Notes under the pieces: model-generated | Databases searched by the model: none | Seen by the model: only the letters and a program-made list of their open reading frames with translations | What the model was told of the DNA's origin: nothing | Position numbers and translations under genes: made by a program | Shown here: positions 1 through 54,063 of the stretch, one piece after another | Layout of the letters: each line of letters opens with the position of its first letter | Position numbering within the stretch: position 1 is the first letter of the stretch | DNA from: a virus | Lineage: Duplodnaviria > Heunggongvirae > Uroviricota > Caudoviricetes | Strand: one strand, 5' to 3' | Length of the DNA: 54,063 nt | Virus record (IMG/VR): IMGVR_UViG_2861048470_000002

Positions 1-1284
1 TTACTTCTTCGCCTCTGCAACCACTTTACTACCCACGCCGCGGTTATTGTATTCCCACATGCGGTTGTAGTTAGTGTCATTCAGATTGCGCTGTATTTCG
101 TCGTTATCATCTACGCTGCCGGTATTACCCGCAAACGGACGATTAGAGATCACCGCATCGGCCCACGGTTTAGCCGTGTTAAAACCTTCGTTGATGGCGC
201 TATCACGGATCACCACCTGACCGTTGGTATTGGCATCAACATCCAGCGAGCGGCCCAGTTGCGCCACACCATCACCGAAAGCATTGAAACGGCTGTTTAC
301 GGCGAGGAAACCGTAGTAAATGTTGGACAGCGTAGCCGGTGCAAACACATACGCTTCTTGCTGAGTACGTGAGTTCACCACGCGGAATTCGGTGTTATCG
401 AACACCACTGCGCCGCGACCAGAAACGATATCCACATCCCCTTCAATGTAGCTGTTGGTCACCAGCGTACGCGGCTGACGGTTGGTTTCCAGACGGTTCT
501 GCACACCGCTGTTGGTGACAAAGAAGGTGTTCTGACGACCGAGAATGTTAACGTTGTTAATCTGTACCTGGTCACCATCAGTACGCAGTGCCACCGCCGG
601 ATGGTTACCTGCATCTACGCTATCGCCCAGCGTGTTTTCGATGGTCAGATTTTGCAGTTGCAGGCCATTGTTTTGTGACCAGAAGACCGCAGAGCAGAGA
701 ACACCGATACTGTCGCTGCGTTTGCTCTGGCAGCTATCGTACATATACCACGCTGGTTTACCTGGCATATATTTGCCGCGCGGGTTGACGTCGTGACGCC
801 AGTCGGCAGGGCTCATGCCACCATCAAGGGAAAGCCCAATCTTCACATCAATCGGTTTTTCACCTGTACCGTACAGAGTAATTCCACCCGGAGCGGCAGG
901 GACATATACCGTTCCCTGATACTCACCAGGCATCACGGCAATATACTGGCGCTTGTTGGTACGCTTGATAATTGCCGCATCTACCGCCGCCTGAATCGTG
1001 GTATGCGTTACACCTTGAGTGCCCGCCGGGCCGACAACAAAGTCAGGTTGCGCAGGCAGGGTAATCGGGGAAGGATTCCACGCTGCAGCACCTGGTGTCA
1101 GGGATGCAAAATAGTGTTGAGCATCGAAATTCTGCGCTTCTTTTGCCGACAGAATCGGGCGAGAAGAGGTACCAGGCGCGGTTTGATCAGAAGGACGTTG
1201 ATCGGGCGGGGTTGAGCTACAGGCGGTCAGCGTCACGCCAAAAGCCAATGCCAGCGCCAGACGGGAAACTGAAAATGTGTTCAC
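1..1284 (-). CDS. ybhC: Host outer-membrane lipoprotein YbhC (pectinesterase family), 427 aa
   Basis: Full ORF with N-terminal lipoprotein signal (LTACSS); recalled as the gene flanking lambda attB in E. coli; sits immediately outside attL. Confidence 0.8.
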   Translation of the reverse strand: MNTFSVSRLALALAFGVTLTACSSTPPDQRPSDQTAPGTSSRPILSAKEAQNFDAQHYFASLTPGAAAWNPSPITLPAQPDFVVGPAGTQGVTHTTIQAAVDAAIIKRTNKRQYIAVMPGEYQGTVYVPAAPGGITLYGTGEKPIDVKIGLSLDGGMSPADWRHDVNPRGKYMPGKPAWYMYDSCQSKRSDSIGVLCSAVFWSQNNGLQLQNLTIENTLGDSVDAGNHPAVALRTDGDQVQINNVNILGRQNTFFVTNSGVQNRLETNRQPRTLVTNSYIEGDVDIVSGRGAVVFDNTEFRVVNSRTQQEAYVFAPATLSNIYYGFLAVNSRFNAFGDGVAQLGRSLDVDANTNGQVVIRDSAINEGFNTAKPWADAVISNRPFAGNTGSVDDNDEIQRNLNDTNYNRMWEYNNRGVGSKVVAEAKK

Positions 1285-1299
1285 AGGTTGCTCCGGGCT

Positions 1300-1418
1300 A
1301 TGAAATAGAAAAATGAATCCGTTGAAGCCTGCTTTTTTATACTAAGTTGGCATTATAAAAAAGCATTGCTTATCAATTTGTTGCAACGAACAGGTCACTA
1401 TCAGTCAAAATAAAATCA
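1300..1418. other. attL: attL: B arm, 15-bp core GCTTTTTTATACTAA (1331-1345), then lambda P-prime arm
   Basis: Exact lambda core followed by GTTGGCATTATAAAAAAGCATTGCTTATCAATTTGTTGCAACGAACAGGTCACTATCAGTCAAAATAAAATCATTATTTGA, which matches the lambda attP right arm as I recall it. Confidence 0.9.
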
Positions 1419-2489
1419 TTATTTGATTTCAATTTTGTCCCACTCCCTGCCTCTGTCATCACGATACTGTGATGCCATGGTGTCCGACTTATGCCCGAGA
1501 AGATGTTGAGCAAACTTATCGCTTATCTGCTTCTCATAGAGTCTTGCAGACAAACTGCGCAACTCGTGAAAGGTAGGCGGATCCCCTTCGAAGGAAAGAC
1601 CTGATGCTTTTCGTGCGCGCATAAAATACCTTGATACTGTGCCGGATGAAAGCGGTTCGCGACGAGTAGATGCAATTATGGTTTCTCCGCCAAGAATCTC
1701 TTTGCATTTATCAAGTGTTTCCTTCATTGATATTCCGAGAGCATCAACATGCAATGCTGTTGGGATGGCAATTTTTACGCCTGTTTTGCTTTGCTCGACA
1801 TAAAGATATCCATCTACGATATCAGACCACTTCATTTCGCATAAATCACCAACTCGTTGCCCGGTAACAACAGCCAGTTCCATTGCAAGTCTGAGCCAAC
1901 ATGGTGATGATTCTGCTGCTTGATAAATTTTCAGGTATTCGTCAGCCGTAAGTCTTGATCTCCTTACCTCTGATTTTGCTGCGCGAGTGGCAGCGACAGG
2001 GTTTGTTGTTATATGGCCTTCAGCTATTGCCTCTCGGAATGCATCGCTCAGTGTTGATCTGATTAACTTGGCTGACGCCGCCTTGCCCTCGTCTATGTAT
2101 CCATTGAGCATTGCCGCAATTTCTTTTGTGGTGATGTCTTCAAGTGGAGCATCAGGCAGACCCCTCCTTATTGCTTTAATTTTGCTCATGTAATTTATGA
2201 GTGTCTTCTGCTTGATTCCTCTGCTGGCCAGGATTTTTTCGTAGCGATCAAGCCATGAATGTAACGTAACGGAATTATCACTGTTGATTCTCGCTGTCAG
2301 AGGCTTGTGTTTGTGTCCTGAAAATAACTCAATGTTGGCCTGTATAGCTTCAGTGATTGCGATTCGCCTGTCTCGGCCTAATCCAAACTCTTTACCCGTC
2401 CTTGGGTCCCTGTAGCAGTAATATCCATTGTTTCTTATATAAAGGTTAGGGGGTAAATCCCGGCGCTCATGACTTCGCCTTCTTCCCAT
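1419..2489 (-). CDS. int: Lambda integrase (tyrosine recombinase), 356 aa
   Basis: Translation MGRRRSHERRDLPPNLYIRNNGYYCYRDPRTGKEFGLG matches lambda Int from memory; next to attL. Confidence 0.97.
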   Translation of the reverse strand: MGRRRSHERRDLPPNLYIRNNGYYCYRDPRTGKEFGLGRDRRIAITEAIQANIELFSGHKHKPLTARINSDNSVTLHSWLDRYEKILASRGIKQKTLINYMSKIKAIRRGLPDAPLEDITTKEIAAMLNGYIDEGKAASAKLIRSTLSDAFREAIAEGHITTNPVAATRAAKSEVRRSRLTADEYLKIYQAAESSPCWLRLAMELAVVTGQRVGDLCEMKWSDIVDGYLYVEQSKTGVKIAIPTALHVDALGISMKETLDKCKEILGGETIIASTRREPLSSGTVSRYFMRARKASGLSFEGDPPTFHELRSLSARLYEKQISDKFAQHLLGHKSDTMASQYRDDRGREWDKIEIK

Positions 2490-2685
2490 TTCTGATCCTC
2501 TTCAAAAGGCTACCTGTTACTGGTCGATTTAAGTCAACCTTTACCGCTGATTCGTGGAACAGATATTCTCTTCCATCCTTAACCGGAGGAGGGAATATCC
2601 TGCATTCGCGCACCCATCGACGAACTGTTTCAAGGCTTCTTGGGCGTCGCTGGCGAGCGTTCCACTCCTGAAGTGTCAAGTACAT
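2467..2685 (-). CDS. xis: Lambda excisionase, 72 aa
   Basis: MYLTLQEWNARQRRPRSLETVRRWVRECRIFPPPVKDGREYLF; 3-prime end overlaps the int start as in lambda. Confidence 0.97.
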   Translation of the reverse strand: MYLTLQEWNARQRRPRSLETVRRWVRECRIFPPPVKDGREYLFHESAVKVDLNRPVTGSLLKRIRNGKKAKS

Positions 2686-2711
2686 CGCAAAGTCTCCGCA
2701 ATTACACGCAA

Positions 2712-2745
2712 GAAAAAACCGCCATCAGGCGGCTTGGTGTTCTTT
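2712..2745 (-). terminator. Hairpin plus T-run (GCCGCCTGATGGCGG TTTTTT on minus strand) overlapping the stop of the upstream small ORF
   Basis: Perfect short stem with a U-run, read directly from the sequence. Confidence 0.5.
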
Positions 2746-2892
2746 CAGTTCTTCAATTCGAATATTGGTTACGTCTGCATGTGCTATCTGCGCCCACAGC
2801 ATCCAGTGGTCATAGCAGTCGCTGATGTTCTCGGCTTCGATAACTCTGTTGAATGGTTCTCCATTCCATTCACCTGTGACTCGGAAGTGCAT
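2725..2892 (-). CDS. Small hypothetical protein, 55 aa (lambda orf55-like)
   Basis: ATG-initiated 55-codon ORF MHFRVTGEWNGEPFNRVIEAENISDCYDHWMLWAQIAHADVTNIRIEELKEHQAA just downstream of xis in the pL operon direction; below the 60-aa ORF-track cutoff. Confidence 0.5.
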   Translation of the reverse strand: MHFRVTGEWNGEPFNRVIEAENISDCYDHWMLWAQIAHADVTNIRIEELKEHQAA

Positions 2893-3134
2893 TTATCATC
2901 TCCATAAAACAAAACCCGCCGTAGCGAGTTCAGATAAAAGAAATCCTCGTCAGTGCGAGGATGCTGTTCATTGCTGCTATACACTTTTTTGCTCTCAACG
3001 TAAGCGGTAGCCCATTCTGTTGGGTTGGTGCAGTTGCTTTTAGGAAATGCTATTTACCCCTTAAATGTCGGCTGAAAGAGCTAAAATCCATGCAAAAAAT
3101 TTACGCAATTTTGTGTATTATTGTGCAGTAAGTA

Positions 3135-3737
3135 ATGAGCTATTTTCTGCGCAAAAAATGGATGGTAAATTTGTCCGGGTCAGGAAAAATTTTATGGGCG
3201 CTAAACATGAAAAAAGATTCGTATCCTTATTTGATTTGCATGACAGTTTCAGGGCTGATCTTTATTTTCCTTTTCTTCTGGTGGCGGGCAGATATCTACA
3301 GGGTCACGTTTCTTAATCAGAGTATATCCCACTATTACATTCTGTTTAGCATGGGAATAGCTTTTCTGTTATCTCTGTTTTGGGTTAAGAAGGGGATAGT
3401 AAAACAAAGCGGCTGGAAGAGTCTGTCAGCATACCTTAAGGTTTATGCAGGGATGTGCATATTTGCTGGATTTTTTCTGATTATACCCCTTACGACACTA
3501 ACTTATTTTTTGCCTGGAGAGACATCGTCTTATGTTGCACCGTATCGGTATACTTCCGGTAGTTCAAAAAGTTGTTCTGGAGCTGAGGTGGATGACCCCG
3601 ATCTACATGAGAATATTCGCATTTGCTATCCGTATGGCAATTATGAGTACGATAATATTATCTATGTTGAAAAGAAAATTAATATATTAGGTGCGGTAGT
3701 GACATATGCACAGACCGCGCGTGATGATACTGAATGA
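3135..3737 (+). CDS. Hypothetical integral membrane protein, about 3 predicted TM helices plus a ~75-aa C-terminal soluble domain; start codon uncertain (3135, 3207 or 3252)
   Basis: 200-aa ORF in an AT-rich island, opposite in orientation to the pL operon; hydrophobic segments LICMTVSGLIFIFLFFWW, YYILFSMGIAFLLSLFWV, AGMCIFAGFFLIIPLTTL; no recognisable family. Confidence 0.55.
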   Translation: MSYFLRKKWMVNLSGSGKILWALNMKKDSYPYLICMTVSGLIFIFLFFWWRADIYRVTFLNQSISHYYILFSMGIAFLLSLFWVKKGIVKQSGWKSLSAYLKVYAGMCIFAGFFLIIPLTTLTYFLPGETSSYVAPYRYTSGSSKSCSGAEVDDPDLHENIRICYPYGNYEYDNIIYVEKKINILGAVVTYAQTARDDTE

Positions 3738-3771
3738 TATAGTATATAGCGGGCAAGTTTTAGTTAATTTA

Positions 3772-3796
3772 TCGAGGTAATATAATTTACCTCGAC
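3772..3796. terminator. Bidirectional hairpin (TCGAGGTAAA TATAA TTTACCTCGA) between two convergent genes
   Basis: 10-bp perfect inverted repeat between the stop of the 3135-3737 gene and the stop of the 3948-4169 gene. Confidence 0.5.
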
Positions 3797-3947
3797 TCGT
3801 TTGTTCTGGTATTAATATTTCGCTTTACGACCGATTTTTATCTGATGATATCATGCGGTTTTCATATACTGACTTACTGTCTTTTCTCCGTTAGCGATTT
3901 TCTCCTGCTCAGCGATGATTTTATCTTTGGCTTCTAGTTAATTTCGC

Positions 3948-4169
3948 TCACTTCGAACCTCTCTGTTTACTGATAAGCTCCAGATCTTGCTGGCAACTGG
4001 CACAAGTCCGACAACCCTGAACGGCCAGTCGTCTTCGTTCATCTATCGGATCGCCACACTCACAACAATGAGTGGCAGATATAGCCTGGTGGTTCAGGCG
4101 GCGCATTTTTATTGCTGTGTTGCGCTGTAATTCTTCAATTTCTGATGCTGAATCAATTATGTCTGCCAT
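3948..4169 (-). CDS. TraR/DksA-family C4 zinc-finger protein, 73 aa
   Basis: CCECGDPIDERRRLAVQGCRTCASCQ four-cysteine motif typical of phage TraR/DksA-like proteins. Confidence 0.75.
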   Translation of the reverse strand: MADIIDSASEIEELQRNTAIKMRRLNHQAISATHCCECGDPIDERRRLAVQGCRTCASCQQDLELISKQRGSK

Positions 4170-4267
4170 CTTTCATTAATCCCTGAATTGTTGGTTAATA
4201 CGCTTGAGGGTGAATGCGAATAATAAAAAAGGAGCCTGTAGCTCCCTGATGATTTTGCTTTTCATGT

Positions 4268-4483
4268 TCACCGTTCCTTAAAGACGCCGTTCAACATGCC
4301 GATCGCCAGGCTTAAATGAGTCGGTGTGAATCCCATCAGCGTTACCGTTTCGCGGTGCTTCTTTAGTACGCTACGGCAAATGTCATCGACGTTTTTATCC
4401 GGAAACTGCTGTCTGGCTTTTTTGATTTCAGAATTAGCCTGACGGGCAATGCTGCGAAGGGCGTTTTCTTGCTGAGGTGTCAT
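4268..4483 (-). CDS. Small hypothetical early protein, about 71 aa (start taken at MTPQQENAL; the ORF could extend to 4549)
   Basis: ORF in the pL operon direction between the TraR-like gene and the orf63-like gene. Confidence 0.45.
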   Translation of the reverse strand: MTPQQENALRSIARQANSEIKKARQQFPDKNVDDICRSVLKKHRETVTLMGFTPTHLSLAIGMLNGVFKER

Positions 4484-4559
4484 TGAACAAGCCCCATGTC
4501 GGCAAGCATAAGCACACAGAATATGAAGCCCGCTGCCAGAAAAATGCATTCAGTGGTTG

Positions 4560-4751
4560 TCATACCTGGTCTCTCTCATCTGCTTCTGCTTTCGCCACCA
4601 TCATTTCCAGCTTTTGTGAAAGGGATGCGGCTAACGTATGAAATTCTTCGTCTGTTTCTACTGGTATTGGCACAAACCTGACTCCAATTTGAGCGAGGCT
4701 ATGTGCCATCTCGATACTCGTTCTTAACTCAACGGGAGATGCTTTGTGCAT
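4560..4751 (-). CDS. Lambda orf63-like small protein, 63 aa
   Basis: Position and size match lambda orf63 immediately upstream of orf60a/exo; sequence identity is from memory only. Confidence 0.55.
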   Translation of the reverse strand: MHKASPVELRTSIEMAHSLAQIGVRFVPIPVETDEEFHTLAASLSQKLEMMVAKAEADERDQV

Positions 4752-4912
4752 ACAGCTCCCCGTTTATTATTTATCTCCTCAGCCAGCCGCTGTGCTTTCA
4801 GGGGATTTCTGATAACAGAAAGGCCGGGAAATACCCAGCCTCGCTTTGTAACGGAGTAGACGAAAGTGATCGCACCTACCCGGATATTATCGTGAGGATG
4901 CTTCATCGCCAT
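4724..4912 (-). CDS. Lambda orf60a-like small protein, 62 aa
   Basis: [55 protein letters not shown]; overlaps the exo start as lambda orf60a does. Confidence 0.6.
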
Positions 4913-5583
4913 TGCTCCCCAAATACAAAACCAATTTCAGCCAGTGCCTCGTCCATTTTTTCGATGAACTCCGGCACCATCTCGTCAAAACTCGCCATGT
5001 ACTTTTCATCCCGCTCAACCACGACATAATGCAGGCCTTCACGCTTCATACGCGGGTCATAGTTGGCAAAGTACCAGGCATCTTTTCGCGTCACCCACAT
5101 GCTGTACTGCACCTGGGCCATGTAAGCCGACTTTATGGCCTCGAAACCACCGAGCCGGAACTTCATGAAATCCCGGGAGGTAAACGGGCATTTCAGCTCA
5201 AGGCCATTGCCGTCACTGCATAAACCATCGGGAGAGCAGGCGGTACGCATACTTTCGTCGCGATAGATGATCGGGGATTCAGTAACATTCACGCCGGAAG
5301 TGAATTCAAACAGAGTTCTGGCGTCGTTCTCGTACTGTTTTCCCCATGCCAGCGCCTTAGCATTAACTTCCGGAGCCACACCGGTGCAAACCTCAGCCAG
5401 CAGGGTGTGGAAGTAGGACATTTTCATGTCAGGCCACTTTTTTCCGGAGCGGGGTTTTGCTATCACATTGTGAACTTCTGAAGCGGTGATGACGCCGAGC
5501 CGTAATTTGTGCCACGCATCATCCCCCTGTTCGACAGCTCTCACGTCGATTCCGGTACGCTGCAGGATAATGTCCGGTGTCAT
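4903..5583 (-). CDS. exo: Lambda exonuclease (Red alpha), 226 aa
   Basis: [65 protein letters not shown] is lambda Exo. Confidence 0.97.
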
Positions 5584-6365
5584 GCAGCCACCTTCTGCTC
5601 AGTGGCTTTCTGTTTCAGGAATCCAAGAGCTTTCACTGCTTCGGCCTGTGTCAGTTCTGACGATGCGCGAATGTCGCGGCGAAATATCTGGGAACAGAGC
5701 GGCAATAAGTCGTCATCCCATGTTTTATCCAGGGCAATCAGCAGAGTGTTAATCTCCTGCATGGTTTCATCGTTAACCGGAGTGATGTCGCGTTCCGGCT
5801 GACGTTCTGCAGTGTATGCGGTATTTTCGACAATGCGCTCGGCTTCATCCTTGTCATAGATACCCGCAAATCCGAAGGCGAGACGGGCACACTGAATCAT
5901 GGCTTTATGCCGTAACATCCGTTTGGGATGCGACTGCCACGGTCCGGTGATTTCTCTGCCTTCGCGGGTTTTGAATGGTTCGCGGCGGCATTCATCCATC
6001 CACTCGGTAACGCAGATCGGATGATTGCGGTCCTTGCGGTAAATCCGGCATGTGCAGGATTCATTGTCCTGCTCAAAGTCCATGCCATCAAACTGCTGGT
6101 TTTCATTGATGATACGGGACCAGCCATCAACGCCCACCACCGGAACGATGCCGTTCTGCTTGTCAGGGAAGGCGTAAATTTCTTTCGTCCACGGATTAAG
6201 GCCGTACTGGTTGGCGACGATCAGCAATGCGATGAACTGCGCATCGCTGGCATCACCTTTAAATGCCGTCTGGCGAAGAGTGGTGATCAGTTCCTGTGGG
6301 TCGACAGAATCCATGCCGACGCGTTCAGCCAGCTTCCCAGCCAGCGTTGCGAGTGCTGTACTCAT
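5580..6365 (-). CDS. bet: Lambda Bet single-strand annealing protein (Red beta), 261 aa
   Basis: [66 protein letters not shown] is lambda Bet. Confidence 0.97.
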
Positions 6366-6370
6366 CCGTT

Positions 6371-6787
6371 TTATACCTCTGAATCAATATCAACCTGGTG
6401 GTGAGCAATGGTTTCAACCATGTACCGGATGTGTTCTGCCATGCGCTCCTGAAACTCAACATCGTCATCAAACGCACGGGTAATGGCTTTTTTGCTGGCC
6501 CCGTGGCGTTGTAAATGATCGATGCAGAGTGATTCAAACAGGTGCTGGGGCAGACCTTTTTCCATGTCGTCTGCCAGTTCTGCCTCTTTCTCTTCACGGG
6601 CGATCTGCTGGTAGTGACGCGTCCAGCTCTGAGCCTCAAGACGATCCTGAATGTAATAAGCGTTCATGGCTGAACTCCTGAAATAGCTGTGAAAATATCG
6701 CCCGCGAAATGCCGGGCTGATTAGGAAAACAGGAAAGGGGGTTAGTGAATGCTTTTGCTTGATCTCAGTTTCAGTATTAATATCCAT
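6371..6787 (-). CDS. gam: Lambda Gam, RecBCD inhibitor, 138 aa
   Basis: [55 protein letters not shown] is lambda Gam. Confidence 0.97.
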
Positions 6788-6885
6788 TTTTTATAAGCGT
6801 CGACGGCCTCACGAAACATCTTTTCATCGCCAATAAAAGTGGCGATAGTGAATTTAGTCTGGATAGCCATAAGTGTTTGATCCAT
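6742..6885 (-). CDS. kil: Lambda Kil host-killing protein, 47 aa
   Basis: [47 protein letters not shown], the internal start within the 89-aa track ORF; overlaps cIII by 32 nt as in lambda. Confidence 0.9.
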
Positions 6886-7018
6886 TTTTTGGGACTCCTG
6901 GCTGATTAAGTATGTCGATAAGGCGTTTCCATCCGTCACGTAATTTACGGGTGATTCGTTCAAGTAAAGATTCGGAAGGGCAGCCAGCAACAGGCCACCC
7001 TGCAATGGCATATTGCAT
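6854..7018 (-). CDS. cIII: Lambda CIII (FtsH inhibitor), 54 aa
   Basis: Hand translation of the reverse strand gives [54 protein letters not shown]; below the ORF-track cutoff. Confidence 0.9.
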   Translation of the reverse strand: MQYAIAGWPVAGCPSESLLERITRKLRDGWKRLIDILNQPGVPKNGSNTYGYPD

Positions 7019-7090
7019 GGTGTGCTCCTTATTTATACATAACGAAAAACGCCTCGAGTGAAGCGTTATTGGTATGCGGTAACGCCGCGC

Positions 7091-7459
7091 TCAGGCGGCT
7101 TTGATAGTCATATCATCTGAATCAAATATTCCTGATGTATCGATATCGGTAATTCTTATTCCTTCGCTACCATCCATTGGAGGCCATCCTTCCTGACCAT
7201 TTCCATCATTCCAGTCGAACTCACACACAACACCATATGCATTTAAGTCGCTTGAAATTGCTATAAGCAGAGCATGTTGCGCCAGCATGATTAATACAGC
7301 ATTTAATACAGAGCCGTGTTTATTGAGTCGGTATTCAGAGTCTGACCAGAAATTATTAATCTGGTGAAGTTTTTCCTCTGTCATTACGTCATGGTCGATT
7401 TCAATTTCTATTGATGCTTTCCAGTCGTAATCAATGATATATTTTTTGATGTTTGACAT
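7091..7459 (-). CDS. ea10: Lambda Ea10, 122 aa
   Basis: MSNIKKYIIDYDWKASIEIEIDHDVMTEEKLHQINNFWSDSEYRLNKHG matches lambda Ea10 from memory. Confidence 0.9.
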   Translation of the reverse strand: MSNIKKYIIDYDWKASIEIEIDHDVMTEEKLHQINNFWSDSEYRLNKHGSVLNAVLIMLAQHALLIAISSDLNAYGVVCEFDWNDGNGQEGWPPMDGSEGIRITDIDTSGIFDSDDMTIKAA

Positions 7460-7479
7460 CTATTCATATCCTCACAGAT

Positions 7480-7505
7480 AAAAAATCGCCCTCACATTGG
7501 AGGGC
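7480..7505 (-). terminator. Rho-independent terminator (GCCCTC ACATT GAGGGC then U-run on the minus strand) upstream of ea10
   Basis: Perfect 6-bp GC stem followed by a T-run in the leftward transcript direction. Confidence 0.5.
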
Positions 7506-7719
7506 AAAGAAGATTTCCAATAATCAGAACAAGTCGGCTCCTGTTTAGTTACGAGCGACATTGCTCAGTGTATTCACTCGTTGGAATGAATACACAGTGC
7601 AGTGTTTATTAGTATGCCTGTCTTTTAACCACATCAGGCTCGGTGGTTCTCGTGTACCCCTACAGCGAGAAATCGGATAAACTCTATTCACCCCTACAGA
7701 GAGCAAAAGAGAAACGCCG

Positions 7720-8301
7720 ATGAACAACTCATGGTGGCAGGAACTAATGCATTTTTTCCTGCAAGGAATGACACTTAAACAGTTGATTCATATGCTAATC
7801 ATCCTGATCATATTGATTATTGTTATGCCTGTAAGCGTAAAAGAATGGATAAACCTGCATAATCCAGAAATCCTTCCTCATTACTGGATGTATTACATCC
7901 TGTTGTTTTGCGTTAGCTATGTGCTTAACGGCGTTGTTAATTCCGCTTATCACGCTGTGACTGAAAGAATTGAGATATTCGCTGCTCAGAAGCGCAAATC
8001 TAAAGAAGAGAAATACGTGCAAGATTTGTTTGATTCGTTAACTCTTGGAGAAAGAGCGTATTTGGCATTCGCTGTAGCCGCTAATAACCAGCTAAAGACA
8101 GAAAAGGGAAGCCCTGAAGCAATCTCATTGCTCGAAAAAGGGCTTCTTATTCGGGTACCTTCTGCTACTGGATATCCTGAAATCGACCGTTTTGTTATCC
8201 CGGAACGCTATAGAAATGAGTGCTACATTAGGTTTGCTGGGAAGAAAGACAGTCTTATGGATGAACTTATCGCTCAGGATAAGCATGGCAAAAACAAGTA
8301 A
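7720..8301 (+). CDS. Membrane protein, possibly SieB-like superinfection exclusion, 193 aa
   Basis: N-terminal hydrophobic segments (LIHMLIILIILIIVMPV, YILLFCVSYVLNGVV); sits where sieB lies in lambdoid pL operons but on the opposite strand to N; family assignment from memory only. Confidence 0.45.
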   Translation: MNNSWWQELMHFFLQGMTLKQLIHMLIILIILIIVMPVSVKEWINLHNPEILPHYWMYYILLFCVSYVLNGVVNSAYHAVTERIEIFAAQKRKSKEEKYVQDLFDSLTLGERAYLAFAVAANNQLKTEKGSPEAISLLEKGLLIRVPSATGYPEIDRFVIPERYRNECYIRFAGKKDSLMDELIAQDKHGKNK

Positions 8302-8317
8302 TTAGCAAATTAATTTA

Positions 8318-8590
8318 TCATCTCGCCGTCAGTTGTTTTGATTTCCGGTAGCCTGCCGCGTAAATGGCTACGTTTGGCAGGCAAATACTTCCACTGCATT
8401 CATCTGCCTTCTTGCAGCGAAGGCTTCCGAGTGATGCTGCTTTGTCTGCTCTGACGCAACCAGAGAGCTTTAGCGCAATTTTTCGCGCCAGTCGCTGTTC
8501 TTGCATTGCCTGCTCACGTTGAGCCTGTCTGCGTGCTCTGCGGCGATTTCTGGCGTTATTGTCAGCCAGATATGTAATGACTACTGCCAT
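8318..8590 (-). CDS. N: N-like transcription antiterminator, 90 aa
   Basis: Arginine-rich motif NARNRRRARRQAQREQ near the N-terminus; C-terminus LPNVAIYAAGYRKSKQLTAR resembles P22 gp24; first gene downstream of pL/nutL. Confidence 0.8.
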   Translation of the reverse strand: MAVVITYLADNNARNRRRARRQAQREQAMQEQRLARKIALKLSGCVRADKAASLGSLRCKKADECSGSICLPNVAIYAAGYRKSKQLTAR

Positions 8591-8697
8591 GTTGACCTCC
8601 GATGATTAACTTTGGCGGTGACGCGCCGGGTGCTTATCTTCCGGTTGCCGTCGTGCAGCTGCACTTCACGTCACCCCAAAGCCAACTACTCTTTGGT

Positions 8698-8738
8698 TCC
8701 CGCATTTCGGCGGGACAATCCCATCAATGTTAAAGAGC
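8698..8738 (-). promoter_or_regulatory. nutL: nutL: boxA (GCTCTTTAACA) and boxB hairpin (TCCCGC CGAAAT GCGGGA)
   Basis: boxA consensus followed by a hairpin identical to the one at nutR (9849-9872); between pL and N. Confidence 0.75.
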
Positions 8739-8774
8739 CTGCCAATCTGTTCCGTTTGGCTACCAGCGTCCTGC

Positions 8775-8870
8775 CGATGACTTAAATTTAAGATTTCTTT
8801 AACTATTGGTCAAGAGTGTTTTTGAAGAAAACTTAAATTTTGTTGCGAAGCTTAAGTTTTGCTTTGATTT
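8775..8870 (-). promoter_or_regulatory. pL/oL region with P22-type operator half-sites
   Basis: ATTTAAGATTTCTTTAAC and related TTAAG...CTTAA palindromes; TTGACC -35-like hexamer on the minus strand. Confidence 0.55.
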
Positions 8871-8881
8871 TTAAAGGAAAG

Positions 8882-8902
8882 AAAAAAAGGGGCGAATGCC
8901 CC
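8882..8902 (-). terminator. Hairpin (GGGGC GAAT GCCCC) with U-run at the c2 stop
   Basis: GC stem followed by a T7 run on the minus strand. Confidence 0.5.
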
Positions 8903-9553
8903 TTATGGAAGGTTTGCTATTTTTGCATCGACAACTACACCGATGATTTTGCAGTTCCCGTTGATCTCAATCATCGGATATTGTGGGTTAAGTGGTTTTA
9001 GAAACCTTCTGCCAGCATCAATAACTAACTTCTTGAAAGTTGCCTCGTTTTCTCCTTCGAGCTTTGCCACTACCAGCTTCCCATTACGAGGTTCTACTTC
9101 AGGATCGACTAGTATTATCATCCCTTCCGGGATGCTAAGACCGGCTGGAGCCGTCATCGAATCACCCTTTACGTCCAGCCAAAACGAATCTTCTGAACAA
9201 TCTACGGTTGTATCGTACCAGTTATCTATTGCACGCTTATGATATGGCTCTACAGCTTCCATCCAACATCCTGCGCTTACCCAACTAATTAGAGGATACG
9301 AACCTCTTGGATCATGCCTGCTGTGATAGGCAATGTTTGAAAGACTATCTTCTCCTTTCAACAAGTAATCAGGGGAGCACTGTAAAGCCTTGGCTAAAGC
9401 CAATAGGTTTTCGCCATTGGGCTCAGTTTCAGAACGCTCCCATTGGGAAATAGCAACATTAGACACGCCAACCATCTTGCCGAGGGCAGCCTGCCTAATC
9501 TTAAGTTCTTTTCTGCGAGCGCGAATACGCTCACCCATCAGTTGTGTATTCAT
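8903..9553 (-). CDS. c2: P22 C2-type repressor (LexA/S24-like C-terminal domain), 216 aa
   Basis: MNTQLMGERIRARRKELKIRQAALGKMVGVSNVAISQWERSETEPNGENLLALAKALQCSPDYLL with near-identity to P22 C2 from memory. Confidence 0.93.
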   Translation of the reverse strand: MNTQLMGERIRARRKELKIRQAALGKMVGVSNVAISQWERSETEPNGENLLALAKALQCSPDYLLKGEDSLSNIAYHSRHDPRGSYPLISWVSAGCWMEAVEPYHKRAIDNWYDTTVDCSEDSFWLDVKGDSMTAPAGLSIPEGMIILVDPEVEPRNGKLVVAKLEGENEATFKKLVIDAGRRFLKPLNPQYPMIEINGNCKIIGVVVDAKIANLP

Positions 9554-9633
9554 AGTTAAGACATCTTAAATAAACTTGACTTAAGATTCCTTTGATAGAT
9601 AATTTAAGTGTTCTTTAATTTCGGGGCGAGTCT
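9554..9633 (+). promoter_or_regulatory. oR/pR/pRM region: P22-type operators and pR (-35 TTGACT 9576-9581, -10 ATAATT 9599-9604)
   Basis: ATTTAAGTGTTCTTTAAT at 9602-9619 matches P22 OR1 as I recall it; 17-bp spacing between the hexamers. Confidence 0.7.
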
Positions 9634-9819
9634 ATGTACAAGAAAGATGTTATCGACCACTTCGGAACCCAGCGTGCGGTAGCTAAAGCGTTAGGCATTA
9701 GCGATGCAGCAGTCTCTCAGTGGAAGGAAGTCATCCCAGAGAAAGACGCCTATCGACTGGAAGTCGTTACAGCTGGCGCCCTGAAGTATCAAGAAAGTGC
9801 TTATCGCAAAGCGGCATAA
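9634..9819 (+). CDS. cro: P22-type Cro, 61 aa
   Basis: MYKKDVIDHFGTQRAVAKALGISDAAVSQWKEVIPEKDAYRLEVVTAGALKYQESAYRKAA. Confidence 0.93.
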   Translation: MYKKDVIDHFGTQRAVAKALGISDAAVSQWKEVIPEKDAYRLEVVTAGALKYQESAYRKAA

Positions 9820-9825
9820 GCAAAT

Positions 9826-9872
9826 TGCTCTTTAACAGTCATGGTCCTTATTCCCGCCGAAATGCGGGAATA
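9826..9872 (+). promoter_or_regulatory. nutR: nutR: boxA (GCTCTTTAACA 9827-9837) and boxB hairpin (9849-9872)
   Basis: Same boxA and boxB as nutL, placed between cro and the cII-like gene. Confidence 0.75.
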
Positions 9873-9927
9873 CAACGCGCATCAGTTGGTGCGTATAACT
9901 TCTTATTTGTTAAGGAAATACTTACAT

Positions 9928-12397
<2,470 letters not shown>

Positions 12398-12546
12398 ATT
12401 GACAGAATCACCGATTCTCAACTTAGCGAGATTACAAAGTTACCTGTCAAACGGTGCAATGAAGCCAAGTTAGAACTCGTCAGAATGAATATTATCAAGC
12501 AGCAAGGCGGCATGTTTGGACCAAATAAAAACATCTCAGAATGGTG

Positions 12547-12680
12547 TATCCCTCAAAACGAGGGAAAATCCCCTAAAACGAGGGATAAAACATCCCTCAA
12601 ATTGGGGGATTGCTATCCCTCAAAACAGGGGGACACAAAAGACACTATTACAAAAGAAAAAAGAAAAGATTATTCGTCCG
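12547..12680 (+). repeat. ori-lambda: four iterons (ATCCCTCAAAACGAGGGA-type) plus adjacent AT-rich segment, inside the O C-terminal fragment
   Basis: Four tandem 18-19-bp palindromic repeats at 12547-12632 followed by an A-rich stretch. Confidence 0.85.
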
Positions 12681-13095
12681 AGAATTCTGGCGAATCCTCT
12701 GACCAGCCAGAAAACGATCTTTCTGTGGTTAAACCGGATGCTGCAATTCAGAGCGGCAGTAAGTGGGGAACAGCAGAAGACCTGACCGCCGCAGAGTGGA
12801 TGTTTGACATGGTGAAGACCATCGCGCCATCAGCCAGAAAACCGAATTTTGCTGGGTGGGCTAACGATATCCGCCTGATGCGTGAACGTGACGGACGTAA
12901 CCACCGCGATATGTGTGTGCTTTTCCGCTGGGCCTGCCAGGACAACTTCTGGTCCGGTAACGTGCTGAGTCCGGCCAAACTCCGCGACAAGTGGACCCAG
13001 CTCGAAATCAACCGTAACAAGCAACAGGCTGGCGTGACAGCCGGAAAACCAAAACTCGACCTGACAAACACTGACTGGATTTACGGGGTGGATCT

Positions 13096-13797
13096 ATGAA
13101 AAACATCGCCGCACAGATGGTTAACTTTGACCGTGAGCAGATGCGTCGGATCGCCAACAACATGCCGGAACAGTACGACGAAAAGCCACAGGTACAGCAG
13201 GTAGCGCAGATCATCAACGGTGTGTTCAGCCAGTTACTGGCAACTTTCCCGGCGAGTCTGGCTAACCGTGACCAGAACGAACTGAACGAAATCCGCCGCC
13301 AGTGGGTTCTGGCTTTCCGGGAAAACGGGATCACCACAATGGAACAGGTTAACGCAGGAATGCGCGTAGCCCGTCGGCAGAACCGACCATTCCTGCCATC
13401 ACCCGGGCAGTTTGTTGCATGGTGCCGGGAAGAAGCATCCGTTATCGCCGGACTGCCAAACGTCAGCGAGCTGGTTGATATGGTTTACGAGTATTGCCGG
13501 AAGCGAGGCCTGTATCCGGATGCGGAGTCTTATCCGTGGAAATCAAACGCGCACTACTGGCTGGTTACCAACCTGTATCAGAACATGCGGGCCAATGCGC
13601 TTACTGATGCGGAATTACGCCGTAAGGCCGCAGATGAGCTTGTCCATATGACTGCGAGAATTAACCGTGGTGAGGCGATCCCTGAACCAGTAAAACAACT
13701 TCCTGTCATGGGCGGTAGACCTCTAAATCGTGCACAGGCTCTGGCGAAGATCGCAGAAATTAAAGCTAAGTTCGGACTGAAAGGAGCAAGTGTATGA
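13096..13797 (+). CDS. P: Lambda P, DnaB helicase loader, 233 aa
   Basis: MKNIAAQMVNFDREQMRRIANNMPEQYDEKPQVQQVAQIINGVFSQLLATFPASLANRDQNELNEIRRQW is lambda P. Confidence 0.96.
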   Translation: MKNIAAQMVNFDREQMRRIANNMPEQYDEKPQVQQVAQIINGVFSQLLATFPASLANRDQNELNEIRRQWVLAFRENGITTMEQVNAGMRVARRQNRPFLPSPGQFVAWCREEASVIAGLPNVSELVDMVYEYCRKRGLYPDAESYPWKSNAHYWLVTNLYQNMRANALTDAELRRKAADELVHMTARINRGEAIPEPVKQLPVMGGRPLNRAQALAKIAEIKAKFGLKGASV

Positions 13798-13967
13798 TGG
13801 GCAAAGAGGCAATTATTCATTACCTGGGGACGCACAAGAGCTTCTGTGCGCCGGACGTTGCTGCGACAACAGGTGTGACATTAACCAGCATAAATCAGGC
13901 TGCGGCAAAAATGGCGCGGGCAGGAATCCTGGTCATTGATGGTAAGGTCTGGCGAACGTTTGTTTAA
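13794..13967 (+). pseudogene. ren: Truncated ren, 57 codons versus about 96 in lambda
   Basis: MMGKEAIIHYLGTHKSFCAPDVAATTGVTLTSINQAAAKMARAGILVIDGKVWRTFV then stop; homology to lambda Ren ends where the low-GC island begins. Confidence 0.75.
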
Positions 13968-14113
13968 CGGTTAGCTACTCAGGATGATAGGGCGGGGCAA
14001 GTGAGTATGAAGCGGATTTTCAGGAATGCCATCAGAGTTTGGAAATAAAGTGGGTTTTCTAGTGGCAAGAGACTTGATAATATTTAGTTCTTTGAATCCA
14101 AGGAGATAGGGTT

Positions 14114-14608
14114 ATGAGAAAATTTATTTTAGCCTTTGTTATAAGTGCCTCGTTTACAGCAAATGCTGGTGTAGAGAAGTTAGGGCCGTGGATAACAAAG
14201 TCTGAGATAAATAAAATGACTGACCAGACTGACTTTGTGGCCCTTAATTTATCACCAGATTCATATAACAAAGCAGGTACTGATCGTGCAACTTCACTGG
14301 TGTTGCGTTGTAGTGATAACAAAACAGATGCCTATTTATCATTCAATGATTATATGGGTTCGGACAACCCAAGAATTACAGTGCGGTTAGATGGCGGAAA
14401 GCCGGTCAAGAGTGTTTGGGGAGGTGGGGAAGGCGGTGATTCTGCATTTGCTCCACAACCAATACAATTTATAAAGACCTTGGCTAAGCATAAAAAAGCT
14501 ATTTTTGGGTTTGAACCTTATGGATCAACTATGCAAGTAGTTGAGTTTGACTTGTCTGAGATTGATAAGGTTGTGGAAAAAATTTCACAGTCTTGCAATT
14601 GGAAATGA
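14114..14608 (+). CDS. Hypothetical secreted/periplasmic protein with a cleavable signal peptide, 164 aa
   Basis: MRKFILAFVISASFTANA signal then a mature domain with two Cys; AGGAGA-like RBS (GGAGATAGGG) upstream; no family recognised. Confidence 0.7.
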   Translation: MRKFILAFVISASFTANAGVEKLGPWITKSEINKMTDQTDFVALNLSPDSYNKAGTDRATSLVLRCSDNKTDAYLSFNDYMGSDNPRITVRLDGGKPVKSVWGGGEGGDSAFAPQPIQFIKTLAKHKKAIFGFEPYGSTMQVVEFDLSEIDKVVEKISQSCNWK

Positions 14609-14625
14609 CAAAAAAATTTCATATG

Positions 14626-14650
14626 AACCCAGTTTGCGCTGGGTTTTTTA
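14626..14650 (+). terminator. Rho-independent terminator (ACCCAG TTTGCG CTGGGT then TTTTTT) after the 164-aa gene
   Basis: Perfect stem plus T-run 18 nt after the stop codon. Confidence 0.8.
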
Positions 14651-15237
14651 TTTCAGTAGCCAATAATGCATTCAAAATCTCTTACTTGAGAAACGGCCTA
14701 TTTGAGATTTCAGTCGTGGCAGGATGATCAGTTGATTCGAGTATTGACGCATTTGCGTTCGGAGCGATTACAGTAGATTGTAAATAATAATGAGAAACAC
14801 ATAGCCACCCCGTGGTATTGAAACCATATAATGTTGGATTTGAAAACAGATCTTTTCCCATGTATTAATAACTACATCCCCGCGAGTGATTCAAAAAGGA
14901 GGGCCCAATTTTGTCCGAGTTTTTGTATTCCCCCGCATGCCGCTGCGGAGCACTACATCTGAGTGTCTGACTAGGGGATAAAATTAGACTGGATAGTGAG
15001 AAGAAAGTGGCGCGCTAGGCTGTGCCGAGTGCTACCAGTACACCTTGGGGGTGTGCAGCTTTCGCCGAGACTGTAGTGGGTATCGGTTAATGCACGAAAA
15101 ACCGAGAGGTCAGACAACCAATTTGCCGTAGGATTGTTTCCGGTGCGATACCGGTCTACTAACTGAAAGCAATGCGAAAAAGCATAAACTCGGTCCTTCA
15201 GTCGCCCTACACACTATTTACTAAGAAGGGCTGAAGC

Positions 15238-15437
15238 ATGGATACAATTATTACATGGATGGGAGATCGTCTGTTGGGGGGACACAAAAATCCGATCTGC
15301 GGCAGATGGCGATCACTGGATTAACTTCCGCGATTTGTTCAACAATTTTGTACACTGAAAAATTAAAACATGGTGAGCCTATTAACCCAAACGAAGAAGA
15401 AAAACTTTATAGGCTTTGGTATGAAGGAAACGCTTGA
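15238..15437 (+). pseudogene. Small ORF (about 66 codons if restored) frameshifted at a G6 homopolymer (15283-15288)
   Basis: ATG at 15238 preceded by GAAGGG; that frame stops after 28 codons; inserting one G in the G6 tract joins it to the 15255-15437 frame. Confidence 0.3.
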
Positions 15438-15926
15438 AAGAATAAAGCACAATTAAAACCTTTGATTTGCGATAATCAACTTGCCATAATTAAGTAATCG
15501 GAGTCTGAACAACTCCGGTGACTTCTGCGCTAAACGGGGACGTTTATGCGCACATACAATCCAAACTATCTTCTCCTTTCACAGATGCAGAAATGCACCT
15601 GCAATTCTTTGCATCTAGCGTTTGACCTCTGCGGAGGTGAAGCGTGAACCTCCCACAAGACGGCATCAAATTACATCGCGGCAACTTCACCGCTATCGGC
15701 CAGCAGATCCAGCCTTATCTGGAGGAAGGCAAATGCTTTCGCATGGTGCTTAAACCGTGGTGCGAGAGACGCAGTCTTTCCCAGAATGCACTCAGCCACA
15801 TGTGGTACAGCGAAATCAGTGAATACCTCATCAGCAGGGGTAAAACGTTCGCCACTCCAGCTTGGGTAAAAGATGCTCTCAAACACACATATCTCGGTAA
15901 GCGTCAACGGAGCACCGTATTGACGC

Positions 15927-17540
15927 TTATTTATTGGTGAGTACTACGTTCCATGGCAGGAGTTCGTCAACACGGTTGGAGGGCCATTCCGGCAGTACGC
16001 TCAGAATATGGCGCAGATACGCTTCCGGATCGATACCGTTCAGTCGGCAGGTGCCGATCAGCCCGTACAGCAGTGCTCCACGCTCGCCGCCGTGATCGCT
16101 ACCGAAGAACACGTAATTTTTCTTTCCGAGACAGACTGCACGAAGCGCTCTTTCCGCTGTGTTATTGTCCACCTCCGCCAGACCGTCATCACTGTAATAA
16201 CAGAGGGCGTCCCACTGATTCAGTACATAGCTGAACGCTTCGCCCAGTCTGGATTTTTTCGACAGCGTGCCATTCTTCTCCACCATCCATTCATGCAGCG
16301 ACGTCAGTAACGCTTTGCTTCGCTGCTGCCTGGCTGCAAGACGCTCTGACTCTGGTAATCCCCGTATTTCATTCTCGATGGCGTACAGTTCACTGATTCG
16401 CTTCAGGGCTTCTTCTGCCGTCGCACTTTTGCTGCTGATGTATACATCGTGGATTTTTCTCCGGGCATGAGCCCAGCACGCAACTTCTGTCAGCGCACTA
16501 CCTTCACGTTCTGCACTGAACAGCCTGTCATAACCTGTGAACGCATCCGCCTGCAGGATACCCCGGAAGGGGCGGAGGTGTTGCTCCGGGTGTTTCCCCT
16601 GCCGGTTCGATGAGTACGCGAACCAGACCGCCGGAGGAGATGACGAACCCGCATTGCGATCATCCCGGACATACGTCCAGATGCGCCCTGTTTTCGTCTT
16701 TTTCAGGCCCGGTGCCAGTACCTTTACCGGTGTGTCGTCAGTGTGAAGCTTGCGGGTATTCATCACATAACGGTACAGGGCATCATTCAGCGGCGTCATT
16801 AACTGGCAGCACGCGTCAACCCAGTTGGAGAGTAATGCACGGCTCAGTTCGACACCCTGTCGGGCAAAGATTTCACTCTGACGATACAGTGGCAGGTGTT
16901 CGCAGTATTTTCCCGTTAACACGCGGGCAAGTAATCCGGGGCCCGCGATACCACGCTCTATCGGGCGGGACGGCGCCGGTGCTTCAACGATGCAGTCACA
17001 TTTTGTACAGGCTTTTTTTACCCGTTCTGTGCGGATCACTTTCAGGGCGCTGCTCACCAGTTCCAGTTGTTCTGCGCTGACTTCCCCCAGATAATCCAGC
17101 TCACCGCCACACTCCGGGCAACAGCTTTCTTCAGGCTCCAGGCGGTATATTTCACGGGGGAGATGTGCCGGTAACGGACGACGATGGCGCGACTGTCGCA
17201 ACTGGCGGGGAACCAGTGGGTCATCCTCACGCCCACTGTAACGATCGCTTTCCTGCTCGCGTTGTTTCAGCAGGGCTTCAGCCTGTTCAACCTCACGACG
17301 CAGTTTTTCAGAACGGGTTCCGAACAGCATCCGGCGCAGTTTTTCTATCTGAGCCCGCAGATGCTCTATTTCTCGCTCATCTTCTTCGATCTTTTCTTCG
17401 GCACGTGCCAGTGCAGAGCGCAGGAAGGCCTCCGTCTCTTCAACCAGACTCAGTTGCTGGTCTTTCTGACGGAGGGCTTCAGCCTGCTCAGAGAGCAGCC
17501 TTTCCAGCTCAGCGATGCGAATGAGGTATTTCTGACTCAT
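15927..17540 (-). CDS. IS66-family transposase TnpC, 537 aa
   Basis: Coiled-coil N-terminus, CxxC...CxxC zinc motif, and conserved core typical of IS66 TnpC. Confidence 0.9.
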   Translation of the reverse strand: MSQKYLIRIAELERLLSEQAEALRQKDQQLSLVEETEAFLRSALARAEEKIEEDEREIEHLRAQIEKLRRMLFGTRSEKLRREVEQAEALLKQREQESDRYSGREDDPLVPRQLRQSRHRRPLPAHLPREIYRLEPEESCCPECGGELDYLGEVSAEQLELVSSALKVIRTERVKKACTKCDCIVEAPAPSRPIERGIAGPGLLARVLTGKYCEHLPLYRQSEIFARQGVELSRALLSNWVDACCQLMTPLNDALYRYVMNTRKLHTDDTPVKVLAPGLKKTKTGRIWTYVRDDRNAGSSSPPAVWFAYSSNRQGKHPEQHLRPFRGILQADAFTGYDRLFSAEREGSALTEVACWAHARRKIHDVYISSKSATAEEALKRISELYAIENEIRGLPESERLAARQQRSKALLTSLHEWMVEKNGTLSKKSRLGEAFSYVLNQWDALCYYSDDGLAEVDNNTAERALRAVCLGKKNYVFFGSDHGGERGALLYGLIGTCRLNGIDPEAYLRHILSVLPEWPSNRVDELLPWNVVLTNK

Positions 17541-17570
17541 GGCCGTTTTTATAATCCGGCCCGGCGTTTT

Positions 17571-17921
17571 TTACAACATTGTCAGTGCGTTAAGGCGGGA
17601 TGTTTTTGGCTGACGCCAGTCCAGCTTATCGAGGAGCATTGCCAGTTGCGAGCGGGTAATGGATATCTTACCGTCACGCACCGCAGGCCAGATAAACTGA
17701 CCTTCCTCAAGGCGTTTGGTGAACAGGCACAGACCATCAGCATCAGCCCACAGGATTTTAATCGTGTCTCCCCGTCGGCCACGGAAGATAAACAGGTGAC
17801 CGGAGAAGGGGTTATCATCCAGCACATGCTGTATCTGCTCCCCCAGACCGTTGAAGGATTTACGCATATCAGTAACGCCGGCAACGAGCCAGATACGGGT
17901 ACCTGATGGGAGTGAAATCAT
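17571..17921 (-). CDS. IS66-family Orf2 (TnpB), 116 aa
   Basis: MISLPSGTRIWLVAGVTDMRKSFNGL, the conserved IS66 Orf2 family. Confidence 0.9.
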   Translation of the reverse strand: MISLPSGTRIWLVAGVTDMRKSFNGLGEQIQHVLDDNPFSGHLFIFRGRRGDTIKILWADADGLCLFTKRLEEGQFIWPAVRDGKISITRSQLAMLLDKLDWRQPKTSRLNALTML

Positions 17922-18355
17922 CGTCCCCTCCCGGTCAGCTCACGGATCAACACCGTGAGCAGCTCTGGTGAAGGATTTTCCAGCATCATTTTACCGTAAT
18001 GGAATTCCACATGGCAGGAAGCTGCACAAGCAACTGATAATGCCTCCGGAGCAGGAGCATCTGTAGCACAGCGCGGGGGGTCGATAAGTTCCACTGGAAC
18101 CAGAGTCGGAGAGGCCGGAAAAGATTGTGATACTGTAGGGCCTACAATAGTTGGAGGCATTCTACGAGAAATACGTCCTTCTCTTTGCCAGAGGCGTAGC
18201 CATTTAAAAATCAGGTTGTTATCAACGCCATGTTCCCGGGCCAGTTGTGCAACATTGGCATTTGGTTTCGAAGCCAGTTCAACCATATGAAGTTTAAATT
18301 CATTAGAAAATATCCGGCGGGTTCCGGAGCGCCAGTCTGTAGGTTTATCCATCAA
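17918..18355 (-). CDS. IS66-family Orf1 (TnpA), 145 aa
   Basis: HTH-like N-terminal region; first gene of the IS66 three-gene set. Confidence 0.85.
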   Translation of the reverse strand: MMDKPTDWRSGTRRIFSNEFKLHMVELASKPNANVAQLAREHGVDNNLIFKWLRLWQREGRISRRMPPTIVGPTVSQSFPASPTLVPVELIDPPRCATDAPAPEALSVACAASCHVEFHYGKMMLENPSPELLTVLIRELTGRGR

Positions 18356-18647
18356 TAGAACTCCGTCTAATTTAGAAGGAGCTCTAATTTAGTCTGCAAG
18401 GAGCAGGTGTTACAGACGGCATTGGCTTTACGCTTACATATCTCGGTTATGAAACCAAAGACCTGGTTGATGTCGTAACCGGTGATATCACCACTATCCA
18501 GTCGTTACGCCATACCTCCGATCTTGATACCGGAGAGATGTATGTCTTCCTGTGTAAGGTTGAAGCCTGGGCGATGAATATTGGTTGCCACCTGACTATT
18601 CCACAGAGCTGCGAGTTCCAGCTGCTGCGCGACAAGCAGGAGGCGTA

Positions 18648-18818
18648 ATGGCTACACCGCTTATTCGTGTCATGAACGGACACATCTACAGAGTACCAAA
18701 TCGTCGTAAGCGTAAACCTGAGCTGAAGCCATCCGAAATACCAACACTGCTCGGATATACCGCCAGCCTGGTTGATAAAAAATGGTTGCGACTGGCAGCA
18801 AGGAGGAGTCATGGCTGA
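18648..18818 (+). CDS. ninE: NinE-family protein, 56 aa
   Basis: MATPLIRVMNGHIYRVPNRRKRKPELKPSEIPTLLGYTASLVDKKWLRLAARR resembles lambda NinE; start overlaps the ninB stop (TAATG). Confidence 0.7.
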   Translation: MATPLIRVMNGHIYRVPNRRKRKPELKPSEIPTLLGYTASLVDKKWLRLAARRSHG

Positions 18819-19101
18819 TTTGAGAAAAGCAGCGCGTGGTCGGGAATGCCAGGTAAGAATCCCTGGCGTATGTAATGGCAACCCTGAAACGTCTGTACTG
18901 GCACATATCCGGCTGACTGGATTGTGCGGCACCGGTACGAAACCGCCAGACCTGATTGCCACCATTGCATGTTCTGCCTGCCACGACGAAATCGACCGCC
19001 GCACTCATTTTGTCGATGCTGCATATGCAAAAGAATGCGCGCTGGAAGGTATGGCGAGAACACAGGTTATCTGGCTGAAAGAGGGGGTTATTAAGGCGTG
19101 A
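18811..19101 (+). CDS. DUF1364-family protein (DLP12 YbcO-like), 96 aa
   Basis: [35 protein letters not shown] with conserved Cys/His; lies directly upstream of rusA as in DLP12. Confidence 0.7.
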
Positions 19102-19460
19102 ATACCTACAGCATCACATTACCCTGGCCTCCGAGCAATAATCGCTATTACCGCCATAATCGCGGGCGCACGCACGTCAGCGCAGAGGGGCAGGCATACC
19201 GCGATAACGTCGCCCGAATCATTAAAAACGCAATGCTGGATATCGGCCTGGCTATGCCTGTGAAAATCCGCATTGAGTGCCACATGCCGGATCGCCGTCG
19301 CCGTGACCTGGATAATCTGCAAAAAGCCGCTTTTGACGCACTCACTAAAGCAGGTTTCTGGCTGGATGATGCTCAGGTCGTTGATTACCGCGTTGTGAAG
19401 ATGCCTGTTACCAAAGGTGGGAGGCTGGAACTGACCATCACCGAAATGGGGAATGAATGA
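19098..19460 (+). CDS. rusA: RusA Holliday-junction resolvase, 120 aa
   Basis: [41 protein letters not shown] matches DLP12 RusA from memory. Confidence 0.93.
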
Positions 19461-19597
19461 TGTTTGAGTTTTATATGGCAGAACGTCTTCGCCACCGCTG
19501 GGGGCGTCTGCGCTTATATCGTTTCCCCGGTTCTGTTTTGACCGATTACCGAATACTGAAGAATTACGCCAAAACCCTGACAGGAGCAGGAGTATGA
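19457..19597 (+). CDS. Small protein YlcG-like, 46 aa
   Basis: Hand-translated [46 protein letters not shown]; overlaps the rusA stop. Confidence 0.55.
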
Positions 19598-19682
19598 AGT
19601 CAGAGATAACAATCAACTAATACTGTTTTGTTGATTTTTGCTTGTAATTGGCGTTCTGGTCTGATTTTTGTGGAGTAAGTTG

Positions 19683-20066
19683 ATGCGTGATATTCAGATG
19701 GTTCTTGAGCGTTGGGGAGCGTGGGCGGCTAATAATCATGAAGATGTGACCTGGTCGTCCATTGCCGCCGGTTTTAAGGGATTAATTACTTCAAAAGTAA
19801 AATCTCGCCCGCAATGTTGTGACGATGACGCGATGATCATTTGCGGGTGCATGGCCCGTCTGAAAAAGAACAACAGCGATTTGCACGATTTATTAGTAGA
19901 TTATTATGTAGTCGGTATGACATTCATGTCACTGGCAGGTAAGCATTGCTGCTCTGATGGTTATATCGGGAAAAGGTTACAGAAGGCTGAGGGCATAATT
20001 GAAGGGATGTTAATGGCATTAGATATCCGGTTAGAGATGGATATCGTTGTTAATAACTCTAATTAA
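19683..20066 (+). CDS. Q: Late-gene antiterminator Q (phage 21 / DLP12 QuuD type), about 127 aa
   Basis: [35 protein letters not shown] and a cysteine cluster ([12 protein letters not shown]); immediately upstream of the late promoter region. Confidence 0.85.
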
Positions 20067-20093
20067 TACGCCAATTATTTACTAAAAGTTATT

Positions 20094-20254
20094 AAAAATG
20101 GGGCGTTGAAACGCCCCCAAAAATAAAGGGTAATATATAACAGAAGGTTTGTATAGTTAGAAGCAAGGTTGTGCTTCTAAAGGAAGTGGCTTGAGGGAGC
20201 CACTTATATGTTGGGGAGGCAAAGCCTCCCACAACATATCTTTTAGTAATCAAA
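20094..20254 (-). ncRNA. Candidate small RNA in the nmpC 3-prime region (IpeX-like), several stem-loops ending in a terminator at 20094-20117
   Basis: Hairpins GGGAGGC AAA GCCTCCC (20213-20229), GAAGCAAGGTTGTGCTTC, and GGGGCG TTTCAA CGCCCC followed by a U-run on the minus strand; IpeX is described as lying 3-prime of nmpC in DLP12. Confidence 0.35.
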
Positions 20255-21337
20255 TTAGAACTGGTAAACCATACCTACAGCAACGATATCATCGGTAGCA
20301 ACGCCAGATGCTTTCGTGAAATCGCTCTTATCAATCAGGTTGATTTTGTAGTCAACAAAAGTGGACATATTTTTGTTGAAGTAATAGGTTGCACCTACAT
20401 CAACATATTCAACCAGGTCCTGATCACCCCAAACACCCAAGTCTTTTCCTTTAGAATGCAGGTAAGCAACGGATGGACGCAGGCCGAAGTCGAACTGATA
20501 TTGTGCAACAGCTTCGAAGTTTTGTGCTTTGTTGGCAATATGGTTATTACCAAAAACAGTCATGTTCTGGGTTTCAGAATAGGTGGTAGCCAGATAGATG
20601 TTGTTCGCATCATATTTCAGACCAGCTGCCCATACTTCAGCATTTTGACCAGATGCATTCAGGCTGTTGTTACCGTAGATAACCTGATTATTAGTGCGGT
20701 CAGATTTAGCATAGGTTACACCTACACCGAATCCTTCATACTCATAAGTAGTGGAGAAACCGAAACCATCACCATTAGCTTCAGTTACGTCAGTGCGGTC
20801 ATTTTTACCCTGATACTGAGCAGCAAAGTTCAGACCATCAACCAGACCAAAGAAGTCATTGTTACGATAAGTTGCAACACCTGTGGTGCGACCAGTCATG
20901 AATACATCTGTTTGGGTCCAGGTATCGCCACCGAATTCTGGCAGAACGTCGGTCCATGCACCAATATCGTATGCTACACCGTAGTTACGGCCATAATCGA
21001 TGGAGCCGTAGTCACCGAATTTCAGGCCAGCGAAGGCAAGACGGGTTTTATCTTTGGAGGAACCTTGAGATTCAGCGCGGTTGCCTTTGAATTCATATTC
21101 CCACTGACCGAAACCAGTCAGTTGATCGTTGATTTGGGTTTCACCTTTGAAGCCAAGACGGGCATAAGTAGTATCACCATCATCTGCATCATTAGAGGAG
21201 AAGTAGTGCTTAGCATTAACTTTCCCGTACAGATCCAGCTTGTTACTGTCTTTATTATAAATTTCAGCTGCCTGAGCAGACATCGCCATCAGTACTGATG
21301 CAGCTACAGCAGAAATTGCCACTGTTAATTTTTTCAT
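20255..21337 (-). CDS. nmpC: Outer-membrane porin (OmpC/PhoE family; NmpC/OmpD-like), 360 aa, intact
   Basis: Signal peptide [23 protein letters not shown], porin body, C-terminal ...VAVGMVYQF; opposite strand between Q and the lysis genes. Confidence 0.93.
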
Positions 21338-21622
21338 CGTGAGCCCTTTTTTTGAACTATTATTAAAAAATGATGTCACTGCGCGATAAATATTCATCTA
21401 ATCAATGTGATTATTTCAAGATGTAAGTTTTGGTTTCTCATTTGATTTGTGAAGTAGATCTCTATTTTTATCTGAACTTTTTCTATCGAATCCTATTCAT
21501 GGCTCTTGGCTGAATAAAAATAAATCTATTAGCCAATTTATATTAATGGCTGTTATTTATAAGTGCTCTATAATTTGAAGATTCAATTTAAACCAGCTAA
21601 AAATAACGCTGGAAATTATTTG

Positions 21623-21651
21623 TTGGTTATTTGTTGAGATTTGCTTATGTA
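21623..21651 (+). promoter_or_regulatory. Putative late promoter pR-prime (-35 TTGGTT, 17-bp spacer, -10 TATGTA)
   Basis: Hexamers read from sequence upstream of the tR-prime terminator; the divergent nmpC promoter is in the same AT-rich region, so assignment is tentative. Confidence 0.3.
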
Positions 21652-21763
21652 TTTGTAGTGGTGTTTTCAATACTCGGTAGCATTCTCGCAAATATCATTT
21701 AGTGGTTTACGTACGTAAAAAATTGGTTATGCTGTTAAGAGTGGTTACTTCGTCACACAGCTT

Positions 21764-21796
21764 AAACCCGCCGTCGAGCGGGTTTTTCCATTTTTT
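21764..21796 (+). terminator. tR-prime-like intrinsic terminator (AAACCCGC CGTCGA GCGGGTTT then T-run) upstream of the lysis cassette
   Basis: Strong hairpin plus T-run about 130 nt upstream of the holin start, the classic target position for Q antitermination. Confidence 0.7.
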
Positions 21797-21924
21797 GAGT
21801 CTCGATATTAGCTGATAACCCAATACCTGAGTTATTCACTGACTCCGAGTCTGTTACGTTTCTGCTTTTTTGCGATACGTTGTATTCCCTCAATTTACAC
21901 CCGCTTTGTCTGCGAGGTGGGGTT

Positions 21925-22140
21925 ATGAAATCCATGGATAAGTTAACAACGGGTGTCGCCTATGGCACCTCAGCAGGTAGTGCCGGTTACTGGTTTTTAC
22001 AGCTGCTCGATAAAGTCACGCCCTCACAGTGGGCAGCAATAGGTGTGCTGGGTAGCCTGGTATTTGGCCTGCTGACGTACCTGACAAACCTTTATTTCAA
22101 GATTAAAGAAGATAAGCGCAAGGCTGCGAGAGGTGAATAA
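21925..22140 (+). CDS. S: Holin (phage 21 S / DLP12 EssD type), 71 aa
   Basis: [71 protein letters not shown]. Confidence 0.9.
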
Positions 22141-22637
22141 TGCCTCCATCATTACGAAAAGCCGTTGCTGCTGCTATTGGTGGCGGAGCAATTGCTATAG
22201 CATCAGTGTTAATTACTGGCCCAAGTGGTAACGATGGTCTGGAAGGTGTCAGCTACATACCATACAAAGATATTGTTGGTGTATGGACTGTATGTCACGG
22301 GCATACAGGAAAAGACATCATGCTCGGTAAAACGTATACCAAAGCAGAATGCAAAGCCCTCCTGAATAAAGACCTTGCCACGGTCGCCAGACAAATTAAC
22401 CCGTACATCAAAGTCGATATACCGGAAACAATGCGCGGCGCTCTTTACTCATTCGTTTACAACGTGGGTGCTGGCAATTTCAGAACATCGACGCTTCTTC
22501 GCAAAATAAACCAGGGCGATATCAAAGGCGCATGTGATCAGCTACGTCGCTGGACATATGCTGGCGGTAAGCAATGGAAAGGTCTCATGACTCGTCGTGA
22601 GATTGAGCGTGAAATCTGTTTGTGGGGTCAGCAATGA
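22140..22637 (+). CDS. R: SAR-type endolysin (lysozyme; phage 21 R / DLP12 RrrD type), 165 aa
   Basis: N-terminal signal-anchor ([15 protein letters not shown]) followed by a lysozyme domain; overlaps the holin stop. Confidence 0.9.
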
Positions 22638-23101
22638 ACAGAGTAACCGCGATTATCTCCGCTCTGGTTATCTGCATCATCGTCTGCCTGTCATGGGCTG
22701 TTAATCATTACCGTGATAACGCCATTACCTACAAAGCCCAGCGCGACAAAAATGTCAGAGAACTGAAGCTGGCGAACGCGGCAATTACTGACATGCAGAT
22801 GCGTCAGCGTGATGTTGCTGCGCTCGATGCAAAATACACGAAGGAGTTAGCTGATGCGAAAGCTGAAAATGATGCTCTTCTGCGGAAGCTTGATAATGGT
22901 GGCAGGGTGCTCGTCAAAGGAAAATGCCCTGTGCCATCCTCTGCCGAAACCTCCAGCGCCTCCGGCATGGGCAATGATGCCACCGTCGAACTCTCTCCAG
23001 TTGCTGGACGAAACGTTCTCGATATCCGGGACGGAATTATCCGCGACCAAACAGCACTGAGAACGCTTCAGGAATACATTAGGACGCAATGCCTTCGATG
23101 A
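22634..23101 (+). CDS. Rz: Rz spanin inner-membrane subunit, about 155 aa
   Basis: N-terminal TM segment then coiled-coil; start overlaps the endolysin stop; contains the embedded Rz1 frame. Confidence 0.85.
22854..23060 (+). CDS. Rz1: Rz1 spanin outer-membrane lipoprotein, 68 aa, embedded in the +1 frame of Rz
   Basis: Lipobox LIMVAGCSS and proline-rich [16 protein letters not shown]. Confidence 0.85.
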
Positions 23102-23276
23102 TAGCGATAATTTTACTCATCATCCTTCACATCTGGCTCTGTAGACAGGGTGGTGATCACTTCTGGAGTAAATCCAGATTAAACATCTCATTGCTGATGC
23201 TTGATATTGAGCATCTGGCGCGCAGTAAGGGGCTGCGTTGAGATAAGAGCCAGTTCATTACAAATACCAGGATTTA

Positions 23277-23300
23277 GCCTCGCATTCGCGGGGCTTTTTA
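23277..23300 (+). terminator. Hairpin with T-run (CCTCGC ATTC GCGGGG CTTTTTA) downstream of Rz/Rz1
   Basis: Stem with one G-U pair followed by a T-run. Confidence 0.45.
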
Positions 23301-23864
23301 TATCTGAATTTCACAGCGCATCTCACGCGCATATTAACGAGAGCCTTTCAGTAAGCGAGCCTGAGAAATGCCGTTATAGGTGGCGACCTCTCTCGGGCGG
23401 CTTTTCTGTGAGACAGGCTCACTTTCTAAAAGGTAAAGACGCTATGAATAATCATTCAGTTATTCCAGCCTTCGACTTCCGAGAAATGGTGCAAGCCAAA
23501 AACGGAGAGGTCGTTACCACATCCAGAAAAATTGCCAAGTACTTCGGCAAGCGACACGGTGATGTTCTCAGGAAAATCGAGCAGGTTAAGGCTGATTGCT
23601 CGCGTGAGTTTAGCCAACGCAATTTTGCGTCGGCTGATTATATCGATGAGCAGGGCAAGGTTCGCCCGATGTACAGCCTGACGAAAGATGGCTGGATCAT
23701 GGTTGTGATGGGGTTCACCGGGAAAGCTGCTGCGGCAATCAAGGAGAGCTATATCGCAGCATTCAACTGGATGGCAGAACAACTGAGCCGCCGCATGGCA
23801 ATTGGCGAAGAAATGCAGCACCGCTACGCCATCAGTAAGCGACTCGTCAGAACCGTATTGATAT

Positions 23865-25436
23865 TTACTGAGAGCTCAGATCAACTTTCCAGGGCAACAG
23901 ATCGCGTACCCGGTTTGCCGGCCAGTCCTGGATATGTTCAATGACGTAACGCAGCCACTTTTCTGGCTCCACATTGTTCAGACGGCATGTGCCGATCAGC
24001 GAGTACAACACCGCCGCATGTTCACCACCGCTGTCGGAACCCGCGAACATCCAGTTTTTCCGGCCTACGGCCACTCCCCGTAAGGCGTTCTCTGCGATGT
24101 TGTTGTCGATTTCCACCCAGCCATTACTGCAGTACACGTTCAGTGCATCCCACTGTTTCAGCAGGTATGCGAACGCTTTTGCCGTATCTGAGTGACGCGA
24201 CAGTGTTTTCATCTGTTGCTGTATCCAGTCATACAGTGACTGCATCAGTGGCGCGGCTCTGGCTTTTCTTGCCGCCAGACGCTGTTCTGCTGAACAGCCC
24301 CGGACCTCTGCCTCGATGGCATACAGTTCACCGATACGCTGCAGGGCTTCCGTGGTGATGTAGGTGGGCGCTCTTGCATGCACATCGTGGATTTTTCTCC
24401 GGGCATGAGCCATACACGCGGCTTCCGTTATTCTGCCGGATTCGTATAACGCCCGGTAACCACCGTAAGCATCGGCCTGAAGCACACCGCTGTAACCGGC
24501 CAGGTGATTTTGTGGATGGATACCTTTCCGGTCCGGACTGTACGCGAACCAGACCGCCGGGGGCATCTGTGAACCGGCGTTACGGTCATCACGGACGTAG
24601 ACCCACAGCCGGGCTGTCCGGGTTTTACCGCTGCCCGGCTCCTGGACCGGGACGGGGATATCATCAGCATGGACTTTACCGGGCATCAGCACATACTGGC
24701 GCAGGACGTCATACAGCGGCTCCAGCAGTTCAGCAACAGCACCTGTCCAGCGCCCCAGTGTGGCACGGCTCAGCTCCACTCCCTGACGACGGTATATTTC
24801 TGACTGGCGGTATAACGGCAGATGGTCTGCATATTTCCCGGTGACAACATGGGCCAGAAGCCCCGCTCCGGCATAACTGCGTGCAATGGGTTTTGAAGGT
24901 ACTGGTGCCTGCACGATATGGTCGCACCGGCAACAGGCCTGTTTCGGACGTTGTGTTTCGATAACCTTAAAGGCGCTGCTGATAAGCTCCAGTTGCTCTG
25001 ACACATCACATCCCAGAGAACTGAGTTCACCACCACAGGCAGGACAGCATTCCTCTTCCGGCCGGATAACCCGGGTTTCACGGGGAAGTGAGGCCGGTAA
25101 CGGTTTACGGGCTGAAGACTGGCGCAGGGCGGATGGCAGTACCGGGTCATATTGCTCACCCAGCGTTTCCGCCATTTCTTCCTGAAGTGCGCTGATTCGC
25201 TCCTGTGCTTCCTGTATCTGCCGTTCGGTTTTTGCACGAAGTTTTTCTGAGCTTTTACCGAACTGCATACGTTGCAGTTTCGCAACCAGCGCCTTCAGCC
25301 GGTTGATTTCGGAAGCATAAGCCGCCACCCGCTGTGAGAGCAGGCGGTTGTATTCAGCCATCTGGCGGATGGTGTCCTGTTGCGTCTGCAACAGTGCCCG
25401 CAGGCGGGCGTTCTCATGAGCAAGTGAGGTGTCCAT
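23865..25436 (-). CDS. IS66-family transposase TnpC, 523 aa
   Basis: Homologous in layout and motifs to the other two TnpC copies but clearly a distinct sequence. Confidence 0.9.
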
Positions 25437-25455
25437 ATCCTCACTTTACAACGGG

Positions 25456-25803
25456 TTATATGCGGATTCCAGCGCGTTCCGTTCGTTTCGGGTGCTTCCA
25501 GTTGATACCTTCAAGAAGCATGGATAACTGAGCCGGAGTAAGGTGCACCTTGCCGTCACGGGTGACTGGCCAGACGAAGCGGCCCCGCTCCAGGCGTTTG
25601 GTGAAGAGGCACAGTCCGTCACTGTCAGCCCACAACACTTTTATCTGGTCACCCCGGCGTCCGCGGAAGATGAACAGGTGTCCGGAGAACGGGTCATCCT
25701 TCAGGACGTTCTGAACTTTTGATGCCAGGCCGTTAAAGCCATTTCGCATATCGGTGATACCTGCAACCAGCCAGATACGCGAACCTGCAGGGAGAGATAT
25801 CAT
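25456..25803 (-). CDS. IS66-family Orf2 (TnpB), 115 aa
   Basis: [26 protein letters not shown]. Confidence 0.9.
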   Translation of the reverse strand: MISLPAGSRIWLVAGITDMRNGFNGLASKVQNVLKDDPFSGHLFIFRGRRGDQIKVLWADSDGLCLFTKRLERGRFVWPVTRDGKVHLTPAQLSMLLEGINWKHPKRTERAGIRI

Positions 25804-26450
25804 CAGTGGCTGCTCCCTTTTATTTCGCGGATAAGTGTCTGTAATAACGCCGGCGTCAGTTTACCTTTAAGCCTGAGAGTTCCGGCCGGCAGAACCAGCT
25901 CACAACACAGACTGTCGGGCGGTGTATTTATCTGCTCTGGTTCCTGTGCGGGGGCCGGGATTTTATTATCCGGCTCCGGCGTTAACGTCACGGGAAGCAG
26001 TGCCGGCATATTTTTTCCGGAAGGCAGCAGGCCACCTTTCCGGTATTGATGGCGCCAGTTGAAGAGCAGGTTATCGTTGATTCCGTTTTCCCGGGCGATC
26101 TGCGCCACACAGGCTCCGGGCTGCAGTGACTGCTCCACTAAGGCGATTTTAAACTCATAAGGGAAGTTGGGCCGCCGGGGACGTTTTTTTACCACGGGGG
26201 CTTCGGATATAACGGTGCTTTCAGGACGTACGACTGGTACCGTGGAAAATTGTCCGTAAAGGCAGGCATCAAGTTCCTGCTCCGACATGCCTGCGGGCAA
26301 AGGCCACGAAAGGCCAGCTCTCCGAAAGCGCACGAACATACTACAAACAGTTGATTTTGGTACACCCAGGCGACGCCCGGCCACAACCCGGGGTAAATGT
26401 TCTTCAAAGTGAAGACGTAAAGCTTCAGTGATCCAGGTCCGGTGTTTCAT
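25803..26450 (-). CDS. IS66-family Orf1 (TnpA) with an extended N-terminal HTH-like region, 215 aa
   Basis: True start is the ATG at 26450 (MKHRTWITEALRL...); the 249-aa track ORF is an artefact that reads on into the nested IS. Confidence 0.7.
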   Translation of the reverse strand: MKHRTWITEALRLHFEEHLPRVVAGRRLGVPKSTVCSMFVRFRRAGLSWPLPAGMSEQELDACLYGQFSTVPVVRPESTVISEAPVVKKRPRRPNFPYEFKIALVEQSLQPGACVAQIARENGINDNLLFNWRHQYRKGGLLPSGKNMPALLPVTLTPEPDNKIPAPAQEPEQINTPPDSLCCELVLPAGTLRLKGKLTPALLQTLIREIKGSSH

Positions 26451-26541
26451 ACGATAGTGTCCATTAAAAAGTAAGCGTACAGCCTGAACCGTCTGGTCAG
26501 AATCTGACAAATTAGACAAAGTGGTGTCCACCAAATAAGTA

Positions 26542-26943
26542 GTGGGAACCAAAGTGTCAGATATGCAGAAAAATGTGACTCCCGGCAGGCGAAAAGGCTG
26601 CCCTAATTATCCTCCCGAATTTAAACAGCAGCTCGTTGCTGCCTCCTGTGAACCCGGGATATCCATCTCAAAACTTGCTCTTGAAAATGGCATTAACGCC
26701 AATCTGTTGTTCAAATGGCGACAACAATGGCGCGAGGGAAAGCTGCTATTACCTTCTTCAGAGAGCCCCCAGCTACTTCCTGTGACTCTCGATGCAGCTG
26801 CCGAACAGCCAGAATCGCTCGCAGAGGACCCGGAAACCCTCAGTATCAGCTGTGAGGTAACGTTCCGGCACGGGACGCTCCGCTTCAATGGCAATGTCAG
26901 CGAAAAGCTCCTGACTCTGCTGATACAGGAACTGAAGCGATGA
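26542..26943 (+). CDS. IS66-family Orf1 (TnpA), 133 aa
   Basis: First gene of the three-gene IS66 set. Confidence 0.9.
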   Translation: MGTKVSDMQKNVTPGRRKGCPNYPPEFKQQLVAASCEPGISISKLALENGINANLLFKWRQQWREGKLLLPSSESPQLLPVTLDAAAEQPESLAEDPETLSISCEVTFRHGTLRFNGNVSEKLLTLLIQELKR

Positions 26944-27287
26944 TCCCGTTACCTTCCGGGACCAAAATTTGGCTGGTTGCCGGTATCACCGATATGAGAA
27001 ATGGCTTCAACGGCCTGGCTGCGAAAGTACAAACGGCGCTGAAAGACGATCCCATGTCCGGCCATGTTTTCATTTTCCGGGGCCGCAGCGGCAGTCAGGT
27101 TAAACTGCTGTGGTCCACCGGTGACGGACTGTGCCTCCTGACCAAACGGCTGGAGCGTGGGCGCTTCGCCTGGCCGTCAGCCCGTGATGGCAAAGTGTTC
27201 CTTACGCAGGCGCAGCTGGCGATGCTGCTGGAAGGTATCGACTGGCGACAGCCCAAGCGGTTGCTGACCTCCCTGACCATGCTGTAA
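26940..27287 (+). CDS. IS66-family Orf2 (TnpB), 115 aa
   Basis: [26 protein letters not shown]. Confidence 0.9.
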
Positions 27288-27336
27288 ATCTCTTTATCCT
27301 GGTTGTCACAGAATAAGCCCGGTAAAATACGGGCTT

Positions 27337-28875
27337 ATGAACGACATCTCTTCTGACGACATCTTCCTGCTGAAACAGCGCCTGGCCGAACAGGAAGCGC
27401 TGATCCACGCCCTGCAGGAAAAGCTGAGCAACCGGGAGCGCGAAATAGACCATCTGCAGGCGCAGCTGGATAAACTCCGCCGGATGAACTTCGGCAGTCG
27501 TTCCGAAAAAGTCTCCCGCCGTATCGCACAAATGGAAGCCGATCTGAACCGGCTTCAGAAAGAGAGCGATACGCTGACTGGTAGGGTGTATGACCCGGCT
27601 GTACAGCGTCCGTTGCGTCAGACCCGCACCCGTAAGCCGTTCCCTGAATCACTACCCCGTGACGAAAAGCGACTGTTGCCTGCGGCGCCGTGCTGCCCGA
27701 ACTGCGGCGGTTCACTGAGCTATCTGGGCGAGGATACCGCCGAACAGCTGGAGTTGATGCGTAGTGCCTTCCGGGTTATCCGGACGGTACGGGAAAAACA
27801 TGCCTGTACTCAGTGCGATGCCATCGTGCAGGCACCTGCACCTTCGCGGCCCATCGAGCGGGGTATCGCCGGACCGGGGCTGCTGGCCCGCGTGCTGACC
27901 TCGAAGTATGCAGAGCACACCCCGCTGTATCGCCAGTCAGAAATATACGGCCGGCAAGGTGTGGAGCTGAGCCGTTCACTGCTGTCGGGCTGGGTGGATG
28001 CATGCTGCCGGCTGCTGTCTCCGCTGGAAGAGGCGCTTCATGGCTATGTCATGACTGACGGCAAACTCCATGCCGATGATACCCCGGTCCAGGTACTGCT
28101 GCCGGGTAATAAGAAGACGAAGACCGGGCGGTTGTGGGCGTATGTTCGTGATGACCGCAATGCCGGGTCAGCGTTGGCACCTGCAGTGTGGTTCGCTTAC
28201 AGCCCGGACAGAAAAGGCATCCATCCGCAGACTCATCTTGCCTGCTTCAGCGGTGTGCTGCAAGCGGATGCGTACGCCGGGTTCAACGAGCTGTATCGCA
28301 ATGGTGGGATAACGGAAGCTGCCTGCTGGGCTCATGCCCGCCGAAAGATCCACGATGTGCACGTCCGCATCCCGTCAGCACTGACGGAAGAAGCCCTGGA
28401 GCAGATCGGTCAGTTGTACGCCATAGAGGCGGATATAAGGGGAATGCCGGCAGAGCAGCGGCTTGCTGAACGTCAGCGAAAAACGAAACCGCTGTTGAAA
28501 TCCCTGGAAAGCTGGTTGCGTGAAAAGATGAAAACCCTGTCGCGACACTCAGAACTGGCGAAAGCGTTCGCATACGCCCTGAACCAGTGGCCGGCGCTGA
28601 CGTACTATGCAGATGATGGCTGGGCTGAGGCGGACAATAACATCGCTGAAAATGCGTTGCGGATGGTCAGTCTGGGCCGCAAAAACTACCTGTTCTTCGG
28701 TTCGGATCATGGAGGAGAGCGGGGAGCGCTGCTGTACAGCCTGATCGGGACGTGCAAACTGAACGGAGTGGAGCCAGAAAGCTACCTCCGCTATGTCCTT
28801 GACGTCATAGCCGACTGGTCGATAAACCGGGTCGGCGAACTGCTCCCCTGGCGCGTAGCACTGCCGACTGAATAA
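27337..28875 (+). CDS. IS66-family transposase TnpC, 512 aa
   Basis: Coiled-coil N-terminus, zinc motif CPNCGG...CTQCD, conserved core. Confidence 0.9.
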
Positions 28876-29427
28876 CACATCCCCGTCAATACGGTTCTTG
28901 CTGCACGCTTACATTAAAAATGATGGACATTATTTTTGTAGAGCCGGAGGAAACAGACCAGACGGTTTAAATGAGCCGGTTACCGCCATCAAAGAAACAC
29001 GCTCAAAGCTGAAAGGTACGATCGGCAGTCGGTTAATGAACGAACGGAAGAAAGAGAAGCGTGTCCTGGCTGTCGAGCATGAATACATCTTGCAGGTGAC
29101 ACAGCCTGAACTGCTGATTAATTGAAGATGTCATTACAAAGCCTATCTACGGGGGGCTTGATAATGGCTTATACCCTGCACGGGATAACTTAACTGATAT
29201 CCCTTTTAACGGATAAAGGTATTCAAGCCTGACACATCATGCGCTGTATCGTCGCCGTATTCCCGCATTAACCATGACCGTAGCCCGACGGGGAATTCCT
29301 TCTGCGTGAGTGTGCGGGAATAATCAAAAACGATGCACACCGGGTTATTAACGCGTCAACTGAACGCGGGGTTGCTCTTCATGTCAGCCAGTCCGGTGCA
29401 GGGGTAGAAGAAACCGGACGTTATGGT

Positions 29428-29838
29428 TTAGTGTGGAAACATTTGTGATGTGCTCTGTATGTTTTCAGTAAAGAGTAATGAATTATCAAAGGCATAGTAA
29501 TATCTTTTTTGTTCGTGGATATTTGTAACCCACCGAAAAACTCCTGCTTTAGCAAGGTTTCTTCTGTATTCCTGAAATGTGATCTCTCTGGATTTCAGCT
29601 TATTAGAGGTCGTTTCTATAAGATGCCTATCCTTTGAAAATTTGACAGACACAATGTTTTTTAGGCCCTTTAATAACACTGTATTATCATTTTTTAATAC
29701 AATATGAACATTCTCTGTGGCTAAATAGTAAATGTAATGTGAGACATTATGACGTTTTAGCTCAGAATAAAACCATTGATAGTTTAAATCGTTTCGAACT
29801 TTATCAAATATTTGTTTAAAAATGACTACCTGATCCAT
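29428..29838 (-). CDS. DUF1398-like protein (DLP12 YbcV-like), 136 aa from the MDQVVIF start
   Basis: ORF with internal start [51 protein letters not shown]; family name from memory. Confidence 0.55.
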
Positions 29839-29896
29839 AGATAAACCTTCCATGTGATATGAGGGGGGCGTAGTCTGCACGATTATCTAAATTGCT

Positions 29897-30130
29897 TCAA
29901 TCTGGTCTGATCTGTTTTCTGAGCAATTCAGTAATGTCACTCTTTTCTTTGTTTGCTTCAGGAGAAACTCTTTTTTCTGAGCACAGTCTCCGGCGGCAGG
30001 CTTCAATGACCCAGGCTGAGAAATTCCCGGACCCTTTTTGATCAAGAGCGATGTTAATTTGTTCAATCATTTGGTTAGGAAAGCGGATGTTGCGGGTTGT
30101 TGTTCTGCGGGTTCTGTTCTTCGTTGACAT
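29897..30130 (-). CDS. Small protein with a ribbon-helix-helix-like N-terminus, 77 aa (start uncertain)
   Basis: RNIRFPNQMIEQINIALDQKGSGNFSAWVIEACRRRL fits an Arc/CopG-type beta-alpha-alpha pattern. Confidence 0.45.
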   Translation of the reverse strand: MSTKNRTRRTTTRNIRFPNQMIEQINIALDQKGSGNFSAWVIEACRRRLCSEKRVSPEANKEKSDITELLRKQIRPD

Positions 30131-30329
30131 GAGGTTGCCCTGTATTCAGTGTCACTGATTTGTATTGTCTGAAGTTGTTTTTACGTTAAGTTGATGCAGA
30201 TCAATTAATACGATACCTGCGTCATAATTGATTATTTGACGTGGTTTGATGGCGTAGATGCACGTTGTGACATGCAGATGATAATTATTATCATTTTGCG
30301 GGTCCTTTCCGGCGATCCGACAGGTTACG

Positions 30330-30500
30330 GGGCGGCGACCTCGCGGGTTTTCGCTATTTATGAAAATTTTCCGGTTTAAGGTGTTTCCGTTCTTCTTCGT
30401 CGTAACTTAATGTTTTTATTTAAAATACCCCCTGAAAAGAAAGGAAACGACAGGTGCTGAAAGCGAGCTTTTTGGCCTCTGTCGTTTCCTTTCTCTGTTT
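30330..30500 (+). other. cos: Lambda cos: cosN 12-nt cohesive end GGGCGGCGACCT at 30330-30341, followed by cosB
   Basis: GGGCGGCGACCTCGCGGGTTTTCGCTATTTATGAAAATTTTCCGGTTTAAGG matches the lambda left end as I recall it. Confidence 0.93.
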
Positions 30501-30518
30501 TTGTCCGTGGAATGAACA

Positions 30519-31038
30519 ATGGAAGTCAACAAAAAGCAGCTGGCTGACATTTTCGGTGCGAGTATCCGTACCATTCAGAACTGGCAGGAACAGGGAATGC
30601 CCGTTCTGCGAGGCGGTGGCAAGGGTAATGAGGTGCTTTATGACTCTGCCGCCGTCATAAAATGGTATGCCGAAAGGGATGCTGAAATTGAGAACGAAAA
30701 GCTGCGCCGGGAGGTTGAAGAACTGCGGCAGGCCAGCGAGGCAGATCTCCAGCCAGGGACTATTGAGTACGAACGCCATCGACTTACGCGTGCGCAGGCC
30801 GACGCACAGGAACTGAAGAATGCCAGAGACTCCGCTGAAGTGGTGGAAACCGCATTCTGTACTTTCGTGTTGTCGCGGATCGCAGGTGAAATTGCCAGTA
30901 TTCTCGACGGGATCCCCCTGTCGGTGCAGCGGCGTTTTCCGGAACTGGAAAACCGACATGTTGATTTCCTGAAACGGGATATCATCAAAGCCATGAACAA
31001 AGCAGCCGCGCTGGATGAACTGATACCGGGGTTGCTGA

Positions 31039-31064
<26 letters not shown>
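30519..31064 (+). CDS. nu1: Terminase small subunit Nu1, 181 aa
   Basis: MEVNKKQLADIFGASIRTIQNWQEQGMPVLRGGGKGNEVLYDSAAVIKWYAERDAEIENEKLRREVEE is lambda Nu1. Confidence 0.97.
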
Positions 31065-34745
<3,681 letters not shown>

Positions 34746-34765
<20 letters not shown>

Positions 34766-36065
34766 TCTCCCGCATATTGCCAGCATGGCCTTTAATGAGC
34801 CGCTGATGCTTGAACCCGCCTATGCGCGGGTTTTCTTTTGTGCGCTTGCAGGCCAGCTTGGGATCAGCCGCCTGACGGATGCGGTGTCCGGCGACAGCCT
34901 GACTGCCCAGGAGGCACTCGCGACGCTGGCATTATCCGGTGATGATGACGGACCACGACAGGCCCGCAGTTATCAGGTCATGAACGGCATCGCCGTGCTG
35001 CCGGTGTCCGGCACGCTGGTCAGCCGGACGCGGGCGCTGCAGCCGTACTCGGGGATGACCGGTTACAACGGCATTATCGCCCGTCTGCAACAGGCTGCCA
35101 GCGACCCGATGGTGGACGGCATTCTGCTCGATATGGACACGCCAGGCGGAATGGTGGCGGGGGCATTTGACTGCGCTGACATCATCGCCCGTGTGCGAGA
35201 CATAAAACCGGTATGGGCGCTGGCCAACGACATGAACTGCAGTGCAGGTCAGCTGCTTGCCAGTGCCGCCTCCCGGCGTCTGGTCACGCAGACCGCCCGG
35301 ACAGGCTCCATCGGCGTCATGATGGCTCACAGTAATTACGGTGCTGCCCTGGAGAAACAGGGTGTGGAAATCACGCTGATTTACAGCGGCAGCCATAAGG
35401 TGGATGGCAATCCCTACAGCCATCTTCCGGATGACGTCCGGGAGACACTGCAGTCCCGGATGGACGCAACCCGCCAGATGTTTGCGCAGAAGGTGTCGGC
35501 ATATACCGGCCTGTCTGTGCAGGCTGTGCTGGATACCGAGGCTGCAGTGTACAGCGGTCAGGAGGCCATTGATGCCGGACTGGCTGATGAACTTGTTAAC
35601 AGCACCGATGCGATCACCGTCATGCGTGATGCACTGGATGCGCGTAAATCCCGTCTCTCAGGAGGGCGAATGACCAAAGAGACTCAATCAACAACTGTTT
35701 CAGCCACTGCTTCGCAGACTGACGTTACTGACGTGGTGCCAGCGACGGAGGGCGAAAACGCCAGCGCGGCGCAGCCGGACGTGAACGCGCAGATCACCGC
35801 TGCGGTTGCGGCAGAAAACAGCCGCATTATGGGGATCCTCAACTGTGAGGAGGCTCACGGACGCGAAGAACAGGCCCGCGTGCTGGCAGAAACCCCCGGT
35901 ATGACCGTGGAAACGGCCCGCCGCATTCTGGCAGCTGCACCACAGAGTGCACAGGCGCGCAGTGACACTGCGCTGGATCGTCTGATGCAGGGGGCACCGG
36001 CACCGCTGGCTACAGGTAACCCGGCATCTGATGCCGTTAACGATTTGCTGAACACACCAGTGTAA
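34746..36065 (+). CDS. C: Capsid protease/scaffold C (with in-frame Nu3), 439 aa, GTG start
   Basis: VTAELRNLPHIASMAFNEPLMLEPAYARVFFCALAGQLGIS matches lambda C; 1320 nt as in lambda; the in-frame ATG at 34599 is upstream, inside B. Confidence 0.85.
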
Positions 36066-36074
36066 GGGATGTTT

Positions 36075-36407
36075 ATGACGAGCAAAGAAACCTTTACCCA
36101 TTACCAGCCGCTGGGCAACAGTGACCCGGCACATACGGCAACCGCGCCCGGCGGATTGAGTGCGAAAGCGCCTGCAATGACCCCGCTGATGCTGGACACC
36201 TCCACCCGTAAGCTGGTTGCGTGGGATGGCACCACCGACGGTACTGCCGTTGGCATTCTGGCGGTTGATGCTGACCAGACCAGCACCACGCTGACGTTCT
36301 ACAAGTCCGGCACGTTCCGTTATGAGGATGTGCTCTGGCCGGAGGCTGCCAGCGACGAGACGAAAAAACGGACCGCGTTTGCCGGAACGGCAATCAGCAT
36401 CGTTTAA
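36075..36407 (+). CDS. D: Capsid decoration protein D, 110 aa
   Basis: [43 protein letters not shown] is lambda D. Confidence 0.95.
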
Positions 36408-36428
36408 CCTTACCCTTCATCACTAAAG

Positions 36429-36449
36429 GCCGCCTGTGCGGCTTTTTTT
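36429..36449 (+). terminator. Hairpin GCCGC CTGT GCGGC plus T-run between D and E
   Basis: Perfect stem and T7 run. Confidence 0.5.
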
Positions 36450-36462
36450 ACGGGATTTTTTT

Positions 36463-37488
36463 ATGTCGATGTACACAACCGCCCAGCTGCTGGCGGCAAA
36501 TGAGAAGAAATTTAAGTTTGATCCGCTGTTTCTGCGTCTCTTTTTCCGTGAGAGCTATCCCTTCACCACGGAGAAAGTCTATCTCTCACAAATTCCGGGA
36601 CTGGTAAACATGGCGCTGTACGTTTCGCCGATTGTTTCCGGTGAGGTTATCCGCTCCCGTGGCGGCTCCACCTCTGAATTTACACCGGGATATGTCAAGC
36701 CGAAGCATGAGGTGAATCCGCAGATGACCCTGCGTCGCCTGCCGGATGAAGATCCGCAGAATCTGGCGGACCCGGCTTACCGCCGCCGTCGCATCATCAT
36801 GCAGAACATGCGAGACGAAGAGCTGGCCATTGCTCAGGTCGAAGAGATGCAGGCAGTTTCTGCTGTGCTTAAGGGCAAATACACCATGACCGGTGAAGCC
36901 TTCGATCCGGTTGAGGTGGATATGGGCCGCAGTGCGGCGAACAACATCACACAGTCCGGTGGTACGGAGTGGAGCAAGCGTGACAAGTCCACGTATGACC
37001 CGACCGACGATATCGAAGCCTATGCGCTGAACGCCAGCGGAGTGGTGAATATCATCGTGTTTGATCCGAAAGGCTGGGCGCTGTTCCGTTCCTTCAAAGC
37101 CGTCAAGGAGAAGCTGGATACCCGTCGCGGCTCTAATTCCGAGCTGGAGACAGCGGTAAAAGACCTGGGCGAAGCGGTGTCCTATAAGGGGATGTATGGC
37201 GATACGGCGATCGTCGTGTATTCCGGACAGTACGTGGAAAACGACGTCAAAAAGAACTTCCTTCCGGACAACACGATGGTGCTGGGGAACACTCAGGCAC
37301 GCGGTCTGCGCACCTATGGCTGCATTCAGGATGCGGACGCACAGCGCGAAGGTATTAACGCCTCTGCCCGCTACCCGAAAAACTGGGTGACCACCGGCGA
37401 TCCGGCGCGTGAGTTCACCATGATTCAGTCAGCACCGCTGATGCTGCTGGCTGACCCTGATGCGTTCGTGTCCGTACAACTGGCGTAA
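36463..37488 (+). CDS. E: Major capsid protein E, 341 aa
   Basis: MSMYTTAQLLAANEKKFKFDPLFLRLFFRESYPFTTEKVYLSQIPGLVNMALYVSPIVSGEV is lambda E. Confidence 0.97.
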   Translation: MSMYTTAQLLAANEKKFKFDPLFLRLFFRESYPFTTEKVYLSQIPGLVNMALYVSPIVSGEVIRSRGGSTSEFTPGYVKPKHEVNPQMTLRRLPDEDPQNLADPAYRRRRIIMQNMRDEELAIAQVEEMQAVSAVLKGKYTMTGEAFDPVEVDMGRSAANNITQSGGTEWSKRDKSTYDPTDDIEAYALNASGVVNIIVFDPKGWALFRSFKAVKEKLDTRRGSNSELETAVKDLGEAVSYKGMYGDTAIVVYSGQYVENDVKKNFLPDNTMVLGNTQARGLRTYGCIQDADAQREGINASARYPKNWVTTGDPAREFTMIQSAPLMLLADPDAFVSVQLA

Positions 37489-37529
37489 TCATGGCCCTTC
37501 GGGGCCATTTTCTCTCTGTGGAGGAGTCT

Positions 37530-37925
37530 ATGACGAAAGATGAACTGATTGCCCGTCTTCAGGTGCTGGGTGAGCAACTGAACCGTGATGTCAGCCTGAC
37601 GGGGACGAAAGAAGAACTGGTGCTCCGTGTGGCAGAGCTGGAAGAGGAGCTTGATGACACGGATGACGCTGCCGGTCAGGACACATCTGTCAGCCCGGAA
37701 AATGCGCTGACCGGACATGAAAATGAGGTGGTATCAGCGCAGCCGGATACCGTGATTGATACGGCTGCTCTGGTCACGGTCGTGGCACTGGTGACGCTGC
37801 ATACTGATGCACTTCACGCCACGCGGGATGAGCCTGTGGCATTTGTGCTGCCGGGAACGGCGTTTCGTGTCTCTGCCGGTGTGGCAGCCGAAATGACAGA
37901 ACATGGCCTGGCCAGAATGCAATAA
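37530..37925 (+). CDS. FI: DNA-packaging protein FI, 131 aa
   Basis: MTKDELIARLQVLGEQLNRDVSLTGTKEELVLRVAELEEELDDTDD matches lambda FI. Confidence 0.92.
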   Translation: MTKDELIARLQVLGEQLNRDVSLTGTKEELVLRVAELEEELDDTDDAAGQDTSVSPENALTGHENEVVSAQPDTVIDTAALVTVVALVTLHTDALHATRDEPVAFVLPGTAFRVSAGVAAEMTEHGLARMQ

Positions 37926-37936
37926 CGGGAGGCGCT

Positions 37937-38290
37937 GTGGCTGATTCCGATAACCTGTTCGATGCTGCCATTGCCCGCGCCGATGAAACGATACGCGGGT
38001 ACATGGGAACGTCAGCCACCATGACATCCGGTGAGCTGTCCGGTGCTGTGATACGTGGTGTTTTTGATGACCCTGAAAATATCAGCTATGCCGGACAGGG
38101 GGTGCGCGTTGAAGGCTCCAGCCCGTCCCTGTTTGTCCGGACTGATGATGTGCGGCAGCTGCGGCGTGGAGACACACTGACCATCGGCGAGGAAAACTTC
38201 TGGGTGGACCGGATTTCGCCGGATGATGGCGGAAGCTGTCATCTCTGGCTTGGGCGTGGCGTGCCGCCTGCCGTTAACCGTCGCCGCTGA
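37937..38290 (+). CDS. FII: Head-tail joining protein FII, 117 aa
   Basis: MADSDNLFDAAIARADETIRGYMGTSATMTSGELSGAVIRGVFDDPENISYAGQGVRVEG matches lambda FII. Confidence 0.95.
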   Translation: MADSDNLFDAAIARADETIRGYMGTSATMTSGELSGAVIRGVFDDPENISYAGQGVRVEGSSPSLFVRTDDVRQLRRGDTLTIGEENFWVDRISPDDGGSCHLWLGRGVPPAVNRRR

Positions 38291-38301
38291 AAGGGGGATG
38301 T

Positions 38302-38880
38302 ATGGCCATAAAAGGTCTTGAGCAGGCCGTTGAAAACCTCAGCCGTATCAGCAAAACGGCGGTGCCTGGTGCCGCCGCAATGACCATTAACCGCGTTGCG
38401 TCATCCGCGATATCGCAGTCTGCGTCACAGGTTGCCCGTGAGACAAAGGTACGCCGGAAACTGGTAAAGGAAAGGGCCAGGCTGAAAAGGGCCACGGTCA
38501 AAAATCCGCAGGCCAGAATCAGGGTTAACCGGGGGGATTTGCCCGTAATCAAGCTGGGTAACGCGCGGGTTGTCCTTTCCCGCCGCAGACGTCGTAAAAA
38601 GGGGCAGCGTTCATCCCTGAAAGGTGGCGGCAGCGTGCTTGTGGTGGGAAACCGTCGTATTCCCGGCGCGTTTATTCAGCAACTGAAAAATGGCCGGTGG
38701 CATGTCATGCAGCGTGTGGCCGGGAAAAACCGTTACCCCATTGATGTGGTGAAAATCCCGATGGCGGTGCCGCTTACCACGGCGTTTAAACAGAATATTG
38801 AACGGATACGGCGTGAATGTCTTCCGAAAGAGCTGGGCTATGCGCTGCAGCATCAACTGAGAATGGTAATAAAGCGATGA
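38302..38880 (+). CDS. Z: Tail completion protein Z, 192 aa
   Basis: Lambda gene order and size; MAIKGLEQAVENLSRISKTAVPGAAAMTINRVASSAISQSASQVARE. Confidence 0.93.
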   Translation: MAIKGLEQAVENLSRISKTAVPGAAAMTINRVASSAISQSASQVARETKVRRKLVKERARLKRATVKNPQARIRVNRGDLPVIKLGNARVVLSRRRRRKKGQRSSLKGGGSVLVVGNRRIPGAFIQQLKNGRWHVMQRVAGKNRYPIDVVKIPMAVPLTTAFKQNIERIRRECLPKELGYALQHQLRMVIKR

Positions 38881-39272
38881 AACATACTGAACTCCGTGCA
38901 GCCGTACTGGATGCACTGGAGAAGCATGACACCGGGGCGACGCTTTTTGATGGTCGCCCCGCTGTTTTTGATGAGGCGGATTTTCCGGCAATTGCCGTTT
39001 ATCTCACCGGCGCTGAATACACGGGCGAAGAGCTGGACAGTGATACCTGGCAGGCGGAGCTGCATATTGAAGTTTTCCTGCCTGCTCAGGTGCCGGATTC
39101 AGAGCTGGATTCGTGGATGGAGTCCCGGATTTATCCGGTGATGAGCGATGTCCCGGCACTGTCAGATTTGATCACCAGTATGGTGGCCAGTGGCTATGAC
39201 TACCGGCGCGACGATGATGCGGGCCTGTGGAGTTCAGCCGATCTGACTTATGTCATTACCTATGAAATGTGA
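38877..39272 (+). CDS. U: Tail terminator U, 131 aa
   Basis: [67 protein letters not shown] matches lambda U; ATGA overlap with Z. Confidence 0.95.
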
Positions 39273-39279
39273 GGACGAT

Positions 39280-40020
39280 ATGCCTGTACCAAATCCAGTA
39301 ATGCCGGTGAAAGGGGCCGGGACCACACTGTGGGTTTATAAGGGGAACGGTGACCCTTATGCGAACCCGCTTTCAGACGTTGACTGGTCGCGTCTGGCTA
39401 AAGTTAAAGACCTGACGCCCGGCGAACTGACCGCTGAGTCCTATGACGACAGCTATCTCGATGATGAAGATGCGGACTGGACTGCGACCGGGCAGGGGCA
39501 GAAATCTGCCGGAGATACCAGCTTCACGCTGGCGTGGATGCCCGGAGAGCAGGGGCAGCAGGCGCTGCTGGCGTGGTTTAATGAAGGGGATACCCGTGCC
39601 TATAAAATCCGCTTCCCGAACGGCACGGTCGATGTGTTCCGCGGCTGGGTCAGCAGTATCGGTAAGGCGGTGACGGCGAAGGAAGTGATCACCCGCACGG
39701 TGAAAGTCACCAACGTGGGACGTCCGTCGATGGCAGAAGATCGCAGCACGGTAACAGCGGCAACCGGCATGACCGTGACGCCTGCCAGCACTTCGGTGGT
39801 GAAAGGGCAGAGCACCACGCTGACCGTGGCATTCCAGCCGGAAGGCGCAACCGACAAGAGCTTCCGTGCGGTGTCTGCGGATAAAACAAAAGTCACCGTG
39901 TCGGTCAGTGGTATGACCATCACCGTGAAAGGTGTTGCTGCAGGCAAGGTCAACATTCCGGTTGTATCCGGTAATGGTGAACTTGCTGTGGTTGCAGAAA
40001 TCACCGTCACCGACAGTTAA
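39280..40020 (+). CDS. V: Major tail protein V, 246 aa
   Basis: [67 protein letters not shown] matches lambda V. Confidence 0.95.
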
Positions 40021-40035
40021 TCCGGAGAGTCAGCG

Positions 40036-40458
40036 ATGTTCCTGAAAACCGAATCATTTGAATATAACGGTGTGAGCGTCACGCTTTCTGAACTGTCAGC
40101 CCTGCAGCGAATTGAGCATCTCGCCCTGCTGAAACGACAGGCAGAACAGGCGGGATCCAGTCTCAATCGACAGGTGAGCGTGGAAGATCTCGTCAGAACC
40201 GGTGCTTTTCTGGTGGCGATGTCCCTGTGGCATAGCCATCCGCAGAAGACAAAGATGCCGTCCATGAATGAAGCCGTTAAACAAATTGAGCAGGAAGTGC
40301 TTACCACCTGGCCCACAGAGGCAATTGCTCAGGCTGAAAATGTGGTAATGCGTCTGTCCGGTATGTCTGAGTTTGTTGTGAATGATGCACCTGAACAGGC
40401 AGATGACGCCGGGCCAGCAGAGCCTGTTTCTGCGGGAAAGTGTTCGACGGTGAGCTGA
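40036..40458 (+). CDS. G: Tail assembly chaperone G, 140 aa
   Basis: MFLKTESFEYNGVSVTLSELSALQRIEHLALLKRQAEQAGSSLNRQV matches lambda G. Confidence 0.95.
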   Translation: MFLKTESFEYNGVSVTLSELSALQRIEHLALLKRQAEQAGSSLNRQVSVEDLVRTGAFLVAMSLWHSHPQKTKMPSMNEAVKQIEQEVLTTWPTEAIAQAENVVMRLSGMSEFVVNDAPEQADDAGPAEPVSAGKCSTVS

Positions 40459-40874
40459 GTTTTGCCCTGAAACTGGCGCGTGAGATGGGGCGACCCGACT
40501 GGCGCGCCATGCTTGCCGGGATGTCATCCACGGAGTATGCCGACTGGCACCGCTTTTACAGTACCCATTATTTTCATGATGTTCTGCTGGATATGCACTT
40601 TTCCGGGCTGACGTACACCGTACTCAGCCTGTTTTTCAGCGATCCGGATATGCATCCGCTGGATTTCAGTCTGCTGAACCGGCGCGAGGCTGACGAAGAG
40701 CCTGAAGATGATGTGCTGATGCAGAAAGCGGCAGGGCTTGCCGGAGGCGTCCGCTTTGGCCCGGACGGGAATGAAGTTATCCCCGCTTCCCCGGATGTGG
40801 CGGACATGACGGAGGATGACGTAATGCTGATGACAGTATCAGAAGGGATCGCAGGAGGAGTCCGGTATGGCTGA
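40440..40874 (+). CDS. T: Tail assembly protein T, made as a G-T fusion by -1 programmed frameshift at GGGAAAG (40434-40440)
   Basis: Slippery heptamer G GGA AAG near the G 3-prime end; the -1 frame continues as lambda T (ELSFALKLAREMGRPDWRAMLAGMSSTEYADWHRFYSTHYF). Confidence 0.9.
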   Translation: MFDGELSFALKLAREMGRPDWRAMLAGMSSTEYADWHRFYSTHYFHDVLLDMHFSGLTYTVLSLFFSDPDMHPLDFSLLNRREADEEPEDDVLMQKAAGLAGGVRFGPDGNEVIPASPDVADMTEDDVMLMTVSEGIAGGVRYG

Positions 40875-43446
40875 ACCGGTAGGCGATCTGGTCGTTGATT
40901 TGAGTCTGGATGCGGCCAGATTTGACGAGCAGATGGCCAGAGTCAGGCGTCATTTTTCCGATACGGAAAGTGATGCGAAAAAAACAGCGGCAGTCGTTGA
41001 ACAGTCAATGAACCGGCAGGCGCTGGCTGCACAGAAAGCGGGGATTTCCGTCGGACAGTATAAAGCCGCCATGCGTATGCTGCCTGCACAGTTCACCGAC
41101 GTGGCCACGCAGCTTGCAGGCGGGCAAAGTCCGTGGCTGATCCTGCTGCAACAGGGGGGTCAGGTTAAGGACTCCTTCGGCGGGATGATCCCCATGTTCA
41201 GGGGGCTTGCCGGTGCGATCACCCTGCCGATGGTGGGGGCCACCTCGCTGGCGGTGGCGACCGGTGCGCTGGCGTATGCCTGGTATCAGGGCAACTCAAC
41301 CCTGTCCGATTTCAACAAAACGCTGGTCCTTTCCGGCAATCAGGCGGGACTGACGGCAGATCGTATGCTGGTCCTGTCCAGAGCCGGGCAGGCGGCAGGG
41401 CTGACGTTTAACCAGACCAGCGAGTCACTGACGGCGCTGGTGAATGCCGGTGTGCGTGGTGGTGAGCAGTTTGAGGCGATCAGCCAGAGTGTGGCGCGTT
41501 TCTCCTCTGCATCCGGCGTGGAGGTGGACAAGGTCGCTGAAGCCTTCGGGAAGCTGACCACAGACCCGACGTCGGGACTGACAGCGATGGCACGTCAGTT
41601 CCATAACGTGACGGCGGAGCAGATTGCGTATGTTGCTCAGTTGCAGCGTTCCGGAGATGAAGCCGGGGCATTGCAGGCGGCGAACGAGGCCGCAACGAAA
41701 GGGTTTGATGACCAGACCCGCCGCCTGAAAGAGAACATGGGCACGCTGGAGACCTGGGCAGACAGGACAGCACGGGCATTCAAATCCATGTGGGATTCGG
41801 TGCTGGATATTGGTCGCCCGGACACTGCCCAGGGAATGCTGGAGAAAGCAGAAAAGGCTTTTGATGAGGCGGACAAAAAATGGCAGTGGTATCAGAGCCG
41901 GAGCCACCGGCGCGGTAAAACCTCAGCATTTCGTGCCAATCTCCGGGGAGCATGGGAGGACAGAGCGAATGCGCAACTTGGACTTTCAGCCGCCACGTTG
42001 CAGGCCGATCTTGAAAAGGCCAGAGAGATGGCAGCAAAGGACTGGGCCGAGTCTGAGGCATCACGGCTGAAATATACCGAAGAGGCGCAGAAGGCTTACG
42101 AACGGCTGCAGACGCCGCTGGAGAAATATACCGCCCGTCAGGAAGAACTGAACAAGGCACTGAAAGACGGGAAAATCCTGCAGGCGGATTACAACACGCT
42201 GATGGCGGCGGCGAAAAAGGATTATGAAGCGACGCTGAAAAAGCCGAAACAGTCCGGCGTGAAGGTGTCTGCGGGCGATCGTCAGGAAGACAGTGCTCAT
42301 GCTGCCCTGCTGACGCTTCAGGCAGAACTCCGGACGCTGGAGAAGCATGCCGGAGCAAATGAGAAAATCAGCCAGCAGCGCCGGGATTTGTGGAAGGCGG
42401 AGAGTCAGTTCGCGGTACTGGAGGAGGCGGCGCAACGTCGCCAGCTGTCTGCACAGGAGAAATCCCTGCTGGCGCATAAAGATGAGACGCTGGAGTACAA
42501 ACGCCAGCTGGCTGCACTTGGCGACAAGGTTACGTATCAGGAGCGCCTGAACGCGCTGGCGCAGCAGGCGGATAAATTCGCACAGCAGCAACGGGCAAAA
42601 CGGGCCGCCATTGATGCGAAAAGCCGGGGGCTGACTGACCGGCAGGCAGAACGGGAAGCCACGGAACAGCGCCTGAAGGAACAGTATGGCGATAATCCGC
42701 TGGCGCTGAATAACGTCATGTCAGAGCAGAAAAAGACCTGGGCGGCTGAAGACCAGCTTCGCGGGAACTGGATGGCAGGCCTGAAGTCCGGCTGGAGTGA
42801 GTGGGAAGAGAGCGCCACGGACAGTATGTCGCAGGTAAAAAGTGCAGCCACGCAGACCTTTGATGGTATTGCACAGAATATGGCGGCGATGCTGACCGGC
42901 AGTGAGCAGAACTGGCGCAGCTTCACCCGTTCCGTGCTGTCCATGATGACAGAAATTCTGCTTAAGCAGGCAATGGTGGGGATTGTCGGGAGTATCGGCA
43001 GCGCCATTGGCGGAGCTGTTGGTGGCGGCGCATCCGCGTCAGGCGGTACAGCCATTCAGGCCGCTGCGGCGAAATTCCATTTTGCAACCGGAGGATTTAC
43101 GGGAACCGGCGGCAAATATGAGCCAGCGGGGATTGTTCACCGTGGTGAGTTTGTCTTCACGAAGGAGGCAACCAGCCGGATTGGCGTGGGGAATCTTTAC
43201 CGGCTGATGCGCGGCTATGCCACCGGCGGTTATGTCGGTACACCGGGCGGCATGGCAGACAGCCGGTCGCAGGCGTCCGGGACGTTTGAGCAGAATAACC
43301 ATGTGGTGATTAACAACGACGGCACGAACGGGCAGATAGGTCCGGCTGCTCTGAAGGCGGTGTATGACATGGCCCGCAAGGGTGCCCGTGATGAAATTCA
43401 GACACAGATGCGTGATGGTGGCCTGTTCTCCGGAGGTGGACGATGA
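40867..43446 (+). CDS. H: Tail tape-measure protein H, 859 aa
   Basis: MAEPVGDLVVDLSLDAARFDEQMARVRRHF matches lambda H; long alpha-helical protein. Confidence 0.96.
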   Translation: MAEPVGDLVVDLSLDAARFDEQMARVRRHFSDTESDAKKTAAVVEQSMNRQALAAQKAGISVGQYKAAMRMLPAQFTDVATQLAGGQSPWLILLQQGGQVKDSFGGMIPMFRGLAGAITLPMVGATSLAVATGALAYAWYQGNSTLSDFNKTLVLSGNQAGLTADRMLVLSRAGQAAGLTFNQTSESLTALVNAGVRGGEQFEAISQSVARFSSASGVEVDKVAEAFGKLTTDPTSGLTAMARQFHNVTAEQIAYVAQLQRSGDEAGALQAANEAATKGFDDQTRRLKENMGTLETWADRTARAFKSMWDSVLDIGRPDTAQGMLEKAEKAFDEADKKWQWYQSRSHRRGKTSAFRANLRGAWEDRANAQLGLSAATLQADLEKAREMAAKDWAESEASRLKYTEEAQKAYERLQTPLEKYTARQEELNKALKDGKILQADYNTLMAAAKKDYEATLKKPKQSGVKVSAGDRQEDSAHAALLTLQAELRTLEKHAGANEKISQQRRDLWKAESQFAVLEEAAQRRQLSAQEKSLLAHKDETLEYKRQLAALGDKVTYQERLNALAQQADKFAQQQRAKRAAIDAKSRGLTDRQAEREATEQRLKEQYGDNPLALNNVMSEQKKTWAAEDQLRGNWMAGLKSGWSEWEESATDSMSQVKSAATQTFDGIAQNMAAMLTGSEQNWRSFTRSVLSMMTEILLKQAMVGIVGSIGSAIGGAVGGGASASGGTAIQAAAAKFHFATGGFTGTGGKYEPAGIVHRGEFVFTKEATSRIGVGNLYRLMRGYATGGYVGTPGGMADSRSQASGTFEQNNHVVINNDGTNGQIGPAALKAVYDMARKGARDEIQTQMRDGGLFSGGGR

Positions 43447-43772
43447 AGACCTTCCGCTGGAAAGTGAAACCCGGTATGGATGTGGCTTCGGTCCCTTCTG
43501 TAAGAAAGGTGCGCTTTGGTGATGGCTATTCTCAGCGAGCGCCTGCCGGGCTGAATGCCAACCTGAAAACGTACAGCGTGACGCTTTCTGTCCCCCGTGA
43601 GGAGGCCACGGTACTGGAGTCGTTTCTGGAAGAGTACGGGGGCTGGAAATCCTTTCTGTGGACGCCGCCTTATGAGTGGCGGCAGATAAAGGTGACCTGC
43701 GCAAAATGGTCGTCGCGGGTCAGTATGCTGCGTGTTGAGTTCAGCGCAGAGTTTGAACAGGTGGTGAACTGA
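43443..43772 (+). CDS. M: Tail tip protein M, 109 aa
   Basis: MKTFRWKVKPGMDVASVPSVRKVRFGDGYSQRAPAGLNANLKTYSVTLSVPREEATVLESFLEE matches lambda M. Confidence 0.95.
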   Translation: MKTFRWKVKPGMDVASVPSVRKVRFGDGYSQRAPAGLNANLKTYSVTLSVPREEATVLESFLEEYGGWKSFLWTPPYEWRQIKVTCAKWSSRVSMLRVEFSAEFEQVVN

Positions 43773-44470
43773 TGCAGGATATCCGGCAGGAAACACTGAA
43801 TGAATGCACCCGTGCGGAGCAGTCGGCCAGCGTGGTGCTCTGGGAAATCGACCTGACAGAGGTCGGTGGAGAACGTTATTTTTTCTGTAATGAGCAGAAC
43901 GAAAAAGGTGAGCCGGTCACCTGGCAGGGGCGACAGTATCAGCCGTATCCCATTCAGGGGAGCGGTTTTGAACTGAATGGCAAAGGCACCAGTACGCGCC
44001 CCACGCTGACGGTTTCTAACCTGTACGGCATGATCACCGGGATGGCGGAAGATCTGCAGAGTCTGGTCGGCGGAACGGTGGTCCGGCGTAAGGTTTACGC
44101 CCGCTTTCTGGATGCGGTGAACTTCGTCAACGGAAACAGCGAAGCCGATCCGGAGCAGGAGGTGATCAGCCGCTGGCGCATCGAGCAGTGCAGCGAACTG
44201 AGCGCGGTCAGTGCCTCTTTTGTACTGTCCACGCCGACTGAAACGGATGGCGCTGTTTTTCCGGGACGTATCATGCTGGCCAACACCTGCACCTGGACCT
44301 ATCGCGGCGATGAGTGCGGTTATAGCGGTCCGGCGGTCGCGGATGAATATGACCAGCCGACGTCCGATATCACGAAGGATAAATGCAGCAAATGCCTGAG
44401 TGGCTGTAAGTTTCGCAATAATGTCGGCAACTTTGGCAGCTTCCTTTCCATTAACAAACTTTCGCAGTAA
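43772..44470 (+). CDS. L: Tail tip protein L, 232 aa
   Basis: MQDIRQETLNECTRAEQSASVVLWEIDLTEVGGERYFFCNEQNEKGEPVTWQGRQYQPYPIQGSGFELNG matches lambda L. Confidence 0.95.
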   Translation: MQDIRQETLNECTRAEQSASVVLWEIDLTEVGGERYFFCNEQNEKGEPVTWQGRQYQPYPIQGSGFELNGKGTSTRPTLTVSNLYGMITGMAEDLQSLVGGTVVRRKVYARFLDAVNFVNGNSEADPEQEVISRWRIEQCSELSAVSASFVLSTPTETDGAVFPGRIMLANTCTWTYRGDECGYSGPAVADEYDQPTSDITKDKCSKCLSGCKFRNNVGNFGSFLSINKLSQ

Positions 44471-44475
44471 ATCCC

Positions 44476-45219
44476 ATGACAGAGACAGAATCAGCGATTC
44501 TGGCGCACGCCCGGCGATGTGCGCCAGCGGAGTCGTGCGGCTTCGTGGTGAGAACGCCGGAGGAGGAAAGATATTTTCCCTGCGTGAATATCTCCGGTGA
44601 GCCGGAGGCGTATTTCCGGATGTCGCCGGAGGACTGGCTGAGTGCAGAAATGCAGGGAGAGATTGTGGCGCTGGTCCACAGCCACCCCGGTGGTCTGCCC
44701 TGGCTGAGTGAGGCCGACCGGCGGCTGCAGGTACAGAGTGATTTGCCGTGGTGGCTGGTCTGCCGGGGGGCGATTCATAAATTCCGCTGTGTGCCGCATC
44801 TCACCGGGCGGCGCTTTGAGCACGGGGTGACGGACTGTTACACGCTGTTCCGGGACGCTTACCATCTGGCGGGAATTGAGATGCCGGATTTTCATCGCGG
44901 GGATAACTGGTGGCGTCACGGTCAGAATCTCTATCTGGATAATCTGGAGGCCACAGGGCTGTATCAGGTGCCGTTGTCAGCGGCGCAGCCGGGCGATGTG
45001 CTGCTGTGCTGTTTTGGTTCATCGGTGCCGAATCATGCCGCCATTTACTGTGGTGATGGCGAGCTGCTGCACCATATTCCTGAACAACTGAGCAAACGAG
45101 AGAGGTATACCGACAAATGGCAGCGACGCACACACTCCCTCTGGCGTCACCGGGCATGGCGCGCATCTGCCTTTACGGGGATTTGCAACGATTTGGCCGC
45201 CGCATCGACCTTCGTGTGA
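44476..45219 (+). CDS. K: Tail tip assembly protein K (MPN/JAMM and NlpC/P60-like regions), 247 aa
   Basis: MTETESAILAHARRCAPAESCGFVVRTPEEERYFPCVNISG...HSHPGG...; overlaps I as in lambda. Confidence 0.93.
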   Translation: MTETESAILAHARRCAPAESCGFVVRTPEEERYFPCVNISGEPEAYFRMSPEDWLSAEMQGEIVALVHSHPGGLPWLSEADRRLQVQSDLPWWLVCRGAIHKFRCVPHLTGRRFEHGVTDCYTLFRDAYHLAGIEMPDFHRGDNWWRHGQNLYLDNLEATGLYQVPLSAAQPGDVLLCCFGSSVPNHAAIYCGDGELLHHIPEQLSKRERYTDKWQRRTHSLWRHRAWRASAFTGICNDLAAASTFV

Positions 45220-45788
45220 AAACGGGGGCTGAAGCCATCCGCGCACTGGCCACACAGCTCCCGGTGTTTCGTCAGAAACTGAGCGACGGCTGGTATCAGG
45301 TACGGATTGCCGGGCGGGACGTCAGCACGTCCGGGTTAACGGCGCAGTTACATGAGACTCTGCCTGATGGCGCTGTGATTCATATTGTTCCCAGAGTCGC
45401 CGGGGCCAAGTCAGGTGGCGTATTCCAGATTGTCCTGGGGGCTGCCGCCATTGCCGGATCATTCTTTACCGCCGGAGCCACCCTTGCAGCATGGGGGGCA
45501 GCCATTGGGGCCGGTGGTATGACCGGCATCCTGTTTTCTCTCGGTGCCAGTATGGTGCTCGGTGGTGTGGCGCAGATGCTGGCACCGAAAGCCAGAACTC
45601 CCCGTACACAGACAACGGATAACGGCAAACAGAACACCTATTTCTCCTCACTGGATAACATGGTTGCCCAGGGCAATGTTCTGCCGGTTCTGTACGGTGA
45701 AATGCGCGTGGGGTCACGCGTGGTTTCTCAGGAGATCAGCACGGCAGACGAAGGGGACGGTGGTCAGGTTGTGGTGATTGGTCGCTGA
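45117..45788 (+). CDS. I: Tail tip assembly protein I, 223 aa
   Basis: MAATHTLPLASPGMARICLYGDLQRFGRRIDLRVKTGAEAIRALATQLPVFRQKLSDGWYQV matches lambda I. Confidence 0.95.
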   Translation: MAATHTLPLASPGMARICLYGDLQRFGRRIDLRVKTGAEAIRALATQLPVFRQKLSDGWYQVRIAGRDVSTSGLTAQLHETLPDGAVIHIVPRVAGAKSGGVFQIVLGAAAIAGSFFTAGATLAAWGAAIGAGGMTGILFSLGASMVLGGVAQMLAPKARTPRTQTTDNGKQNTYFSSLDNMVAQGNVLPVLYGEMRVGSRVVSQEISTADEGDGGQVVVIGR

Positions 45789-45807
45789 TGCAAAATGTTT
45801 TATGTGA

Positions 45808-45829
45808 AACCGCCTCCGGGCGGTTTTAT
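45808..45829 (+). terminator. Hairpin AACCGCC TCCG GGCGGTT plus T-run between I and J
   Basis: Perfect 7-bp stem with a short T-run. Confidence 0.4.
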
Positions 45830-45848
45830 CGTTTATGGAGCATGACGA

Positions 45849-48800
45849 ATGGGTAAAGGCAGCAGTAAGGGGCATACCCCGCGCGAAGCGAAAGATAACC
45901 TGAAGTCCACGCAGCTGCTGAGTGTGATCGATGCCATCAGCGAAGGGCCGGTTGAAGGTCCGGTGGATGGATTAAAAAGCGTGCTGCTGAACAGTACGCC
46001 GGTGCTGGACAGTGAGGGGAATACCAATATATCCGGCGTCACGGTGGTGTTCCGGGCCGGTGAGCAGGAGCAGACACCGCCGGAGGGATTTGAATCCTCC
46101 GGCTCCGAGACGGTGCTCGGTACAGAAGTGAAATATGACACGCCGATCACCCGGACCATCACGTCGGCAAACATTGACCGTCTGCGTTTTACTTTCGGCG
46201 TGCAGGCACTGGTGGAAACCACCTCAAAGGGGGACAGGAATCCATCGGAAGTCCGCCTGCTGGTTCAGATACAACGTAACGGTGGCTGGGTGACGGAAAA
46301 AGACATCACCATTAAGGGTAAAACCACTTCACAGTATCTGGCCTCGGTGGTGGTGGATAACCTGCCGCCGCGCCCGTTTAATATCCGGATGCGCAGGATG
46401 ACGCCGGACAGCACCACAGACCAGCTGCAGAACAAAACGCTCTGGTCGTCATACACCGAAATTATCGATGTGAAACAGTGCTACCCGAACACGGCACTGG
46501 TCGGCGTGCAGGTGGACTCGGAGCAGTTCGGCAGCCAGCAGGTGAGCCGTAATTATCATCTGCGCGGGCGTATTCTGCAGGTGCCGTCGAATTATAACCC
46601 GCAGACGCGGCAATACAGCGGTATCTGGGACGGAACGTTTAAACCGGCATACAGCAACAACCCGGCCTGGTGTCTGTGGGATATGCTGACCCATCCGCGC
46701 TACGGCATGGGGAAACGTCTTGGTGCGGTGGATGTGGATAAATGGGCGCTGTATCTTATCGGCCAGTACTGCGACCAGTCAGTGCCGGACGGCTTTGGCG
46801 GCACGGAGCCGCGCATCACCTGTAATGCCTGGCTGACCACACAGCGTAAGGCGTGGGATGTGCTCAGTGATTTCTGCTCTGCGATGCGCTGTATGCCGGT
46901 ATGGAACGGGCAGACGCTGACGTTCGTGCAGGACCGACCGTCGGATAAGGTGTGGACCTATAACCGCAGTAATGTGGTGATGCCGGATGATGGTGCGCCG
47001 TTCCGCTACAGCTTCAGCGCCCTGAAGGACCGCCATAATGCCGTTGAGGTGAACTGGATTGACCCGAATAACGGCTGGGAGACGGCGACAGAGCTTGTGG
47101 AGGACACGCAGGCCATTGCCCGTTACGGTCGTAACGTCACGAAGATGGATGCTTTTGGCTGTACCAGCCGGGGGCAGGCACACCGCGCCGGGCTGTGGCT
47201 GATTAAAACAGAACTGCTGGAAACGCAGACCGTGGACTTCAGCGTGGGTGCCGAAGGGCTTCGCCATGTACCGGGCGATGTCATTGAAATCTGCGATGAT
47301 GACTATGCCGGTATCCGCACCGGCGGGCGCGTGCTGGCGGTAAACAGCCAGACCCGGACGCTGACGCTCGACCGTGAAATCACGCTGCCATCTTCCGGCA
47401 CCACGCTGATAAGCCTGGTTGACGGGCAGGGGAGTCCGGTCAGCGTGGAGGTTCAGTCCGTCACCGACGGCGTGAAGGTGAAAGTGAGCCGTGTTCCTGA
47501 CGGCGTTGCTGAATACAGCGTATGGGGGCTGAAGCTGCCGACGTTGCGCCAGCGCCTGTTCCGCTGCGTGAGTATCCGTGAGAACGACGACGGCACGTAT
47601 GCCATCACCGCCGTGCAGCATGTACCGGAAAAAGAGGCCATCGTGGATAACGGGGCGCACTTTGACGGCGACCAGAGCGGCACGGTAAATGGTGTCACGC
47701 CGCCAGCGGTGCAGCACCTGACCGCAGAAGTCACCGCAGACAGCGGGGAGTATCAGGTGCTGGCGCGCTGGGACACGCCGAAGGTGGTGAAGGGCGTGAG
47801 CTTCCTGCTTCGCCTGACCGTGGCAGCGGATGACGGCCGTGAGCGGCTGGTCAGCACGGCCCGGACGACGGAAACCACTTACCGCTTCACACAACTGGCT
47901 CTGGGGAACTACAGGCTGACAGTCCGGGCAGTAAATGCGTGGGGGCAGCAGGGCGATCCGGCGTCGGTATCGTTCCGGATTGCCGCACCGGCAGCGCCGT
48001 CGCGGATTGAGCTGACGCCGGGCTATTTTCAGATAACCGCCACGCCGCATCTTGCGGTTTATGACCCGACGGTACAGTTTGAGTTCTGGTTCTCGGAAAA
48101 ACGGATTGCGGATATCAGGCAGGTTGAAACCAGCGCGCGTTATCTTGGTACGGCACTGTACTGGATAGCCGCCAGTATCAATATCAAACCGGGCCATGAT
48201 TATTATTTTTACGTTCGCAGTGTGAACACCGTTGGCAAATCGGCATTCGTGGAGGCTGTCGATCAGCCGAGTGATGATGCATCAGGCTATCTGGATTTTT
48301 TCAAAGGCGAGATAGGGAAAACCCATCTGGCTCAGGAGCTGTGGACGCAGATTGATAACGGTCAGCTTGCGCCTGACCTGACTGAAATCAGGACGTCCAT
48401 AACGGATGTCAGCAATGAAATAACACAGACCGTCAATAAGAAACTGGAAGACCAGAGTGCAGCGATCCAGCAGATACAGAAGGTTCAGGTTGATACAAAT
48501 AATAACCTGAACAGCATGTGGGCAGTGAAGCTGCAGCAGATGCAGGACGGACGCCTTTATATTGCGGGTATCGGTGCCGGTATTGAGAACACCCCTGACG
48601 GCATGCAGAGTCAGGTGCTGCTGGCAGCAGACAGGATTGCGATGATTAATCCTGCGAATGGCAACACAAAGCCGATGTTTGTTGGTCAGGGCGATCAGAT
48701 ATTCATGAATGAAGTGTTCCTGAAACGCCTGACGGCCCCCACCATTACCAGCGGCGGTAATCCTCCGGCATTTTCCCTGACATCAGACGGGAGACTGACG

Positions 48801-49346
48801 GCGAAAAATGCGGATATCAGTGGCAGTGTGAATGCGAACTCAGGAACGCTCAACAATGTCACGATTAACCAGAACTGTACGATTAAGGGCATGCTGGAGG
48901 CGACCCAGGTCAGAGGAGATTTCGTTAAAGCTGTATCAAAAGCCTTCCCGAAAAAAGTCGGTACGTGGGGTAACACGGAAACACCAAACGGTACGGTTAC
49001 AGTCACCATCAGCGATGATCATAACTTTGACCGCCAGATTATTATTCCGCCCATTATTTTTAACGGTATAGCGTATGACGATCCGGGGAGCGGAAATAAC
49101 CCAGGAGGCACGCGATACACGGGTTATGGTTTTGAAGTTCGCAAAAACGGCGTATTAATCGCATCCAGAGAAACTAAAGGGGCCATTCCCGGTAGTTACA
49201 GTGCAGTTATTGATATGCCGAGTGGCAGGGGAAGCGTCACTCTGGAGTTTAAGATTTTCCAGAAAGGCAATCAGGGGGCAGGCAATATCACCGACTGTAC
49301 GGTGATTGTGACCAAAAAAGCCGCTTCCGGCATCAGTATTCGTTGA
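45849..49346 (+). CDS. J: Central tail fibre / host-specificity protein J, 1165 aa, with a C-terminal region that differs from lambda J as I recall it
   Basis: [54 protein letters not shown] is lambda-J-like for about 950 residues, then diverges. Confidence 0.95.
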
Positions 49347-49367
49347 CATATTTATAACCCCAATAAA

Positions 49368-49393
49368 GGGCGTCAGGAATGACGCCTTTTTTA
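49368..49393 (+). terminator. Rho-independent terminator (GGCGTC AGGAAT GACGCC then TTTTTT) after J
   Basis: Perfect stem plus T-run 20 nt after the J stop. Confidence 0.8.
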
Positions 49394-49416
49394 TTGCAGA
49401 AAAGCGAGAGGTAATT

Positions 49417-50016
49417 ATGCGTAAAGTTTGTGCAGCAATTTTGTCCGCAGCCATTTGTCTGGCCGTATCCGGTGCGCCTGCATGGGCGTCTGAACATCAG
49501 TCCACGCTGAGCGCGGGGTATCTTCATGCCTCGACGAACGTTCCCGGCAGTGATGATCTGAACGGGATTAACGTGAAATACCGTTATGAGTTTACGGACA
49601 CACTGGGGCTGGAGACGTCGTTCAGCTATGCAGGAGACAAGAATCGCCAGCTGACCCGTTACAGCGATACCCGCTGGCATGAAGATTCCGTTCGTAACCG
49701 CTGGTTCAGCGTAATGGCGGGGCCGTCTGTGCGCGTGAATGAATGGTTCAGCGCGTATGCGATGGCGGGTGTGGCTTACAGCCGTGTGTCGACTTTCTCC
49801 GGGGATTATCTTCGCGTAACTGACAACAAGGGGAAAAAGCACGATGTGCTGACCGGAAGTGATGACGGTCGCCACAGCAACACGTCTCTGGCGTGGGGGG
49901 CTGGCGTGCAGTTTAACCCGACCGAATCCGTGGCCATTGATATTGCTTATGAAGGCTCCGGCAGTGGTGACTGGCGCACTGACGGGTTCATCGTGGGTGT
50001 TGGTTATAAATTCTGA
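49417..50016 (+). CDS. lom: Lom outer-membrane protein (Ail/PagC/OmpX family), 199 aa
   Basis: Signal peptide MRKVCAAILSAAICLAVSGAPAWA and C-terminal ...VAIDIAYEGSGSGDWRTDGFIVGVGYKF as in lambda Lom. Confidence 0.93.
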   Translation: MRKVCAAILSAAICLAVSGAPAWASEHQSTLSAGYLHASTNVPGSDDLNGINVKYRYEFTDTLGLETSFSYAGDKNRQLTRYSDTRWHEDSVRNRWFSVMAGPSVRVNEWFSAYAMAGVAYSRVSTFSGDYLRVTDNKGKKHDVLTGSDDGRHSNTSLAWGAGVQFNPTESVAIDIAYEGSGSGDWRTDGFIVGVGYKF

Positions 50017-50042
50017 TTAGCCAGGTAACACAGTGTTATGAC

Positions 50043-50070
50043 AGCCCGCCGGTTCAGGCGGGCTTTTTTG
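50043..50070 (+). terminator. Rho-independent terminator (AGCCCGCC GGTTCA GGCGGGCT then TTTTTT) after lom
   Basis: Perfect 8-bp stem plus T-run. Confidence 0.8.
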
Positions 50071-50074
50071 TGGG

Positions 50075-53000
50075 GTGAATATGGCAGTAAAGATTTCAGG
50101 TGTACTGAAAGACGGCACAGGAAAACCGGTACAGAACTGCACAATCCAGCTGAAAGCAAAACGTAACAGTACCACGGTGGTGGTGAACACGCTGGCCTCA
50201 GAAAATCCGGATGAAGCCGGGCGTTACAGTATGGACGTTGAGTACGGTCAGTACAGCGTTATTCTGTTGGTGGAAGGATTCCCGCCGTCACATGCCGGGA
50301 CCATCACAGTGTATGAAGATTCCCGACCCGGTACGCTGAATGATTTTCTCGGTGCCATGACGGAGGATGATGCCCGTCCGGAGGCACTGCGCCGTTTTGA
50401 GCTGATGGTGGAAGAGGTGGCGCGTAACGCGTCCGTGGTGGCACAGAACACGGCAGCCGCAAAGAAGTCAGCCAGTGATGCCGGCACATCTGCCAGTGAG
50501 GCGGCAACCCATGCGACTGATGCTGCAGGCTCAGCACGCGCAGCCAGCACGTCAGCCGGACAGGCCGCGTCGTCGGCTCAGTCAGCATCTTCCAGCGCAG
50601 GAACGGCATCAACAAAGGCCAGTGAAGCATCGAAAAGTGCTGCTGCTGCAGAGTCCTCAAAAAGCGCGGCAGCTACCAGTGCCGCTGCGGCGAAAACGTC
50701 AGAAACGAATGCGGCAGCGTCACAACAATCAGCAGCCACTTCTGCATCCGCCGCGACCACGAAGGCGTCAGAAGCAGCCACCTCAGCCCGGGATGCGGCG
50801 GTCTCAAAAGAGGCAGCGAAATCATCAGAAACGAACGCATCATCAAGCGCCAGTAGTGCCGCTTCCTCGGCAACGGCGGCAGGCAATTCCGCGAAGGCGG
50901 CAAAAACGTCTGAGACAAACGCCAGGTCTTCTGAAACGGCAGCGGGACAGAGCGCCTCGGCTGCGGCAGGCTCAAAAACAGCGGCTGCGTCGTCTGCCAG
51001 TGCCGCGTCAACAAGTGCCGGGCAGGCCTCAGCCAGTGCCACCGCCGCCGGAAAATCGGCAGAAAGTGCCGCATCGTCTGCTTCAACAGCCACAACGAAG
51101 GCTGGCGAAGCCACTGAACAGGCCAGCGCAGCAGCGAGGTCTGCTTCCGCAGCGAAGACATCCGAGACGAACGCGAAAGCGTCGGAAACCAGCGCAGAAT
51201 CCTCAAAAACGGCTGCCGCATCGTCCGCCAGTTCGGCGGCGTCATCGGCATCATCGGCGTCTGCTTCAAAAGATGAGGCGACCAGACAAGCGTCCGCAGC
51301 GAAGGGCAGCGCCACGACAGCATCCACGAAGGCGACAGAGGCAGCTGGCAGTGCGACGGCGGCAGCACAGAGCAAAAGTACGGCGGAATCCGCGGCAACG
51401 CGCGCCGAGACAGCGGCAAAACGGGCAGAGGATATTGCATCCGCCGTGGCGCTTGAGGATGCAAGTACGACGAAAAAGGGGATAGTACAGCTCAGCAGTG
51501 CGACCAACAGTACGTCTGAAACGCTGGCGGCAACGCCAAAGGCAGTAAAATCAGCCTATGACAATGCAGAGAAACGTCTGCAGAAAGACCAGAACGGCGC
51601 TGATATACCCGATAAGGGACGCTTCCTGAACAACATTAACGCGGTCAGTAAAACAGACTTTGCTGATAAGCGTGGTATGCGTTATGTGCGGGTTAACGCT
51701 CCTGCAGGTGCAACATCTGGAAAATATTACCCTGTTGTTGTTATGCGTTCTGCTGGCTCAGTAAGCGAACTGGCATCAAGGGTCATTATCACCACGGCAA
51801 CGCGAACCGCAGGCGATCCGATGAATAACTGCGAGTTTAACGGATTTGTTATGCCTGGTGGCTGGACTGACAGGGGGCGTTATGCTTATGGAATGTTCTG
51901 GCAATATCAAAACAATGAACGAGCCATCCACTCAATAATGATGAGTAATAAGGGCGATGATTTGCGCTCTGTGTTCTATGTTGATGGCGCTGCTTTCCCT
52001 GTTTTTGCGTTTATCGAAGATGGCCTGTCAATATCCGCACCTGGTGCTGATCTCGTTGTTAATGATACGACCTATAAGTTTGGGGCAACAAATCCGGCGA
52101 CTGAATGTATCGCGGCGGACGTTATCCTTGATTTTAAGAGTGGGCGTGGTTTTTATGAGTCTCATTCGTTAATCGTTAACGATAACTTGTCGTGCAAAAA
52201 ACTTTTTGCCACAGACGAAATTGTAGCGCGTGGTGGTAATCAGATTCGAATGATAGGTGGGGAGTATGGGGCATTATGGCGTAATGATGGCGCTAAAACT
52301 TACCTGCTGCTTACCAATCAAGGTGATGTTTATGGTGGCTGGAATACATTAAGACCGTTTGCTATTGATAACGCAACCGGCGAACTGGTTATTGGAACCA
52401 AACTGTCCGCAAGTCTGAACGGTAATGCATTAACAGCAACAAAGCTGCAAACGCCAAGACGGGTTTCTGGTGTTGAGTTTGATGGTTCCAAAGATATTAC
52501 TTTAACCGCCGCGCATGTGGCTGCTTTTGCCAGAAGGGCAACGGATACATATGCCGATGCGGATGGTGGCGTTCCCTGGAATGCCGAATCAGGCGCTTAT
52601 AATGTCACCCGCTCTGGCGACAGCTATATTCTGGTTAACTTCTATACCGGAGTCGGAAGTTGCCGGACCTTGCAGATGAAGGCGCATTACAGAAATGGTG
52701 GTCTGTTCTACCGTTCTTCAAGAGACGGTTATGGTTTTGAGGAAGACTGGGCAGAAGTTTATACCTCGAAAAATCTTCCACCAGAAAGCTACCCAGTCGG
52801 CGCACCAATCCCGTGGCCATCAGATACCGTTCCGTCTGGTTATGCCCTGATGCAGGGGCAGACTTTTGACAAATCTGCCTACCCGAAACTTGCAGCCGCT
52901 TATCCGTCAGGCGTGATCCCTGATATGCGTGGCTGGACGATTAAGGGCAAGCCCGCCAGTGGTCGTGCCGTATTGTCTCAGGAACAGGACGGCATAAAAT

Positions 53001-53479
53001 CGCATACCCACAGCGCCAGCGCATCCAGTACTGATTTGGGGACGAAAACCACATCGTCGTTTGATTACGGCACTAAATCCACGAATAACACTGGTGCGCA
53101 TACCCATAGTTTAAGTGGCAGCACGAATGCAGCTGGTAATCACAGCCATAGAGATGGCCGTCGATTTAACCCCAGTGTTTTTAAAGATACTTATCAATAT
53201 GGTTATACAAGCTCAGGTCAAAATACCTGGGGTGTACAAGGCTCAGTAGGTATGTCTACGGGGGCGTTAGCTAATACCAGTACAGATGGTAACCATAGCC
53301 ACTCACTGTCCGGCACAGCAGCATCTGCAGGTGCACACGCACATACTGTCGGTATTGGTGCACACACGCACTCCGTTGCGATTGGTTCACATGGACACAC
53401 CATCACCGTTAACGCTGCTGGTAACGCGGAAAACACCGTCAAAAACATCGCATTTAACTATATTGTGAGGCTTGCATAA
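50075..53479 (+). CDS. stf: Side tail fibre Stf, full length 1134 aa, with a long Ala/Ser-rich low-complexity central region and His-rich C-terminal repeats
   Basis: N-terminus [62 protein letters not shown] matches lambda Stf; uninterrupted ORF through to the tfa start. Confidence 0.93.
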
Positions 53480-54063
53480 TGGCATTCAGAATGAGTGAAC
53501 AACCACGGACCATAAAAATTTATAATCTGCTGGCCGGAACTAATGAATTTATTGGTGAAGGTGACGCATATATTCCGCCTCATACAGGTCTGCCAGCAAA
53601 CAGTACCGATATTGCACCGCCAGATATTCCGGCTGGCTTTGTGGCTGTTTTCAACAGTGATGAGGCATCGTGGCATCTCGTTGAAGATCATCGGGGAAAA
53701 ACCGTCTATGACGTGGCTTCCGGCGACGCGTTATTTATTTCTGAACTTGGCTCGTTACCGGAAAATGTCACCTGGTTATCGCCGGAAGGGGAATATCAGA
53801 AGTGGAACGGCACAGCCTGGGTGAAGGATACGGAAGCAGAAAAACTGTTCCGGATCCGGGAGGCGGAAGAAACAAAAAACAGCCTGATGCAGGTAGCCAG
53901 TGAGCATATAGCGCCACTTCAGGATGCTGTAGATCTGGAGATCGCAACGGAGGAAGAAACCTCATTGCTGGAAGCCTGGAAAAAATATCGGGTGTTGCTG
54001 AACCGTGTTAATACAACAACTGCACCGGATATTGAATGGCCAACAGTACCCATTATCGAATAG
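53479..54063 (+). CDS. tfa: Tail fibre assembly protein Tfa, 194 aa
   Basis: [73 protein letters not shown] matches lambda Tfa; stop codon is the last triplet of the window. Confidence 0.95.

Follow-up and report, generated by a model that had tools for sequence, protein, structure and literature searches.

HK97 gp15, P22 SieA and the SieB of lambda and P22 are products of prophage-expressed exclusion genes, and the first two are inner-membrane proteins. In P22, sieA is annotated with a promoter of its own and is encoded on the opposite strand from the genes around it. SNIPE, a membrane-bound nuclease of E. coli, acts where phages inject their genomes, in association with the ManYZ PTS permease and the tape measure protein (PMC13190303). 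In P2-like prophages, the portal–gpA (gpQ–gpA) interval is the old/tin defence hotspot, which also houses genes with no defence role, among them partition systems and the cdt toxin (PMC9122126). System #4 in Table S5B of Rousset et al. 2022, listed there as "3 TM" with 470 occurrences and lacking a Pfam match, is absent from the systems that were cloned and tested in that study (PMC9122126). Here we analyse a window, that is, the whole stretch of 54,063 nucleotides of a Caudoviricetes virus (IMG/VR record IMGVR_UViG_2861048470_000002), in which a gene for a small membrane protein occupies the position of lambda ea8.5 and ea22. In BLASTP, this protein aligns with system #4 at 52% identity over 168 aa (E 5e-57).

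The AT-rich island and its backbone neighbours

The features of the region are listed below by window coordinates and strand.

2725–2892, (−): orf55, homologue of lambda lambdap35 (phrog_676, 5.5e-40), inside the lambda block 2400–2962; backbone, not cargo
2943–2962, (−): terminator-type hairpin from the terminator scan, at the left end of lambda homology
2963–3935, no strand: AT-rich replacement segment of 973 bp in the lambda ea8.5 + ea22 position
3070–3827, (+): putative mobile cassette (promoter region, gene and terminator), common to E. coli P2-like prophages
3163–3171, (+): candidate extended −10 element TGGTAAATT, kept among homologous loci, with a putative transcription start near 3178
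3207–3737, (+): coding sequence of the membrane protein with corrected start, 176 aa (mechanical ORF from 3135)
3207–3503, (+): membrane part, aa 1–99, with three helices; the N-terminus and the Lys-rich loop that joins helices 2 and 3 are both predicted to be cytoplasmic
3504–3734, (+): predicted periplasmic domain, aa 100–176, a five-stranded OB-like barrel and the most conserved part
3772–3795, (+): terminator-like hairpin downstream of the membrane-protein gene, from the terminator scan
3894–3950, (−): what is left of an ea22-like gene (5′ end)
3948–4169, (−): homologue of lambda orf73, a TraR/DksA C4 zinc finger of 73 aa; backbone gene of the pL operon
4268–4549, (−): orf61-like gene (phrog_303, 3.6e-43), inside the lambda block 3936–5000; backbone

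BLAST against lambda gives two blocks, 2400–2962 (96.8% identical to lambda 28793–29355) and 3936–5000 (97.2% identical), with a break between them. The lambda counterpart of the intervening 2963–3935 is 29356–30379, which encodes ea8.5 and ea22, so the reading made earlier from the sequence alone was right in placing an AT-rich island where these lambda genes would be. Two hallmarks of a moron are present, namely sharp homology breakpoints with absence from collinear relatives, at 2962/3936, and a deviating base composition: the GC content is 38.2% in the island and averages 51.8% over the window, and no more than 0.2% of windows of the same size are equally AT-rich. On the left, the hairpin at 2943–2962 (−9.5 kcal/mol) is followed by UUUCUUUU, and its position is equivalent to that of terminator t-L4 in the phage 434 record M60848. 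A 56-aa ORF at 2961–3131, annotated in phage 434 as a membrane protein, was discarded as a candidate, being absent from RefSeq and mostly outside the conserved cassette. An Rfam scan of 2600–4600 returned nothing credible.

The island fills the slot between orf55 and orf73 of a lambda/434-type prophage. This slot is variable in other phages, holding ea8.5 and ea22 in lambda, an LprI-family gene and an Ea22-like gene in ev099, and nothing in PhiR70_1. The slot genes of lambda and ev099 all lie on the pL strand; the membrane-protein gene runs opposite to the pL operon (3207–3737, (+)), as had been noted. The accompanying generalisation that this position commonly holds exclusion or defence cargo finds no support in the small set of phages compared here (lambda, ev099 and PhiR70_1). 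At the right end of the island, the minus-strand translations contain a VSEIN-stop and a LEAKDKIIAEQEKIA fragment, the remnant of the ea22-like gene; blastn matches 3894–3937 to an Ea22-like ORF adjoining a P2-like copy of the membrane gene, and in strain H3 this Ea22-like neighbour is annotated as an incomplete ead/Ea22-like gene.

The zinc finger on the pL strand belongs to the TraR/DksA C4 family, with a PF01258 match at 5.1e-9 (36.4 bits against a cut-off of 24.9), a phrog_54 match at 1.8e-25 and a CxxC...CxxC motif in its translation. It is identical to lambda Orf73 at 70 of 72 residues (97%) and is the same gene, with its place and strand in the pL operon unchanged, and therefore is not to be counted as part of the island; the sequence-only reading, which had included it, named the type of protein correctly but misassigned its membership. 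Lambda Orf73 is a TraR homologue that binds RNA polymerase and is expressed from pL (PMC9239242). The next gene, the orf61-like one, has a shorter product of 71 aa in RefSeq. A two-gene module of membrane protein and zinc finger in the island is very improbable: every lambdoid locus recovered has the two genes side by side and convergent, but the zinc finger is lambda orf73 and lies in backbone DNA that begins at 3936, and each gene occurs without the other, orf73 in lambda, Stx phages and PhiR70_1, and the membrane gene in P2-like prophages and chromosomes. These distribution data refute the module.

Start, selection and predicted fold of the membrane protein

The mechanical ORF extends over 3135–3737 (+) and would encode 200 aa. 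Its true start is almost certainly the ATG at 3207 (Met25), giving a protein of 176 aa, because all 17 of the 17 divergent homologues begin at Met25 and because the conserved candidate −10 element at 3163–3171 sits 3′ of the ATG at 3135. The start codon had indeed been flagged as uncertain in the sequence-only reading; of the 200-aa protein with three helices that it described, the helices stand and the length does not. Over-long starts are also present in databases, in RefSeq (200 aa) and in the phage 434 record (189 aa), and the frameshift annotated in one P2-like copy probably arose because the reference model used had such a start.

The gene is real and under purifying selection, with dN/dS values of 0.115, 0.087 and 0.164 against three P2-like copies (dS 1–2), and by region the constraint is stronger on the periplasmic domain than on the helices. 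Thirty residues are invariant across copies as low as 42% identity. An ORF that arose by chance in AT-rich filler, or one in decay, would fit the weak Shine-Dalgarno sequence preceding 3207, the truncated products of 112 aa and 81 aa recorded in many assemblies, and the frameshifted P2-like copy. Yet this frameshift is probably artefactual, and a dN/dS of about 0.1 at dS 1–2, the 30 invariant residues, a confident AlphaFold model and the 962 E. coli genomes that hold at least 80% of the gene leave a non-functional ORF next to no likelihood.

Hydropathy analysis marks three hydrophobic segments (aa 30–50, 64–88 and 99–128 in the 200-aa numbering), and AlphaFold places helices at 5–29, 38–61 and 69–101 in the 176-aa numbering, with a pLDDT of 86.3 and a pTM of 0.72 for the whole protein. 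The C-terminal region of about 75 aa, previously described as a 75-aa tail, keeps its length but not that description, since AlphaFold gives a folded five-stranded barrel (pLDDT 89 for this domain alone). Over the 21 aligned family members, the summed charges are +91/−15 in loop 2, +36/−9 at the N-terminus and +39/−26 in loop 1, and the C-terminal domain is net acidic in most of them. The predicted topology, that of an inner-membrane protein, has the N-terminus in the cytoplasm, followed by the three helices, and the barrel in the periplasm, which a short conserved loop is also predicted to face. The only two invariant cysteines, Cys123 and Cys140, are both in the C-terminal domain, and a disulfide between them is probable. 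Conservation is concentrated in the barrel, while the helices are the least conserved part and almost devoid of invariant polar residues. A cleavable signal peptide or a lipoprotein was rejected by eye, there being neither an AxA site nor a conserved lipobox cysteine. We hold the overall anatomy of protein and cassette with high confidence.

The cassette and the distribution of its gene

A consensus promoter scan found no canonical −35/−10 pair upstream of the gene. A TG(G/A)TAA(A/T/G)TT element is nevertheless found 44–48 nt upstream of the ATG in 9 of the 18 loci examined, including lambdoid loci, P2-like loci of E. coli, Salmonella and Enterobacter, and chromosomal copies in Citrobacter and Cedecea, and the upstream DNA of the loci bearing TGnTAAnTT is otherwise unrelated. 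Downstream, the convergent hairpin reported after the gene is found at 3772–3795, with perfect 9-bp arms, a 6-nt loop, a folding energy of −12.9 kcal/mol and a weak U-tract. With blastn, the cassette aligns to positions 4864–5619 of L079, a homologous locus in an E. coli P2-like prophage, as one segment (76.5% identical over 761 columns), which begins 137 bp before the ATG and ends 90 bp beyond the stop; at the position aligned to 3772–3795, L079 has a weaker stem of 6 bp with one G-T pair, as drawn by eye. To judge from these alignments, the gene and its flanks move as a unit, and the best explanation of the cassette at 3070–3827 is an autonomous moron with its own promoter-like element, one gene and a terminator-like hairpin. 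Expression in the lysogen is plausible, because the gene has its own conserved promoter-like element and terminator-like hairpin; an orientation opposite to pL would also allow it.

The same features bear on a role that is not exerted from the prophage, in which the gene, like the neighbouring exo–xis genes, would contribute to lytic growth or lysogenisation of the phage itself, for example by modulating host division or the envelope or by preventing re-adsorption or re-injection during lytic growth. Its location inside the exo–xis region would suit such a role, as would its replacement of ea8.5 and ea22, which influence the lysis–lysogeny decision (PMC7093339). But the gene runs opposite to pL between a conserved promoter-like element and a terminator-like hairpin of its own, the cassette recurs in P2-like phages, whose regulation is wholly different, and in phage-free chromosomes, and PhiR70_1 lacks any gene in this slot; we consider this role quite improbable.

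Among complete E. coli genomes, 982 of 5426 (18%) carry the gene, the 962 with at least 80% of it mostly at 95% identity or more; carriers include Shigella sonnei and some O157 strains, and the phages with the gene are 434, mEp332 and 2B8. Clustering at 90% identity gives 74 clusters. A profile search over 1.84 billion representatives returned a small family only, with about 60 genuine representatives at 50% identity (62 were listed, of which two large repeat proteins, P0124 and P0131, proved spurious on inspection), and every source that could be identified belongs to the Enterobacterales. In P2-like prophages of five genera, diverged copies are situated between the portal gene and the replication genes; the named carriers at this portal–gpA interval are P2-like prophages of Salmonella, Klebsiella, Enterobacter and E. 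coli and a metagenomic P2-like contig. In two P2-like loci the homologue is the sole sizeable cargo, accompanied only by one small unannotated ORF between the portal gene/ogr and gpA.

A small multi-pass membrane protein in a prophage, with its own promoter-like element, might be an abortive-infection effector, RexB-like or the transmembrane effector of a signalling system, that depolarises or permeabilises the inner membrane upon phage infection. According to Rousset et al., the transmembrane proteins of known systems are believed to act as suicide effectors (PMC9122126), and a search of BFVD gave a match to a "SMODS-associating 2TM beta-strand rich effector", which is non-significant (E 0.25, TM-score 0.29). 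Against this, the cassette holds a single gene with no sensor partner (in the two P2-like loci, the one small ORF besides), the helices are the least conserved part and conservation resides in the periplasmic barrel, and the gene is stable in 18% of E. coli and at chromosomal sites with no antitoxin-like neighbour. We regard a suicide effector as improbable.

Homologues are also found outside prophages, on chromosomes of the Enterobacter cloacae complex, Klebsiella, Citrobacter, Cedecea, Pseudescherichia and Serratia and on Pantoea megaplasmids. In the Enterobacter cloacae complex, the copies are syntenic and have diverged along with the species (68–97% identity). A LysR regulator adjoins the gene in Enterobacter; an operon of the two was rejected, as this neighbour is missing in several species of the same complex. 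In the sequence-only reading, clear homology to a membrane protein unrelated to phage biology was held to speak against its proposal; this objection applies in part, as ordinary chromosomal homologues do exist in seven genera. Two of the non-phage copies each adjoin a glucose-family PTS permease gene, which is ptsG for the Serratia copy and encodes a bgl-type EIIBCA for the Klebsiella copy. We do not take this adjacency as functional evidence, since it concerns 2 of about 10 non-phage contexts and was noticed post hoc; it is a lead only.

These chromosomal copies raise the possibility of a lysogenic-conversion or fitness gene unrelated to phages, whose periplasmic domain protects or modifies the envelope; in variants of this explanation, the protein would confer immunity, as an orphan, against a bacteriocin or type VI effector that acts in the periplasm or on the membrane, or be an accessory or regulatory partner of an inner-membrane transporter. 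Ordinary chromosomal copies in at least seven genera, with synteny in the Enterobacter cloacae complex, argue for it, as do the strong purifying selection on the periplasmic domain, the two PTS-adjacent copies and the virulence and maintenance cargo of the P2 hotspot. No consistent toxin or partner neighbour is found, however, the neighbours varying in nearly every genus; the protein has no similarity to known immunity families; and cargo that two unrelated families of temperate phages have repeatedly taken up in their accessory slots more typically serves against phages or in competition. We rate a fitness gene as doubtful, if a serious contender.

Proposed function and comparison with known systems

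The idea of defence is supported, indirectly, by the diverged homologues in the P2-like gpQ–gpA hotspot. As a tentative proposal, to which we assign somewhat less than an even chance, the membrane protein may block superinfection at the inner membrane. The gene would be read against the repressed pL operon from the candidate extended −10 promoter and its product made in the lysogen, where the anchored periplasmic domain would attach, at the inner membrane, to a conserved element of the path taken by entering phage genomes, so that superinfecting phages would be blocked (superinfection exclusion) and the lysogen envelope protected. A real and constrained gene, its conserved start and promoter-like element, the predicted topology, the mobility of the cassette, its recurrence in the P2 gpQ–gpA hotspot, its presence in 18% of E. 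coli and the precedent of HK97 gp15, SieA and SieB favour exclusion. On the other side, PADLOC, Pfam and an hhalign comparison with SieA yielded no homology to a known exclusion or defence protein, homologues reside outside prophages at ordinary chromosomal sites, the P2 hotspot also contains non-defence cargo, and the Shine-Dalgarno sequence is weak. That the exposed domain is the most conserved part is, moreover, unlike an arms-race protein and counts against exclusion.

Glucose- and mannose-family PTS permeases are used by siphophages for DNA entry. In a more specific and unlikely version of the exclusion proposal, the family would be a new, widespread exclusion class of lambdoid and P2-like phages, whose barrel binds a host entry factor, such as a PTS permease of the glucose/mannose family, and closes the entry route. 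Binding to such a permease would explain the conserved exposed domain, the occurrence in several host genera and the two PTS-adjacent chromosomal copies.

The gene is present in the classical phage 434 and in about one-sixth of complete E. coli genomes, yet has neither a name nor a Pfam family. Among the entries that Rousset et al. 2022 catalogue for the E. coli P2-like hotspot, its family ranks fourth in frequency (PMC9122126). Should the protein keep phages from entering, predictions of host range in phage therapy would be affected for a large share of E. coli, and if it acts by exclusion, a new fold would join the short list of membrane exclusion proteins; if it has another envelope role, it would be a very common lysogenic-conversion factor. 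One cassette of 760 bp is cheap to test, and phage 434 offers a natural knockout background. Three annotations call for correction, namely the start codon, the P2-like "frameshift" pseudogene (probably) and the zinc finger, which is backbone.

The protein had not been recognised when read from its sequence, and this accords with the remote-homology searches. Scans of Pfam, NCBIfam and PADLOC with the protein gave noise only, as did a Pfam scan of the 21 aligned family members; PADLOC-DB v2 has no matching family at E up to 1, the best E in a sequence-profile search of the PDB is 0.43, and Foldseek against BFVD finds nothing at E 0.001 or better. The sole family match is phrog_1416 (PHROGs v4), hit by all 21 aligned members with a best E of 5e-51; its unannotated profile of 90 positions covers helix 3 and the C-terminal domain only, and presumably goes back to truncated gene calls, of which the 112-aa products are an example. 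SieB (PF14163) matches neither the protein nor any of the 21 members, whereas the window's true sieB, elsewhere at 7720–8301 (+), scores 1e-25 with this model. Other exclusion models in Pfam and PHROG, presumably including that of T4 Imm, likewise do not match the membrane protein, and hhalign of the family alignment with P22 SieA gives a probability of 0.1% (E 0.56). No functional study of the protein was found in the literature on phage 434, mEp332 and exclusion in P2-like phages.

In structure, the C-terminal barrel resembles small OB-like barrels such as those of the DUF1093 protein 3npp, the OB domain of EF-P and cold-shock domains. The order of membrane helices followed by a small C-terminal OB barrel is also that of short NfeD proteins; no member matches NfeD PF01957 at E up to 1, and an NfeD-type match in BFVD is non-significant (E 0.10). 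In design, the protein would be analogous to P22 SieA, SieB and HK97 gp15, all being small membrane proteins whose moron genes have promoters of their own (here a promoter-like element), are expressed from the prophage and act at the envelope. It differs from SieA and SieB in combining three helices with a predicted periplasmic OB-like barrel, and no sequence relationship to either was found. It also differs from SNIPE in having no nuclease or other recognisable catalytic domain, although SNIPE may serve as a precedent for constitutive inner-membrane defence at the entry site. From system #4 of the P2 hotspot, it differs in belonging to a lambdoid instead of a P2-like phage family and in occupying another slot; it resembles system #4 in length, in its three helices, in the CSGAxVDDPDL...ICYPxGxY domain, and in being single-gene cargo with its own orientation.

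The segment replacing ea8.5 and ea22 and its prophage setting

BLAST against phage lambda aligns window 2400-2962 with lambda 28793-29355 (96.8% identity) and window 3936-5000 with lambda 30380-31445 (97.2%), and the intervening 973 bp stand in for the lambda segment with ea8.5 and ea22. This segment has 38.2% GC against a window average of 51.8%, and only 0.2% of equal-sized windows are equally AT-rich. The sequence-only reading had described an AT-rich island replacing ea8.5/ea22, and the breakpoints at 2962/3936 and the base composition bear this out. The ORF it proposed (3135-3737, + strand) indeed has three hydrophobic segments of ~20 residues each by hydropathy, and its downstream hairpin was found at 3772-3795, as an inverted repeat with 9-bp perfect arms and -12.9 kcal/mol. 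With ORF, hairpin, zinc finger, breakpoints and GC content all verified, the description of the island is correct and the pattern is not due to chance. The other features of the window considered here are as follows.

2961-3131, + strand: 56-codon ORF, phage 434 record CPT_434B_35, "putative membrane protein"
3894-3950, - strand: ea22-like 5' remnant, five codons (VSEIN-stop) plus a short LEAKDKIIAEQEKIA fragment
3948-4169, - strand: 73-codon ORF (Orf73), DksA/TraR zinc-finger family, above the Pfam cut-off
4268-4549, - strand: orf61-like backbone gene, 93 codons as mechanical ORF
7720-8301, + strand: sieB superinfection-exclusion gene, PF14163 at 1e-25, phrog_1301 at 6e-124
15927-17540, - strand: IS66-family transposase gene, right arm of the prophage
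20255-21397, - strand: general porin gene, Pfam Porin_1 at 2.8e-152
23865-25436, - strand: IS66-family transposase gene, right arm of the prophage
25803-26552: HTH_Tnp_1 ORF
27337-28875, + strand: IS66-family transposase gene, right arm of the prophage

The window starts within the last part of ybhC, and int (1419-2489, - strand), xis and a 55-codon gene come next; here, a lambda/434-type prophage occupies the lambda attachment site. With three IS66-family insertions, this prophage may be defective. Its pL operon, read leftward from the minus strand, comprises N, ea10, cIII, kil, gam, bet, exo, orf60a, orf63 and orf61, and sieB, on the opposite strand, means that the prophage already has one known exclusion gene. 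The porin gene, oriented against the late genes, makes a second envelope-modifying conversion gene in this prophage.

The zinc finger that the sequence-only reading had placed in the island is real but is no island cargo: its lambda counterpart, an unannotated 73-codon ORF in the equivalent position that other lambda records label DksA/TraR protein, encodes a product 97% identical. Orf73 binds RNA polymerase, is transcribed from pL and increases phage yield about four-fold (PMC9239242). The 55-codon gene is likewise lambda's lambdap35. The finding is real but narrower than first described, with one gene, not two. The 56-codon ORF at 2961-3131, which is uncalled in RefSeq, overlaps the t-L4 hairpin and lies mostly beyond the conserved cassette, is probably no gene. 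The start of the orf61-like gene is also uncertain (71 codons in RefSeq, 61 codons for lambda orf61).

Start, selection and predicted fold of the membrane protein

In every divergent homologue (42-78% identical), the start aligns with Met25 of the 200-aa ORF, at the motif MKK(D/Y)SYP. The sequence TG(G/A)TAA(A/T/G)TT, which occurs 44-48 nt upstream of this ATG in 9 of 18 loci and is kept even where the upstream DNA is otherwise unrelated, reads as a candidate extended -10 promoter and sits downstream of the ATG at 3135. Together, the homologue starts and the position of the candidate promoter argue that the protein has 176 aa and is encoded by 3207-3737. The earlier doubt about the start codon was therefore justified, the 200-aa start being wrong; the starts given in RefSeq (200 aa) and in the phage 434 record (TTG, 189 aa) are probably both too long. 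Upstream of the candidate promoter, (T)GTGCA motifs repeat at a spacing of about 11 bp (window 3090-3130, + strand; 4885-4930 in L079, an E. coli P2-like prophage copy). The repeats, ATTGTGCAAATTTGTGCACTATCGTGCAG in the P2-like copy and preceded by an A-tract, are common to lambdoid and several P2-like copies, and might bind a regulator or act as an UP element.

Against three P2-like prophage copies, dN/dS is 0.115, 0.087 and 0.164 at dS 1-2, which indicates that the membrane protein is a real gene product. Constraint is stronger in the C-terminal part than in the helices, and most of the 30 positions invariant across 21 sequences (down to 42% identity) fall in the last 75 residues. AlphaFold with the family alignment yields a confident model (pLDDT 86.3, pTM 0.72) in which three long helices, with a short strand between the first two, precede five C-terminal strands; the five strands form again when the C-terminal 77 residues are modelled alone (pLDDT 89.3). 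Hydropathy and model thus concur on three transmembrane helices, whereas the region previously described as a 75-aa C-terminal tail, although present, is modelled as a folded five-stranded barrel. Family charge counts show 91 Lys/Arg against 15 Asp/Glu in the loop between helices 2 and 3 and 36 against 9 at the N-terminus, with the first loop nearly neutral and the C-terminal domain carrying a net negative charge in most members. The positive-inside rule would place the N-terminus and loop 2 in the cytoplasm and leave loop 1 and the barrel in the periplasm. Two cysteines of the barrel, one where strand 2 begins and one where strand 3 ends, are the only invariant ones, and many members have no further cysteine; a disulfide between the two is likely.

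The membrane protein, which the first reading did not recognise, also has no match in Pfam, NCBIfam, PADLOC or a profile search of PDB sequences, and Foldseek against viral models returned nothing significant. Its sole family match is phrog_1416, which carries no annotation and whose profile, 90 positions long, is limited to helix 3 and the barrel, presumably because it was built from shortened gene calls such as the 112-aa products in many assemblies. A profile search of 1.84 billion representatives recovered 62 proteins, two of them spurious repeat proteins, and the family is restricted to Enterobacterales.

A cassette shared by lambdoid and P2-like phages

Phages 434, mEp332 and 2B8 carry the gene, as do 982 of 5426 complete E. 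coli genomes, always on the chromosome and in most cases with at least 95% identity. Among the 79 IMG/VR loci recovered, 64 are lambdoid and 15 P2-like or of unclear context; in all 64 lambdoid loci, the gene lies directly before orf73, even with differing left flanks. P2-like prophages carry diverged copies between portal gene Q and replication gene A, in E. coli (80% and 52% identity to the window protein), Salmonella (71% and 59%), Klebsiella (55%), Enterobacter hormaechei (57%) and a metagenomic contig (50%); two of these Q-A intervals contain no other sizeable cargo, only one additional small unannotated ORF.

Window 3070-3827 aligns with the E. coli P2-like copy as one blastn segment (761 columns, 76% identity), which takes in 137 bp ahead of the ATG as well as 90 bp after the stop codon, the hairpin included. 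Directly beyond it, ea22-like gene pieces occur in both contexts, namely the 5' remnant of the window and a 127-codon N-terminal Ea22-like piece in the P2-like prophage, which suggests that the lambdoid exo-xis region and the P2 hotspot have exchanged DNA. The shared segment and these pieces indicate that the gene travels between lambdoid and P2-like phages as one cassette with its putative promoter and terminator, matching the classical definition of a moron. Since the lambdoid copies are almost uniform whereas the P2-like copies diverge deeply, long residence in P2-like phages and recent spread among lambdoids are suggested.

The Q-A interval is the old/tin hotspot of P2, rich in anti-phage systems and also carrying partition systems and the cdt toxin (PMC9122126). 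Its system #4 (Table S5B: no Pfam, 470 occurrences, "3 TM") is a family member, 52% identical to the window protein, and is absent from the tables of cloned systems, hence was untested in that study (PMC9122126). The family is therefore uncharacterised yet already catalogued, as phrog_1416 and as system #4. Its kind, a moron-encoded membrane protein, is familiar, and on present evidence it is no new kind of system.

Several public records of this family or region deserve comment. The P2-like copy of E. coli strain H3 (L101 6257-6832, NZ_CP010167) is marked "frameshifted" in RefSeq, although the identical L079 sequence has an intact 176-codon frame; a reference model whose start is over-long has probably produced this call in error. 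Shortened products of 112 and 81 aa (P0132 and P0139) from the same allele occur on at least 1000 contigs. A copy 99% identical to the window membrane protein is encoded in a "Candidatus Nanosynbacter" MAG, on a contig of 3.5 kb (L103, JARKOR010000073.1). A record named "Campylobacter phage CJLB-4" (H80, MW057783.1) aligns at 97% to 63% of window 2400-5000, and its match has the coordinates and coverage of the phage lambda match. Contamination or mislabelling seems to lie behind both entries.

Exclusion and other possible functions

Because conservation is concentrated in the predicted periplasmic module, the function should reside mainly there, and the helices look like an anchor. Four points favour a protective, phage-related role: the cassette is predicted to be read against the repressed early operon, two unrelated temperate-phage families have captured it into their accessory slots, one of these slots is an established defence hotspot, and the protein is predicted at the inner-membrane face that incoming phage genomes must cross. 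Collectively, they lead us to favour, tentatively, superinfection exclusion at the entry step.

Against exclusion, the protein has no homology to any exclusion or defence protein, its exposed domain is strongly conserved, unlike an arms-race interface, and chromosomal copies exist outside phages. Non-phage copies share a syntenic position across the Enterobacter cloacae complex and have diverged there along with the species; others occupy differing sites in Klebsiella, Citrobacter, Pseudescherichia, Cedecea and Serratia or lie on Pantoea megaplasmids. The three points against exclusion fit better with a conserved host target or a phage-unrelated role. We consider exclusion slightly less likely than not, an envelope or immunity function unrelated to phages somewhat less likely again, and the remaining alternatives unlikely even jointly. 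Two non-phage copies adjoin glucose-family PTS permease genes, which we treat as a lead only: the homologue of Serratia marcescens pE28_003 (L118, NZ_CP042515; region 5333-7510) follows ptsG at a distance of 234 bp on the same strand, and that of Klebsiella sp. R390 (L012, region 3882-6543) and a neighbouring bgl-type PTS EIIBCA gene are divergently oriented. The Serratia "plasmid" NZ_CP042515 contains fabF, tmk, holB and ptsG and is by appearance a chromosome piece.

The gene is unusually common, is carried by a classical phage and is accessible to test with one small clone and one deletion. For superinfection exclusion at the entry step, HK97 gp15 and P22 SieA provide functional precedents. 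SNIPE, a membrane-bound nuclease acting at the ManYZ/tape-measure entry site (PMC13190303), is a looser precedent than these two.

Follow-up and report, generated by a model that had tools for sequence, protein, structure and literature searches.

A lambdoid sieB gene with putative P22-type control and coupled direct repeats in its upstream region

Work on phages P22 and lambda in 1993 established the superinfection exclusion gene sieB, its placement on the strand opposite to N, and the promoter and antisense RNA of the gene. In P22, these elements reportedly make up a sieB-esc-sas module (Ranade & Poteete 1993, J Bacteriol 175:4712 and Genes Dev 7:1498). In that work, the transcription start of P22 sieB is said to have been mapped by RNase protection, and a double substitution in the −10 hexamer reportedly killed the promoter, PsieB. 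Two other cis-antisense controls of temperate phages, P22 sar/ant and lambda OOP/cII, resemble the sieB system in that a short structured RNA from the opposite strand lies over a translation start. In contrast to both, the antisense RNA of sieB decides which of two in-frame products is made from a single gene, and it would add a second anti-target motif that lies outside the antisense overlap. According to reviews, sas is a 105-nt cis-antisense RNA that blocks the synthesis of SieB and allows that of Esc (PMC12197685, PMC7067206 and PMC10461980); the sequence of the P22 sas read cluster is given in Table 2 of a small-RNA sequencing study from 2026 (PMC13397905).

The DNA analyzed here, referred to as the window, is the whole 54,063-nt stretch of the Caudoviricetes record IMGVR_UViG_2861048470_000002. 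An earlier annotation made from the letters and their translated reading frames (hereafter, the sequence-only reading) had placed a membrane protein at the position where sieB-type exclusion genes lie. The ORF is present as described (7720–8301, plus strand, 193 aa), and its position is borne out, the product being SieB itself. Bioinformatics analysis revealed that the 193-aa product matches the Pfam family SieB (PF14163; E-value, 1.1 × 10−25; 90 bits against a cutoff of 26 bits), with residues 24–164 aligned to profile positions 2–144 of 147, and that PHROG 1301 is covered over the full length of the protein (1–193 of 193; E-value, 6 × 10−124). The comparison with the lambda and P22 proteins that had been proposed in the sequence-only reading showed clear SieB homology, with amino acid identities of 27% and 84%, respectively. 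At the DNA level, the segment from ea10 through the repeats and sieB is 99.9% identical to that of VT1-Sakai (Sp15 of E. coli O157:H7 Sakai), and BAB19611 is the annotated sieB of that phage. The sieB region is matched in 1013 of the 5426 complete E. coli genomes, at least 80% of the region being present in 576 of these, and SieB is the annotation of the region in E. coli genomes among the matches listed. The hydrophobicity profile shows one strong helix at about residues 16–45 (Kyte-Doolittle 19-residue means above 1.6 for windows starting at residues 12–29, with a peak of 3.0) and a weaker second stretch at residues 55–73. The ORF is the known prophage gene sieB in its usual place and orientation.

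The stop codon of sieB is separated by 17 bp from a gene for a 90-aa N antiterminator (8318–8590, minus strand; Pfam PF25694, N_peptide; E-value, 9 × 10−16), with which it is convergent, tail-to-tail. The opposite-strand placement had been taken as a departure from sieB-type genes, a view that does not hold, as lambda and P22 show the identical arrangement: in lambda (lambdap48), sieB at 34482–35036 (plus strand) meets N at 35037–35438 (minus strand), and in P22, sieB at 11509–12087 (plus strand) faces gene 24, the N homologue, at 12108–12410 (minus strand). The expression independent of pL that this orientation had been said to imply agrees with the established PsieB promoter, and is already known. 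In general, the locus, its orientation and its regulation are known, and hundreds of E. coli genomes carry annotated copies that hardly differ from the one in the window.

Upstream of N, a candidate pL (TTGACC-17-TAAATT, about 8813→8785, minus strand) and a candidate nutL with boxA GCTCTTTAACA and boxB CCCGCCGAAATGCGGG (about 8738→8699, minus strand) were read from the sequence by lambdoid analogy; by the same analogy, pL would be the source of leftward transcripts running antisense through sieB. Both pL and nutL are of a type different from that of VT1-Sakai. The match to VT1-Sakai breaks off within N or just beyond it: from about 8302 rightward, the window diverges over a portion of N, over nutL and pL, and over the repressor (216 aa, HTH and S24 peptidase domains, 8903–9553), which belongs to a different immunity type. 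Since the 5′ part of N, nutL, pL and the repressor (8302–9553) are of a different type, a mosaic junction is placed at the sieB/N boundary. The N gene and immunity region differ in type from those of P22 as well. On the left side of sieB (7460–7615), the window, like VT1-Sakai, lacks ral and orf28, the two genes found between ea10 and sieB in lambda, P22, HK140 and ev207. The replacement segment carries a 22-nt inverted repeat (7558–7579/7584–7605, 82% complementary).

The pair of repeats noted upstream of sieB is real, although its coordinates required correction. Instead of 7647–7661 and 7688–7702, spaced 41 bp apart, the exact copies of ACCCCTACAG(C/A)GAG are found at 7656–7669 (copy 1, ACCCCTACAGCGAG) and 7690–7703 (copy 2, ACCCCTACAGAGAG), both read on the plus strand and 34 bp apart from start to start. 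They begin 64 and 30 bp ahead of the ATG, in keeping with the distance of about 30–70 bp given originally. With up to two mismatches allowed, the pattern has three matches in the 54-kb window, where 0.39 would be expected, and a count of three was reached in 0 of 100 shuffled sequences; the third match (at 31835, with two mismatches) is unrelated, and the window contains no further good copy of the motif. The two copies remain alike over 17 nt, at 88% identity. Similarity of the copies outside the 14–17-mer is non-significant (p = 0.35), and a tandem duplication of the whole leader with the start codon was rejected on this ground.

Both repeats coincide with promoter elements. A promoter corresponding to PsieB is recognized at 7653–7683 on the plus strand, with a −35 hexamer TGTACC (7653–7658), a 19-nt spacer and a −10 hexamer TAAACT (7678–7683), and the start of transcription is predicted at about 7690. 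These 31 nt are identical to the feature "P sieB" of the P22-pbi record (AF527608; locus L006, 1239–1269), and by this identity the window is predicted to have a promoter of sieB's own. A generic sigma-70 scan missed PsieB because its −35 hexamer is poor, and returned matches at 7768–7796 (plus strand) and 7835–7807 (minus strand), which have the score level of shuffled sequence. Copy 1 overlaps the −35 hexamer and the spacer of PsieB, and copy 2 starts 7 nt past the −10 hexamer, where the sieB mRNA is predicted to begin. The sequence-only reading had regarded the repeats as a regulator binding site or a promoter element: the coincidence with PsieB and with the predicted start speaks for the latter, and a binding regulator is unsupported. 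Within sieB, an in-frame internal start at Met25 (7792–8301, plus strand), with the ATG and the adjacent codons kept from P22, corresponds to the putative start of Esc. The P22-pbi annotation places the esc CDS 72 nt inside sieB (L006, 1379–1885 and 1307–1885, respectively). The truncated product inhibits SieB in P22.

Alignment of the P22 sas sequence with the minus strand of the window (7724→7615) revealed identity at 107 of 111 positions of sas nt 1–111. This sas equivalent (7615–7724, minus strand) covers the start codon and the Shine-Dalgarno sequence of sieB, the mRNA leader, the promoter region and a conserved hairpin, and both repeats fall inside it, where they read CUC(U/G)CUGUAGGGGU. 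A sas-type antisense RNA of the window phage is thus putative, by homology. Identity to P22 and lambda ends at 7615, just past the hairpin, and the weak U-tract that follows the hairpin of P22 sas (ACAAUCUUU) is replaced in the window. The first terminator-like site downstream on the minus strand, an 8-bp stem followed by TTTTTTAT, is located at 7507→7486, just upstream of ea10; therefore, the 3′ end of sas may differ in the window phage. No convincing sigma-70 promoter for sas was found on the minus strand, and sas may be processed from pL transcripts instead of having its own promoter. The Rfam collection has no sas model, and a scan of positions 7300–8900 at E ≤ 1 gave three chance-level matches only. 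The known prophage small RNAs AgvB, AsxR, Pas and STnc100 were considered and set aside, as they are encoded near pR′/Q and not at the sieB locus.

Copy 1 forms the loop and the 3′ arm of a hairpin, designated hairpin B (7647–7671), in which TTCTCG (7647–7652) pairs with CGAGAA (7666–7671). In relatives, its stem is changed in a compensated manner (TTCCTG/CAGGAA, TTCCTT/AAGGAA, TTTCTT/AAGAAA and ATTACT/AGTAAT). As a minus-strand RNA, hairpin B closes a GGGG loop with an inner UGUA/UACA stem. Since the sieB mRNA is predicted to start at copy 2, hairpin B would exist only in the leftward RNA. Among the 73 two-repeat cassettes described below, it folds better as minus-strand RNA in 71 (−8.65 versus −4.72 kcal/mol), an advantage that is partly compositional because the plus strand is rich in C and A. 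Folding of the whole sas region is no better than that of shuffled sequence (z = −0.77), and the minimum-energy fold leaves no more of the hairpin-B anti-motif unpaired than its GGGG. The duplex predicted for the 5′ end of the sieB mRNA with the hairpin-B segment of sas has an energy of −23.3 kcal/mol, compared with −10.6 ± 2.9 kcal/mol for shuffles. A hairpin around copy 2 (CTCT/AGAG) was rejected: it is compensated in lambda and HK446, and inconsistent in Klebsiella-type and Hafnia sequences.

The left edge of the conserved block is an invariant 31-nt element (7616–7646) consisting of a GCCTG-N14-CAGGC hairpin, two free positions and GGTGG. Scans located it in 119 stretches of contigs from one genome per species, and at least 120 viral contigs also contain it; it is essentially invariant from Escherichia to Xenorhabdus, Proteus and Arsenophonus, while its surroundings vary. 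When CCAC and GGTGG were left free in the scan, they proved invariant in nearly all of the 120 sequences, the remainder being a few single-base variants and two unrelated matches. A minus-strand H-type pseudoknot (CCAC...GUGG across GCCUG...CAGGC) is geometrically possible, with all variable positions located in loops; it was rejected as showing no covariation, only invariance and a few uncompensated singletons. By-eye likenesses to LexA, CRP, IHF, DnaA-box, boxA and ops sites were also discarded, as none fits the positions that are invariant across relatives.

Comparison with relatives demonstrated that lambda, P22 and the window hardly differ over the block that spans 7615 to about 7700, despite the distant allele of the lambda protein. 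In lambda, the stretch from the hairpin through copy 1 to the −10 hexamer is identical and the core of copy 2, ACCCCTACAG, lies at the same 34-bp spacing, and it is within copy 2 that the homology is lost, the leader and coding region belonging to a different allele. Both repeats are kept in eight relatives collected by BLAST, and in a Klebsiella phage both copies read CCCCAAC. The sequence-only reading had counted as evidence against itself a clear SieB homology with the same strand arrangement, which is what was found, and an absence of the repeats from relatives, in which they are present.

For a wider comparison, one genome per species was scanned with a pattern taken from the hairpin upstream of copy 1, the repeats being excluded from the pattern, and viral contigs were scanned with a relaxed pattern. 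Together, the two scans yielded 73 distinct two-repeat cassettes, a set preselected by requiring that the two copies agree at 9 or more of 10 positions. A TAnnnT hexamer is found between the repeats in 72 of these, ending 5–8 nt before copy 2, and the hexamer 17 bp upstream of it (TTCCCC, TACCCC or TTTCCA) is the 5′ start of copy 1. At least eight variants of the motif are present (CCCCTACAG, CCCCTACAA, CCCCAACAAC, CCCCCACAA, CCCCAGCAA, CCCCAGTRAT, CCCCAATGCA, TTCCACAGTCAA and TCCCACAGTCAA), and for each of them the variant-defining bases are the same in both copies. Even single-base differences within a variant group are matched in both copies, as in CCCCTACAG versus CCCCTACAA and TTCCACAG versus TCCCACAG. 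Within the three largest variant groups of this set, preselected for similar repeats, variability is lowest in the columns of the two repeat blocks, whereas stems, spacer and −10 hexamer are variable. The copies have diverged in about 10 Xenorhabdus-type cassettes. The variants follow neither the downstream (cargo) gene, nor the N type, the immunity type or the host genus; therefore, the simplest matching partner of each copy is the other copy. A lambda-like contig (L103, positions 433–746) carries two substitutions in copy 1 (AACCATACAG) together with several amino acid changes in SieB, and may represent either a natural or a sequencing-error variant with mismatched copies.

The cassette upstream of sieB (7616–7703 in the window) is not restricted to this gene. 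In Enterobacterales prophages (loci L007–L250), it precedes at least 28 unrelated cargo families, most of which are PHROGs of unknown function. Two architectures were distinguished. In the two-repeat form, the start codon lies 66–74 nt after GGTGG. In the single-hairpin form, this distance is 35–43 nt, GGTGG is followed by TATnnT as an extended −10, TTNACC in the hairpin loop corresponds to the −35, and a covarying hairpin with a C/A-rich loop (CTCTCACACAG) is found just ahead of the Shine-Dalgarno sequence. One cargo family can follow either architecture. Downstream of the cassette, an N homologue is present at some loci, and a cI-type repressor, directly adjoining and convergent, at many others.

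Taken together, the locus is very probably an ordinary lambdoid sieB module under P22-type control, with the repeats built into the control region. By homology with P22, sieB would be transcribed rightward from the weak PsieB in a lysogen, convergent with the repressed pL-N operon and independent of it, and the transcript would yield the membrane protein SieB, which would abort the lytic growth of superinfecting lambdoid phages, as well as Esc from the internal Met25. During lytic growth, leftward transcription would produce an antisense RNA of the sas type, about 110 nt long and able to pair with the first 35 nt or so of the sieB mRNA (7724–7690), including the Shine-Dalgarno sequence and the AUG. 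This pairing would shut off SieB and leave the translation of Esc intact, and the phage would escape its own exclusion. The antisense RNA would also carry two anti-motifs (CUGUAGGGG), of which that of hairpin B would be presented in a loop.

It is conceivable, at somewhat less than an even chance in our judgment, that the two copies are kept identical because the hairpin-B anti-motif of sas captures the sieB mRNA at its C-rich, single-stranded 5′ end; the captured mRNA could possibly come from another phage that shares only the cassette. Several observations weigh against such a capture. With the whole mRNA leader already complementary to sas, it is not evident what a second anti-motif would be needed for. 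The exposed part of this anti-motif is limited to GGGG in the minimum-energy fold, and the folding of sas does not stand out from that of shuffled sequence. Furthermore, the strand advantage of hairpin B is partly a matter of base composition, the low variability of the repeats comes from a set preselected for similar copies, and the Xenorhabdus-type cassettes have copies that diverged.

The identity of the copies may also have no function of its own. Copy 2 would then be a C/A-rich leader acting as an enhancer or a 5′ stabilizer, copy 1 would be no more than a −35 hexamer and hairpin loop, and their likeness would stem from a short duplication with occasional recombination. Leaders of the C/A-rich type are known to enhance translation, reportedly through work on GcvB targets (Sharma et al. 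2007). In line with this explanation, the single-hairpin relatives have a comparable C/A-rich loop before the Shine-Dalgarno sequence, unequal recombination would interconvert the two architectures (with start-codon distances of about 70 and 38 nt), and diverged copies are tolerated in some lineages. Nevertheless, we consider it rather unlikely, given that at least eight variants carry matching changes in both copies, down to single bases within a variant group, and that both blocks remain the least variable columns while the −10 hexamer, stems and spacer vary. Gene conversion over 10–14 bp is inefficient, and a recent duplication would extend the likeness past the 14–17-mer, which is not seen.

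Still less probable, and in our opinion improbable altogether, is that the repeats are two operators for a DNA-binding regulator of PsieB, one over the −35 hexamer and the other over the transcription start. Such positions are typical of a promoter-occluding repressor, both copies are strongly conserved, and the poor −35 hexamer would suit an activator-dependent promoter. However, these are direct repeats 32–34 bp apart and without dyad symmetry, the 54-kb window lacks another good copy of the motif, and the compensatory stem changes around copy 1 point to RNA. The same repeats accompany different immunity regions and N types in lambda, P22, VT1-Sakai and the window; therefore, cI, Cro and N cannot be their reader. 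The variants are also spread over host genera and unrelated cargo, so that no host or neighbouring protein co-varies with them. The remaining alternative, a different membrane protein with a new function that merely occupies the sieB position, has nothing in its favour except the low identity to lambda SieB and is ruled out by the Pfam match far over the cutoff, the full-length match to PHROG 1301, the 84% identity to the genetically defined P22 SieB, and the promoter, Esc start and antisense region shared with P22.

Returning to the sieB module with repeats in its control region, a broader and more tentative proposal, which we regard as possible although doubtful, concerns the role of the 90-nt block. 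Composed of the invariant hairpin with GGTGG, the covarying hairpin, the promoter and the motif at the mRNA 5′ end, it might act as a portable, cargo-independent control cassette at an N/cI-proximal insertion hotspot, by which the cargo would be switched on in the lysogen and silenced by antisense RNA in lytic growth. The repeat would then be a specificity seed: a phage in lytic growth would make an antisense RNA with two anti-motifs, by which the cargo mRNA of any resident prophage with the same variant could be neutralized, and the variants would have arisen in an arms race of exclusion and escape. If the cassette is indeed such a lysogen-on/lytic-off unit, it would offer a sequence handle for candidate prophage-expressed exclusion or defence genes, and it predicts RNA-level cross-talk between co-infecting phages. 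No description of the coupled repeats or of the cargo-independent cassette was found in the literature searched, the coverage of which was incomplete. The coupled changes of the repeats in at least eight variants, and the shared cassette before unrelated small prophage genes from Escherichia to Xenorhabdus, are possibly worth specialist attention.

In addition to the loci in Enterobacterales, about 20 lambda-identical matches were obtained in short or low-coverage contigs assigned to Nocardioides, Enterococcus, Paenibacillus, Vibrio, Shewanella, Pseudomonas and other taxa (including L036, L039, L040, L043, L045, L051, L052, L054, L059, L068, L074, L078, L083, L087, L088 and L090). These look like contamination of public assemblies with lambda DNA. 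As for the rest of the window, a lambda O-like replication gene (within 10196–11559) is cut short near 10470–10510 and is followed by an ORF for a 340-aa IS21-family istA-like transposase (10537–11559). This is probably an IS insertion in the replication gene of the prophage, which may be defective.

Follow-up and report, generated by a model that had tools for sequence, protein, structure and literature searches.

Here we report that the interval between ren and ninB in the prophage carried by IMG/VR record IMGVR_UViG_2861048470_000002 (the window, a stretch of 54,063 nucleotides) contains a structured RNA that matches no Rfam family. Comparison of its sequence across lineages indicates that the RNA is non-coding and that compensatory changes have preserved its fold of many helices, two of them long-range, together with a pseudoknot. 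On balance, we consider it probable that the interval belongs to a defective lambdoid prophage, in which it forms an accessory region of mosaic make-up with one unusual component, an independent gene for this compactly folded RNA of approximately 330 nucleotides (nt). The coordinates of all features are collected in Table 1.

The GC content is 0.36–0.45 over approximately 13850–15650 and 0.50–0.57 on either side, so the low-GC island that the initial annotation placed between ren and ninB is real; within it, a GC-richer core reaches 0.51 at 14900–15200. The same annotation treated 14650–15640 as a single unit without an open reading frame (ORF) of 60 aa or more, and suggested that it holds a structured RNA or a regulatory element, or else decayed genes. 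The stretch is essentially ORF-free, although its longest ORF is exactly 60 aa (15255–15437, plus strand), followed by one of 59 aa (14682–14861, minus strand). Rather than one unit it is a mosaic, assembled from at least four pieces of differing history, namely the tail of an antirepressor gene, the structured RNA, a remnant of a gene that we call ORF118 and a region upstream of ninB of the phage 82 type that includes orf33. Structured RNA and decayed genes are thus both present, side by side.

Table 1 Features of the ren–ninB interval and its borders (positions in the window).
Feature	Position	Strand	Basis
ren pseudogene, near full length	13794–14062	+	Alignment to intact ren of phage Turner; PGAP
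Gene for 164-aa secreted VasI/TagO-family protein	14114–14608	+	Pfam, PHROG, PGAP, homologues, fold
Intrinsic terminator of the TagO-like gene	14625–14655	+	9-bp stem followed by T-run
3′-end remnant of a P22AR C-terminal-domain (antirepressor-like) gene	14688–14766 (79 bp)	+	Similarity to annotated genes
Putative sigma-70-like promoter of the RNA	14840–14869	+	Fixed position in lineages
Structured non-coding RNA, new class	14876–15208	+	Covariation, no shared frame, no Rfam match
RNA 5′ domain (P1–P3)	14876–14979	+	
Small ORF in the RNA 5′ domain, MSEFLYSPACRCGALHLSV	14911–14970	+	Read from alignments
Pseudoknot 5′ strand, GUCUGAC	14965–14971	+	Changes in lineage L091
RNA 3′ domain, closed by P4 and P7	14987–15203	+	
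Long-range helix P4	14987–14992/15198–15203	+	RNAalifold
Long-range helix P7	15101–15106/15189–15194	+	RNAalifold
Pseudoknot 3′ strand, GUCAGAC, pairing with 14965–14971	15109–15115	+	Changes in lineage L091
Decayed remnant of ORF118 (118-aa ORF, phrog_12412)	15238–15437	+	Alignment with strains H10 and GB089; PHROG matches
Common lambdoid ninB-upstream module	15462–15647	+	89–93% identity to many lambdoid phages
Promoter-like site of the ninB-upstream module	15462–15490	+	Promoter scan; phage 82 record
Inverted repeat of the ninB-upstream module	15499–15517	+	Phage 82 record
orf33	15546–15647	+	Phage 82 record X92588
ninB/ybcN, 5′ part, cut by IS66-family insertion	15644–15897	+	Departs from intact YbcN past ...HTYLG
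IS66 transposase	15927–17540	−	

Rfam covariance models, run over the ORF-poor stretch as the initial annotation had proposed, assigned it to no known family. A cmscan of positions 13500–16200 against Rfam 15 gave no matches at E ≤ 1, and no match at E ≤ 5 overlapped the RNA in seven other lineages; the families covered include ROOL, GOLLD, HEARO, tmRNA, RNase P, riboswitches and ribozymes. ARAGORN found neither a tRNA nor a tmRNA at the RNA, and a tmRNA-like reading, suggested by a short ORF and a pseudoknot within approximately 350 nt, was rejected on this result and on the unpaired 5′ and 3′ ends. Searching the literature, both by topic and with sequence strings, returned nothing relevant, and the RNA sequence appears in no paper. 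The RNA is conserved in approximately 14 lineages of temperate phages of Escherichia coli and Klebsiella, including the isolated phages Turner and IdasGreatGrand, and copies from E. coli and Klebsiella phages are 79% identical with no ORF. We found the locus in approximately 52 IMG/VR contigs and 19 metagenome contigs, and as a single copy in 159 of 5,426 RefSeq E. coli genomes, none of which (0/159) annotates it. Scanning a genome collection with two conserved motifs yielded one true match (a mis-binned ‘Collinsella’ contig) and five chance matches, all 19 true matches of a three-motif metagenome scan came from lineages already known, and a viral scan with a 5′-domain motif added one divergent lineage, L091. 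The RNA was not found among PLSDB plasmids.

The evidence for the fold comes from covariation. The RNAalifold consensus comprises 89 nested pairs, 17 of which show compensatory changes, compared with 2–5 in controls in which the pairing partners had been slid along the alignment; 97.3% of cells are paired, compared with 33–46% after sliding. Cells changed on both sides number 71, compared with 5–10 in the slid controls, counts that imply more independent covariation events than there are because the number of lineages is small and recombination occurs between them. None of 500 shuffles reached the observed pairing or covariation values. Absence of conserved secondary structure had been named beforehand as an outcome that would speak against a structured element; what we find instead is covariation far above the controls. 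Almost none of it falls in the 5′-domain helices P1, P2, P2a and P2b, so that part of the fold is only predicted. The pseudoknot is supported by the divergent lineage L091, in which C–G becomes U–A and G–C becomes G–U within the candidate helix while the competing nested pair is broken; L091 also brings compensatory changes in P5b and P3. We did not use an all-against-all search of column covariation for further tertiary pairs, which was swamped by lineage correlation. In single-sequence folding of both strands the energy equalled that of shuffles (z approximately 0), and thermodynamic stability alone would therefore have missed the RNA.

The pattern of substitution also bears on whether the conserved object is RNA at all. 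A position at the boundary of module exchange would suit an element that works as DNA, for instance as a site of recombination, a signal for replication or an array of protein-binding sites, and phages of the H10 type have a serine recombinase gene, ybcK, approximately 0.5 kb upstream. However, most lineages are without ybcK, the putative promoter and the terminator frame the RNA exactly, and the long-range compensatory pairs, together with an 11% share of G–U pairs, indicate a single-stranded molecule of the plus strand; owing to 128 G–U cells, the share of all cells that are paired is 97.3% when the plus strand is read, compared with 86.3% for the minus strand. We regard a purely DNA-level role as hardly credible. 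Nor do we give appreciable weight to the idea that the stretch is only neutral spacer and gene remnants with no functional element. The flanks are indeed wreckage, ren being a pseudogene and the P22AR_C gene and ORF118 being reduced to a tail and a remnant, respectively, and the prophage is full of IS elements, but the core has neither protein homology nor a conserved frame, the substitutions in its helices are compensatory well beyond the slid controls, and conservation begins sharply at the promoter-like site and stops at the terminator.

No reading frame is open across the RNA in all lineages; each frame is stopped in some of them, and antisense frames, where open, shift from lineage to lineage. 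The ORFs that overlap the RNA match no Pfam family. The small ORF in the 5′ domain, in which AAGGAGG is followed after 8 nt by a UUG start and 19 codons, is probably incidental. Were it translated, the conserved 5′ domain might serve to encode a micropeptide of 12–19 aa (M-S/T-E/Q-F-L-Y/N-S-P-A-C...), in a dual-function or coding element. The strong Shine–Dalgarno sequence, the stop codon kept in every lineage and the near-universal retention of codons 1–10 among the lineages, where S>T, E>Q and Y>N are the sole changes, are what such a peptide would predict. Yet the variable sites are spread over codon positions 1, 2 and 3 as 5, 4 and 4, with no third-position bias, and all changes in the P3 region also preserve RNA pairing. 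Furthermore, the C terminus is frameshifted in L056 and L091 and prematurely stopped in at least six contigs, L056 is missing the Shine–Dalgarno sequence, and a micropeptide would leave the covarying 3′ domain unexplained. We thus judge a coding function to be very unlikely.

The pieces that surround the RNA have identifiable sources. Hundreds of E. coli genomes carry annotated P22AR_C genes, to whose ends the upstream remnant is 82–83% identical, and in strain H10 the neighbour is an intact 107-aa P22AR_C protein that matches Pfam PF10548. Downstream, ORF118 is intact in lineages L005, L041 and L055, and the remnant in the window has lost 138 bp by deletion and is frameshifted in a G6/G7 homopolymer at 15276–15281. 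The phage 82 record annotates putative −35/−10 elements, a regulator-binding repeat and orf33 in the module that follows. The right border lies where the initial annotation had put it, with ninB (ybcN) beginning at 15644; that ninB is interrupted by an IS66-family element, with the break at approximately 15898, had been overlooked. IS elements are abundant across the prophage. At the left border, ren does stop after 57 codons, but homology to ren runs on to approximately 14062, so foreign DNA begins near 14063 and not at 13968. The gene was not cut off by an insert: in the alignment with ren of phage Turner, its lesions are a TAC-to-TAA nonsense mutation at codon 58 and a 1-nt deletion, and PGAP labels it ‘protein ren, frameshifted; internal stop’ in identical genomes.

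The 164-aa protein encoded after ren had been left without a family. The profile and structure-prediction searches suggested for it gave both a family and a fold, and these models place it as a periplasmic protein of the VasI/TagO family with an IalB-like β fold. Its N terminus, MRKFILAFVISASFTANA, reads as the signal peptide that had been noted (residues 1–18). Residues 56–163 match Pfam VasI (PF11319) at E = 5 × 10^−6 and 26.7 bits, only 0.2 bits above the gathering cut-off of 26.5 bits; the match to phrog_1848 is stronger (E = 3 × 10^−70), PGAP names the protein TagO, and 22 of 30 homologues have a precomputed PF11319 assignment. PADLOC and NCBIfam searches of the protein gave no matches. 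The AF2 model (pLDDT 86.9) has as its best solved fold the β-rich Bartonella IalB structure (PDB 3dtd, TM approximately 0.6). The protein resembles VasI/TagO in its HMM score, signal peptide and size of approximately 165 aa, but differs in setting: this subfamily occupies prophage accessory slots of E. coli, Klebsiella and Salmonella outside a type VI secretion cluster, and no such cluster surrounds the gene here, which is flanked by ren and ninB. Homologues are found across Enterobacterales at 55–81% identity, the closest relatives are prophage accessory genes too, and those of Klebsiella and Salmonella sit between antirepressor-like and tape-measure genes of prophages. The moron label proposed for the gene agrees with its own terminator, the strong hairpin and T-run noted earlier, and with homologues in accessory slots, but we found no convincing promoter (none passed the scan in 14063–14113). 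Low GC and absence from lambda fit accessory status, and we regard the TagO-like gene as an ordinary accessory gene of the prophage, separate from the RNA; the pseudogenes are ordinary too.

The putative promoter of the RNA consists of TTGAAA, a 17/18-nt spacer and TATTAA/ATTAAT (also read as TTTAAT), 6–7 nt before the A at 14876. In 10 of 13 lineages the best −35/−10 match (9–10 of 12 positions) stops 6 nt short of the conserved 5′ A, and the spacer sequence varies. Because the −10 element is non-consensus, missing either A2 or T6, and a stricter promoter scan did not call the site, we infer this promoter and a start near 14876 from position and motif; in Klebsiella-type lineages the site is weak. 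Alternatively, the RNA could be cut from the PR transcript. Canonical terminators follow the RNA core in nine of the 13 lineages of our alignment (A2), and in the extra variants L076, L081, L083 and L091, approximately 10 nt past the 3′ strand of P4 and sharing no strand with the conserved helices. Downstream cargo begins approximately 25 nt after the terminator, leaving no space for a promoter, so its expression would depend entirely on read-through. The cargo falls into at least five unrelated types, among them a two-transmembrane (2-TM) protein, a HEPN-like protein with an Rx4H motif and ORF118, and one lineage, L049, carries the RNA without cargo. Pfam, NCBIfam and PADLOC searches of the cargo proteins gave no family, and their only matches are to PHROGs of unknown function.

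This arrangement invites a cis-acting reading, in which the RNA is a leader that serves as sensor or attenuator and controls read-through into variable, possibly toxic, cargo as a portable cassette for regulated expression of, for example, exclusion or defence genes. The RNA lies directly upstream of a same-strand gene in nearly all lineages, cargo expression must cross both RNA and terminator, and some cargo looks effector-like, such as the 2-TM and Rx4H proteins. Four lineages of the alignment have no working terminator (none in the E. coli type, L041 and L055, a degenerate one in L026); there the RNA would be a 5′ untranslated region, which fits a cis-acting role. Riboswitch and attenuator leaders are likewise conserved structured RNAs upstream of genes, followed by a terminator. 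In those leaders, however, the terminator competes with a conserved helix, and here it competes with none: because its stem shares no conserved strand, no alternative antiterminator pairing is evident. Moreover, no consistent functional class lies downstream, the cargo proteins show no relationship either among themselves or with known defence proteins (none by PADLOC), L049 has no cargo and, in the window, the cargo has decayed yet the RNA is intact. We consider a leader function possible but rather unlikely.

The same order of elements, promoter, RNA, terminator and small ORF, is that of ToxIN, and a type III toxin–antitoxin-like locus, in which an abundant terminated RNA neutralizes a protein made by occasional read-through, could look alike, with a non-coding RNA, an intrinsic terminator and a small ORF reached only by read-through. 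In contrast to the tandem 36-nt repeats of ToxIN, the prophage RNA is one complex fold: TRF found no arrays and there are no direct-repeat families, which ruled out a ToxI-like RNA. The same RNA stands beside several non-homologous cargo proteins, none of which matches ToxN/AbiQ or another Pfam or PADLOC family, and it persists without cargo in L049 and in the window. A toxin–antitoxin role is therefore most improbable.

Among known RNAs, the closest in kind are ROOL and GOLLD, which are also large multi-helix RNAs with long-range pairings, recognized by covariation and often encoded by stand-alone non-coding genes of temperate phages. Their covariance models do not match the RNA, which at approximately 335 nt is far smaller than either (approximately 580 and 800 nt, respectively) and which resides in the ren–ninB accessory slot of lambdoid phages of Enterobacteriaceae rather than beside tRNA genes in Firmicutes and lake metagenomes. 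Other lambdoid-prophage non-coding genes of E. coli, those for DicF, IpeX, AgvB/AsxR and the Pas small RNAs (sRNAs), have their own promoter and terminator and are absent from most strains, but encode short (less than approximately 120 nt) base-pairing RNAs, whereas the RNA described here has at least 15 helices, junction conservation and a pseudoknot. Lambda nut and HK022 put are RNA elements of the lambdoid early-right operon upstream of nin terminators, as is this RNA, whose size is several times theirs and which comes with a putative promoter and a terminator of its own; inspection revealed no boxA/boxB-type pair. The GCGAAAAAGC hairpin was considered as a nut/boxB element and rejected, having a hexaloop instead of the boxB pentaloop, no boxA and a loop that varies in L091. 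No ORF of reverse-transcriptase size and no reverse-transcriptase domain, as in retrons and DRT systems, lies beside the RNA in any lineage inspected.

Weighing these comparisons, we prefer a trans-acting RNA, discrete and folded, to a leader that acts in cis. Such an RNA would be transcribed from its own sigma-70-type promoter and, in most lineages, ended by the Rho-independent terminator just past its last helix, giving a discrete prophage RNA of approximately 360 nt. The slot just behind the terminator would exchange unrelated cargo genes, which may be reached by read-through from the RNA promoter or from N-antiterminated PR transcription; in the window, the ORF118 module may have taken the place of the terminator and then decayed, with the RNA still intact. 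By binding a protein or some other ligand, the fold might serve as scaffold or decoy for a factor of the host or the phage, a role that we offer as a guess of low certainty. A base-pairing sRNA role is less likely, because conservation clusters where a tertiary-looking fold has its junctions and loops, and no phage target was seen; complementarity of the RNA to the rest of the window was at chance level only. A more daring proposal, which we hold to be a long shot, is that the RNA forms the core of a new phage cassette, as a sensor or catalytic RNA that acts without an adjacent protein partner and responds to infection or induction, either gating interchangeable toxic effectors for exclusion or abortive infection or itself working, as decoy or ribozyme, against a host factor of defence or RNA processing.

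No temperate phages have been studied more intensively than the lambdoid phages of E. coli, yet the RNA of approximately 330 nt in their early-right operon, with its conserved, tertiary-looking fold, carries no annotation in 159 complete RefSeq genomes or in two coliphages isolated recently. Its location directly before a swap slot of small proteins suggests a testable tie to the expression of accessory or exclusion genes. Because the RNA is small, genetically tractable and part of a model system, it may offer a rare chance to learn the role of an orphan structured phage RNA, which is also the question posed by ROOL and GOLLD.

GC content drops to 0.36–0.45 across approximately 13850–15650, against 0.50–0.57 in the flanks, in agreement with the low-GC island of the initial annotation, and the profile further resolves a GC-richer core (0.51) at 14900–15200 inside this tract. 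The ORF reported at 14114–14608 (164 codons, N-terminus MRKFILAFVISASFTANA) and the terminator behind it (hairpin and T-run at 14625–14655) were found as described, and 14650–15640 is indeed ORF-poor, its longest ORFs being 60 aa on the + strand and 59 aa on the − strand. The truncation of ren is correct as to the stop after codon 57, but homology to intact ren runs on to approximately 14062; alignment with the intact gene revealed a TAC→TAA change plus a 1-nt deletion, and PGAP annotates a ren pseudogene over the same span in identical genomes. At the other border, ninB/ybcN starts at 15644 and is itself interrupted by an IS66-family element (approximately 15898–18355; transposase at 15927–17540 on the − strand, plus accessory ORFs), which splits it after ...HTYLG; ybcN is intact at the same position in related genomes. 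The prophage also holds two further IS66-family transposase genes (23865–25436 and 27337–28875), an IS21-family element (10537–12338; istA, 340 aa with an rve domain; istB, 260 aa, IstB_IS21) in the O replication gene, whose C-terminal part resumes at approximately 12377, and an OmpC/NmpC-type porin gene (20255–21397, − strand) that follows the Q antiterminator, an arrangement shared with prophage DLP12.

The "non-coding" 1-kb stretch is a mosaic of pieces (see table). One is the 3′ end of a P22AR C-terminal domain (P22AR_C) gene, which is intact (107 aa) at the same place in E. coli strain H10 and phage Turner, behind emrE and ybcK; another is the remnant of ORF118, a 118-aa ORF intact in H10 and in two lineages carrying the RNA described below (L041 and L055). 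At 15276–15281 the window has a G6 homopolymer where GB089-type E. coli strains have G7, which shifts the frame of the shortened remnant; judging by its sequence, the tract looks slippage-prone. A structured RNA, a regulatory element or a decayed gene set had been offered for 14650–15640, and structured RNA and decayed genes coexist there. The pseudogenes are ordinary. Overall, the observations of the initial annotation were largely right and its interpretation partly so, failing on ren and on the family of the 164-aa protein.

That protein, which had been left without a family, is placed by profile search in VasI (PF11319; 26.7 bits, barely over the curated cut-off of 26.5) and in phrog_1848 (end-to-end match, E=3e-70), and its PGAP annotation reads 'type VI secretion system-associated protein TagO'. 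Homologues of approximately 165 aa with 55–81% identity, the majority with PF11319, occur in Salmonella, Klebsiella, Enterobacter, Citrobacter, Pantoea and Serratia. A confident AlphaFold model (23 sequences; pLDDT 86.9, pTM 0.81) predicts a beta-rich domain behind a disordered signal peptide; among solved structures, the sole significant match is to Bartonella invasion-associated protein B (3dtd; E ~1e-4, TM ~0.6). The Klebsiella and Salmonella homologues that we looked up lie outside type VI secretion (T6SS) clusters; they are prophage genes flanked by KilA-N/Bro-N/P22AR_C antirepressor-like genes on one side and the tape-measure gene on the other, so the 164-aa protein represents an accessory subfamily, carried by phages, of a family that is known but poorly understood. 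The association with an antirepressor fragment is seen again in the window. A promoter scan found no convincing promoter belonging to the 164-aa gene itself, and this TagO-like gene is ordinary.

Coordinates of features in the window and in related contigs
Feature	Position	Remarks
P22AR_C gene, 3′ end	14688–14766	matches such genes in hundreds of E. coli genomes
Promoter-like site of the RNA	14840–14869	TTGAAA, 17/18 nt, TATTAA/ATTAAT
19-codon ORF	14911–14970	within RNA 5′ domain; strong Shine–Dalgarno AAGGAGG, 8 nt, UUG start
Helix P4	14987–14992/15198–15203	listed with the best-supported helices; one-sided changes alone
Helix P5	15003–15008/15058–15063	among best-supported
Helix P5a	15009–15014/15030–15036	among best-supported
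Helix P6	15064–15072/15079–15087	among best-supported; 6/9 pairs covary
Helix P7, long-range	15101–15106/15189–15194	among best-supported
Helix P9a	15131–15144/15150–15164	among best-supported
ORF118 remnant (phrog_12412)	15238–15437	138 bp lost, frameshift at G6/G7 run
ninB-upstream module, widespread	15462–15647	phage 82 record: putative promoter, regulator-binding repeat, orf33
Klebsiella-phage cargo, 183 aa	L004 4385–4936	RLRHNLLH (Rx4H) motif reminiscent of HEPN RNases; phrog_27260 only
TagO-like homologues, Klebsiella	L064/L065 8001–8504	prophage late region, just before tape-measure gene
TagO-like homologue, Salmonella	L066 6001–6495	prophage late region, just before tape-measure gene

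The segment at 14876–15208 shares 79% identity with non-coding sequence in Klebsiella phage Kp4856-1, the flanks being unrelated. Three motif scans of IMG/VR, a later additional scan and a scan of metagenomes yielded approximately 70 loci in approximately 14 distinct lineages, which are few and visibly recombinant. The copy in the window is 100% identical to those in many other strains, despite the heavily decayed prophage. Natural knock-outs occur among the IMG/VR contigs L037 (approximately 3372 onward) and L042; one has an IS21 istA inserted in the 3′ part of the RNA and another has its 5′ domain replaced.

RNAalifold on 13 aligned lineages gave 89 nested pairs, 17 with compensatory changes on both sides. 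In an explicit count over the alignment, 97.3% of 1150 cells are paired, against 33–46% with the 3′ partners slid by 1–3 columns; both-side changes affect 17 pairs (71 cells) versus 2–5 pairs (5–10 cells) in the slid controls, and none of 500 column shuffles matched the observed values. G–U pairs, at 11% of cells, give the + strand better pairing than the − strand (97.3% versus 86.3%). L091, a more divergent lineage, contributes three further compensatory pairs in P5b and another in P3; in a 7-bp pseudoknot (14965–14971/15109–15115) it changes C–G to U–A and G–C to G–U, and the nested pair that competes with this helix is broken. Helices P1, P2, P2a and P2b of the 5′ domain are putative and unproven, since they are nearly invariant. 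The folding energy of single sequences does not stand out.

No reading frame is open in all lineages across the RNA, open antisense frames are shifted between lineages by a 1-nt indel, and ORFs overlapping the RNA have no Pfam family. A minor rival reading, in which the 19-codon ORF is a coding element, draws on its Shine–Dalgarno sequence and its conserved N-terminal 10 codons (MSEFLYSPAC in most lineages), but the substitution pattern and the variable C-terminus, frameshifted in L056 and L091 and prematurely stopped in L015, L023, L024, L033, L067 and L084, give no sign of coding selection. Comparative sequence evidence shows a conserved, non-coding + strand fold with long-range helices and a pseudoknot, and as a fold the RNA is well supported.

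The Rfam scan advised for the ORF-poor stretch, run with Rfam 15 covariance models, gave no match in any of eight lineages, even at E≤1–5; ARAGORN found nothing on the RNA. Literature searches by topic and by sequence string retrieved no description, an anonymous listing being possible in a 2023 catalogue of >10,000 candidate structured RNAs from IMG/VR (PMC10690425). By sequence and structure, the RNA is a new class. Of 5426 complete E. coli genomes, 159 have it in single copy, all with 'none' as the underlying annotation; coliphages Turner and IdasGreatGrand carry it too, as do two Klebsiella phages. No copy was found in PLSDB plasmids or, save for one contig, in GTDB species representatives. 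This contig, almost certainly mis-binned (JAIJJM010000109.1, 'Collinsella sp.' MAG), has an E. coli-type phage segment that matches the window exactly across the RNA. The sole non-chromosomal E. coli copy lies at 36025–36359 of NZ_CP174001.1, a 43,337-bp 'plasmid' of strain SZQ1 that is probably a circular phage genome.

The A of ATCCCCGCGAG (14876) marks a sharp onset of conservation. Within the 75 nt upstream of it, the best sigma-70-type match in 10 of 13 lineages consists of TTGAA(A/T) and TTTAAT around a 17-nt spacer of freely variable sequence and ends 6 nt before this A. We infer a promoter at the promoter-like site of the window, at this strength because its −10 is imperfect and a stricter promoter scan made no call. 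A motif, AACCATAT(N)TTGT..., at 14820–14845 and at the equivalent place in contigs L040–L056, is conserved in most non-Klebsiella lineages; it adjoins the upstream side of, and overlaps, the −35 and could be an operator or UP-like element. A canonical intrinsic terminator, of which ACCGCCUCAUGGCGGUAUUUUUUUU is an example, follows P4 by approximately 10 nt in 9 of the 13 lineages and is also present in four extra variants (L076, L081, L083 and L091). That of L026 is degenerate only, and the E. coli type of the window, L041 and L055 have none, the RNA running directly into ORF118. Transcribed from its own promoter and ending at the adjacent terminator, the RNA would be a discrete molecule of approximately 360 nt.

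The cargo gene behind the RNA varies by lineage, its types including ORF118, a two-TM protein of approximately 180 aa, a protein of 183 aa that bears the HEPN-like motif RHNLLH (Rx4H), a 95-aa and 162-aa pair and a 177-aa protein; in L049 nothing lies between the RNA and the regular DUF1367 nin gene. Cargo proteins have no match in Pfam, NCBIfam or PADLOC and match solely PHROGs of unknown function. Where a terminator is present, the cargo start codon follows it by approximately 25 nt, which leaves no room for a promoter, so the cargo must be expressed by read-through. Promoterless cargo, together with the lineages devoid of a terminator, fits the main rival reading, a cis-acting leader gating read-through into the cargo; however, the terminator and the conserved helices have no strand in common, a point against a riboswitch-type switch, the cargo genes are unrelated, and in some cases the cargo is missing or decayed. 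Type III TA, retron, nut/put, tmRNA and DNA-site readings were rejected on the features tested. Genes upstream of the RNA also vary between lineages, so that the RNA acts like an autonomous unit bordering a swap slot. Because conservation is concentrated where a compact fold has its junctions and loops, and because no complementary target was seen within the phage, we tentatively favour a trans-acting ligand- or protein-binding RNA, which may serve as a scaffold or decoy, over a base-pairing sRNA.

Follow-up and report, generated by a model that had tools for sequence, protein, structure and literature searches.

A small open reading frame split at a guanine run in a DLP12-like prophage of Escherichia coli: probable stepwise gene decay behind a candidate structured RNA

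Background

Does a small open reading frame (ORF) that breaks off at a run of guanines represent a gene switched by slippage, or a gene in decay? The question is raised by the virus record IMGVR_UViG_2861048470_000002 of IMG/VR, whose 54,063 nucleotides are hereafter called the window. A reading made from the sequence alone had noticed two frames that meet at such a run, and had proposed either a fresh pseudogene or a phase-variable small gene. Our comparison with relatives leads us to conclude, with good though not full confidence, that the split ORF is a pseudogene resulting from the stepwise decay of an accessory gene of the nin region.

The window is an E. coli lambdoid prophage resembling DLP12. 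Around the locus, the replication genes O and P come first, then a ren pseudogene and a VasI/TagO-like moron; some 630 nt with no annotated gene separate the moron from the split ORF, behind which lie a 33-aa ylcH-like ORF and ybcN. The ren gene (approximately 13794 to 13967), beside the replication gene P, is annotated as 'frameshifted; internal stop' in every relative examined, which fits a decaying prophage region. The VasI/TagO-like gene (14114 to 14608, plus strand, 164 aa, with a PF11319 match just over the cut-off) is followed by a terminator-like hairpin at 14625 to 14646; it resembles a moron inserted between ren and the RNA described below, and in relatives it is variously cut by IS1 or IS3. 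On the other side of the split ORF, ybcN, which encodes a DNA base-flipping protein, starts at 15644 (region 15644 to 15940) and departs from all relatives at about 15899. It is intact (456 nt) in relatives such as L001, and is interrupted in the window by an IS66-family element on the minus strand (15927 to 18355):

15927 to 17540, minus strand: IS66-family transposase
17571 to 17921 and 17918 to 18355, same element: accessory ORFs

The 861-nt stretch around the split ORF is found with 100% identity in 15 complete E. coli genomes.

Results and discussion

Two frames separated by one guanine

Most of what had been read from the sequence was borne out. An ATG at 15238 to 15240 does have a Shine-Dalgarno-like GAAGGG upstream (the ATG is preceded by AAGAAGGG), and both the sequence and the ORF list give its frame 28 codons, with a stop at 15322 to 15324. 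It is also correct that one G added to the run joins this frame with the 60-aa ORF at 15255 to 15437, which occupies the next frame relative to the ATG at 15238, into an ORF of 66 codons (MDTIITWMGDRLLGGTQKSDL...YEGNA). The position of the GGGGGG run, given as 15283 to 15288, was wrong; the run lies seven bases upstream, at 15276 to 15281. The features of the locus are as follows:

15225 to 15230, plus strand: Shine-Dalgarno-like GAAGGG, 7 nt 5' of the ATG, read from the sequence
15238 to 15324, plus strand: 5' part of the frameshifted ORF, with 28 codons, native in the first 15 only (MDTIITWMGDRLLGG)
15276 to 15281, plus strand: G6 homopolymer and frameshift site, where intact relatives have G7 and others G8 or GAGGGGG
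15282 to 15437, plus strand: out-of-frame remainder of the 66-codon ORF (TQKSDLRQMAITGL...LWYEGNA*), the portion common to the 60-aa ORF at 15255 to 15437 and the intact ORF

The run is situated 13 codons past the start, at codons 14 and 15, where G7 is in frame, and G6 and G8 are out of frame. The 5' fragment is the same in other relatives with G6 (L001 and L009 to L014), and the GAAGGG motif is poorly conserved in the alignment with more distant orthologs. The window holds 11 G/C runs of length 6 and none of 7 or more, so that the G6 run is unremarkable by itself and takes its meaning from the relatives. Near-identical relatives carry G7 at this place, with the 66-codon ORF intact and annotated, which indicates that the junction of the two frames at the run is not a chance coincidence. 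The ORF region of VE-F5 differs from that of the window in having G7 instead of G6 and in nothing else, and that of GB089 in this and one SNP. The 201-nt CDS that results from G7 is annotated by PGAP as a hypothetical protein (WP_000379697.1, WP_000379696.1).

A search of the restored 66-aa product against protein families, which had been proposed as a check, gave a full-length match to phrog_8527 (E = 2.1e-49, residues 1 to 66 on profile positions 1 to 66), and a further match to positions 1 to 65 of the 118-position phrog_12412 (E = 6e-26). In the unrepaired window, the phrog_8527 match is divided over two frames at 15276 to 15281; with respect to both PHROG families (66 and 118 aa), the window copy is frameshifted and neither frame alone encodes the family. 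Pfam gave no match for the restored ORF, for the 118-aa ortholog described below or for ten remote relatives, and PADLOC gave none for the 118-aa protein. Remote relatives retrieved by profile search numbered 351. Two anchor scans of genome contigs were also made; the first returned no match, and the second, based on a 16-mer, returned chance matches only, in high-GC genomes.

A truncated derivative of a conserved 118-aa gene

Phages IdasGreatGrand and Turner and a second, 'long' lineage of E. coli prophages encode a protein of 118 aa, to which the short form aligns over the first 63 residues. The 118-aa form is present in 99 E. coli genomes, in the 2 phages and in 25 of 25 long-lineage IMG/VR loci, all intact. 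Orthologs of exactly 118 aa are found in Enterobacter bugandensis, Obesumbacterium proteus and metagenomes, with identity down to 51%; they are placed in the nin region, flanked by the replication genes and by ninE/rusA/Q, with the exception of the 51%-identity members, which lie near an integrase. On sequence comparison, phrog_8527 appears to be a truncated derivative of this 118-aa family.

The family is best conserved at residues 62 to 118, and Trp15 is invariant; the window lineage is without both. The window copy thus falls outside the 118-aa family, as it lacks Trp15 and the motif WY.ASS.V..YD..LAKRCLDKSEYWLNS...ELNISL.GMKA.LE.IKHN of the C-terminal half. The 118-aa protein is predicted to be an up-down four-helix bundle (pLDDT 78), for which fold searches gave generic bundle matches only, and the 66-aa form would retain helix 1 and part of helix 2.

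The origin of the truncation can be located. DNA alignment against phage IdasGreatGrand (L004) shows that the short lineage is without the 134 nt between two copies of TTGGTATGAAG. This deletion takes codons 64 to 113, approximately, of the 118-aa gene, and because it is out of frame the short form ends with ...LWYEGNA*, while the ancestral C-terminus is GMKATLEGIKHN. Its traces remain in the window:

15416 to 15426, plus strand: TTGGTATGAAG, lone surviving copy of an 11-nt direct repeat, at the deletion junction, where two BLAST segments overlap
15421 to 15456, plus strand: orphaned last 11 ancestral codons (MKETLERIKHN*), stranded in another frame by the deletion

The guanine run has an origin of its own. 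At the tract site, the ancestral sequence is TTG GGG TGG ATA ACA (L-G-W-I-T) and that of the short lineage TTG GGG GGG ACA, from which it follows that the G7 run arose from a Trp-to-Gly change and the loss of one codon. None of the 118-aa orthologs has a G run at this position; they carry GGGTGGATA or other codons. The G6 allele of the window is the third recognizable lesion, in a gene already deprived of its conserved half.

Tract alleles among complete genomes

A census of 5426 complete E. coli genomes found the region in 159; the carriers include 57 records of the near-identical 'short' lineage and 99 of the 'long' lineage, at 90 to 95% identity. Within the short lineage, the following classes were obtained and checked by sequence at 20 loci:

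G6: 18 records, no CDS annotated
G8: 5 records, no CDS annotated
262-nt in-frame form (G7 or GAGGGGG): 34 records, CDS annotated

The in-frame class consists of about 16 to 17 GAGGGGG records (Gly14Arg, WP_021548985.1), 5 to 6 G7 records and 13 G7 records with R22Q; these counts carry an uncertainty of one, which probably stems from a partial match that entered both searches. IMG/VR holds 5 G6, 11 G7 and 7 GAGGGGG copies, in addition to 25 long-form copies, and in the metagenome contig L218 codon 3 is followed by a deletion of 8 nt, one more lesion of the ORF.

Long-read assemblies, and some older ones, often misjudge the length of homopolymers, and G6 could in principle be a miscalled G7. Such an artefact is extremely improbable here: the same G6 is found in 18 independently sequenced complete genomes, in 5 IMG/VR contigs and in the window, always on the same core flank haplotype, and the five G8 genomes, which come from different laboratories, have private SNPs in common.

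Human isolates from several countries carry G6, as do isolates from a dog, a mouse, a calf pen, soil and a swan, and the prophages of these carriers have two different late-region modules, either QuuD with a porin or another Q with a lipocalin. This distribution across hosts, countries and late modules points to an old allele that spreads with the prophage. The idea of a fresh pseudogene is therefore upheld in one respect only: the intact G7 relatives and the full-length phrog_8527 match support a decayed gene, and the recurrence of G6 in 18 complete genomes and 5 IMG/VR contigs argues against its being fresh.

Tract alleles follow flanking haplotypes

A phase-variable gene would behave differently from a decaying one. 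Under phase variation, slipped-strand mispairing at the poly-G run would reversibly switch the 66-aa peptide on (G7) and off (G6 or G8) at high frequency. In its favor, the tract lies inside the ORF, and its length is 6, 7 or 8 among sequences otherwise 99 to 100% identical; three tract lengths among strains are indeed the first expectation of a contingency locus, and count against decay. We sorted 38 short-lineage sequences by the 1.2 kb around the tract, whose length was read from consensus assemblies, and obtained 24 haplotypes. None of the 24 carries two tract alleles, as expected for an inherited mutation and not for rapid switching. The comparison of tract lengths that the sequence-only reading had called for thus did reveal G6, G7 and G8 in different strains, but no switching within a haplotype.

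One core haplotype is common to the G6 copies. Private to the G8 copies are the SNPs 15763T, 15768A and 15837A, which they have together with markers also present in two G7 copies. Isolates from the same source agree with each other: CH423, CH425 and CH458 are all G6, ET490, ET670 and ET979 are all in frame, and both members of the TKEC wastewater pair are G8. The exception to a single origin of G6 is the G6 contig L075, which combines an upstream haplotype otherwise found with G7 or G8 and a downstream haplotype of the G6 type; it could be a recombinant or a second independent G7-to-G6 event, and in the latter case would be a point for phase variation.

Other properties of the tract also speak against a switch. 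The run is short (6 to 8 G, the longest seen being 8) and not conserved, since GGGTGGATA stands in its place in the ancestral gene and GAGGGGG interrupts it in about 17 genomes; moreover, the gene to be switched has lost its conserved half, and its polymorphism is nonsynonymous only. The locus resembles the poly-G/C contingency loci of Neisseria, Haemophilus and Campylobacter in having a poly-G run early in an ORF, with length differences between strains that toggle the frame, but it differs from them in that the run is short, not conserved, linked to haplotype and situated in a degraded gene. To our knowledge, poly-G/C contingency loci are not an established mechanism in E. coli, and we know of no use of short poly-G runs for phase variation in mismatch-repair-proficient strains of this species. 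With every tract allele tied to its own flank haplotype, the phase-variable gene of the sequence-only reading finds no support, and we hold it to be very unlikely; the tract pattern is that expected of a mildly slippage-prone run without selection.

Relaxed constraint and the coding capacity of the G6 allele

Pairwise dN/dS among the 118-aa orthologs is 0.06 to 0.2, with synonymous sites near saturation, and the ancestral gene is consequently a genuine coding gene. Between the short and long lineages, codons 1 to 63 show 5 synonymous and 7 nonsynonymous changes (omega 0.36), a value not significantly different from that of the family. Within the 66 codons of the short lineage, all five SNPs are nonsynonymous (G14R, R22Q, S31F, T40P, L60F), an outcome with a probability of 0.005 under omega 0.15 and 0.30 under neutrality. 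Disrupted copies make up 23 of 57 (40%) in the short lineage, compared with 2 of 37 sampled long copies without an annotated CDS (Fisher p = 1e-4). Taken from sequence data, these figures suggest that constraint on the 66-codon stump is relaxed. Against decay, 60% of stump copies are in frame, and the 66-aa peptide may have some residual function.

The G6 allele might itself still yield a working product, either from the internal ATG at 15255 (60 aa, 51 of them native residues) or by a return to the 66-aa frame on G GGG GGA, through a -1 shift of the ribosome or slippage of the transcript. The ATG at 15255 is in frame with the native downstream part and was called by gene callers in public data (P0008, P0010), and TTG GGG GGA formally fits the slippery pattern X XXY YYZ. 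However, no purine-rich ribosome-binding site is found 5' of 15255 (GATACAATTATTAC), PGAP annotates a CDS in no G6 genome, and no strong downstream stimulatory structure was seen. The split layout is not a conserved design either, as most homologs are one uninterrupted ORF: the arrangement differs from a programmed ribosomal frameshift in that homologs have one ORF, of 118 or 66 codons, which is split in G6 and G8 copies only. As far as we know, heptamers made of G only slip poorly in E. coli, and known cases of transcript slippage require longer A/T runs. A functional G6 product is accordingly hard to credit.

Stepwise decay would instead have proceeded as follows. The starting point would be the gene for the 118-aa protein, a predicted four-helix bundle that is kept in lambdoid prophages of E. 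coli, Enterobacter and Obesumbacterium. A single lineage of E. coli then underwent the 134-nt deletion between TTGGTATGAAG repeats, which cut off the most conserved, C-terminal half and shifted the frame, leaving a 66-codon stump. In the stump, the change of the invariant Trp15 from TGG to GGG and the loss of a neighboring codon would have created the G7 run. Replication slippage at G7 would then have produced G6, with its 28-codon product, in the window and, separately, G8, with a 40-codon product, while in another sub-lineage a G-to-A change would have interrupted the run; the tract alleles would since have been inherited with the prophage, with no back-and-forth switching. The deletion, the creation of the run and the tract alleles can be followed by comparing sequences; slippage is the presumed mechanism of the last step, and loss of function its probable outcome.

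This course of events has counterparts in the homopolymer-frameshift pseudogenes of cryptic lambdoid prophages of the DLP12 type, where a one-base indel in a short mononucleotide run likewise truncates an accessory gene, the prophage also contains an IS insertion and other pseudogenes, and the allele is stably inherited with the prophage. No essential difference separates them from the present case, in which three successive lesions (deletion, run creation, slippage) can be put in order.

A conserved structured RNA upstream of the decaying ORF

The stretch without annotated genes that precedes the split ORF contains two features:

14840 to 14869, plus strand: sigma-70-like promoter, with TTGAAA (14840 to 14845), an 18-nt spacer and TG-n-ATTAAT (14861 to 14869)
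14876 to 15207, plus strand: candidate structured RNA of about 332 nt, directly 5' of the ORF, intact in the window

The TTG of the -35 and the AAT of the -10 are kept across lineages, as read by eye from the sequence and the alignment; the automatic promoter scan did not report a promoter at 14840 to 14869. This putative promoter likely drives the RNA and, in the window lineage, the ORF remnant. Further upstream, the 8-bp unit CACATAGC at approximately 14790 to 14797 is present in 0, 1 or 2 extra tandem copies among near-identical relatives (L002, L005 to L008, L017, L075 and others); it is the second polymorphism of the slippage type at the locus, and lies in the spacer 5' of the RNA.

In all nin-region orthologs, about 345 nt 5' of the ORF are conserved along with it, and more strongly than the ORF itself:

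E. coli short versus long lineage: RNA region 99.1% identity, ORF region about 93% identity
E. coli versus Enterobacter: RNA region 76 to 78% identity with long invariant blocks, ORF region dS > 1

The RNA is found in 158 of the 5426 E. coli genomes, always as a single copy, and is at least 99% identical in 154 of the 158 carriers. Only four GenBank phage records contain it, two from Escherichia and two from Klebsiella. At CAGTCGCC, the conserved block stops in several loci of IMG/VR and of metagenomes; a canonical intrinsic terminator on the plus strand comes immediately after it, and behind that an unrelated gene, which encodes a membrane protein of 178 aa or a 176-aa protein with RHNLLH, or is NinB-like. 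The terminator and the unrelated genes of these other lineages indicate that the RNA is a separate plus-strand transcription unit; in the window lineage, no terminator lies between the RNA and the ORF.

Covariation supports the structure. With 29 sequences, RNAalifold predicted 85 pairs, for which 98.9% of cells are paired, compared with 33 to 48% when the partners are slid; compensatory double changes affect 14 pairs (1 to 5 when slid), and the covariation score is 0.178 (at most 0.048 when slid), a value that 0 of 500 shuffles reached. Eight extra sequences, retrieved with a different anchor, are 76 to 80% identical to the window; the seven complete ones keep 82 to 84 of the 85 pairs and show 3 to 9 double compensations each, with up to four pair types at one position. 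Support is concentrated in the 3' domain (alignment columns 120 to 336), the 5' domain being nearly invariant. The folding energy of the single sequence is not significant (z = -0.57), so that the structure is supported by covariation only.

Rfam 15 gave no match at E <= 1 on 13500 to 16500 and none at E <= 10 on 14840 to 15260, and ARAGORN found no tRNA or tmRNA at the RNA region. In a literature search, the conserved sequence strings of the RNA were not found in any of the papers searched, and the topic of nin-region RNA gave nothing relevant. svsR was considered as an identity for the RNA and rejected, as it is a different prophage sRNA, of 77 nt, from the 3' end of cI.

Two short ORFs were noticed within the RNA. 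A possible ORF of 19 codons in the 5' domain (14898 to 14970, plus strand) has an invariant Shine-Dalgarno GGAGG at 14898 to 14902, a TTG at 14911 and a TGA at 14968 to 14970, and would encode MSEFLYSPACRCGALHLSV. It may be a putative leader peptide; since all three codon positions are nearly invariant, the constraint on it is not purely coding. A hydrophobic 32-aa ORF on the minus strand (MLFRIAFGWLAGISPGMLLWQIGCLTSRVFMG), seen in Enterobacter-type loci (L025, L026, L032), probably does not represent a conserved gene, for in every E. coli copy, that of the window among them, a stop follows the eighth codon.

In the metagenome contigs L209, L217, L219 and L221, the unrelated 176-aa protein that follows the RNA terminator contains RLRHNLLH, an Rx4H motif reminiscent of HEPN RNases. 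Neither Pfam nor PADLOC gave a match for this protein, and PADLOC gave none for the cargo genes. The Rx4H protein hints that the cargo behind the RNA may be toxin-like. By analogy only, the succession of promoter, non-coding RNA, intrinsic terminator and variable protein gene in relatives L035, L038, L073, L077 and L209 recalls type III toxin-antitoxin loci of the ToxIN kind. Unlike in these, the RNA is one structured unit of 330 nt and not a set of tandem repeats, Pfam and PADLOC relate none of the genes downstream of it to a known toxin, Rfam offers no matching family, and the window lineage has no terminator between RNA and ORF.

Conclusions

The split ORF is most probably an ordinary pseudogene and not a genetic switch. 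In itself it is of little weight, but it documents the stepwise erosion of an accessory prophage gene, through a repeat-mediated deletion, an accidental slippery run and slippage, and it cautions that not every homopolymer-split ORF is a phase switch.

The RNA in front of it is apparently undescribed, and is the more notable of the two. We lean, by a small measure of confidence, towards viewing the decaying ORF as a dispensable passenger 3' of a previously undescribed structured RNA gene of about 330 nt in enterobacterial lambdoid prophages: the RNA appears to be maintained by selection as the ORF that follows it decays. The RNA might be a trans-acting regulator, or an antitoxin-like partner of the variable genes downstream. 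It has no Rfam family, occurs in the nin region of lambdoid prophages in E. coli, Klebsiella phages, Enterobacter and Obesumbacterium, and precedes variable cargo; if functional, it would constitute a new class of phage RNA, directly testable in E. coli lysogens.

Follow-up and report, generated by a model that had tools for sequence, protein, structure and literature searches.

IpeX is a 167-nt RNA of DLP12 origin that is made as part of a porin transcript and then processed (PMC12197685), and that represses the host porins OmpC and OmpF (PMC5069750; PMC7177473). It is described as Hfq-independent (PMC8313858), and for twenty years it has been cited as a phage sRNA whose repression of host porins involves no complementarity: two reviews state that it does not base pair with, or has no complementarity to, ompC or ompF (PMC3617542; PMC10690425), and a third that its regulation is not dependent on complementarity alone (PMC12197685). 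A discrete RNA of ~167 nt that lowers OmpC and OmpF is known only for K-12 and PA-2. The same two porins are targets of the chromosomal RNAs MicF and MicC, and the PR'-tR' leader RNAs of lambdoid phages (lambda 6S RNA; StxS) are known relatives of the late promoter unit that adjoins the porin gene in the locus described here.

This locus lies in a 54,063-nt stretch of viral DNA (Caudoviricetes; IMG/VR record IMGVR_UViG_2861048470_000002), hereafter the window, and its features are collected in Table 1. It shares its gene order with DLP12 of K-12 and with PA-2, namely Q, a reverse-strand porin, and PR' with P21-type lysis genes. The porin-holin interval is 97% identical to both, in agreement with the DLP12-like arrangement proposed by an earlier, sequence-only reading of this DNA, and IS66-family elements lie on the flanks of the region. 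The locus is almost certainly an Lc/NmpC module for lysogenic conversion, carried by a lambdoid prophage of the DLP12/PA-2 type. As such, the porin cassette, IpeX and the adjoining late promoter are an already known element, of which another copy is ordinary: this is textbook lysogenic conversion, carried by nearly half of complete E. coli genomes (the 3' UTR was found in 2509/5426), and an extra copy in itself teaches little. We consider it quite likely that the locus as a whole is best explained by such a conversion module combined with antisense action of a linker within IpeX and with a PR'/tR' unit.

Table 1. Features of the porin locus, in coordinates of the window.
Feature	Position	Strand	Basis or remark
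Late-gene antiterminator Q, QuuD type, 127 aa	19683..20066	(+)	Pfam PF06530, E = 4e-53
Porin cassette ('moron'), approximate extent	20046..21703		comparison with Stx-type phages, where PR' overlaps the end of Q
Porin 3' UTR, homologue of the 167-nt IpeX	20088..20254	(-)	K-12/PA-2 identity, fold
Intrinsic terminator of the porin/IpeX transcript	20094..20117	(-)	pattern scan and fold
Unpaired AU-rich linker with predicted seeds	20118..20156	(-)	open in MFE and centroid structures
Predicted anti-ompF seed GUUAUAUAUUACCCUU, MicF-like	20126..20141	(-)	pairs with ompF -14..+3 (SD and AUG)
Predicted anti-ompC seed AACCUUCUGUUAUAU	20135..20149	(-)	pairs with ompC -21..-7, including SD GAGGG
Hairpin H3	20157..20180	(-)	fold
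Hairpin H2, apical loop CCCUCA at 20192-20197	20184..20205	(-)	fold
Hairpin H1, 15 bp, one bulge	20206..20239	(-)	fold; natural variants alter bulge and loop only
Intact OmpC-family porin gene (Lc/NmpC type)	20255..21337	(-)	360 aa, signal peptide of 23 aa
AT-rich region upstream of porin, CRP-like site at 21445-21465	21338..21700	(-)	GC, identity to PA-2/DLP12
Late promoter PR'	21706..21740	(+)	-35 TTTACG 21706-21711, 16-nt spacer, -10 TATGCT 21728-21733
tR'-like intrinsic terminator	21764..21796	(+)	at +25..+57 of the PR' transcript
P21-type holin	21925..22140	(+)	PF04971, E = 2e-35; essD in near-identical locus
Lysozyme	22140..22637	(+)	PF00959, E = 1e-45; rrrD in near-identical locus

The sequence-only reading had placed an intact, nmpC-like porin of the OmpC family between Q and the holin on the opposite strand, with coordinates that proved correct to within a few bases, and domain, family and sequence comparisons bear this out along with the gene order. 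The reading frame is open over 20255-21397 (-), its most likely start is the ATG at 21337, and the porin CDS of a 99.9%-identical RefSeq locus is annotated as 1083 nt. The protein matches Pfam Porin_1 (PF00267) over its full length (positions 1-337 of 337, E = 2e-152), scores 513.9 against the NCBIfam 'porin OmpC' model (cut-off 484), and has OmpK37 and OmpC as its nearest solved structures (E = 1e-135), and would be expected to form a solute-conducting trimeric beta-barrel of 16 strands. With Lc of phage PA-2 it shares 90% of its residues, among them the entire signal peptide, which has the same sequence as the sig_peptide annotated for Lc, and it ends in an aromatic residue (...VYQF). Differences in the porin concentrate in two stretches that are probably surface loops, residues 181-235 and 263-268. 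Whereas nmpC of the K-12 DLP12 prophage is disrupted by IS5, the copy in the window is intact. Matches to Salmonella 'phage' porins were set aside, as they represent the chromosomal ompN context.

Upstream of the cassette, Q is annotated as quuD in the 99.9%-identical locus and has a distant match in the structure solved for Q21 (E = 7e-7). With Q of Sakai Sp5 it shares 78% identity through residue 125 and diverges beyond, the homology stopping after '...RLEMD', while homology to the Sp5 PR' region starts near 21703. By sequence comparison with Stx-type phages, the cassette is thereby read as inserted behind the 3' end of Q and ahead of PR'. The region upstream of the porin gene is AT-rich (GC 0.27-0.31 over 21300-21700), and contains a CRP-like site, ATTTGTGAAGTAGATCTCTAT, with the same sequence as the CRP binding site annotated in the PA-2 record. 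The expectation that this region would hold both the porin promoter and a late promoter held for its base composition and, through homology to Sp5, for PR'; no porin promoter was placed in the porin upstream region by a sigma-70 pattern scan or by eye. The scan was silent both there and at PR' because both depart from consensus.

We next turn to the porin 3' UTR, which sits between the porin stop codon (20255-20257) and an intrinsic terminator, the position that IpeX is reported to occupy behind the nmpC stop codon. Across its 167 nt the UTR is ~96% identical both to the interval between nmpC and quuD in K-12 and to the sequence 3' of lc in PA-2, so that alignment to the K-12 ipeX interval supports the proposal of an IpeX-like RNA at this site. 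The K-12 and PA-2 intervals do not differ from each other; the window UTR departs from them by about 7 substitutions or indels, none of which falls outside the loops, the bulge and the flanks. The minus-strand RNA 20088-20257 folds far more stably than its shuffled counterparts (MFE -58.5 vs -29.0 +/- 3.8 kcal/mol in 200 shuffles, z = -7.7, none equal), and its layout of three hairpins, a 39-nt open linker and the terminator matches the earlier description of three or more 3' hairpins closing in a terminator. The linker costs 1.3 kcal/mol to open and is unchanged in every common variant. The terminator has a 7-bp stem at 20100-20117 (6 GC pairs), a UUUC loop that is the only part altered by variants, and an AUUUUU tail (20094-20099). 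Of the features of an Hfq-binding module, a U/A-rich tract is present, and the tail, with 5 U, is weak for Hfq binding; in the P7-type homologue described below it is U7. A search of the UTR against Rfam 15 returned no family at the gathering threshold or at E <= 10, which says nothing against membership in IpeX, for which Rfam apparently has no model. A 53-aa ORF at 20092-20253 was dropped as a gene, having no family match and showing indels between variants.

Natural variation respects this architecture. Porin relatives in IMG/VR amounted to 80 loci, every one at least 99% identical, in which UTR differences were confined to loop, bulge and G-U variants. Among 10 variants of H2, compensatory double changes occur at four pairs while the loop is invariant, and in H3 an A-to-G variant preserves its pair as G-U. 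A pattern scan of the genome collection found the UTR in Escherichia only, plus one contaminant contig, and it therefore offers no cross-genus covariation. A more distant comparison is provided by P7, a P1-like phage, and related plasmid prophages, where an nmpC porin 82% identical to that of the window adjoins ssb within a plasmid prophage of the P1 type, a context unlike that of the window. This lineage was not picked up by blastn with the window ipeX. Its 3' UTR repeats the arrangement of three hairpins, a linker and a terminator, with the CCCUCA loop of H2 unchanged and predicted seeds for both ompF and ompC, whereas the sequences of H1, H3 (still a hairpin) and the terminator differ and the linker is longer. 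RNAalifold on a MAFFT alignment recovered H2 and the terminator only, H1 and H3 being missed because their sequences are too diverged between lineages to align. The most conserved part of the UTR across lineages is the linker.

To locate pairing between the UTR and porin mRNAs we used a windowed scan based on unpaired probabilities, which yields accessibility-aware energies. Whole-length duplex prediction was discarded, since it gave meaningless end-to-end duplexes, as was pre-selection of candidates by duplex energy, which masks the ompF site. At the predicted ompC site all 15 positions are paired (14 Watson-Crick and 1 G-U) with a total of -15.1 kcal/mol, a value that was reached in 0/200 shuffled ompC leaders (z = -5.2) and was unmatched in 120 kb of background. 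The ompF duplex spans about 16 nt with a total of -13.7 kcal/mol, again with 0/200 shuffles as good (z = -5.4), although its duplex energy by itself is not rare, comparable values occurring ~1 per 12-15 kb of background. The ompA control gave a best value of -6.6 at an irrelevant site, and the porin's own leader -3.5; ompA is reported as unaffected by IpeX. In 8/8 UTR variants tested, the P7 lineage included, the best duplex joined the linker to the ompC and ompF initiation regions (totals -9 to -20 kcal/mol), and the ompC target region is the same in 5353/5426 genomes. The complementarity of IpeX to the ompC and ompF ribosome-binding sites appears to be new, against the statements of the three reviews; it is easily overlooked because the longest exact match at the DNA level, 10 nt, is below the BLAST default word size. 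The RIL-seq supplementary data that were searched contain no ipeX or nmpC entry.

MicF and MicC act in the manner, and at the target sites, predicted here for IpeX. The core of MicF, UUAUUUAUUACC, is matched at 11/12 positions by the linker in the window and at 12/12 by the P7-type linker, whose ompF match is also better (22 bp), and the predicted anti-ompC seed overlaps the MicC site through the motif GUUAUAU. In contrast to MicF and MicC, which are free-standing chromosomal genes with a seed at the 5' end, IpeX forms the 3' UTR of an mRNA for a phage porin and has its predicted seeds in an internal linker, and a single RNA bears predicted seeds for both porins. We moderately favor the view that IpeX is a two-headed antisense RNA of the MicF/MicC kind, whose seeds lambdoid and P1-like lineages have kept or re-tuned, and in which the CCCUCA loop may also take part.

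These observations suggest how the module could operate in a lysogen. A promoter belonging to the cassette, within the AT-rich region with the CRP-like site, would give rise to an mRNA that comprises the OmpC-family porin and IpeX as its structured 3' UTR; against this, nmpC has been described as quiescent in some strains. IpeX may be active inside this mRNA, or once released from it at an AA/UUU RNase E-like site near the stop codon. The single-stranded linker between H3 and the terminator would present two overlapping seeds, one for the ompC SD and one for the ompF SD and AUG, and these would keep ribosomes from binding, in the manner of MicC and MicF. The Hfq independence of IpeX would fit such a mechanism, as the ompC duplex is long and accessible. 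With less OmpC and OmpF being synthesized, the phage porin would take their place, and replacement of OmpC would exclude phages that use it as a receptor; PA-2 itself uses OmpC as its receptor. If true, this model would resolve the oddity of a repressor without complementarity and bring into the MicF/MicC porin network an sRNA that a phage carries in a 3' UTR. By bearing a host regulatory seed in a copy of its own, the phage would swap surface porins, a swap that bears on phage exclusion and antibiotic permeability.

How much of the published repression is due to pairing must be weighed against indirect action, in which IpeX would work through protein titration or an envelope-stress or RNase pathway and its complementarity would be coincidental. 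Indirect action is what the reviews describe, and a run-length statistic in which G-U pairs are free gives it some room: 15-nt runs arise in about 1% of shuffles (p about 0.01), a poor discrimination, and ompA has one too, in a structured region. Coincidence is harder to reconcile with accessibility-aware energies that no shuffle equalled for either target, with predicted sites that fall exactly on ribosome-binding sites, and with the diverged P7 type, which is complementary to the same two sites via partly different sequence; and a match with so short an exact core could easily have escaped notice. We therefore hold indirect action to be rather unlikely, and direct antisense pairing of the IpeX linker to be the probable cause of OmpC and OmpF repression.

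A simpler view, that the UTR hairpins only stabilize and terminate the porin mRNA of a silent cassette or decaying prophage and have no function in trans, draws on the general protection of mRNAs by stable 3' hairpins and on the flanking IS66-family elements, given which the prophage may be defective. We regard it as highly improbable. The K-12/PA-2 sequence has a published trans effect, and it is the unpaired linker, dispensable for stability, that is best conserved across lineages. Moreover, CFT073 expresses its nmpC alleles at 37 C (PMC12890032).

The pairing predicted for the linker concerns the minus strand; on the plus strand, the window carries a late promoter unit homologous to that of Stx phages. 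The segment 21706-21787 aligns with the region spanning the Q stop codon of Sakai Sp5/Stx2-II, and PR' is homologous to TTTACG-16-TATCAT of Sp5. Promoter, start region and first hairpin are 77-79% identical over about 83 nt, and Q is of the same type. There, the PR' start was mapped by dRNA-seq to a point 258 nt ahead of tR' (PMC7547250), from which distance the Sp5 start falls 7 nt beyond the -10 element; in the window, transcription would by homology start at A21740. The units differ in that PR' overlaps the Q stop codon in Stx phages but lies 1.65 kb further downstream in the window, behind the porin cassette, and in that the leader is 258 nt in Stx phages and about 50 nt in the window, which lacks the 74-nt StxS part; an Rfam search gave no StxS match. 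An Rfam Trp_leader hit over the tR' hairpin was discarded as a chance match (E = 0.53, below the gathering score). Phage ev245 was likewise rejected as a guide for placing PR': its Q is 87% identical, but its PR'/tR' differ and directly follow Q.

From PR', transcription would yield a short leader ending at the tR'-like hairpin unless Q modifies RNA polymerase, in which case it would proceed into the holin-lysozyme-Rz genes. For DLP12, read-through of a terminator dependent on Q has been reported, as cited in PMC7918800. The strong tR'-like terminator postulated from sequence has the anticipated form, an 8-bp stem (21764-21785) followed by a U tract to 21796 as found by pattern scan, and its strength is uncertain, because in Stx phages the 258-nt StxS precursor runs past the homologous hairpin and ends at a second terminator, which the window phage lacks. 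The homologous hairpin occupies +24..+50, whereas the end mapped for the PR' transcript is 258 nt downstream (PMC7547250), and with both the second terminator and the short form StxS absent from the window, the hairpin might instead be a Q-loading or pause region, or leaky, with silencing exerted elsewhere, for example by Rho. We find this doubtful, since the hairpin has the canonical form of an intrinsic terminator, no other terminator-like site separates PR' from the holin, and the hairpin is conserved in DLP12 and PA-2. Relative to the window, the K-12 DLP12 prophage carries a 16-bp deletion in its PR' leader.

The porin locus at 20070-21900 falls in the late-gene control region of a lambdoid prophage of E. 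coli and belongs to the known Lc/NmpC-IpeX module (Lc being the porin of phage PA-2 and nmpC the porin gene of the K-12 cryptic prophage DLP12) with a known type of late promoter, PR'. As an element this module is not novel and is very common: of 5426 complete E. coli genomes, 2464 carry the same 1.8 kb at a coverage of at least 80%, as do 36 phage records, among them PA-2, where the porin gene is lc, and phage 434B with its DLP12 substitution. The DLP12-type arrangement proposed in the sequence-only reading is supported. In ETEC strain 120899, a 99.9%-identical locus is annotated quuD, 'porin OmpC', essD and rrrD. Both the observation and the interpretation of the sequence-only reading were essentially correct; our analysis adds the position of PR' by homology together with the cassette boundaries, a divergent lineage of IpeX carried by P7-like prophages and, above all, a directly testable complementarity of IpeX to the ribosome-binding sites of ompC and ompF.

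Features of the porin locus and of the P7-type counterpart of its 3' UTR
Feature	Position	Strand	Basis or placement
rusA, ylcG	left of Q		first in left-to-right gene order
Q antiterminator	19683-20066	+	Pfam Phage_antitermQ, E = 4e-53
Tail AUUUUU	20094-20099	-	end of terminator
Terminator stem	20100-20117	-	RNA fold
Unpaired AU-rich linker, 39 nt	20118-20156	-	RNA fold
Hairpin 3 (H3)	20157-20180	-	RNA fold
Hairpin 2 (H2)	20184-20205	-	RNA fold
Hairpin 1 (H1)	20206-20239	-	RNA fold
Porin gene	20255-21337	-	between Q and AT-rich spacer
AT-rich spacer, 590 nt	between porin and holin
PR' -35 TTTACG	21706-21711	+	homology to Sp5; 16-nt spacer
PR' -10 TATGCT	21728-21733	+	homology to Sp5
PR' putative start (A21740)	21740	+	start context same as Sp5
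tR'-like hairpin	21764-21785, U tract to 21796	+	+25 to +57 of PR' transcript
P21-type holin	21925-22140		right of spacer
Lysozyme	22140-22637		right of holin
Rz	right of lysozyme
P7 IpeX-like 3' UTR	L096:2017-2200 (AF503408.1)		variants L098-L102

The intact OmpC-family porin described between Q and the holin on the opposite strand was confirmed, as its product covers the whole Pfam Porin_1 model (E = 2e-152) and scores above the NCBIfam OmpC cut-off. The ORF as listed encodes 380 aa from an upstream in-frame ATG; the ATG at 21337 is the start in RefSeq and in the PA-2 record, and yields 360 aa including a signal peptide of 23 residues. The protein is 90% identical to Lc, with differences concentrated at residues 181-235 and 263-268, which by analogy with OmpC are probably surface loops. 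K-12 nmpC is split by IS5, whereas the porin gene in the window is intact.

Folding the minus strand from 20254 down to 20088, the porin 3' UTR, reproduced the proposed three-hairpin region ending in a terminator; its minimum free energy, -58.5 kcal/mol (z = -7.7), was not matched by any of 200 shuffles. The UTR is readily alignable to the K-12 nmpC-quuD intergenic region and to the PA-2 sequence 3' of lc, whose ipeX regions are identical to one another, and differs from them at about seven positions in loops, the H1 bulge or flanks; this similarity supports the suggestion of an IpeX-like RNA. In 2006, Castillo-Keller et al. reportedly placed ipeX between the nmpC stop codon and the nmpC terminator, with an identical sequence in PA-2. 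IpeX is a 167-nt DLP12 RNA that is part of the porin transcript and is then processed out (review PMC12197685), and it represses OmpC and OmpF (PMC7177473, PMC5069750). The element was detected in 2509 of 5426 E. coli genomes and appears, by exact-stem search, to be restricted to Escherichia; no Rfam model matched the 3' UTR.

Lambdoid-type variants of this UTR change only in loops, in the bulge and at one A-U pair replaced by G-U. A second IpeX-like lineage lies behind nmpC in P7, a P1-like phage, and in plasmid prophages related to it; it occurs in 152 E. coli genomes, with 100 of the copies on plasmids. Blastn with the window ipeX did not retrieve it, and it does not seem to have been described as an IpeX homologue. 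It has the same architecture as the window's 3' UTR, namely three hairpins, linker and terminator. In a ten-sequence alignment, four pairs of H2 show compensatory double changes, part of which arose independently, and the apical loop CCCUCA (20192-20197, minus strand) is unchanged in all ten variants above its covarying stem. The sequences of H1 and H3 are too divergent to align, and each nonetheless forms a hairpin in every variant.

One review sets IpeX apart from MicF and MicC as an RNA that forms no base pairs with ompC or ompF (PMC3617542), and in another complementary sequences are said not to exist, leading to the view that regulation is indirect (PMC10690425). Contradicting these reviews, a windowed duplex search, with energies corrected for the opening cost of both RNAs, revealed significant and evolutionarily maintained complementarity to both ribosome-binding sites. 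For ompC, IpeX nt 106-120 (AACCUUCUGUUAUAU, window 20149-20135) and AUAUAACAGAGGGUU at -21 to -7 are paired at 15 of 15 positions (14 Watson-Crick and one G-U) in a predicted duplex spanning the Shine-Dalgarno sequence (duplex -20.2, total -15.1 kcal/mol). For ompF, nt 114-129 (GUUAUAUAUUACCCUU) face GAGGGUAAUAAAUAAUG, covering both Shine-Dalgarno sequence and AUG (total -13.7 kcal/mol). None of 200 dinucleotide-shuffled leaders reached the ompC or ompF value (z = -5.2 and -5.4, respectively). Against 120 kb of background DNA, the full linker gave -25.9 with ompC versus a best background value of -21.2; ompF-like energies arose about once per 12-15 kb, so that the ompF case leans more on site position. 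Among the controls, ompA, which is reported to be unaffected by IpeX, reached at best -6.6 at an irrelevant site, and the porin's own leader -3.5.

The strongest argument for pairing comes from comparing eight UTR variants, including six P7-type sequences with a differing linker: in all eight, the best predicted duplex joins the same linker to the ompC/ompF initiation regions (-21 to +13), with totals of -9 to -20 kcal/mol, versus -4 to -7 for ompA. The core of the MicF seed, the 12-mer UUAUUUAUUACC, recurs in the P7-type linker (11/12 in the window), and the P7-type 3' UTR matches the start region of ompF over 22 bp, better than the window's UTR does. On the target side, 5353 of 5426 genomes share an identical ompC region. 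In DNA terms, the G-U pair splits the exact bases of the ompC match into 10 + 4, below the default BLAST word size, and the match may therefore have gone unreported. We favor, as a prediction that is somewhat better than an even bet, direct antisense regulation, in which the IpeX linker would pair with ompC and ompF mRNAs and occlude their ribosome-binding sites. The Hfq-independence of IpeX is reported to apply to ompC, its effect on ompF being Hfq-dependent. IpeX has been described as independent of Hfq (PMC8313858), with which a long accessible ompC duplex would be consistent. The H2 loop CCCUCA is complementary to the ompF Shine-Dalgarno sequence UGAGGG and to GAGGG in ompC, and could be a second contact of this kind.

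Beyond the porin, 21703-21787 has homologues in Sp5, an Stx phage of E. coli Sakai, and in Stx2 phage II, where the corresponding sequence spans the stop codon of Q. Sp5 carries TTTACG, 16 nt, TATCAT and then an A 7 nt on. Between the PR' start mapped by dRNA-seq and the Term-seq 3' end at the downstream terminator tR' lie 258 nt (Sy et al., PMC7547250), and counting back from the Sp5 terminator U tract reaches that A; we relied on this distance because the published coordinates belong to an earlier record version. This homology supports the late promoter proposed from the sequence, and similarity to the first hairpin after PR' of Stx phages supports its tR'-like terminator. The hairpin is the sole terminator-like site before the holin and a candidate tR'. 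In Stx phages, however, the homologous first hairpin does not stop synthesis of the 258-nt precursor of StxS, the PR' leader RNA (PMC7547250), and their second terminator and 74-nt StxS are absent from the window. The 21-nt second CRP site of the 1986 PA-2 record coincides with 21740-21760 (+), that is, +1 to +21 of the PR' transcript; since its conservation extends to Stx-phage PR', it is more likely an element for Q loading or pausing than a CRP site. In K-12 DLP12 (L001:7150-7400) the leader from PR' to the holin is missing 16 bp (CTGCTTTTTTGCGATA) present in the window (21868-21883) and in PA-2. Within a long head-gene ORF, 26 nt at 34812-34837 (+; GAACCCGCCTATGCGCGGGTTTTC) nearly repeat the Stx-type PR' hairpin, probably by coincidence.

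The window Q and Sp5 Q share 78% identity through residue 125, after which the window Q finishes in seven unrelated residues. In Sp5 the final codons of Q run into the -35 of PR'; the window PR' retains a relic (...TTTACGTACGTAA) of the Stx-type Q end, such that this Q-terminus relic (TTTACGnnCGTAA, 21703-21718) is the -35 region of PR'. From the end of Q homology and the relic at PR', a porin cassette of about 20046-21703 sits between the Q body and PR', with 20046-20066 and 21703-21718 marking its two junctions. At one end the cassette brings a terminator of its own and at the other a control region of its own, which is AT-rich (27-31% GC) and includes a site at 21445-21465 (ATTTGTGAAGTAGATCTCTAT) whose counterpart in PA-2, identical in sequence, is annotated as a CRP site. 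Of the two promoters that the AT-rich region had been proposed to hold, the late one stands by homology to Sp5; the porin promoter was not placed within the control region. In phage Lambda_ev245 (L091:403-530), with an 87% identical Q, a lipocalin (blc) moron replaces the porin, and a different PR' region directly follows Q and bears a terminator similar to that of Stx tR'/StxS, showing mosaic exchange at the porin position.

Two IS66-family elements with typical ORF sets (145-aa, 116-aa and 537-aa or 523-aa) are present, one at 15927-18355, within the nin region and upstream of rusA, the other at 23865-25436, just downstream of Rz; in the closest complete genome, IS100 occupies the second position instead. 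The second element apparently truncates a Rha/antirepressor-like ORF (23201-23944), and the prophage may be defective. Outside the porin locus, Rfam matched the lambda cIII thermoregulator at 6973-7031 (-; 88.5 bits) and the IS009 RNA family at 53822-54020 (+; 225 bits).

Follow-up and report, generated by a model that had tools for sequence, protein, structure and literature searches.

A Rha Family Gene of a Lambdoid Prophage Probably Interrupted by Two Successive Insertions of IS66 Family Elements

The Rha family gene in the stretch of viral DNA analyzed here (54,063 nucleotides, hereafter the window) has very probably been interrupted by two stacked but ordinary transpositions in a lambdoid prophage, first of ISCro1 into the Rha gene and then of ISEc8 into ISCro1. 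In the proposed first step, an ISCro1-type element would have inserted into codon 131 of the Rha family gene with duplication of CGCCATCA; in the second, an ISEc8-type element would have entered that ISCro1 copy in head-to-head orientation with duplication of ATTAAAAA, its target being the A/T-only loop of a conserved palindrome upstream of ISCro1 tnpA. None of our results contradicts the structure of a nested insertion. The names ISCro1 and ISEc8 are used throughout as the RefSeq labels of near-identical copies, not as ISfinder reference sequences. Both elements are known and widespread, and their nesting is an ordinary, already known kind of event.

Results

Boundaries of the nested elements

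A sequence-only reading of the window had proposed a nested pair of IS66 family elements within a Rha family gene, and our scripted check of the sequence found this arrangement to be correct to the base. The outer element extends from 23835 to 28983 (5,149 bp, equal to 2,699 + 2,442 + 8), with a copy of the 8-bp duplication CGCCATCA on either side (23827-23834 and 28984-28991). The second, distinct element of 2,442 bp lies at 26471-28912 and is flanked by the 8-bp duplication ATTAAAAA, the left copy of which (26463-26470) constitutes the loop of the palindrome, with the right copy at 28913-28920. For either element, a match of 8 bp located exactly at its two boundaries would arise by chance with a probability of about 1.5e-5. 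The duplications and terminal repeats align as had been described, the inverted repeats of both elements being imperfect, starting with GTAAGCG or GTAACCG and sharing an AACCGT core; the ends are GTAAGCGACTCG... and GTAACCGGCTCA... in the outer (ISCro1-type) element and GTAAGCGTACAGC... and GTAAGCGTGCAGC... in the inner (ISEc8-type) element. When both elements are removed in silico, the resulting empty-site sequences are 100% identical to those of many E. coli genomes.

Both elements possess the three-gene set, the terminal repeats and the 8-bp duplication by which the IS66 family is recognized, and all six of their genes (tnpA, tnpB and tnpC, twice) are intact. The Pfam domains HTH_Tnp_1, TnpB_IS66, DDE_Tnp_IS66, zf-IS66, LZ_Tnp_IS66 and DDE_Tnp_IS66_C score above the curated cut-offs in both, and the NCBIfam models transpos_IS66 and those for IS66 TnpA are likewise matched in both. 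Each type of element is found at many distinct insertion sites with fresh duplications, which points indirectly to transposition. It is scarcely credible that the arrangement is a chimeric join of repeated IS66 copies produced by short-read assembly: there are indeed many such copies with partial similarity, and none of the exact junctions of the window has been seen elsewhere, but perfect 8-bp duplications at both nesting levels and seamless empty sites would not arise from a chimera, and the mutual identity of the two elements, only about 70-78%, is too low for a mis-join. A read-through open reading frame of 249 aa was also looked up and is not on record.

The interrupted Rha gene

The 5' part of the Rha gene, recognized from the open reading frame list and Pfam (23444..23834, plus strand), comprises codons 1-130 and the first base of codon 131, and the 3' part (28992..29125, plus strand) contains the last 44 codons less one base, plus the stop. 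The frame resumes right after the duplication, as previously noticed, so that 23444-23834 joined to 28992-29125 gives an open reading frame of 174 aa, in which the Phage_pRha domain (PF09669) occupies residues 25-111 (E=2.2e-28, 99.1 bits vs a gathering score of 29.9). Over its 800 bp, the restored region matches intact loci of many E. coli genomes at 100% identity, and these loci carry the annotation 'Rha family transcriptional regulator'. The ETEC strain 120899 has the site in its intact form. In the lambdoid prophage, the gene has the lysis genes on one side and the terminase genes on the other. In its interrupted form, the reading frame continues for 36 more codons into the IS, up to a stop at 23944; the truncated protein would thus keep the Phage_pRha domain, lose 44 C-terminal residues and gain a 36-residue tail encoded by the IS.

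The outer element

The large part of the ISCro1-type element (23835..26470, minus strand; 2,636 bp) starts with the terminal repeat next to tnpC and extends as far as the left inner duplication. Its detached tnpA-proximal end of 63 bp (28921..28983, minus strand) comprises the remaining TG of the loop, the distal arm of the palindrome and the terminal repeat. Restoration gives an element of 2,699 bp with its genes on the minus strand. E. coli copies whose transposase RefSeq names 'IS66-like element ISCro1 family transposase' are 99.7-99.9% identical to it along the 2,699 bp. No Citrobacter rodentium locus appears among the best 80 matches in our scan of genome contigs. The three genes, all on the minus strand and intact, are tnpC for the DDE transposase (23865..25436; 523 aa), recognized by NCBIfam transpos_IS66 and by the Pfam domains DDE_Tnp_IS66 (2.5e-103), zf-IS66, LZ_Tnp_IS66 and DDE_Tnp_IS66_C; tnpB for the IS66 Orf2 accessory protein (25456..25803; 115 aa; TnpB_IS66, 4.7e-40); and tnpA (25803..26450; 215 aa from the ATG at 26450; NCBIfam NF038385). 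The restored leader of 363 bp is 100% identical to that of many uninterrupted copies and is covered for at least 80% in 2,104 records. Five further ISCro1 insertions all have perfect 8-bp duplications.

The start of tnpA at ATG 26450 was rightly chosen in the sequence-only reading, as distant homologues begin at that methionine. The 10 extra codons of the 225-aa form contain a stop or a frameshift in more distant relatives, which makes ATG 26450 preferable to the RefSeq start; the RefSeq 225-aa TnpA (WP_001339397.1) probably starts about 10 codons too early. The N-terminal extension of this protein, which had been regarded as unusual, is real and yet not unusual for its subgroup, being a hallmark of the curated NCBIfam family NF038385. 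The outer TnpA matches this profile over positions 1-189 of 190 (3.5e-88, 294 bits, cut-off 150), from residue 13 of the 225-aa form onward, whereas the ISEc8 TnpA matches positions 73-189 only and falls below the cut-off. Correspondingly, HTH_Tnp_1 is found at residues 102-159 of the 225-aa outer TnpA vs 23-93 of the ISEc8 protein. In an AlphaFold2 model of the outer TnpA, HTH_Tnp_1 is preceded by a disordered linker and this, at the N-terminus, by an additional domain of three helices; the extension is probably a second helix-turn-helix domain. A sequence search of the extension against the PDB gave no match, Foldseek returned nothing significant with the TnpA model (best E=0.21) and homology searches with the extension returned mostly fragments. 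A likeness to the N-terminus of IS21 IstA was confirmed by none of the searches.

The inner element and its target

The ISEc8-type element (26471..28912, plus strand) is complete, with a length of 2,442 bp, and presumably active. Its genes, all on the plus strand, are tnpA (26563..26943; 126 aa; HTH_Tnp_1 1.8e-12, NCBIfam NF047595), tnpB (26940..27287; 115 aa; TnpB_IS66, 1.2e-38) and tnpC for the DDE transposase (27337..28875; 512 aa; DDE_Tnp_IS66 5.7e-106, with zf-IS66, LZ_Tnp_IS66 and the C-terminal element). The start of tnpA at ATG 26563 is that implied by the 381-bp RefSeq annotation of other copies, the mechanically defined reading frame beginning at GTG 26542. Identity to copies that RefSeq labels as ISEc8 family is 96.7-99.7%. 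The element is the ETEC-type isoform, 100% identical to copies in TW10722 and 99.96% identical to those in TW10590, although the transposase of the latter copies and of those in TW10722 is labelled by RefSeq only as 'IS66 family transposase'.

Perfect 8-bp duplications were also present at four other ISEc8 insertions, and among the targets of this element A-rich 8-mers are weakly favoured, the A-richness lying at duplication positions -4 to -2. ISEc8 does not require a palindrome: inspection of the four other fully reconstructed targets revealed no evident flanking inverted repeat, and with only the weak A-rich preference to be seen we reject the palindrome as its target signal. All-A/T 8-mers occupy 12 of the 2,692 windows of this size in ISCro1, and two of the 12 lie in the loop. 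Most likely, therefore, it was the weak preference for A-rich 8-mers, not the palindrome, that led ISEc8 to the loop.

It is rather unlikely that the leader palindrome constitutes an insertion hotspot, directed by structure or by a protein, such that nesting at this place would not be due to chance. An unrelated IS3 family element (about 1.43 kb, with the 4-bp duplication AAAA) does occupy the same loop in another ISCro1 copy (L160 and L197), and this is one of only two internal interruptions in the viral-contig sample. However, ISCro1 has 55% GC and only about seven clusters of all-A/T 8-mers, so that two A/T-preferring elements are expected in one cluster about 1 time in 7; moreover, 60 of the 62 sampled ISCro1 leaders are intact, and the four ISEc8 targets just mentioned speak against such a hotspot too. 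Once the scarcity of A/T-only 8-mers is counted, the loop is unsupported statistically as a hotspot.

The leader palindrome

The palindrome TGTCCAT...TGGACA noticed earlier is real on the restored sequence and longer than was then stated. Its tnpA-proximal arm ATAGTGTCCAT (plus strand) lies at 26454-26464 and its distal arm ATGGACATTAT at 28923-28933, in the detached ISCro1 end; the arms of 11 bp are complementary at 10 of 11 positions and enclose the 8-nt loop TAAAAATG. The palindrome is located 6 nt upstream of the tnpA start codon. The duplicated 8-mer and the tnpA ATG (26450) are separated by 12 nt, so that the earlier figure of 13 bp for the distance of the insertion holds under the definition then applied.

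Except for the terminal repeat, no part of the leader is as well conserved as the palindrome. It is kept in nine distinct leaders from Escherichia, Citrobacter, Pantoea, Erwinia and Mixta, the TnpA proteins of which are only 54-66% identical, and its pairing in these leaders amounts to 97% vs 19-49% with the partners slid; the two short-TnpA elements of the window lack the palindrome. The hexamer in the loop resembles a -10 box, namely TTTAAT in most leaders, with TTGACA followed by TATAAT in a Pantoea type-A element. RNA-structure covariation within the palindrome was not significant, since the observed score was reached by 286 of 500 shuffles and 8 of the 11 pairs are invariant. Conservation of the palindrome, with its -10-like loop, thus extends across the leaders of the long-TnpA subgroup.

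To our knowledge, the control of transposition in the IS66 family is poorly understood. Operator palindromes can overlap a promoter, and in IS10 and IS50 leader hairpins shield the transposase genes from outside transcription. We tentatively suggest that the palindrome may be a regulatory element specific to the long-TnpA (ISCro1/IS679-type) branch, either an operator or a fold-back hairpin, which ISEc8 has split. As an operator, it would be a candidate binding site for the additional N-terminal domain, probably a helix-turn-helix, that is confined to the long-TnpA branch; as a hairpin, it might fold back and block translation of read-through transcripts. If this tentative reading is true, ISEc8 has uncoupled the outer element from its own control.

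Discussion

Expression and mobility of the outer element

The insertion of ISEc8 has cut off tnpA-tnpB-tnpC of ISCro1 from the 63-bp end holding any element-borne promoter upstream of the loop, and hence their expression in cis is probably reduced. Silencing of the outer element by the nested copy, as the sequence-only reading had suggested, is plausible. Scans for sigma-70 sites found no consensus promoter in the end of an intact ISCro1, in the end of ISEc8 or in the detached 63 bp, and a terminator scan of the same ends found one terminator-like site, at chance level. Loss of the distal arm might, conversely, free transcripts that leave ISEc8 from an inhibitory hairpin. Given that the 5,149-bp composite retains both ISCro1 ends, it would be movable in trans by the transposase of other ISCro1 copies and could thus still be mobile.

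This brings into consideration that the composite may have moved as a unit, with ISEc8 entering ISCro1 elsewhere and the 5,149 bp then transposing into the Rha gene by means of transposase supplied in trans; the outer element would then not have been functionally dead on arrival. Both ISCro1 ends are intact, the outer duplication would be identical under either order of events and related ETEC strains contain several 100%-identical ISCro1 copies, which could have supplied the transposase. However, of 5,426 complete E. coli genomes none has the inner junction as a single piece. Scans of viral contigs and metagenome contigs for exact matches to the junctions likewise gave nothing, so that these collections offer no indication of another copy of the composite. 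We thus consider movement as a unit improbable and retain the two stacked transpositions as our preferred explanation.

Other nested pairs of ISCro1 and ISEc8

Close or nested pairs of ISCro1 and ISEc8 are present in 174 (head-to-head) and 199 (same orientation) of the 5,426 complete E. coli genomes. They mostly show the reverse nesting, all those examined having ISCro1 inside ISEc8, with duplications at ISEc8 positions 63-70, 79-86, 98-105, 303-310 and 603-610; ISEc8 inside ISCro1 at the position seen here was not found in the collections searched. All five of these ISCro1 insertions are head-to-head, and in three the distance to the ISEc8 end is 63-105 bp. In the window, 63 bp separate ISEc8 from the ISCro1 end. 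This is what would be expected if IS66 elements targeted each other head-to-head near the leader. Against this, an artificial composite query in the same orientation retrieved 211 records in 199 genomes vs 202 in 174 with the head-to-head query, and in a sample chosen by TnpA alone a single one of 75 elements was nested (same orientation, position ~467). The head-to-head and leader-proximal bias (6/6) is then an artefact of the query, in view of the equal same-orientation control and the unbiased sample, and mutual targeting appears very improbable.

Significance

The main use of these results is in annotation, where the region should be described as Rha::ISCro1::ISEc8 and its Rha gene as a pseudogene. 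Since none of the four unique junctions was seen in the 5,426 complete genomes, they can serve as strain-typing markers. Moreover, the combination of a conserved leader palindrome with a two-domain TnpA provides a concrete hypothesis for regulation in the IS66 family.

Comparison with known elements

Copies of the ISCro1 family resemble the outer element in having three genes of like size (215/225, 115 and 523 aa) and 8-bp duplications, and differ from it in their uninterrupted leader. IS679 is a close relative of ISCro1 and its gene sizes, in the work of Han et al. 2001, are reportedly almost equal to those of the outer element. ISEc8, known from E. coli O157:H7 and other EHEC, shares with the inner element the length of 2,442 bp, the three genes, the 8-bp duplication and the GTAAGCG ends; this length and duplication presumably agree with the ISfinder entry for ISEc8. 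ISCro1 was named from Citrobacter rodentium ICC168, which contains 24 copies (PMC3072379). The length of 2,824 bp given for it in one paper (PMC8764528) disagrees with the 2,699 bp that we obtain from the duplications in six insertions and from a contig of 2,699 bp (L005). Lastly, the inverted repeat of ISCro1 would be analogous to the leader hairpins of IS10 and IS50, as it lies immediately upstream of the first gene.

Nested Structure and Restored Sites

The outer IS66 element occupies positions 23835-28983 of the window between copies of CGCCATCA (23827-23834 and 28984-28991), and the inner element, of 2,442 bp (26471-28912), lies within it between copies of ATTAAAAA (26463-26470 and 28913-28920). 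These coordinates and 8-bp duplications, proposed in a sequence-only reading, were all confirmed against the window sequence; computed without its passenger, the outer element measures 2,699 bp. The terminal inverted repeats of both elements are imperfect and start with GTAAGCG or GTAACCG, every ORF of the six IS genes (three per element) is intact in the window ORF list, and the genes of both elements carry the complete IS66 domain set (Pfam and NCBIfam). RefSeq gives the label 'IS66-like element ISCro1 family transposase' to the transposase of copies that match the outer element at 99.7-99.9% identity, and 'ISEc8 family' to copies matching the inner element at 96.7-99.7%; among ETEC copies, that of TW10722 is 100% and that of TW10590 99.96% identical to the inner element. 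By proxy of these labels on near-identical copies, the outer element would be ISCro1 and the inner one ISEc8.

In silico removal of the insertions with one duplication copy left, at both levels, sites that are 100% identical to uninterrupted loci. The restored Rha site matches many E. coli genomes over 800 bp in one piece, at loci annotated 'Rha family transcriptional regulator', and its protein contains the Phage_pRha domain, bearing out the disruption of a Rha-like gene; strain 120899 has an intact 174-aa Rha gene in the same lysis-Rha-DUF1398-terminase context, with IS100 directly upstream of it. After the insertion, Rha keeps 130 codons, gains 36 IS-encoded codons and loses 44. The leader of ISCro1, freed of ISEc8, is identical to that of many uninterrupted ISCro1 copies and is at least 80% covered in 2,104 records.

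Four independent ISCro1 insertions, in both orientations, fall within ~300 bp of this prophage region (restored Rha 3' region, window 23827-29283; loci L001, L151, L155/L159 and L219). Their duplications are CGCCATCA in the window, GGTGACAC in L155/L159 (deduced from the single flank present), GCCTGAAC in TB354 and GACCGTAG in L151, where the insertion lies downstream of an intact Rha. The region could be a hotspot for insertion, or one in which landings are tolerated.

At 15897-18437 lies a third IS66-family element, complete and 2,541 bp long, which encodes TnpC (537 aa), TnpB (116 aa) and TnpA (145 aa) on the minus strand and is flanked by the 8-bp duplication ATATCTCG. The gene that it seems to interrupt is putatively ninB-like, judging by translation only. 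Copies 100% identical to it belong to the 'ISEc47 family' in RefSeq, so the prophage carries three different IS66 elements.

Start and Extension of ISCro1 TnpA

ISCro1 TnpA in RefSeq (WP_001339397.1) has 225 aa and starts MSIIFNGHYRMKHRTW, which would place ISEc8 inside codons 4-6. However, in Pantoea, Erwinia, Mixta and Citrobacter relatives the ten extra codons (26451-26480 of the restored sequence) contain an in-frame stop in one lineage and a frame-breaking extra T in most others, and all keep ATG or GTG at Met11; on this comparison, the ten codons appear to be non-coding. Since, in addition, the NCBIfam TnpA profile begins at residue 13 of the 225-aa form and Met11 is also the called start of distant homologues, the start previously placed at ATG 26450 holds, and the RefSeq protein probably begins 10 codons too early.

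The extra N-terminal region formerly described as unusual is real, HTH_Tnp_1 starting near residue 92 in the 215-aa ISCro1 TnpA versus residue 23 in ISEc8 (Pfam), but it is not unusual, being the hallmark of the curated NCBIfam subfamily NF038385. It gives weak HTH signals (HTH_23, E=0.065; Sigma70_r4, E=0.073) and is modelled by AlphaFold2 as a three-helix bundle in its own right, formed by residues 3-44 and helix 57-65 (pLDDT ~80-87) and joined to the second HTH by a disordered linker. A fold search with the TnpA model returned nothing significant, the best-ranked matches being bipartite HTH DNA binders.

The Leader Palindrome and Its Interruption

The palindrome upstream of tnpA into which ISEc8 had been reported to insert is genuine, with 11-bp arms at 26454-26464 and 28923-28933, and ends 6 nt before the start codon. 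The sequence (A)TA(G/A)TGTCCAT-N8/9-ATGGACA(C/T)TAT is found at this distance in all IS66 elements sampled (loci L005-L084 and the window) that have the N-terminally extended (long) TnpA; it is nearly invariant in nine distinct leaders whose proteins are just 54-66% identical, with 97% arm pairing versus 19-49% when partners are slid. What is conserved upstream of tnpA is the DNA itself. Because covariation among the nine leaders is not significant, a protein-binding palindrome would explain the conservation no less well than an RNA hairpin. Within the loop is a -10-like hexamer, TTTAAT, which in one Pantoea lineage is TATAAT preceded by TTGACA. The palindrome is absent from both short-TnpA elements of the window (ISEc8 and ISEc47), whose leaders share AAATTAGA motifs instead.

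As to whether the loop was targeted, ISEc8 favours A-rich sequence only weakly over 45 distinct insertion sites, and no palindromic context is evident at its four other fully reconstructed targets. ISCro1 leaders are intact in 60/62 cases of the prophage-contig sample; in the other two (IMG/VR contigs L160 and L197), an IS3-family element of ~1.43 kb occupies the same loop of an ISCro1 copy distinct from that of the window. This IS3-family element has inverted repeats TGAACTGCGCCCC, a 4-bp duplication AAAA, an orfA of 168 aa and an orfB of 287 aa. Since all-A/T 8-mers form just about seven clusters in ISCro1 (55% GC), two elements sharing the loop are expected by coincidence about one time in seven.

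The insertion parts tnpA-tnpB-tnpC from a detached 63-bp end, where any promoter sequence that the element itself carries upstream of the loop must lie; from this separation, reduced expression of ISCro1 in cis may reasonably be inferred. Consensus promoter scans revealed none in intact ISCro1 copies or reading out of ISEc8, and a hairpin block could even be relieved by loss of the distal arm. The composite retains both ISCro1 ends, and the several ISCro1 copies carried by relatives could act on it in trans.

Comparison with Known Elements

Nested or closely adjacent ISCro1/ISEc8 pairs are frequent (head-to-head in 174/5,426 genomes, same orientation in 199/5,426). In all the pairs examined the nesting is reversed: ISCro1 sits inside ISEc8, at five different positions, each with a perfect 8-bp duplication. 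No unbroken match to the inner junction of the window turned up among complete E. coli genomes, nor did an exact match in the viral and metagenome contigs searched, and the Rha/ISCro1 junction is likewise unique to the window in the collections searched. An apparent bias toward head-to-head, leader-proximal nesting was rejected as an artefact of the queries used. On plasmid pLSN03016011A_163 (L085), 102 bp of ISEc8 (positions 62-163) lie between two ISCro1 copies arranged in tandem, and in ETEC H10407 (NC_017633.1 2303981-2309122) ISCro1 and an ISEc8-type element apparently abut in the same orientation, as one aligned piece covers an artificial same-orientation composite. Pantoea stewartii ATCC 8199 (L008-L084) has more than 70 ISCro1-like copies of at least two types, whose duplication-supported lengths of 2,666 to 2,684 bp imply a variable internal tract.

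The nested insertion, correctly and carefully observed, is an ordinary event between known elements; the sole mildly new material is the conserved long-TnpA leader palindrome, together with a possible connection between it and the additional HTH domain. A contig consisting of ISCro1 only (L005, SFGJ01000083.1; 99% identical) is filed as a 'Clostridiales bacterium' metagenome-assembled genome, probably through mis-binning or contamination. The length of ISCro1 is 2,699 bp here, on the basis of the duplications in six insertions and this 2,699-bp contig, whereas it has been given as 2,824 bp (PMC8764528).
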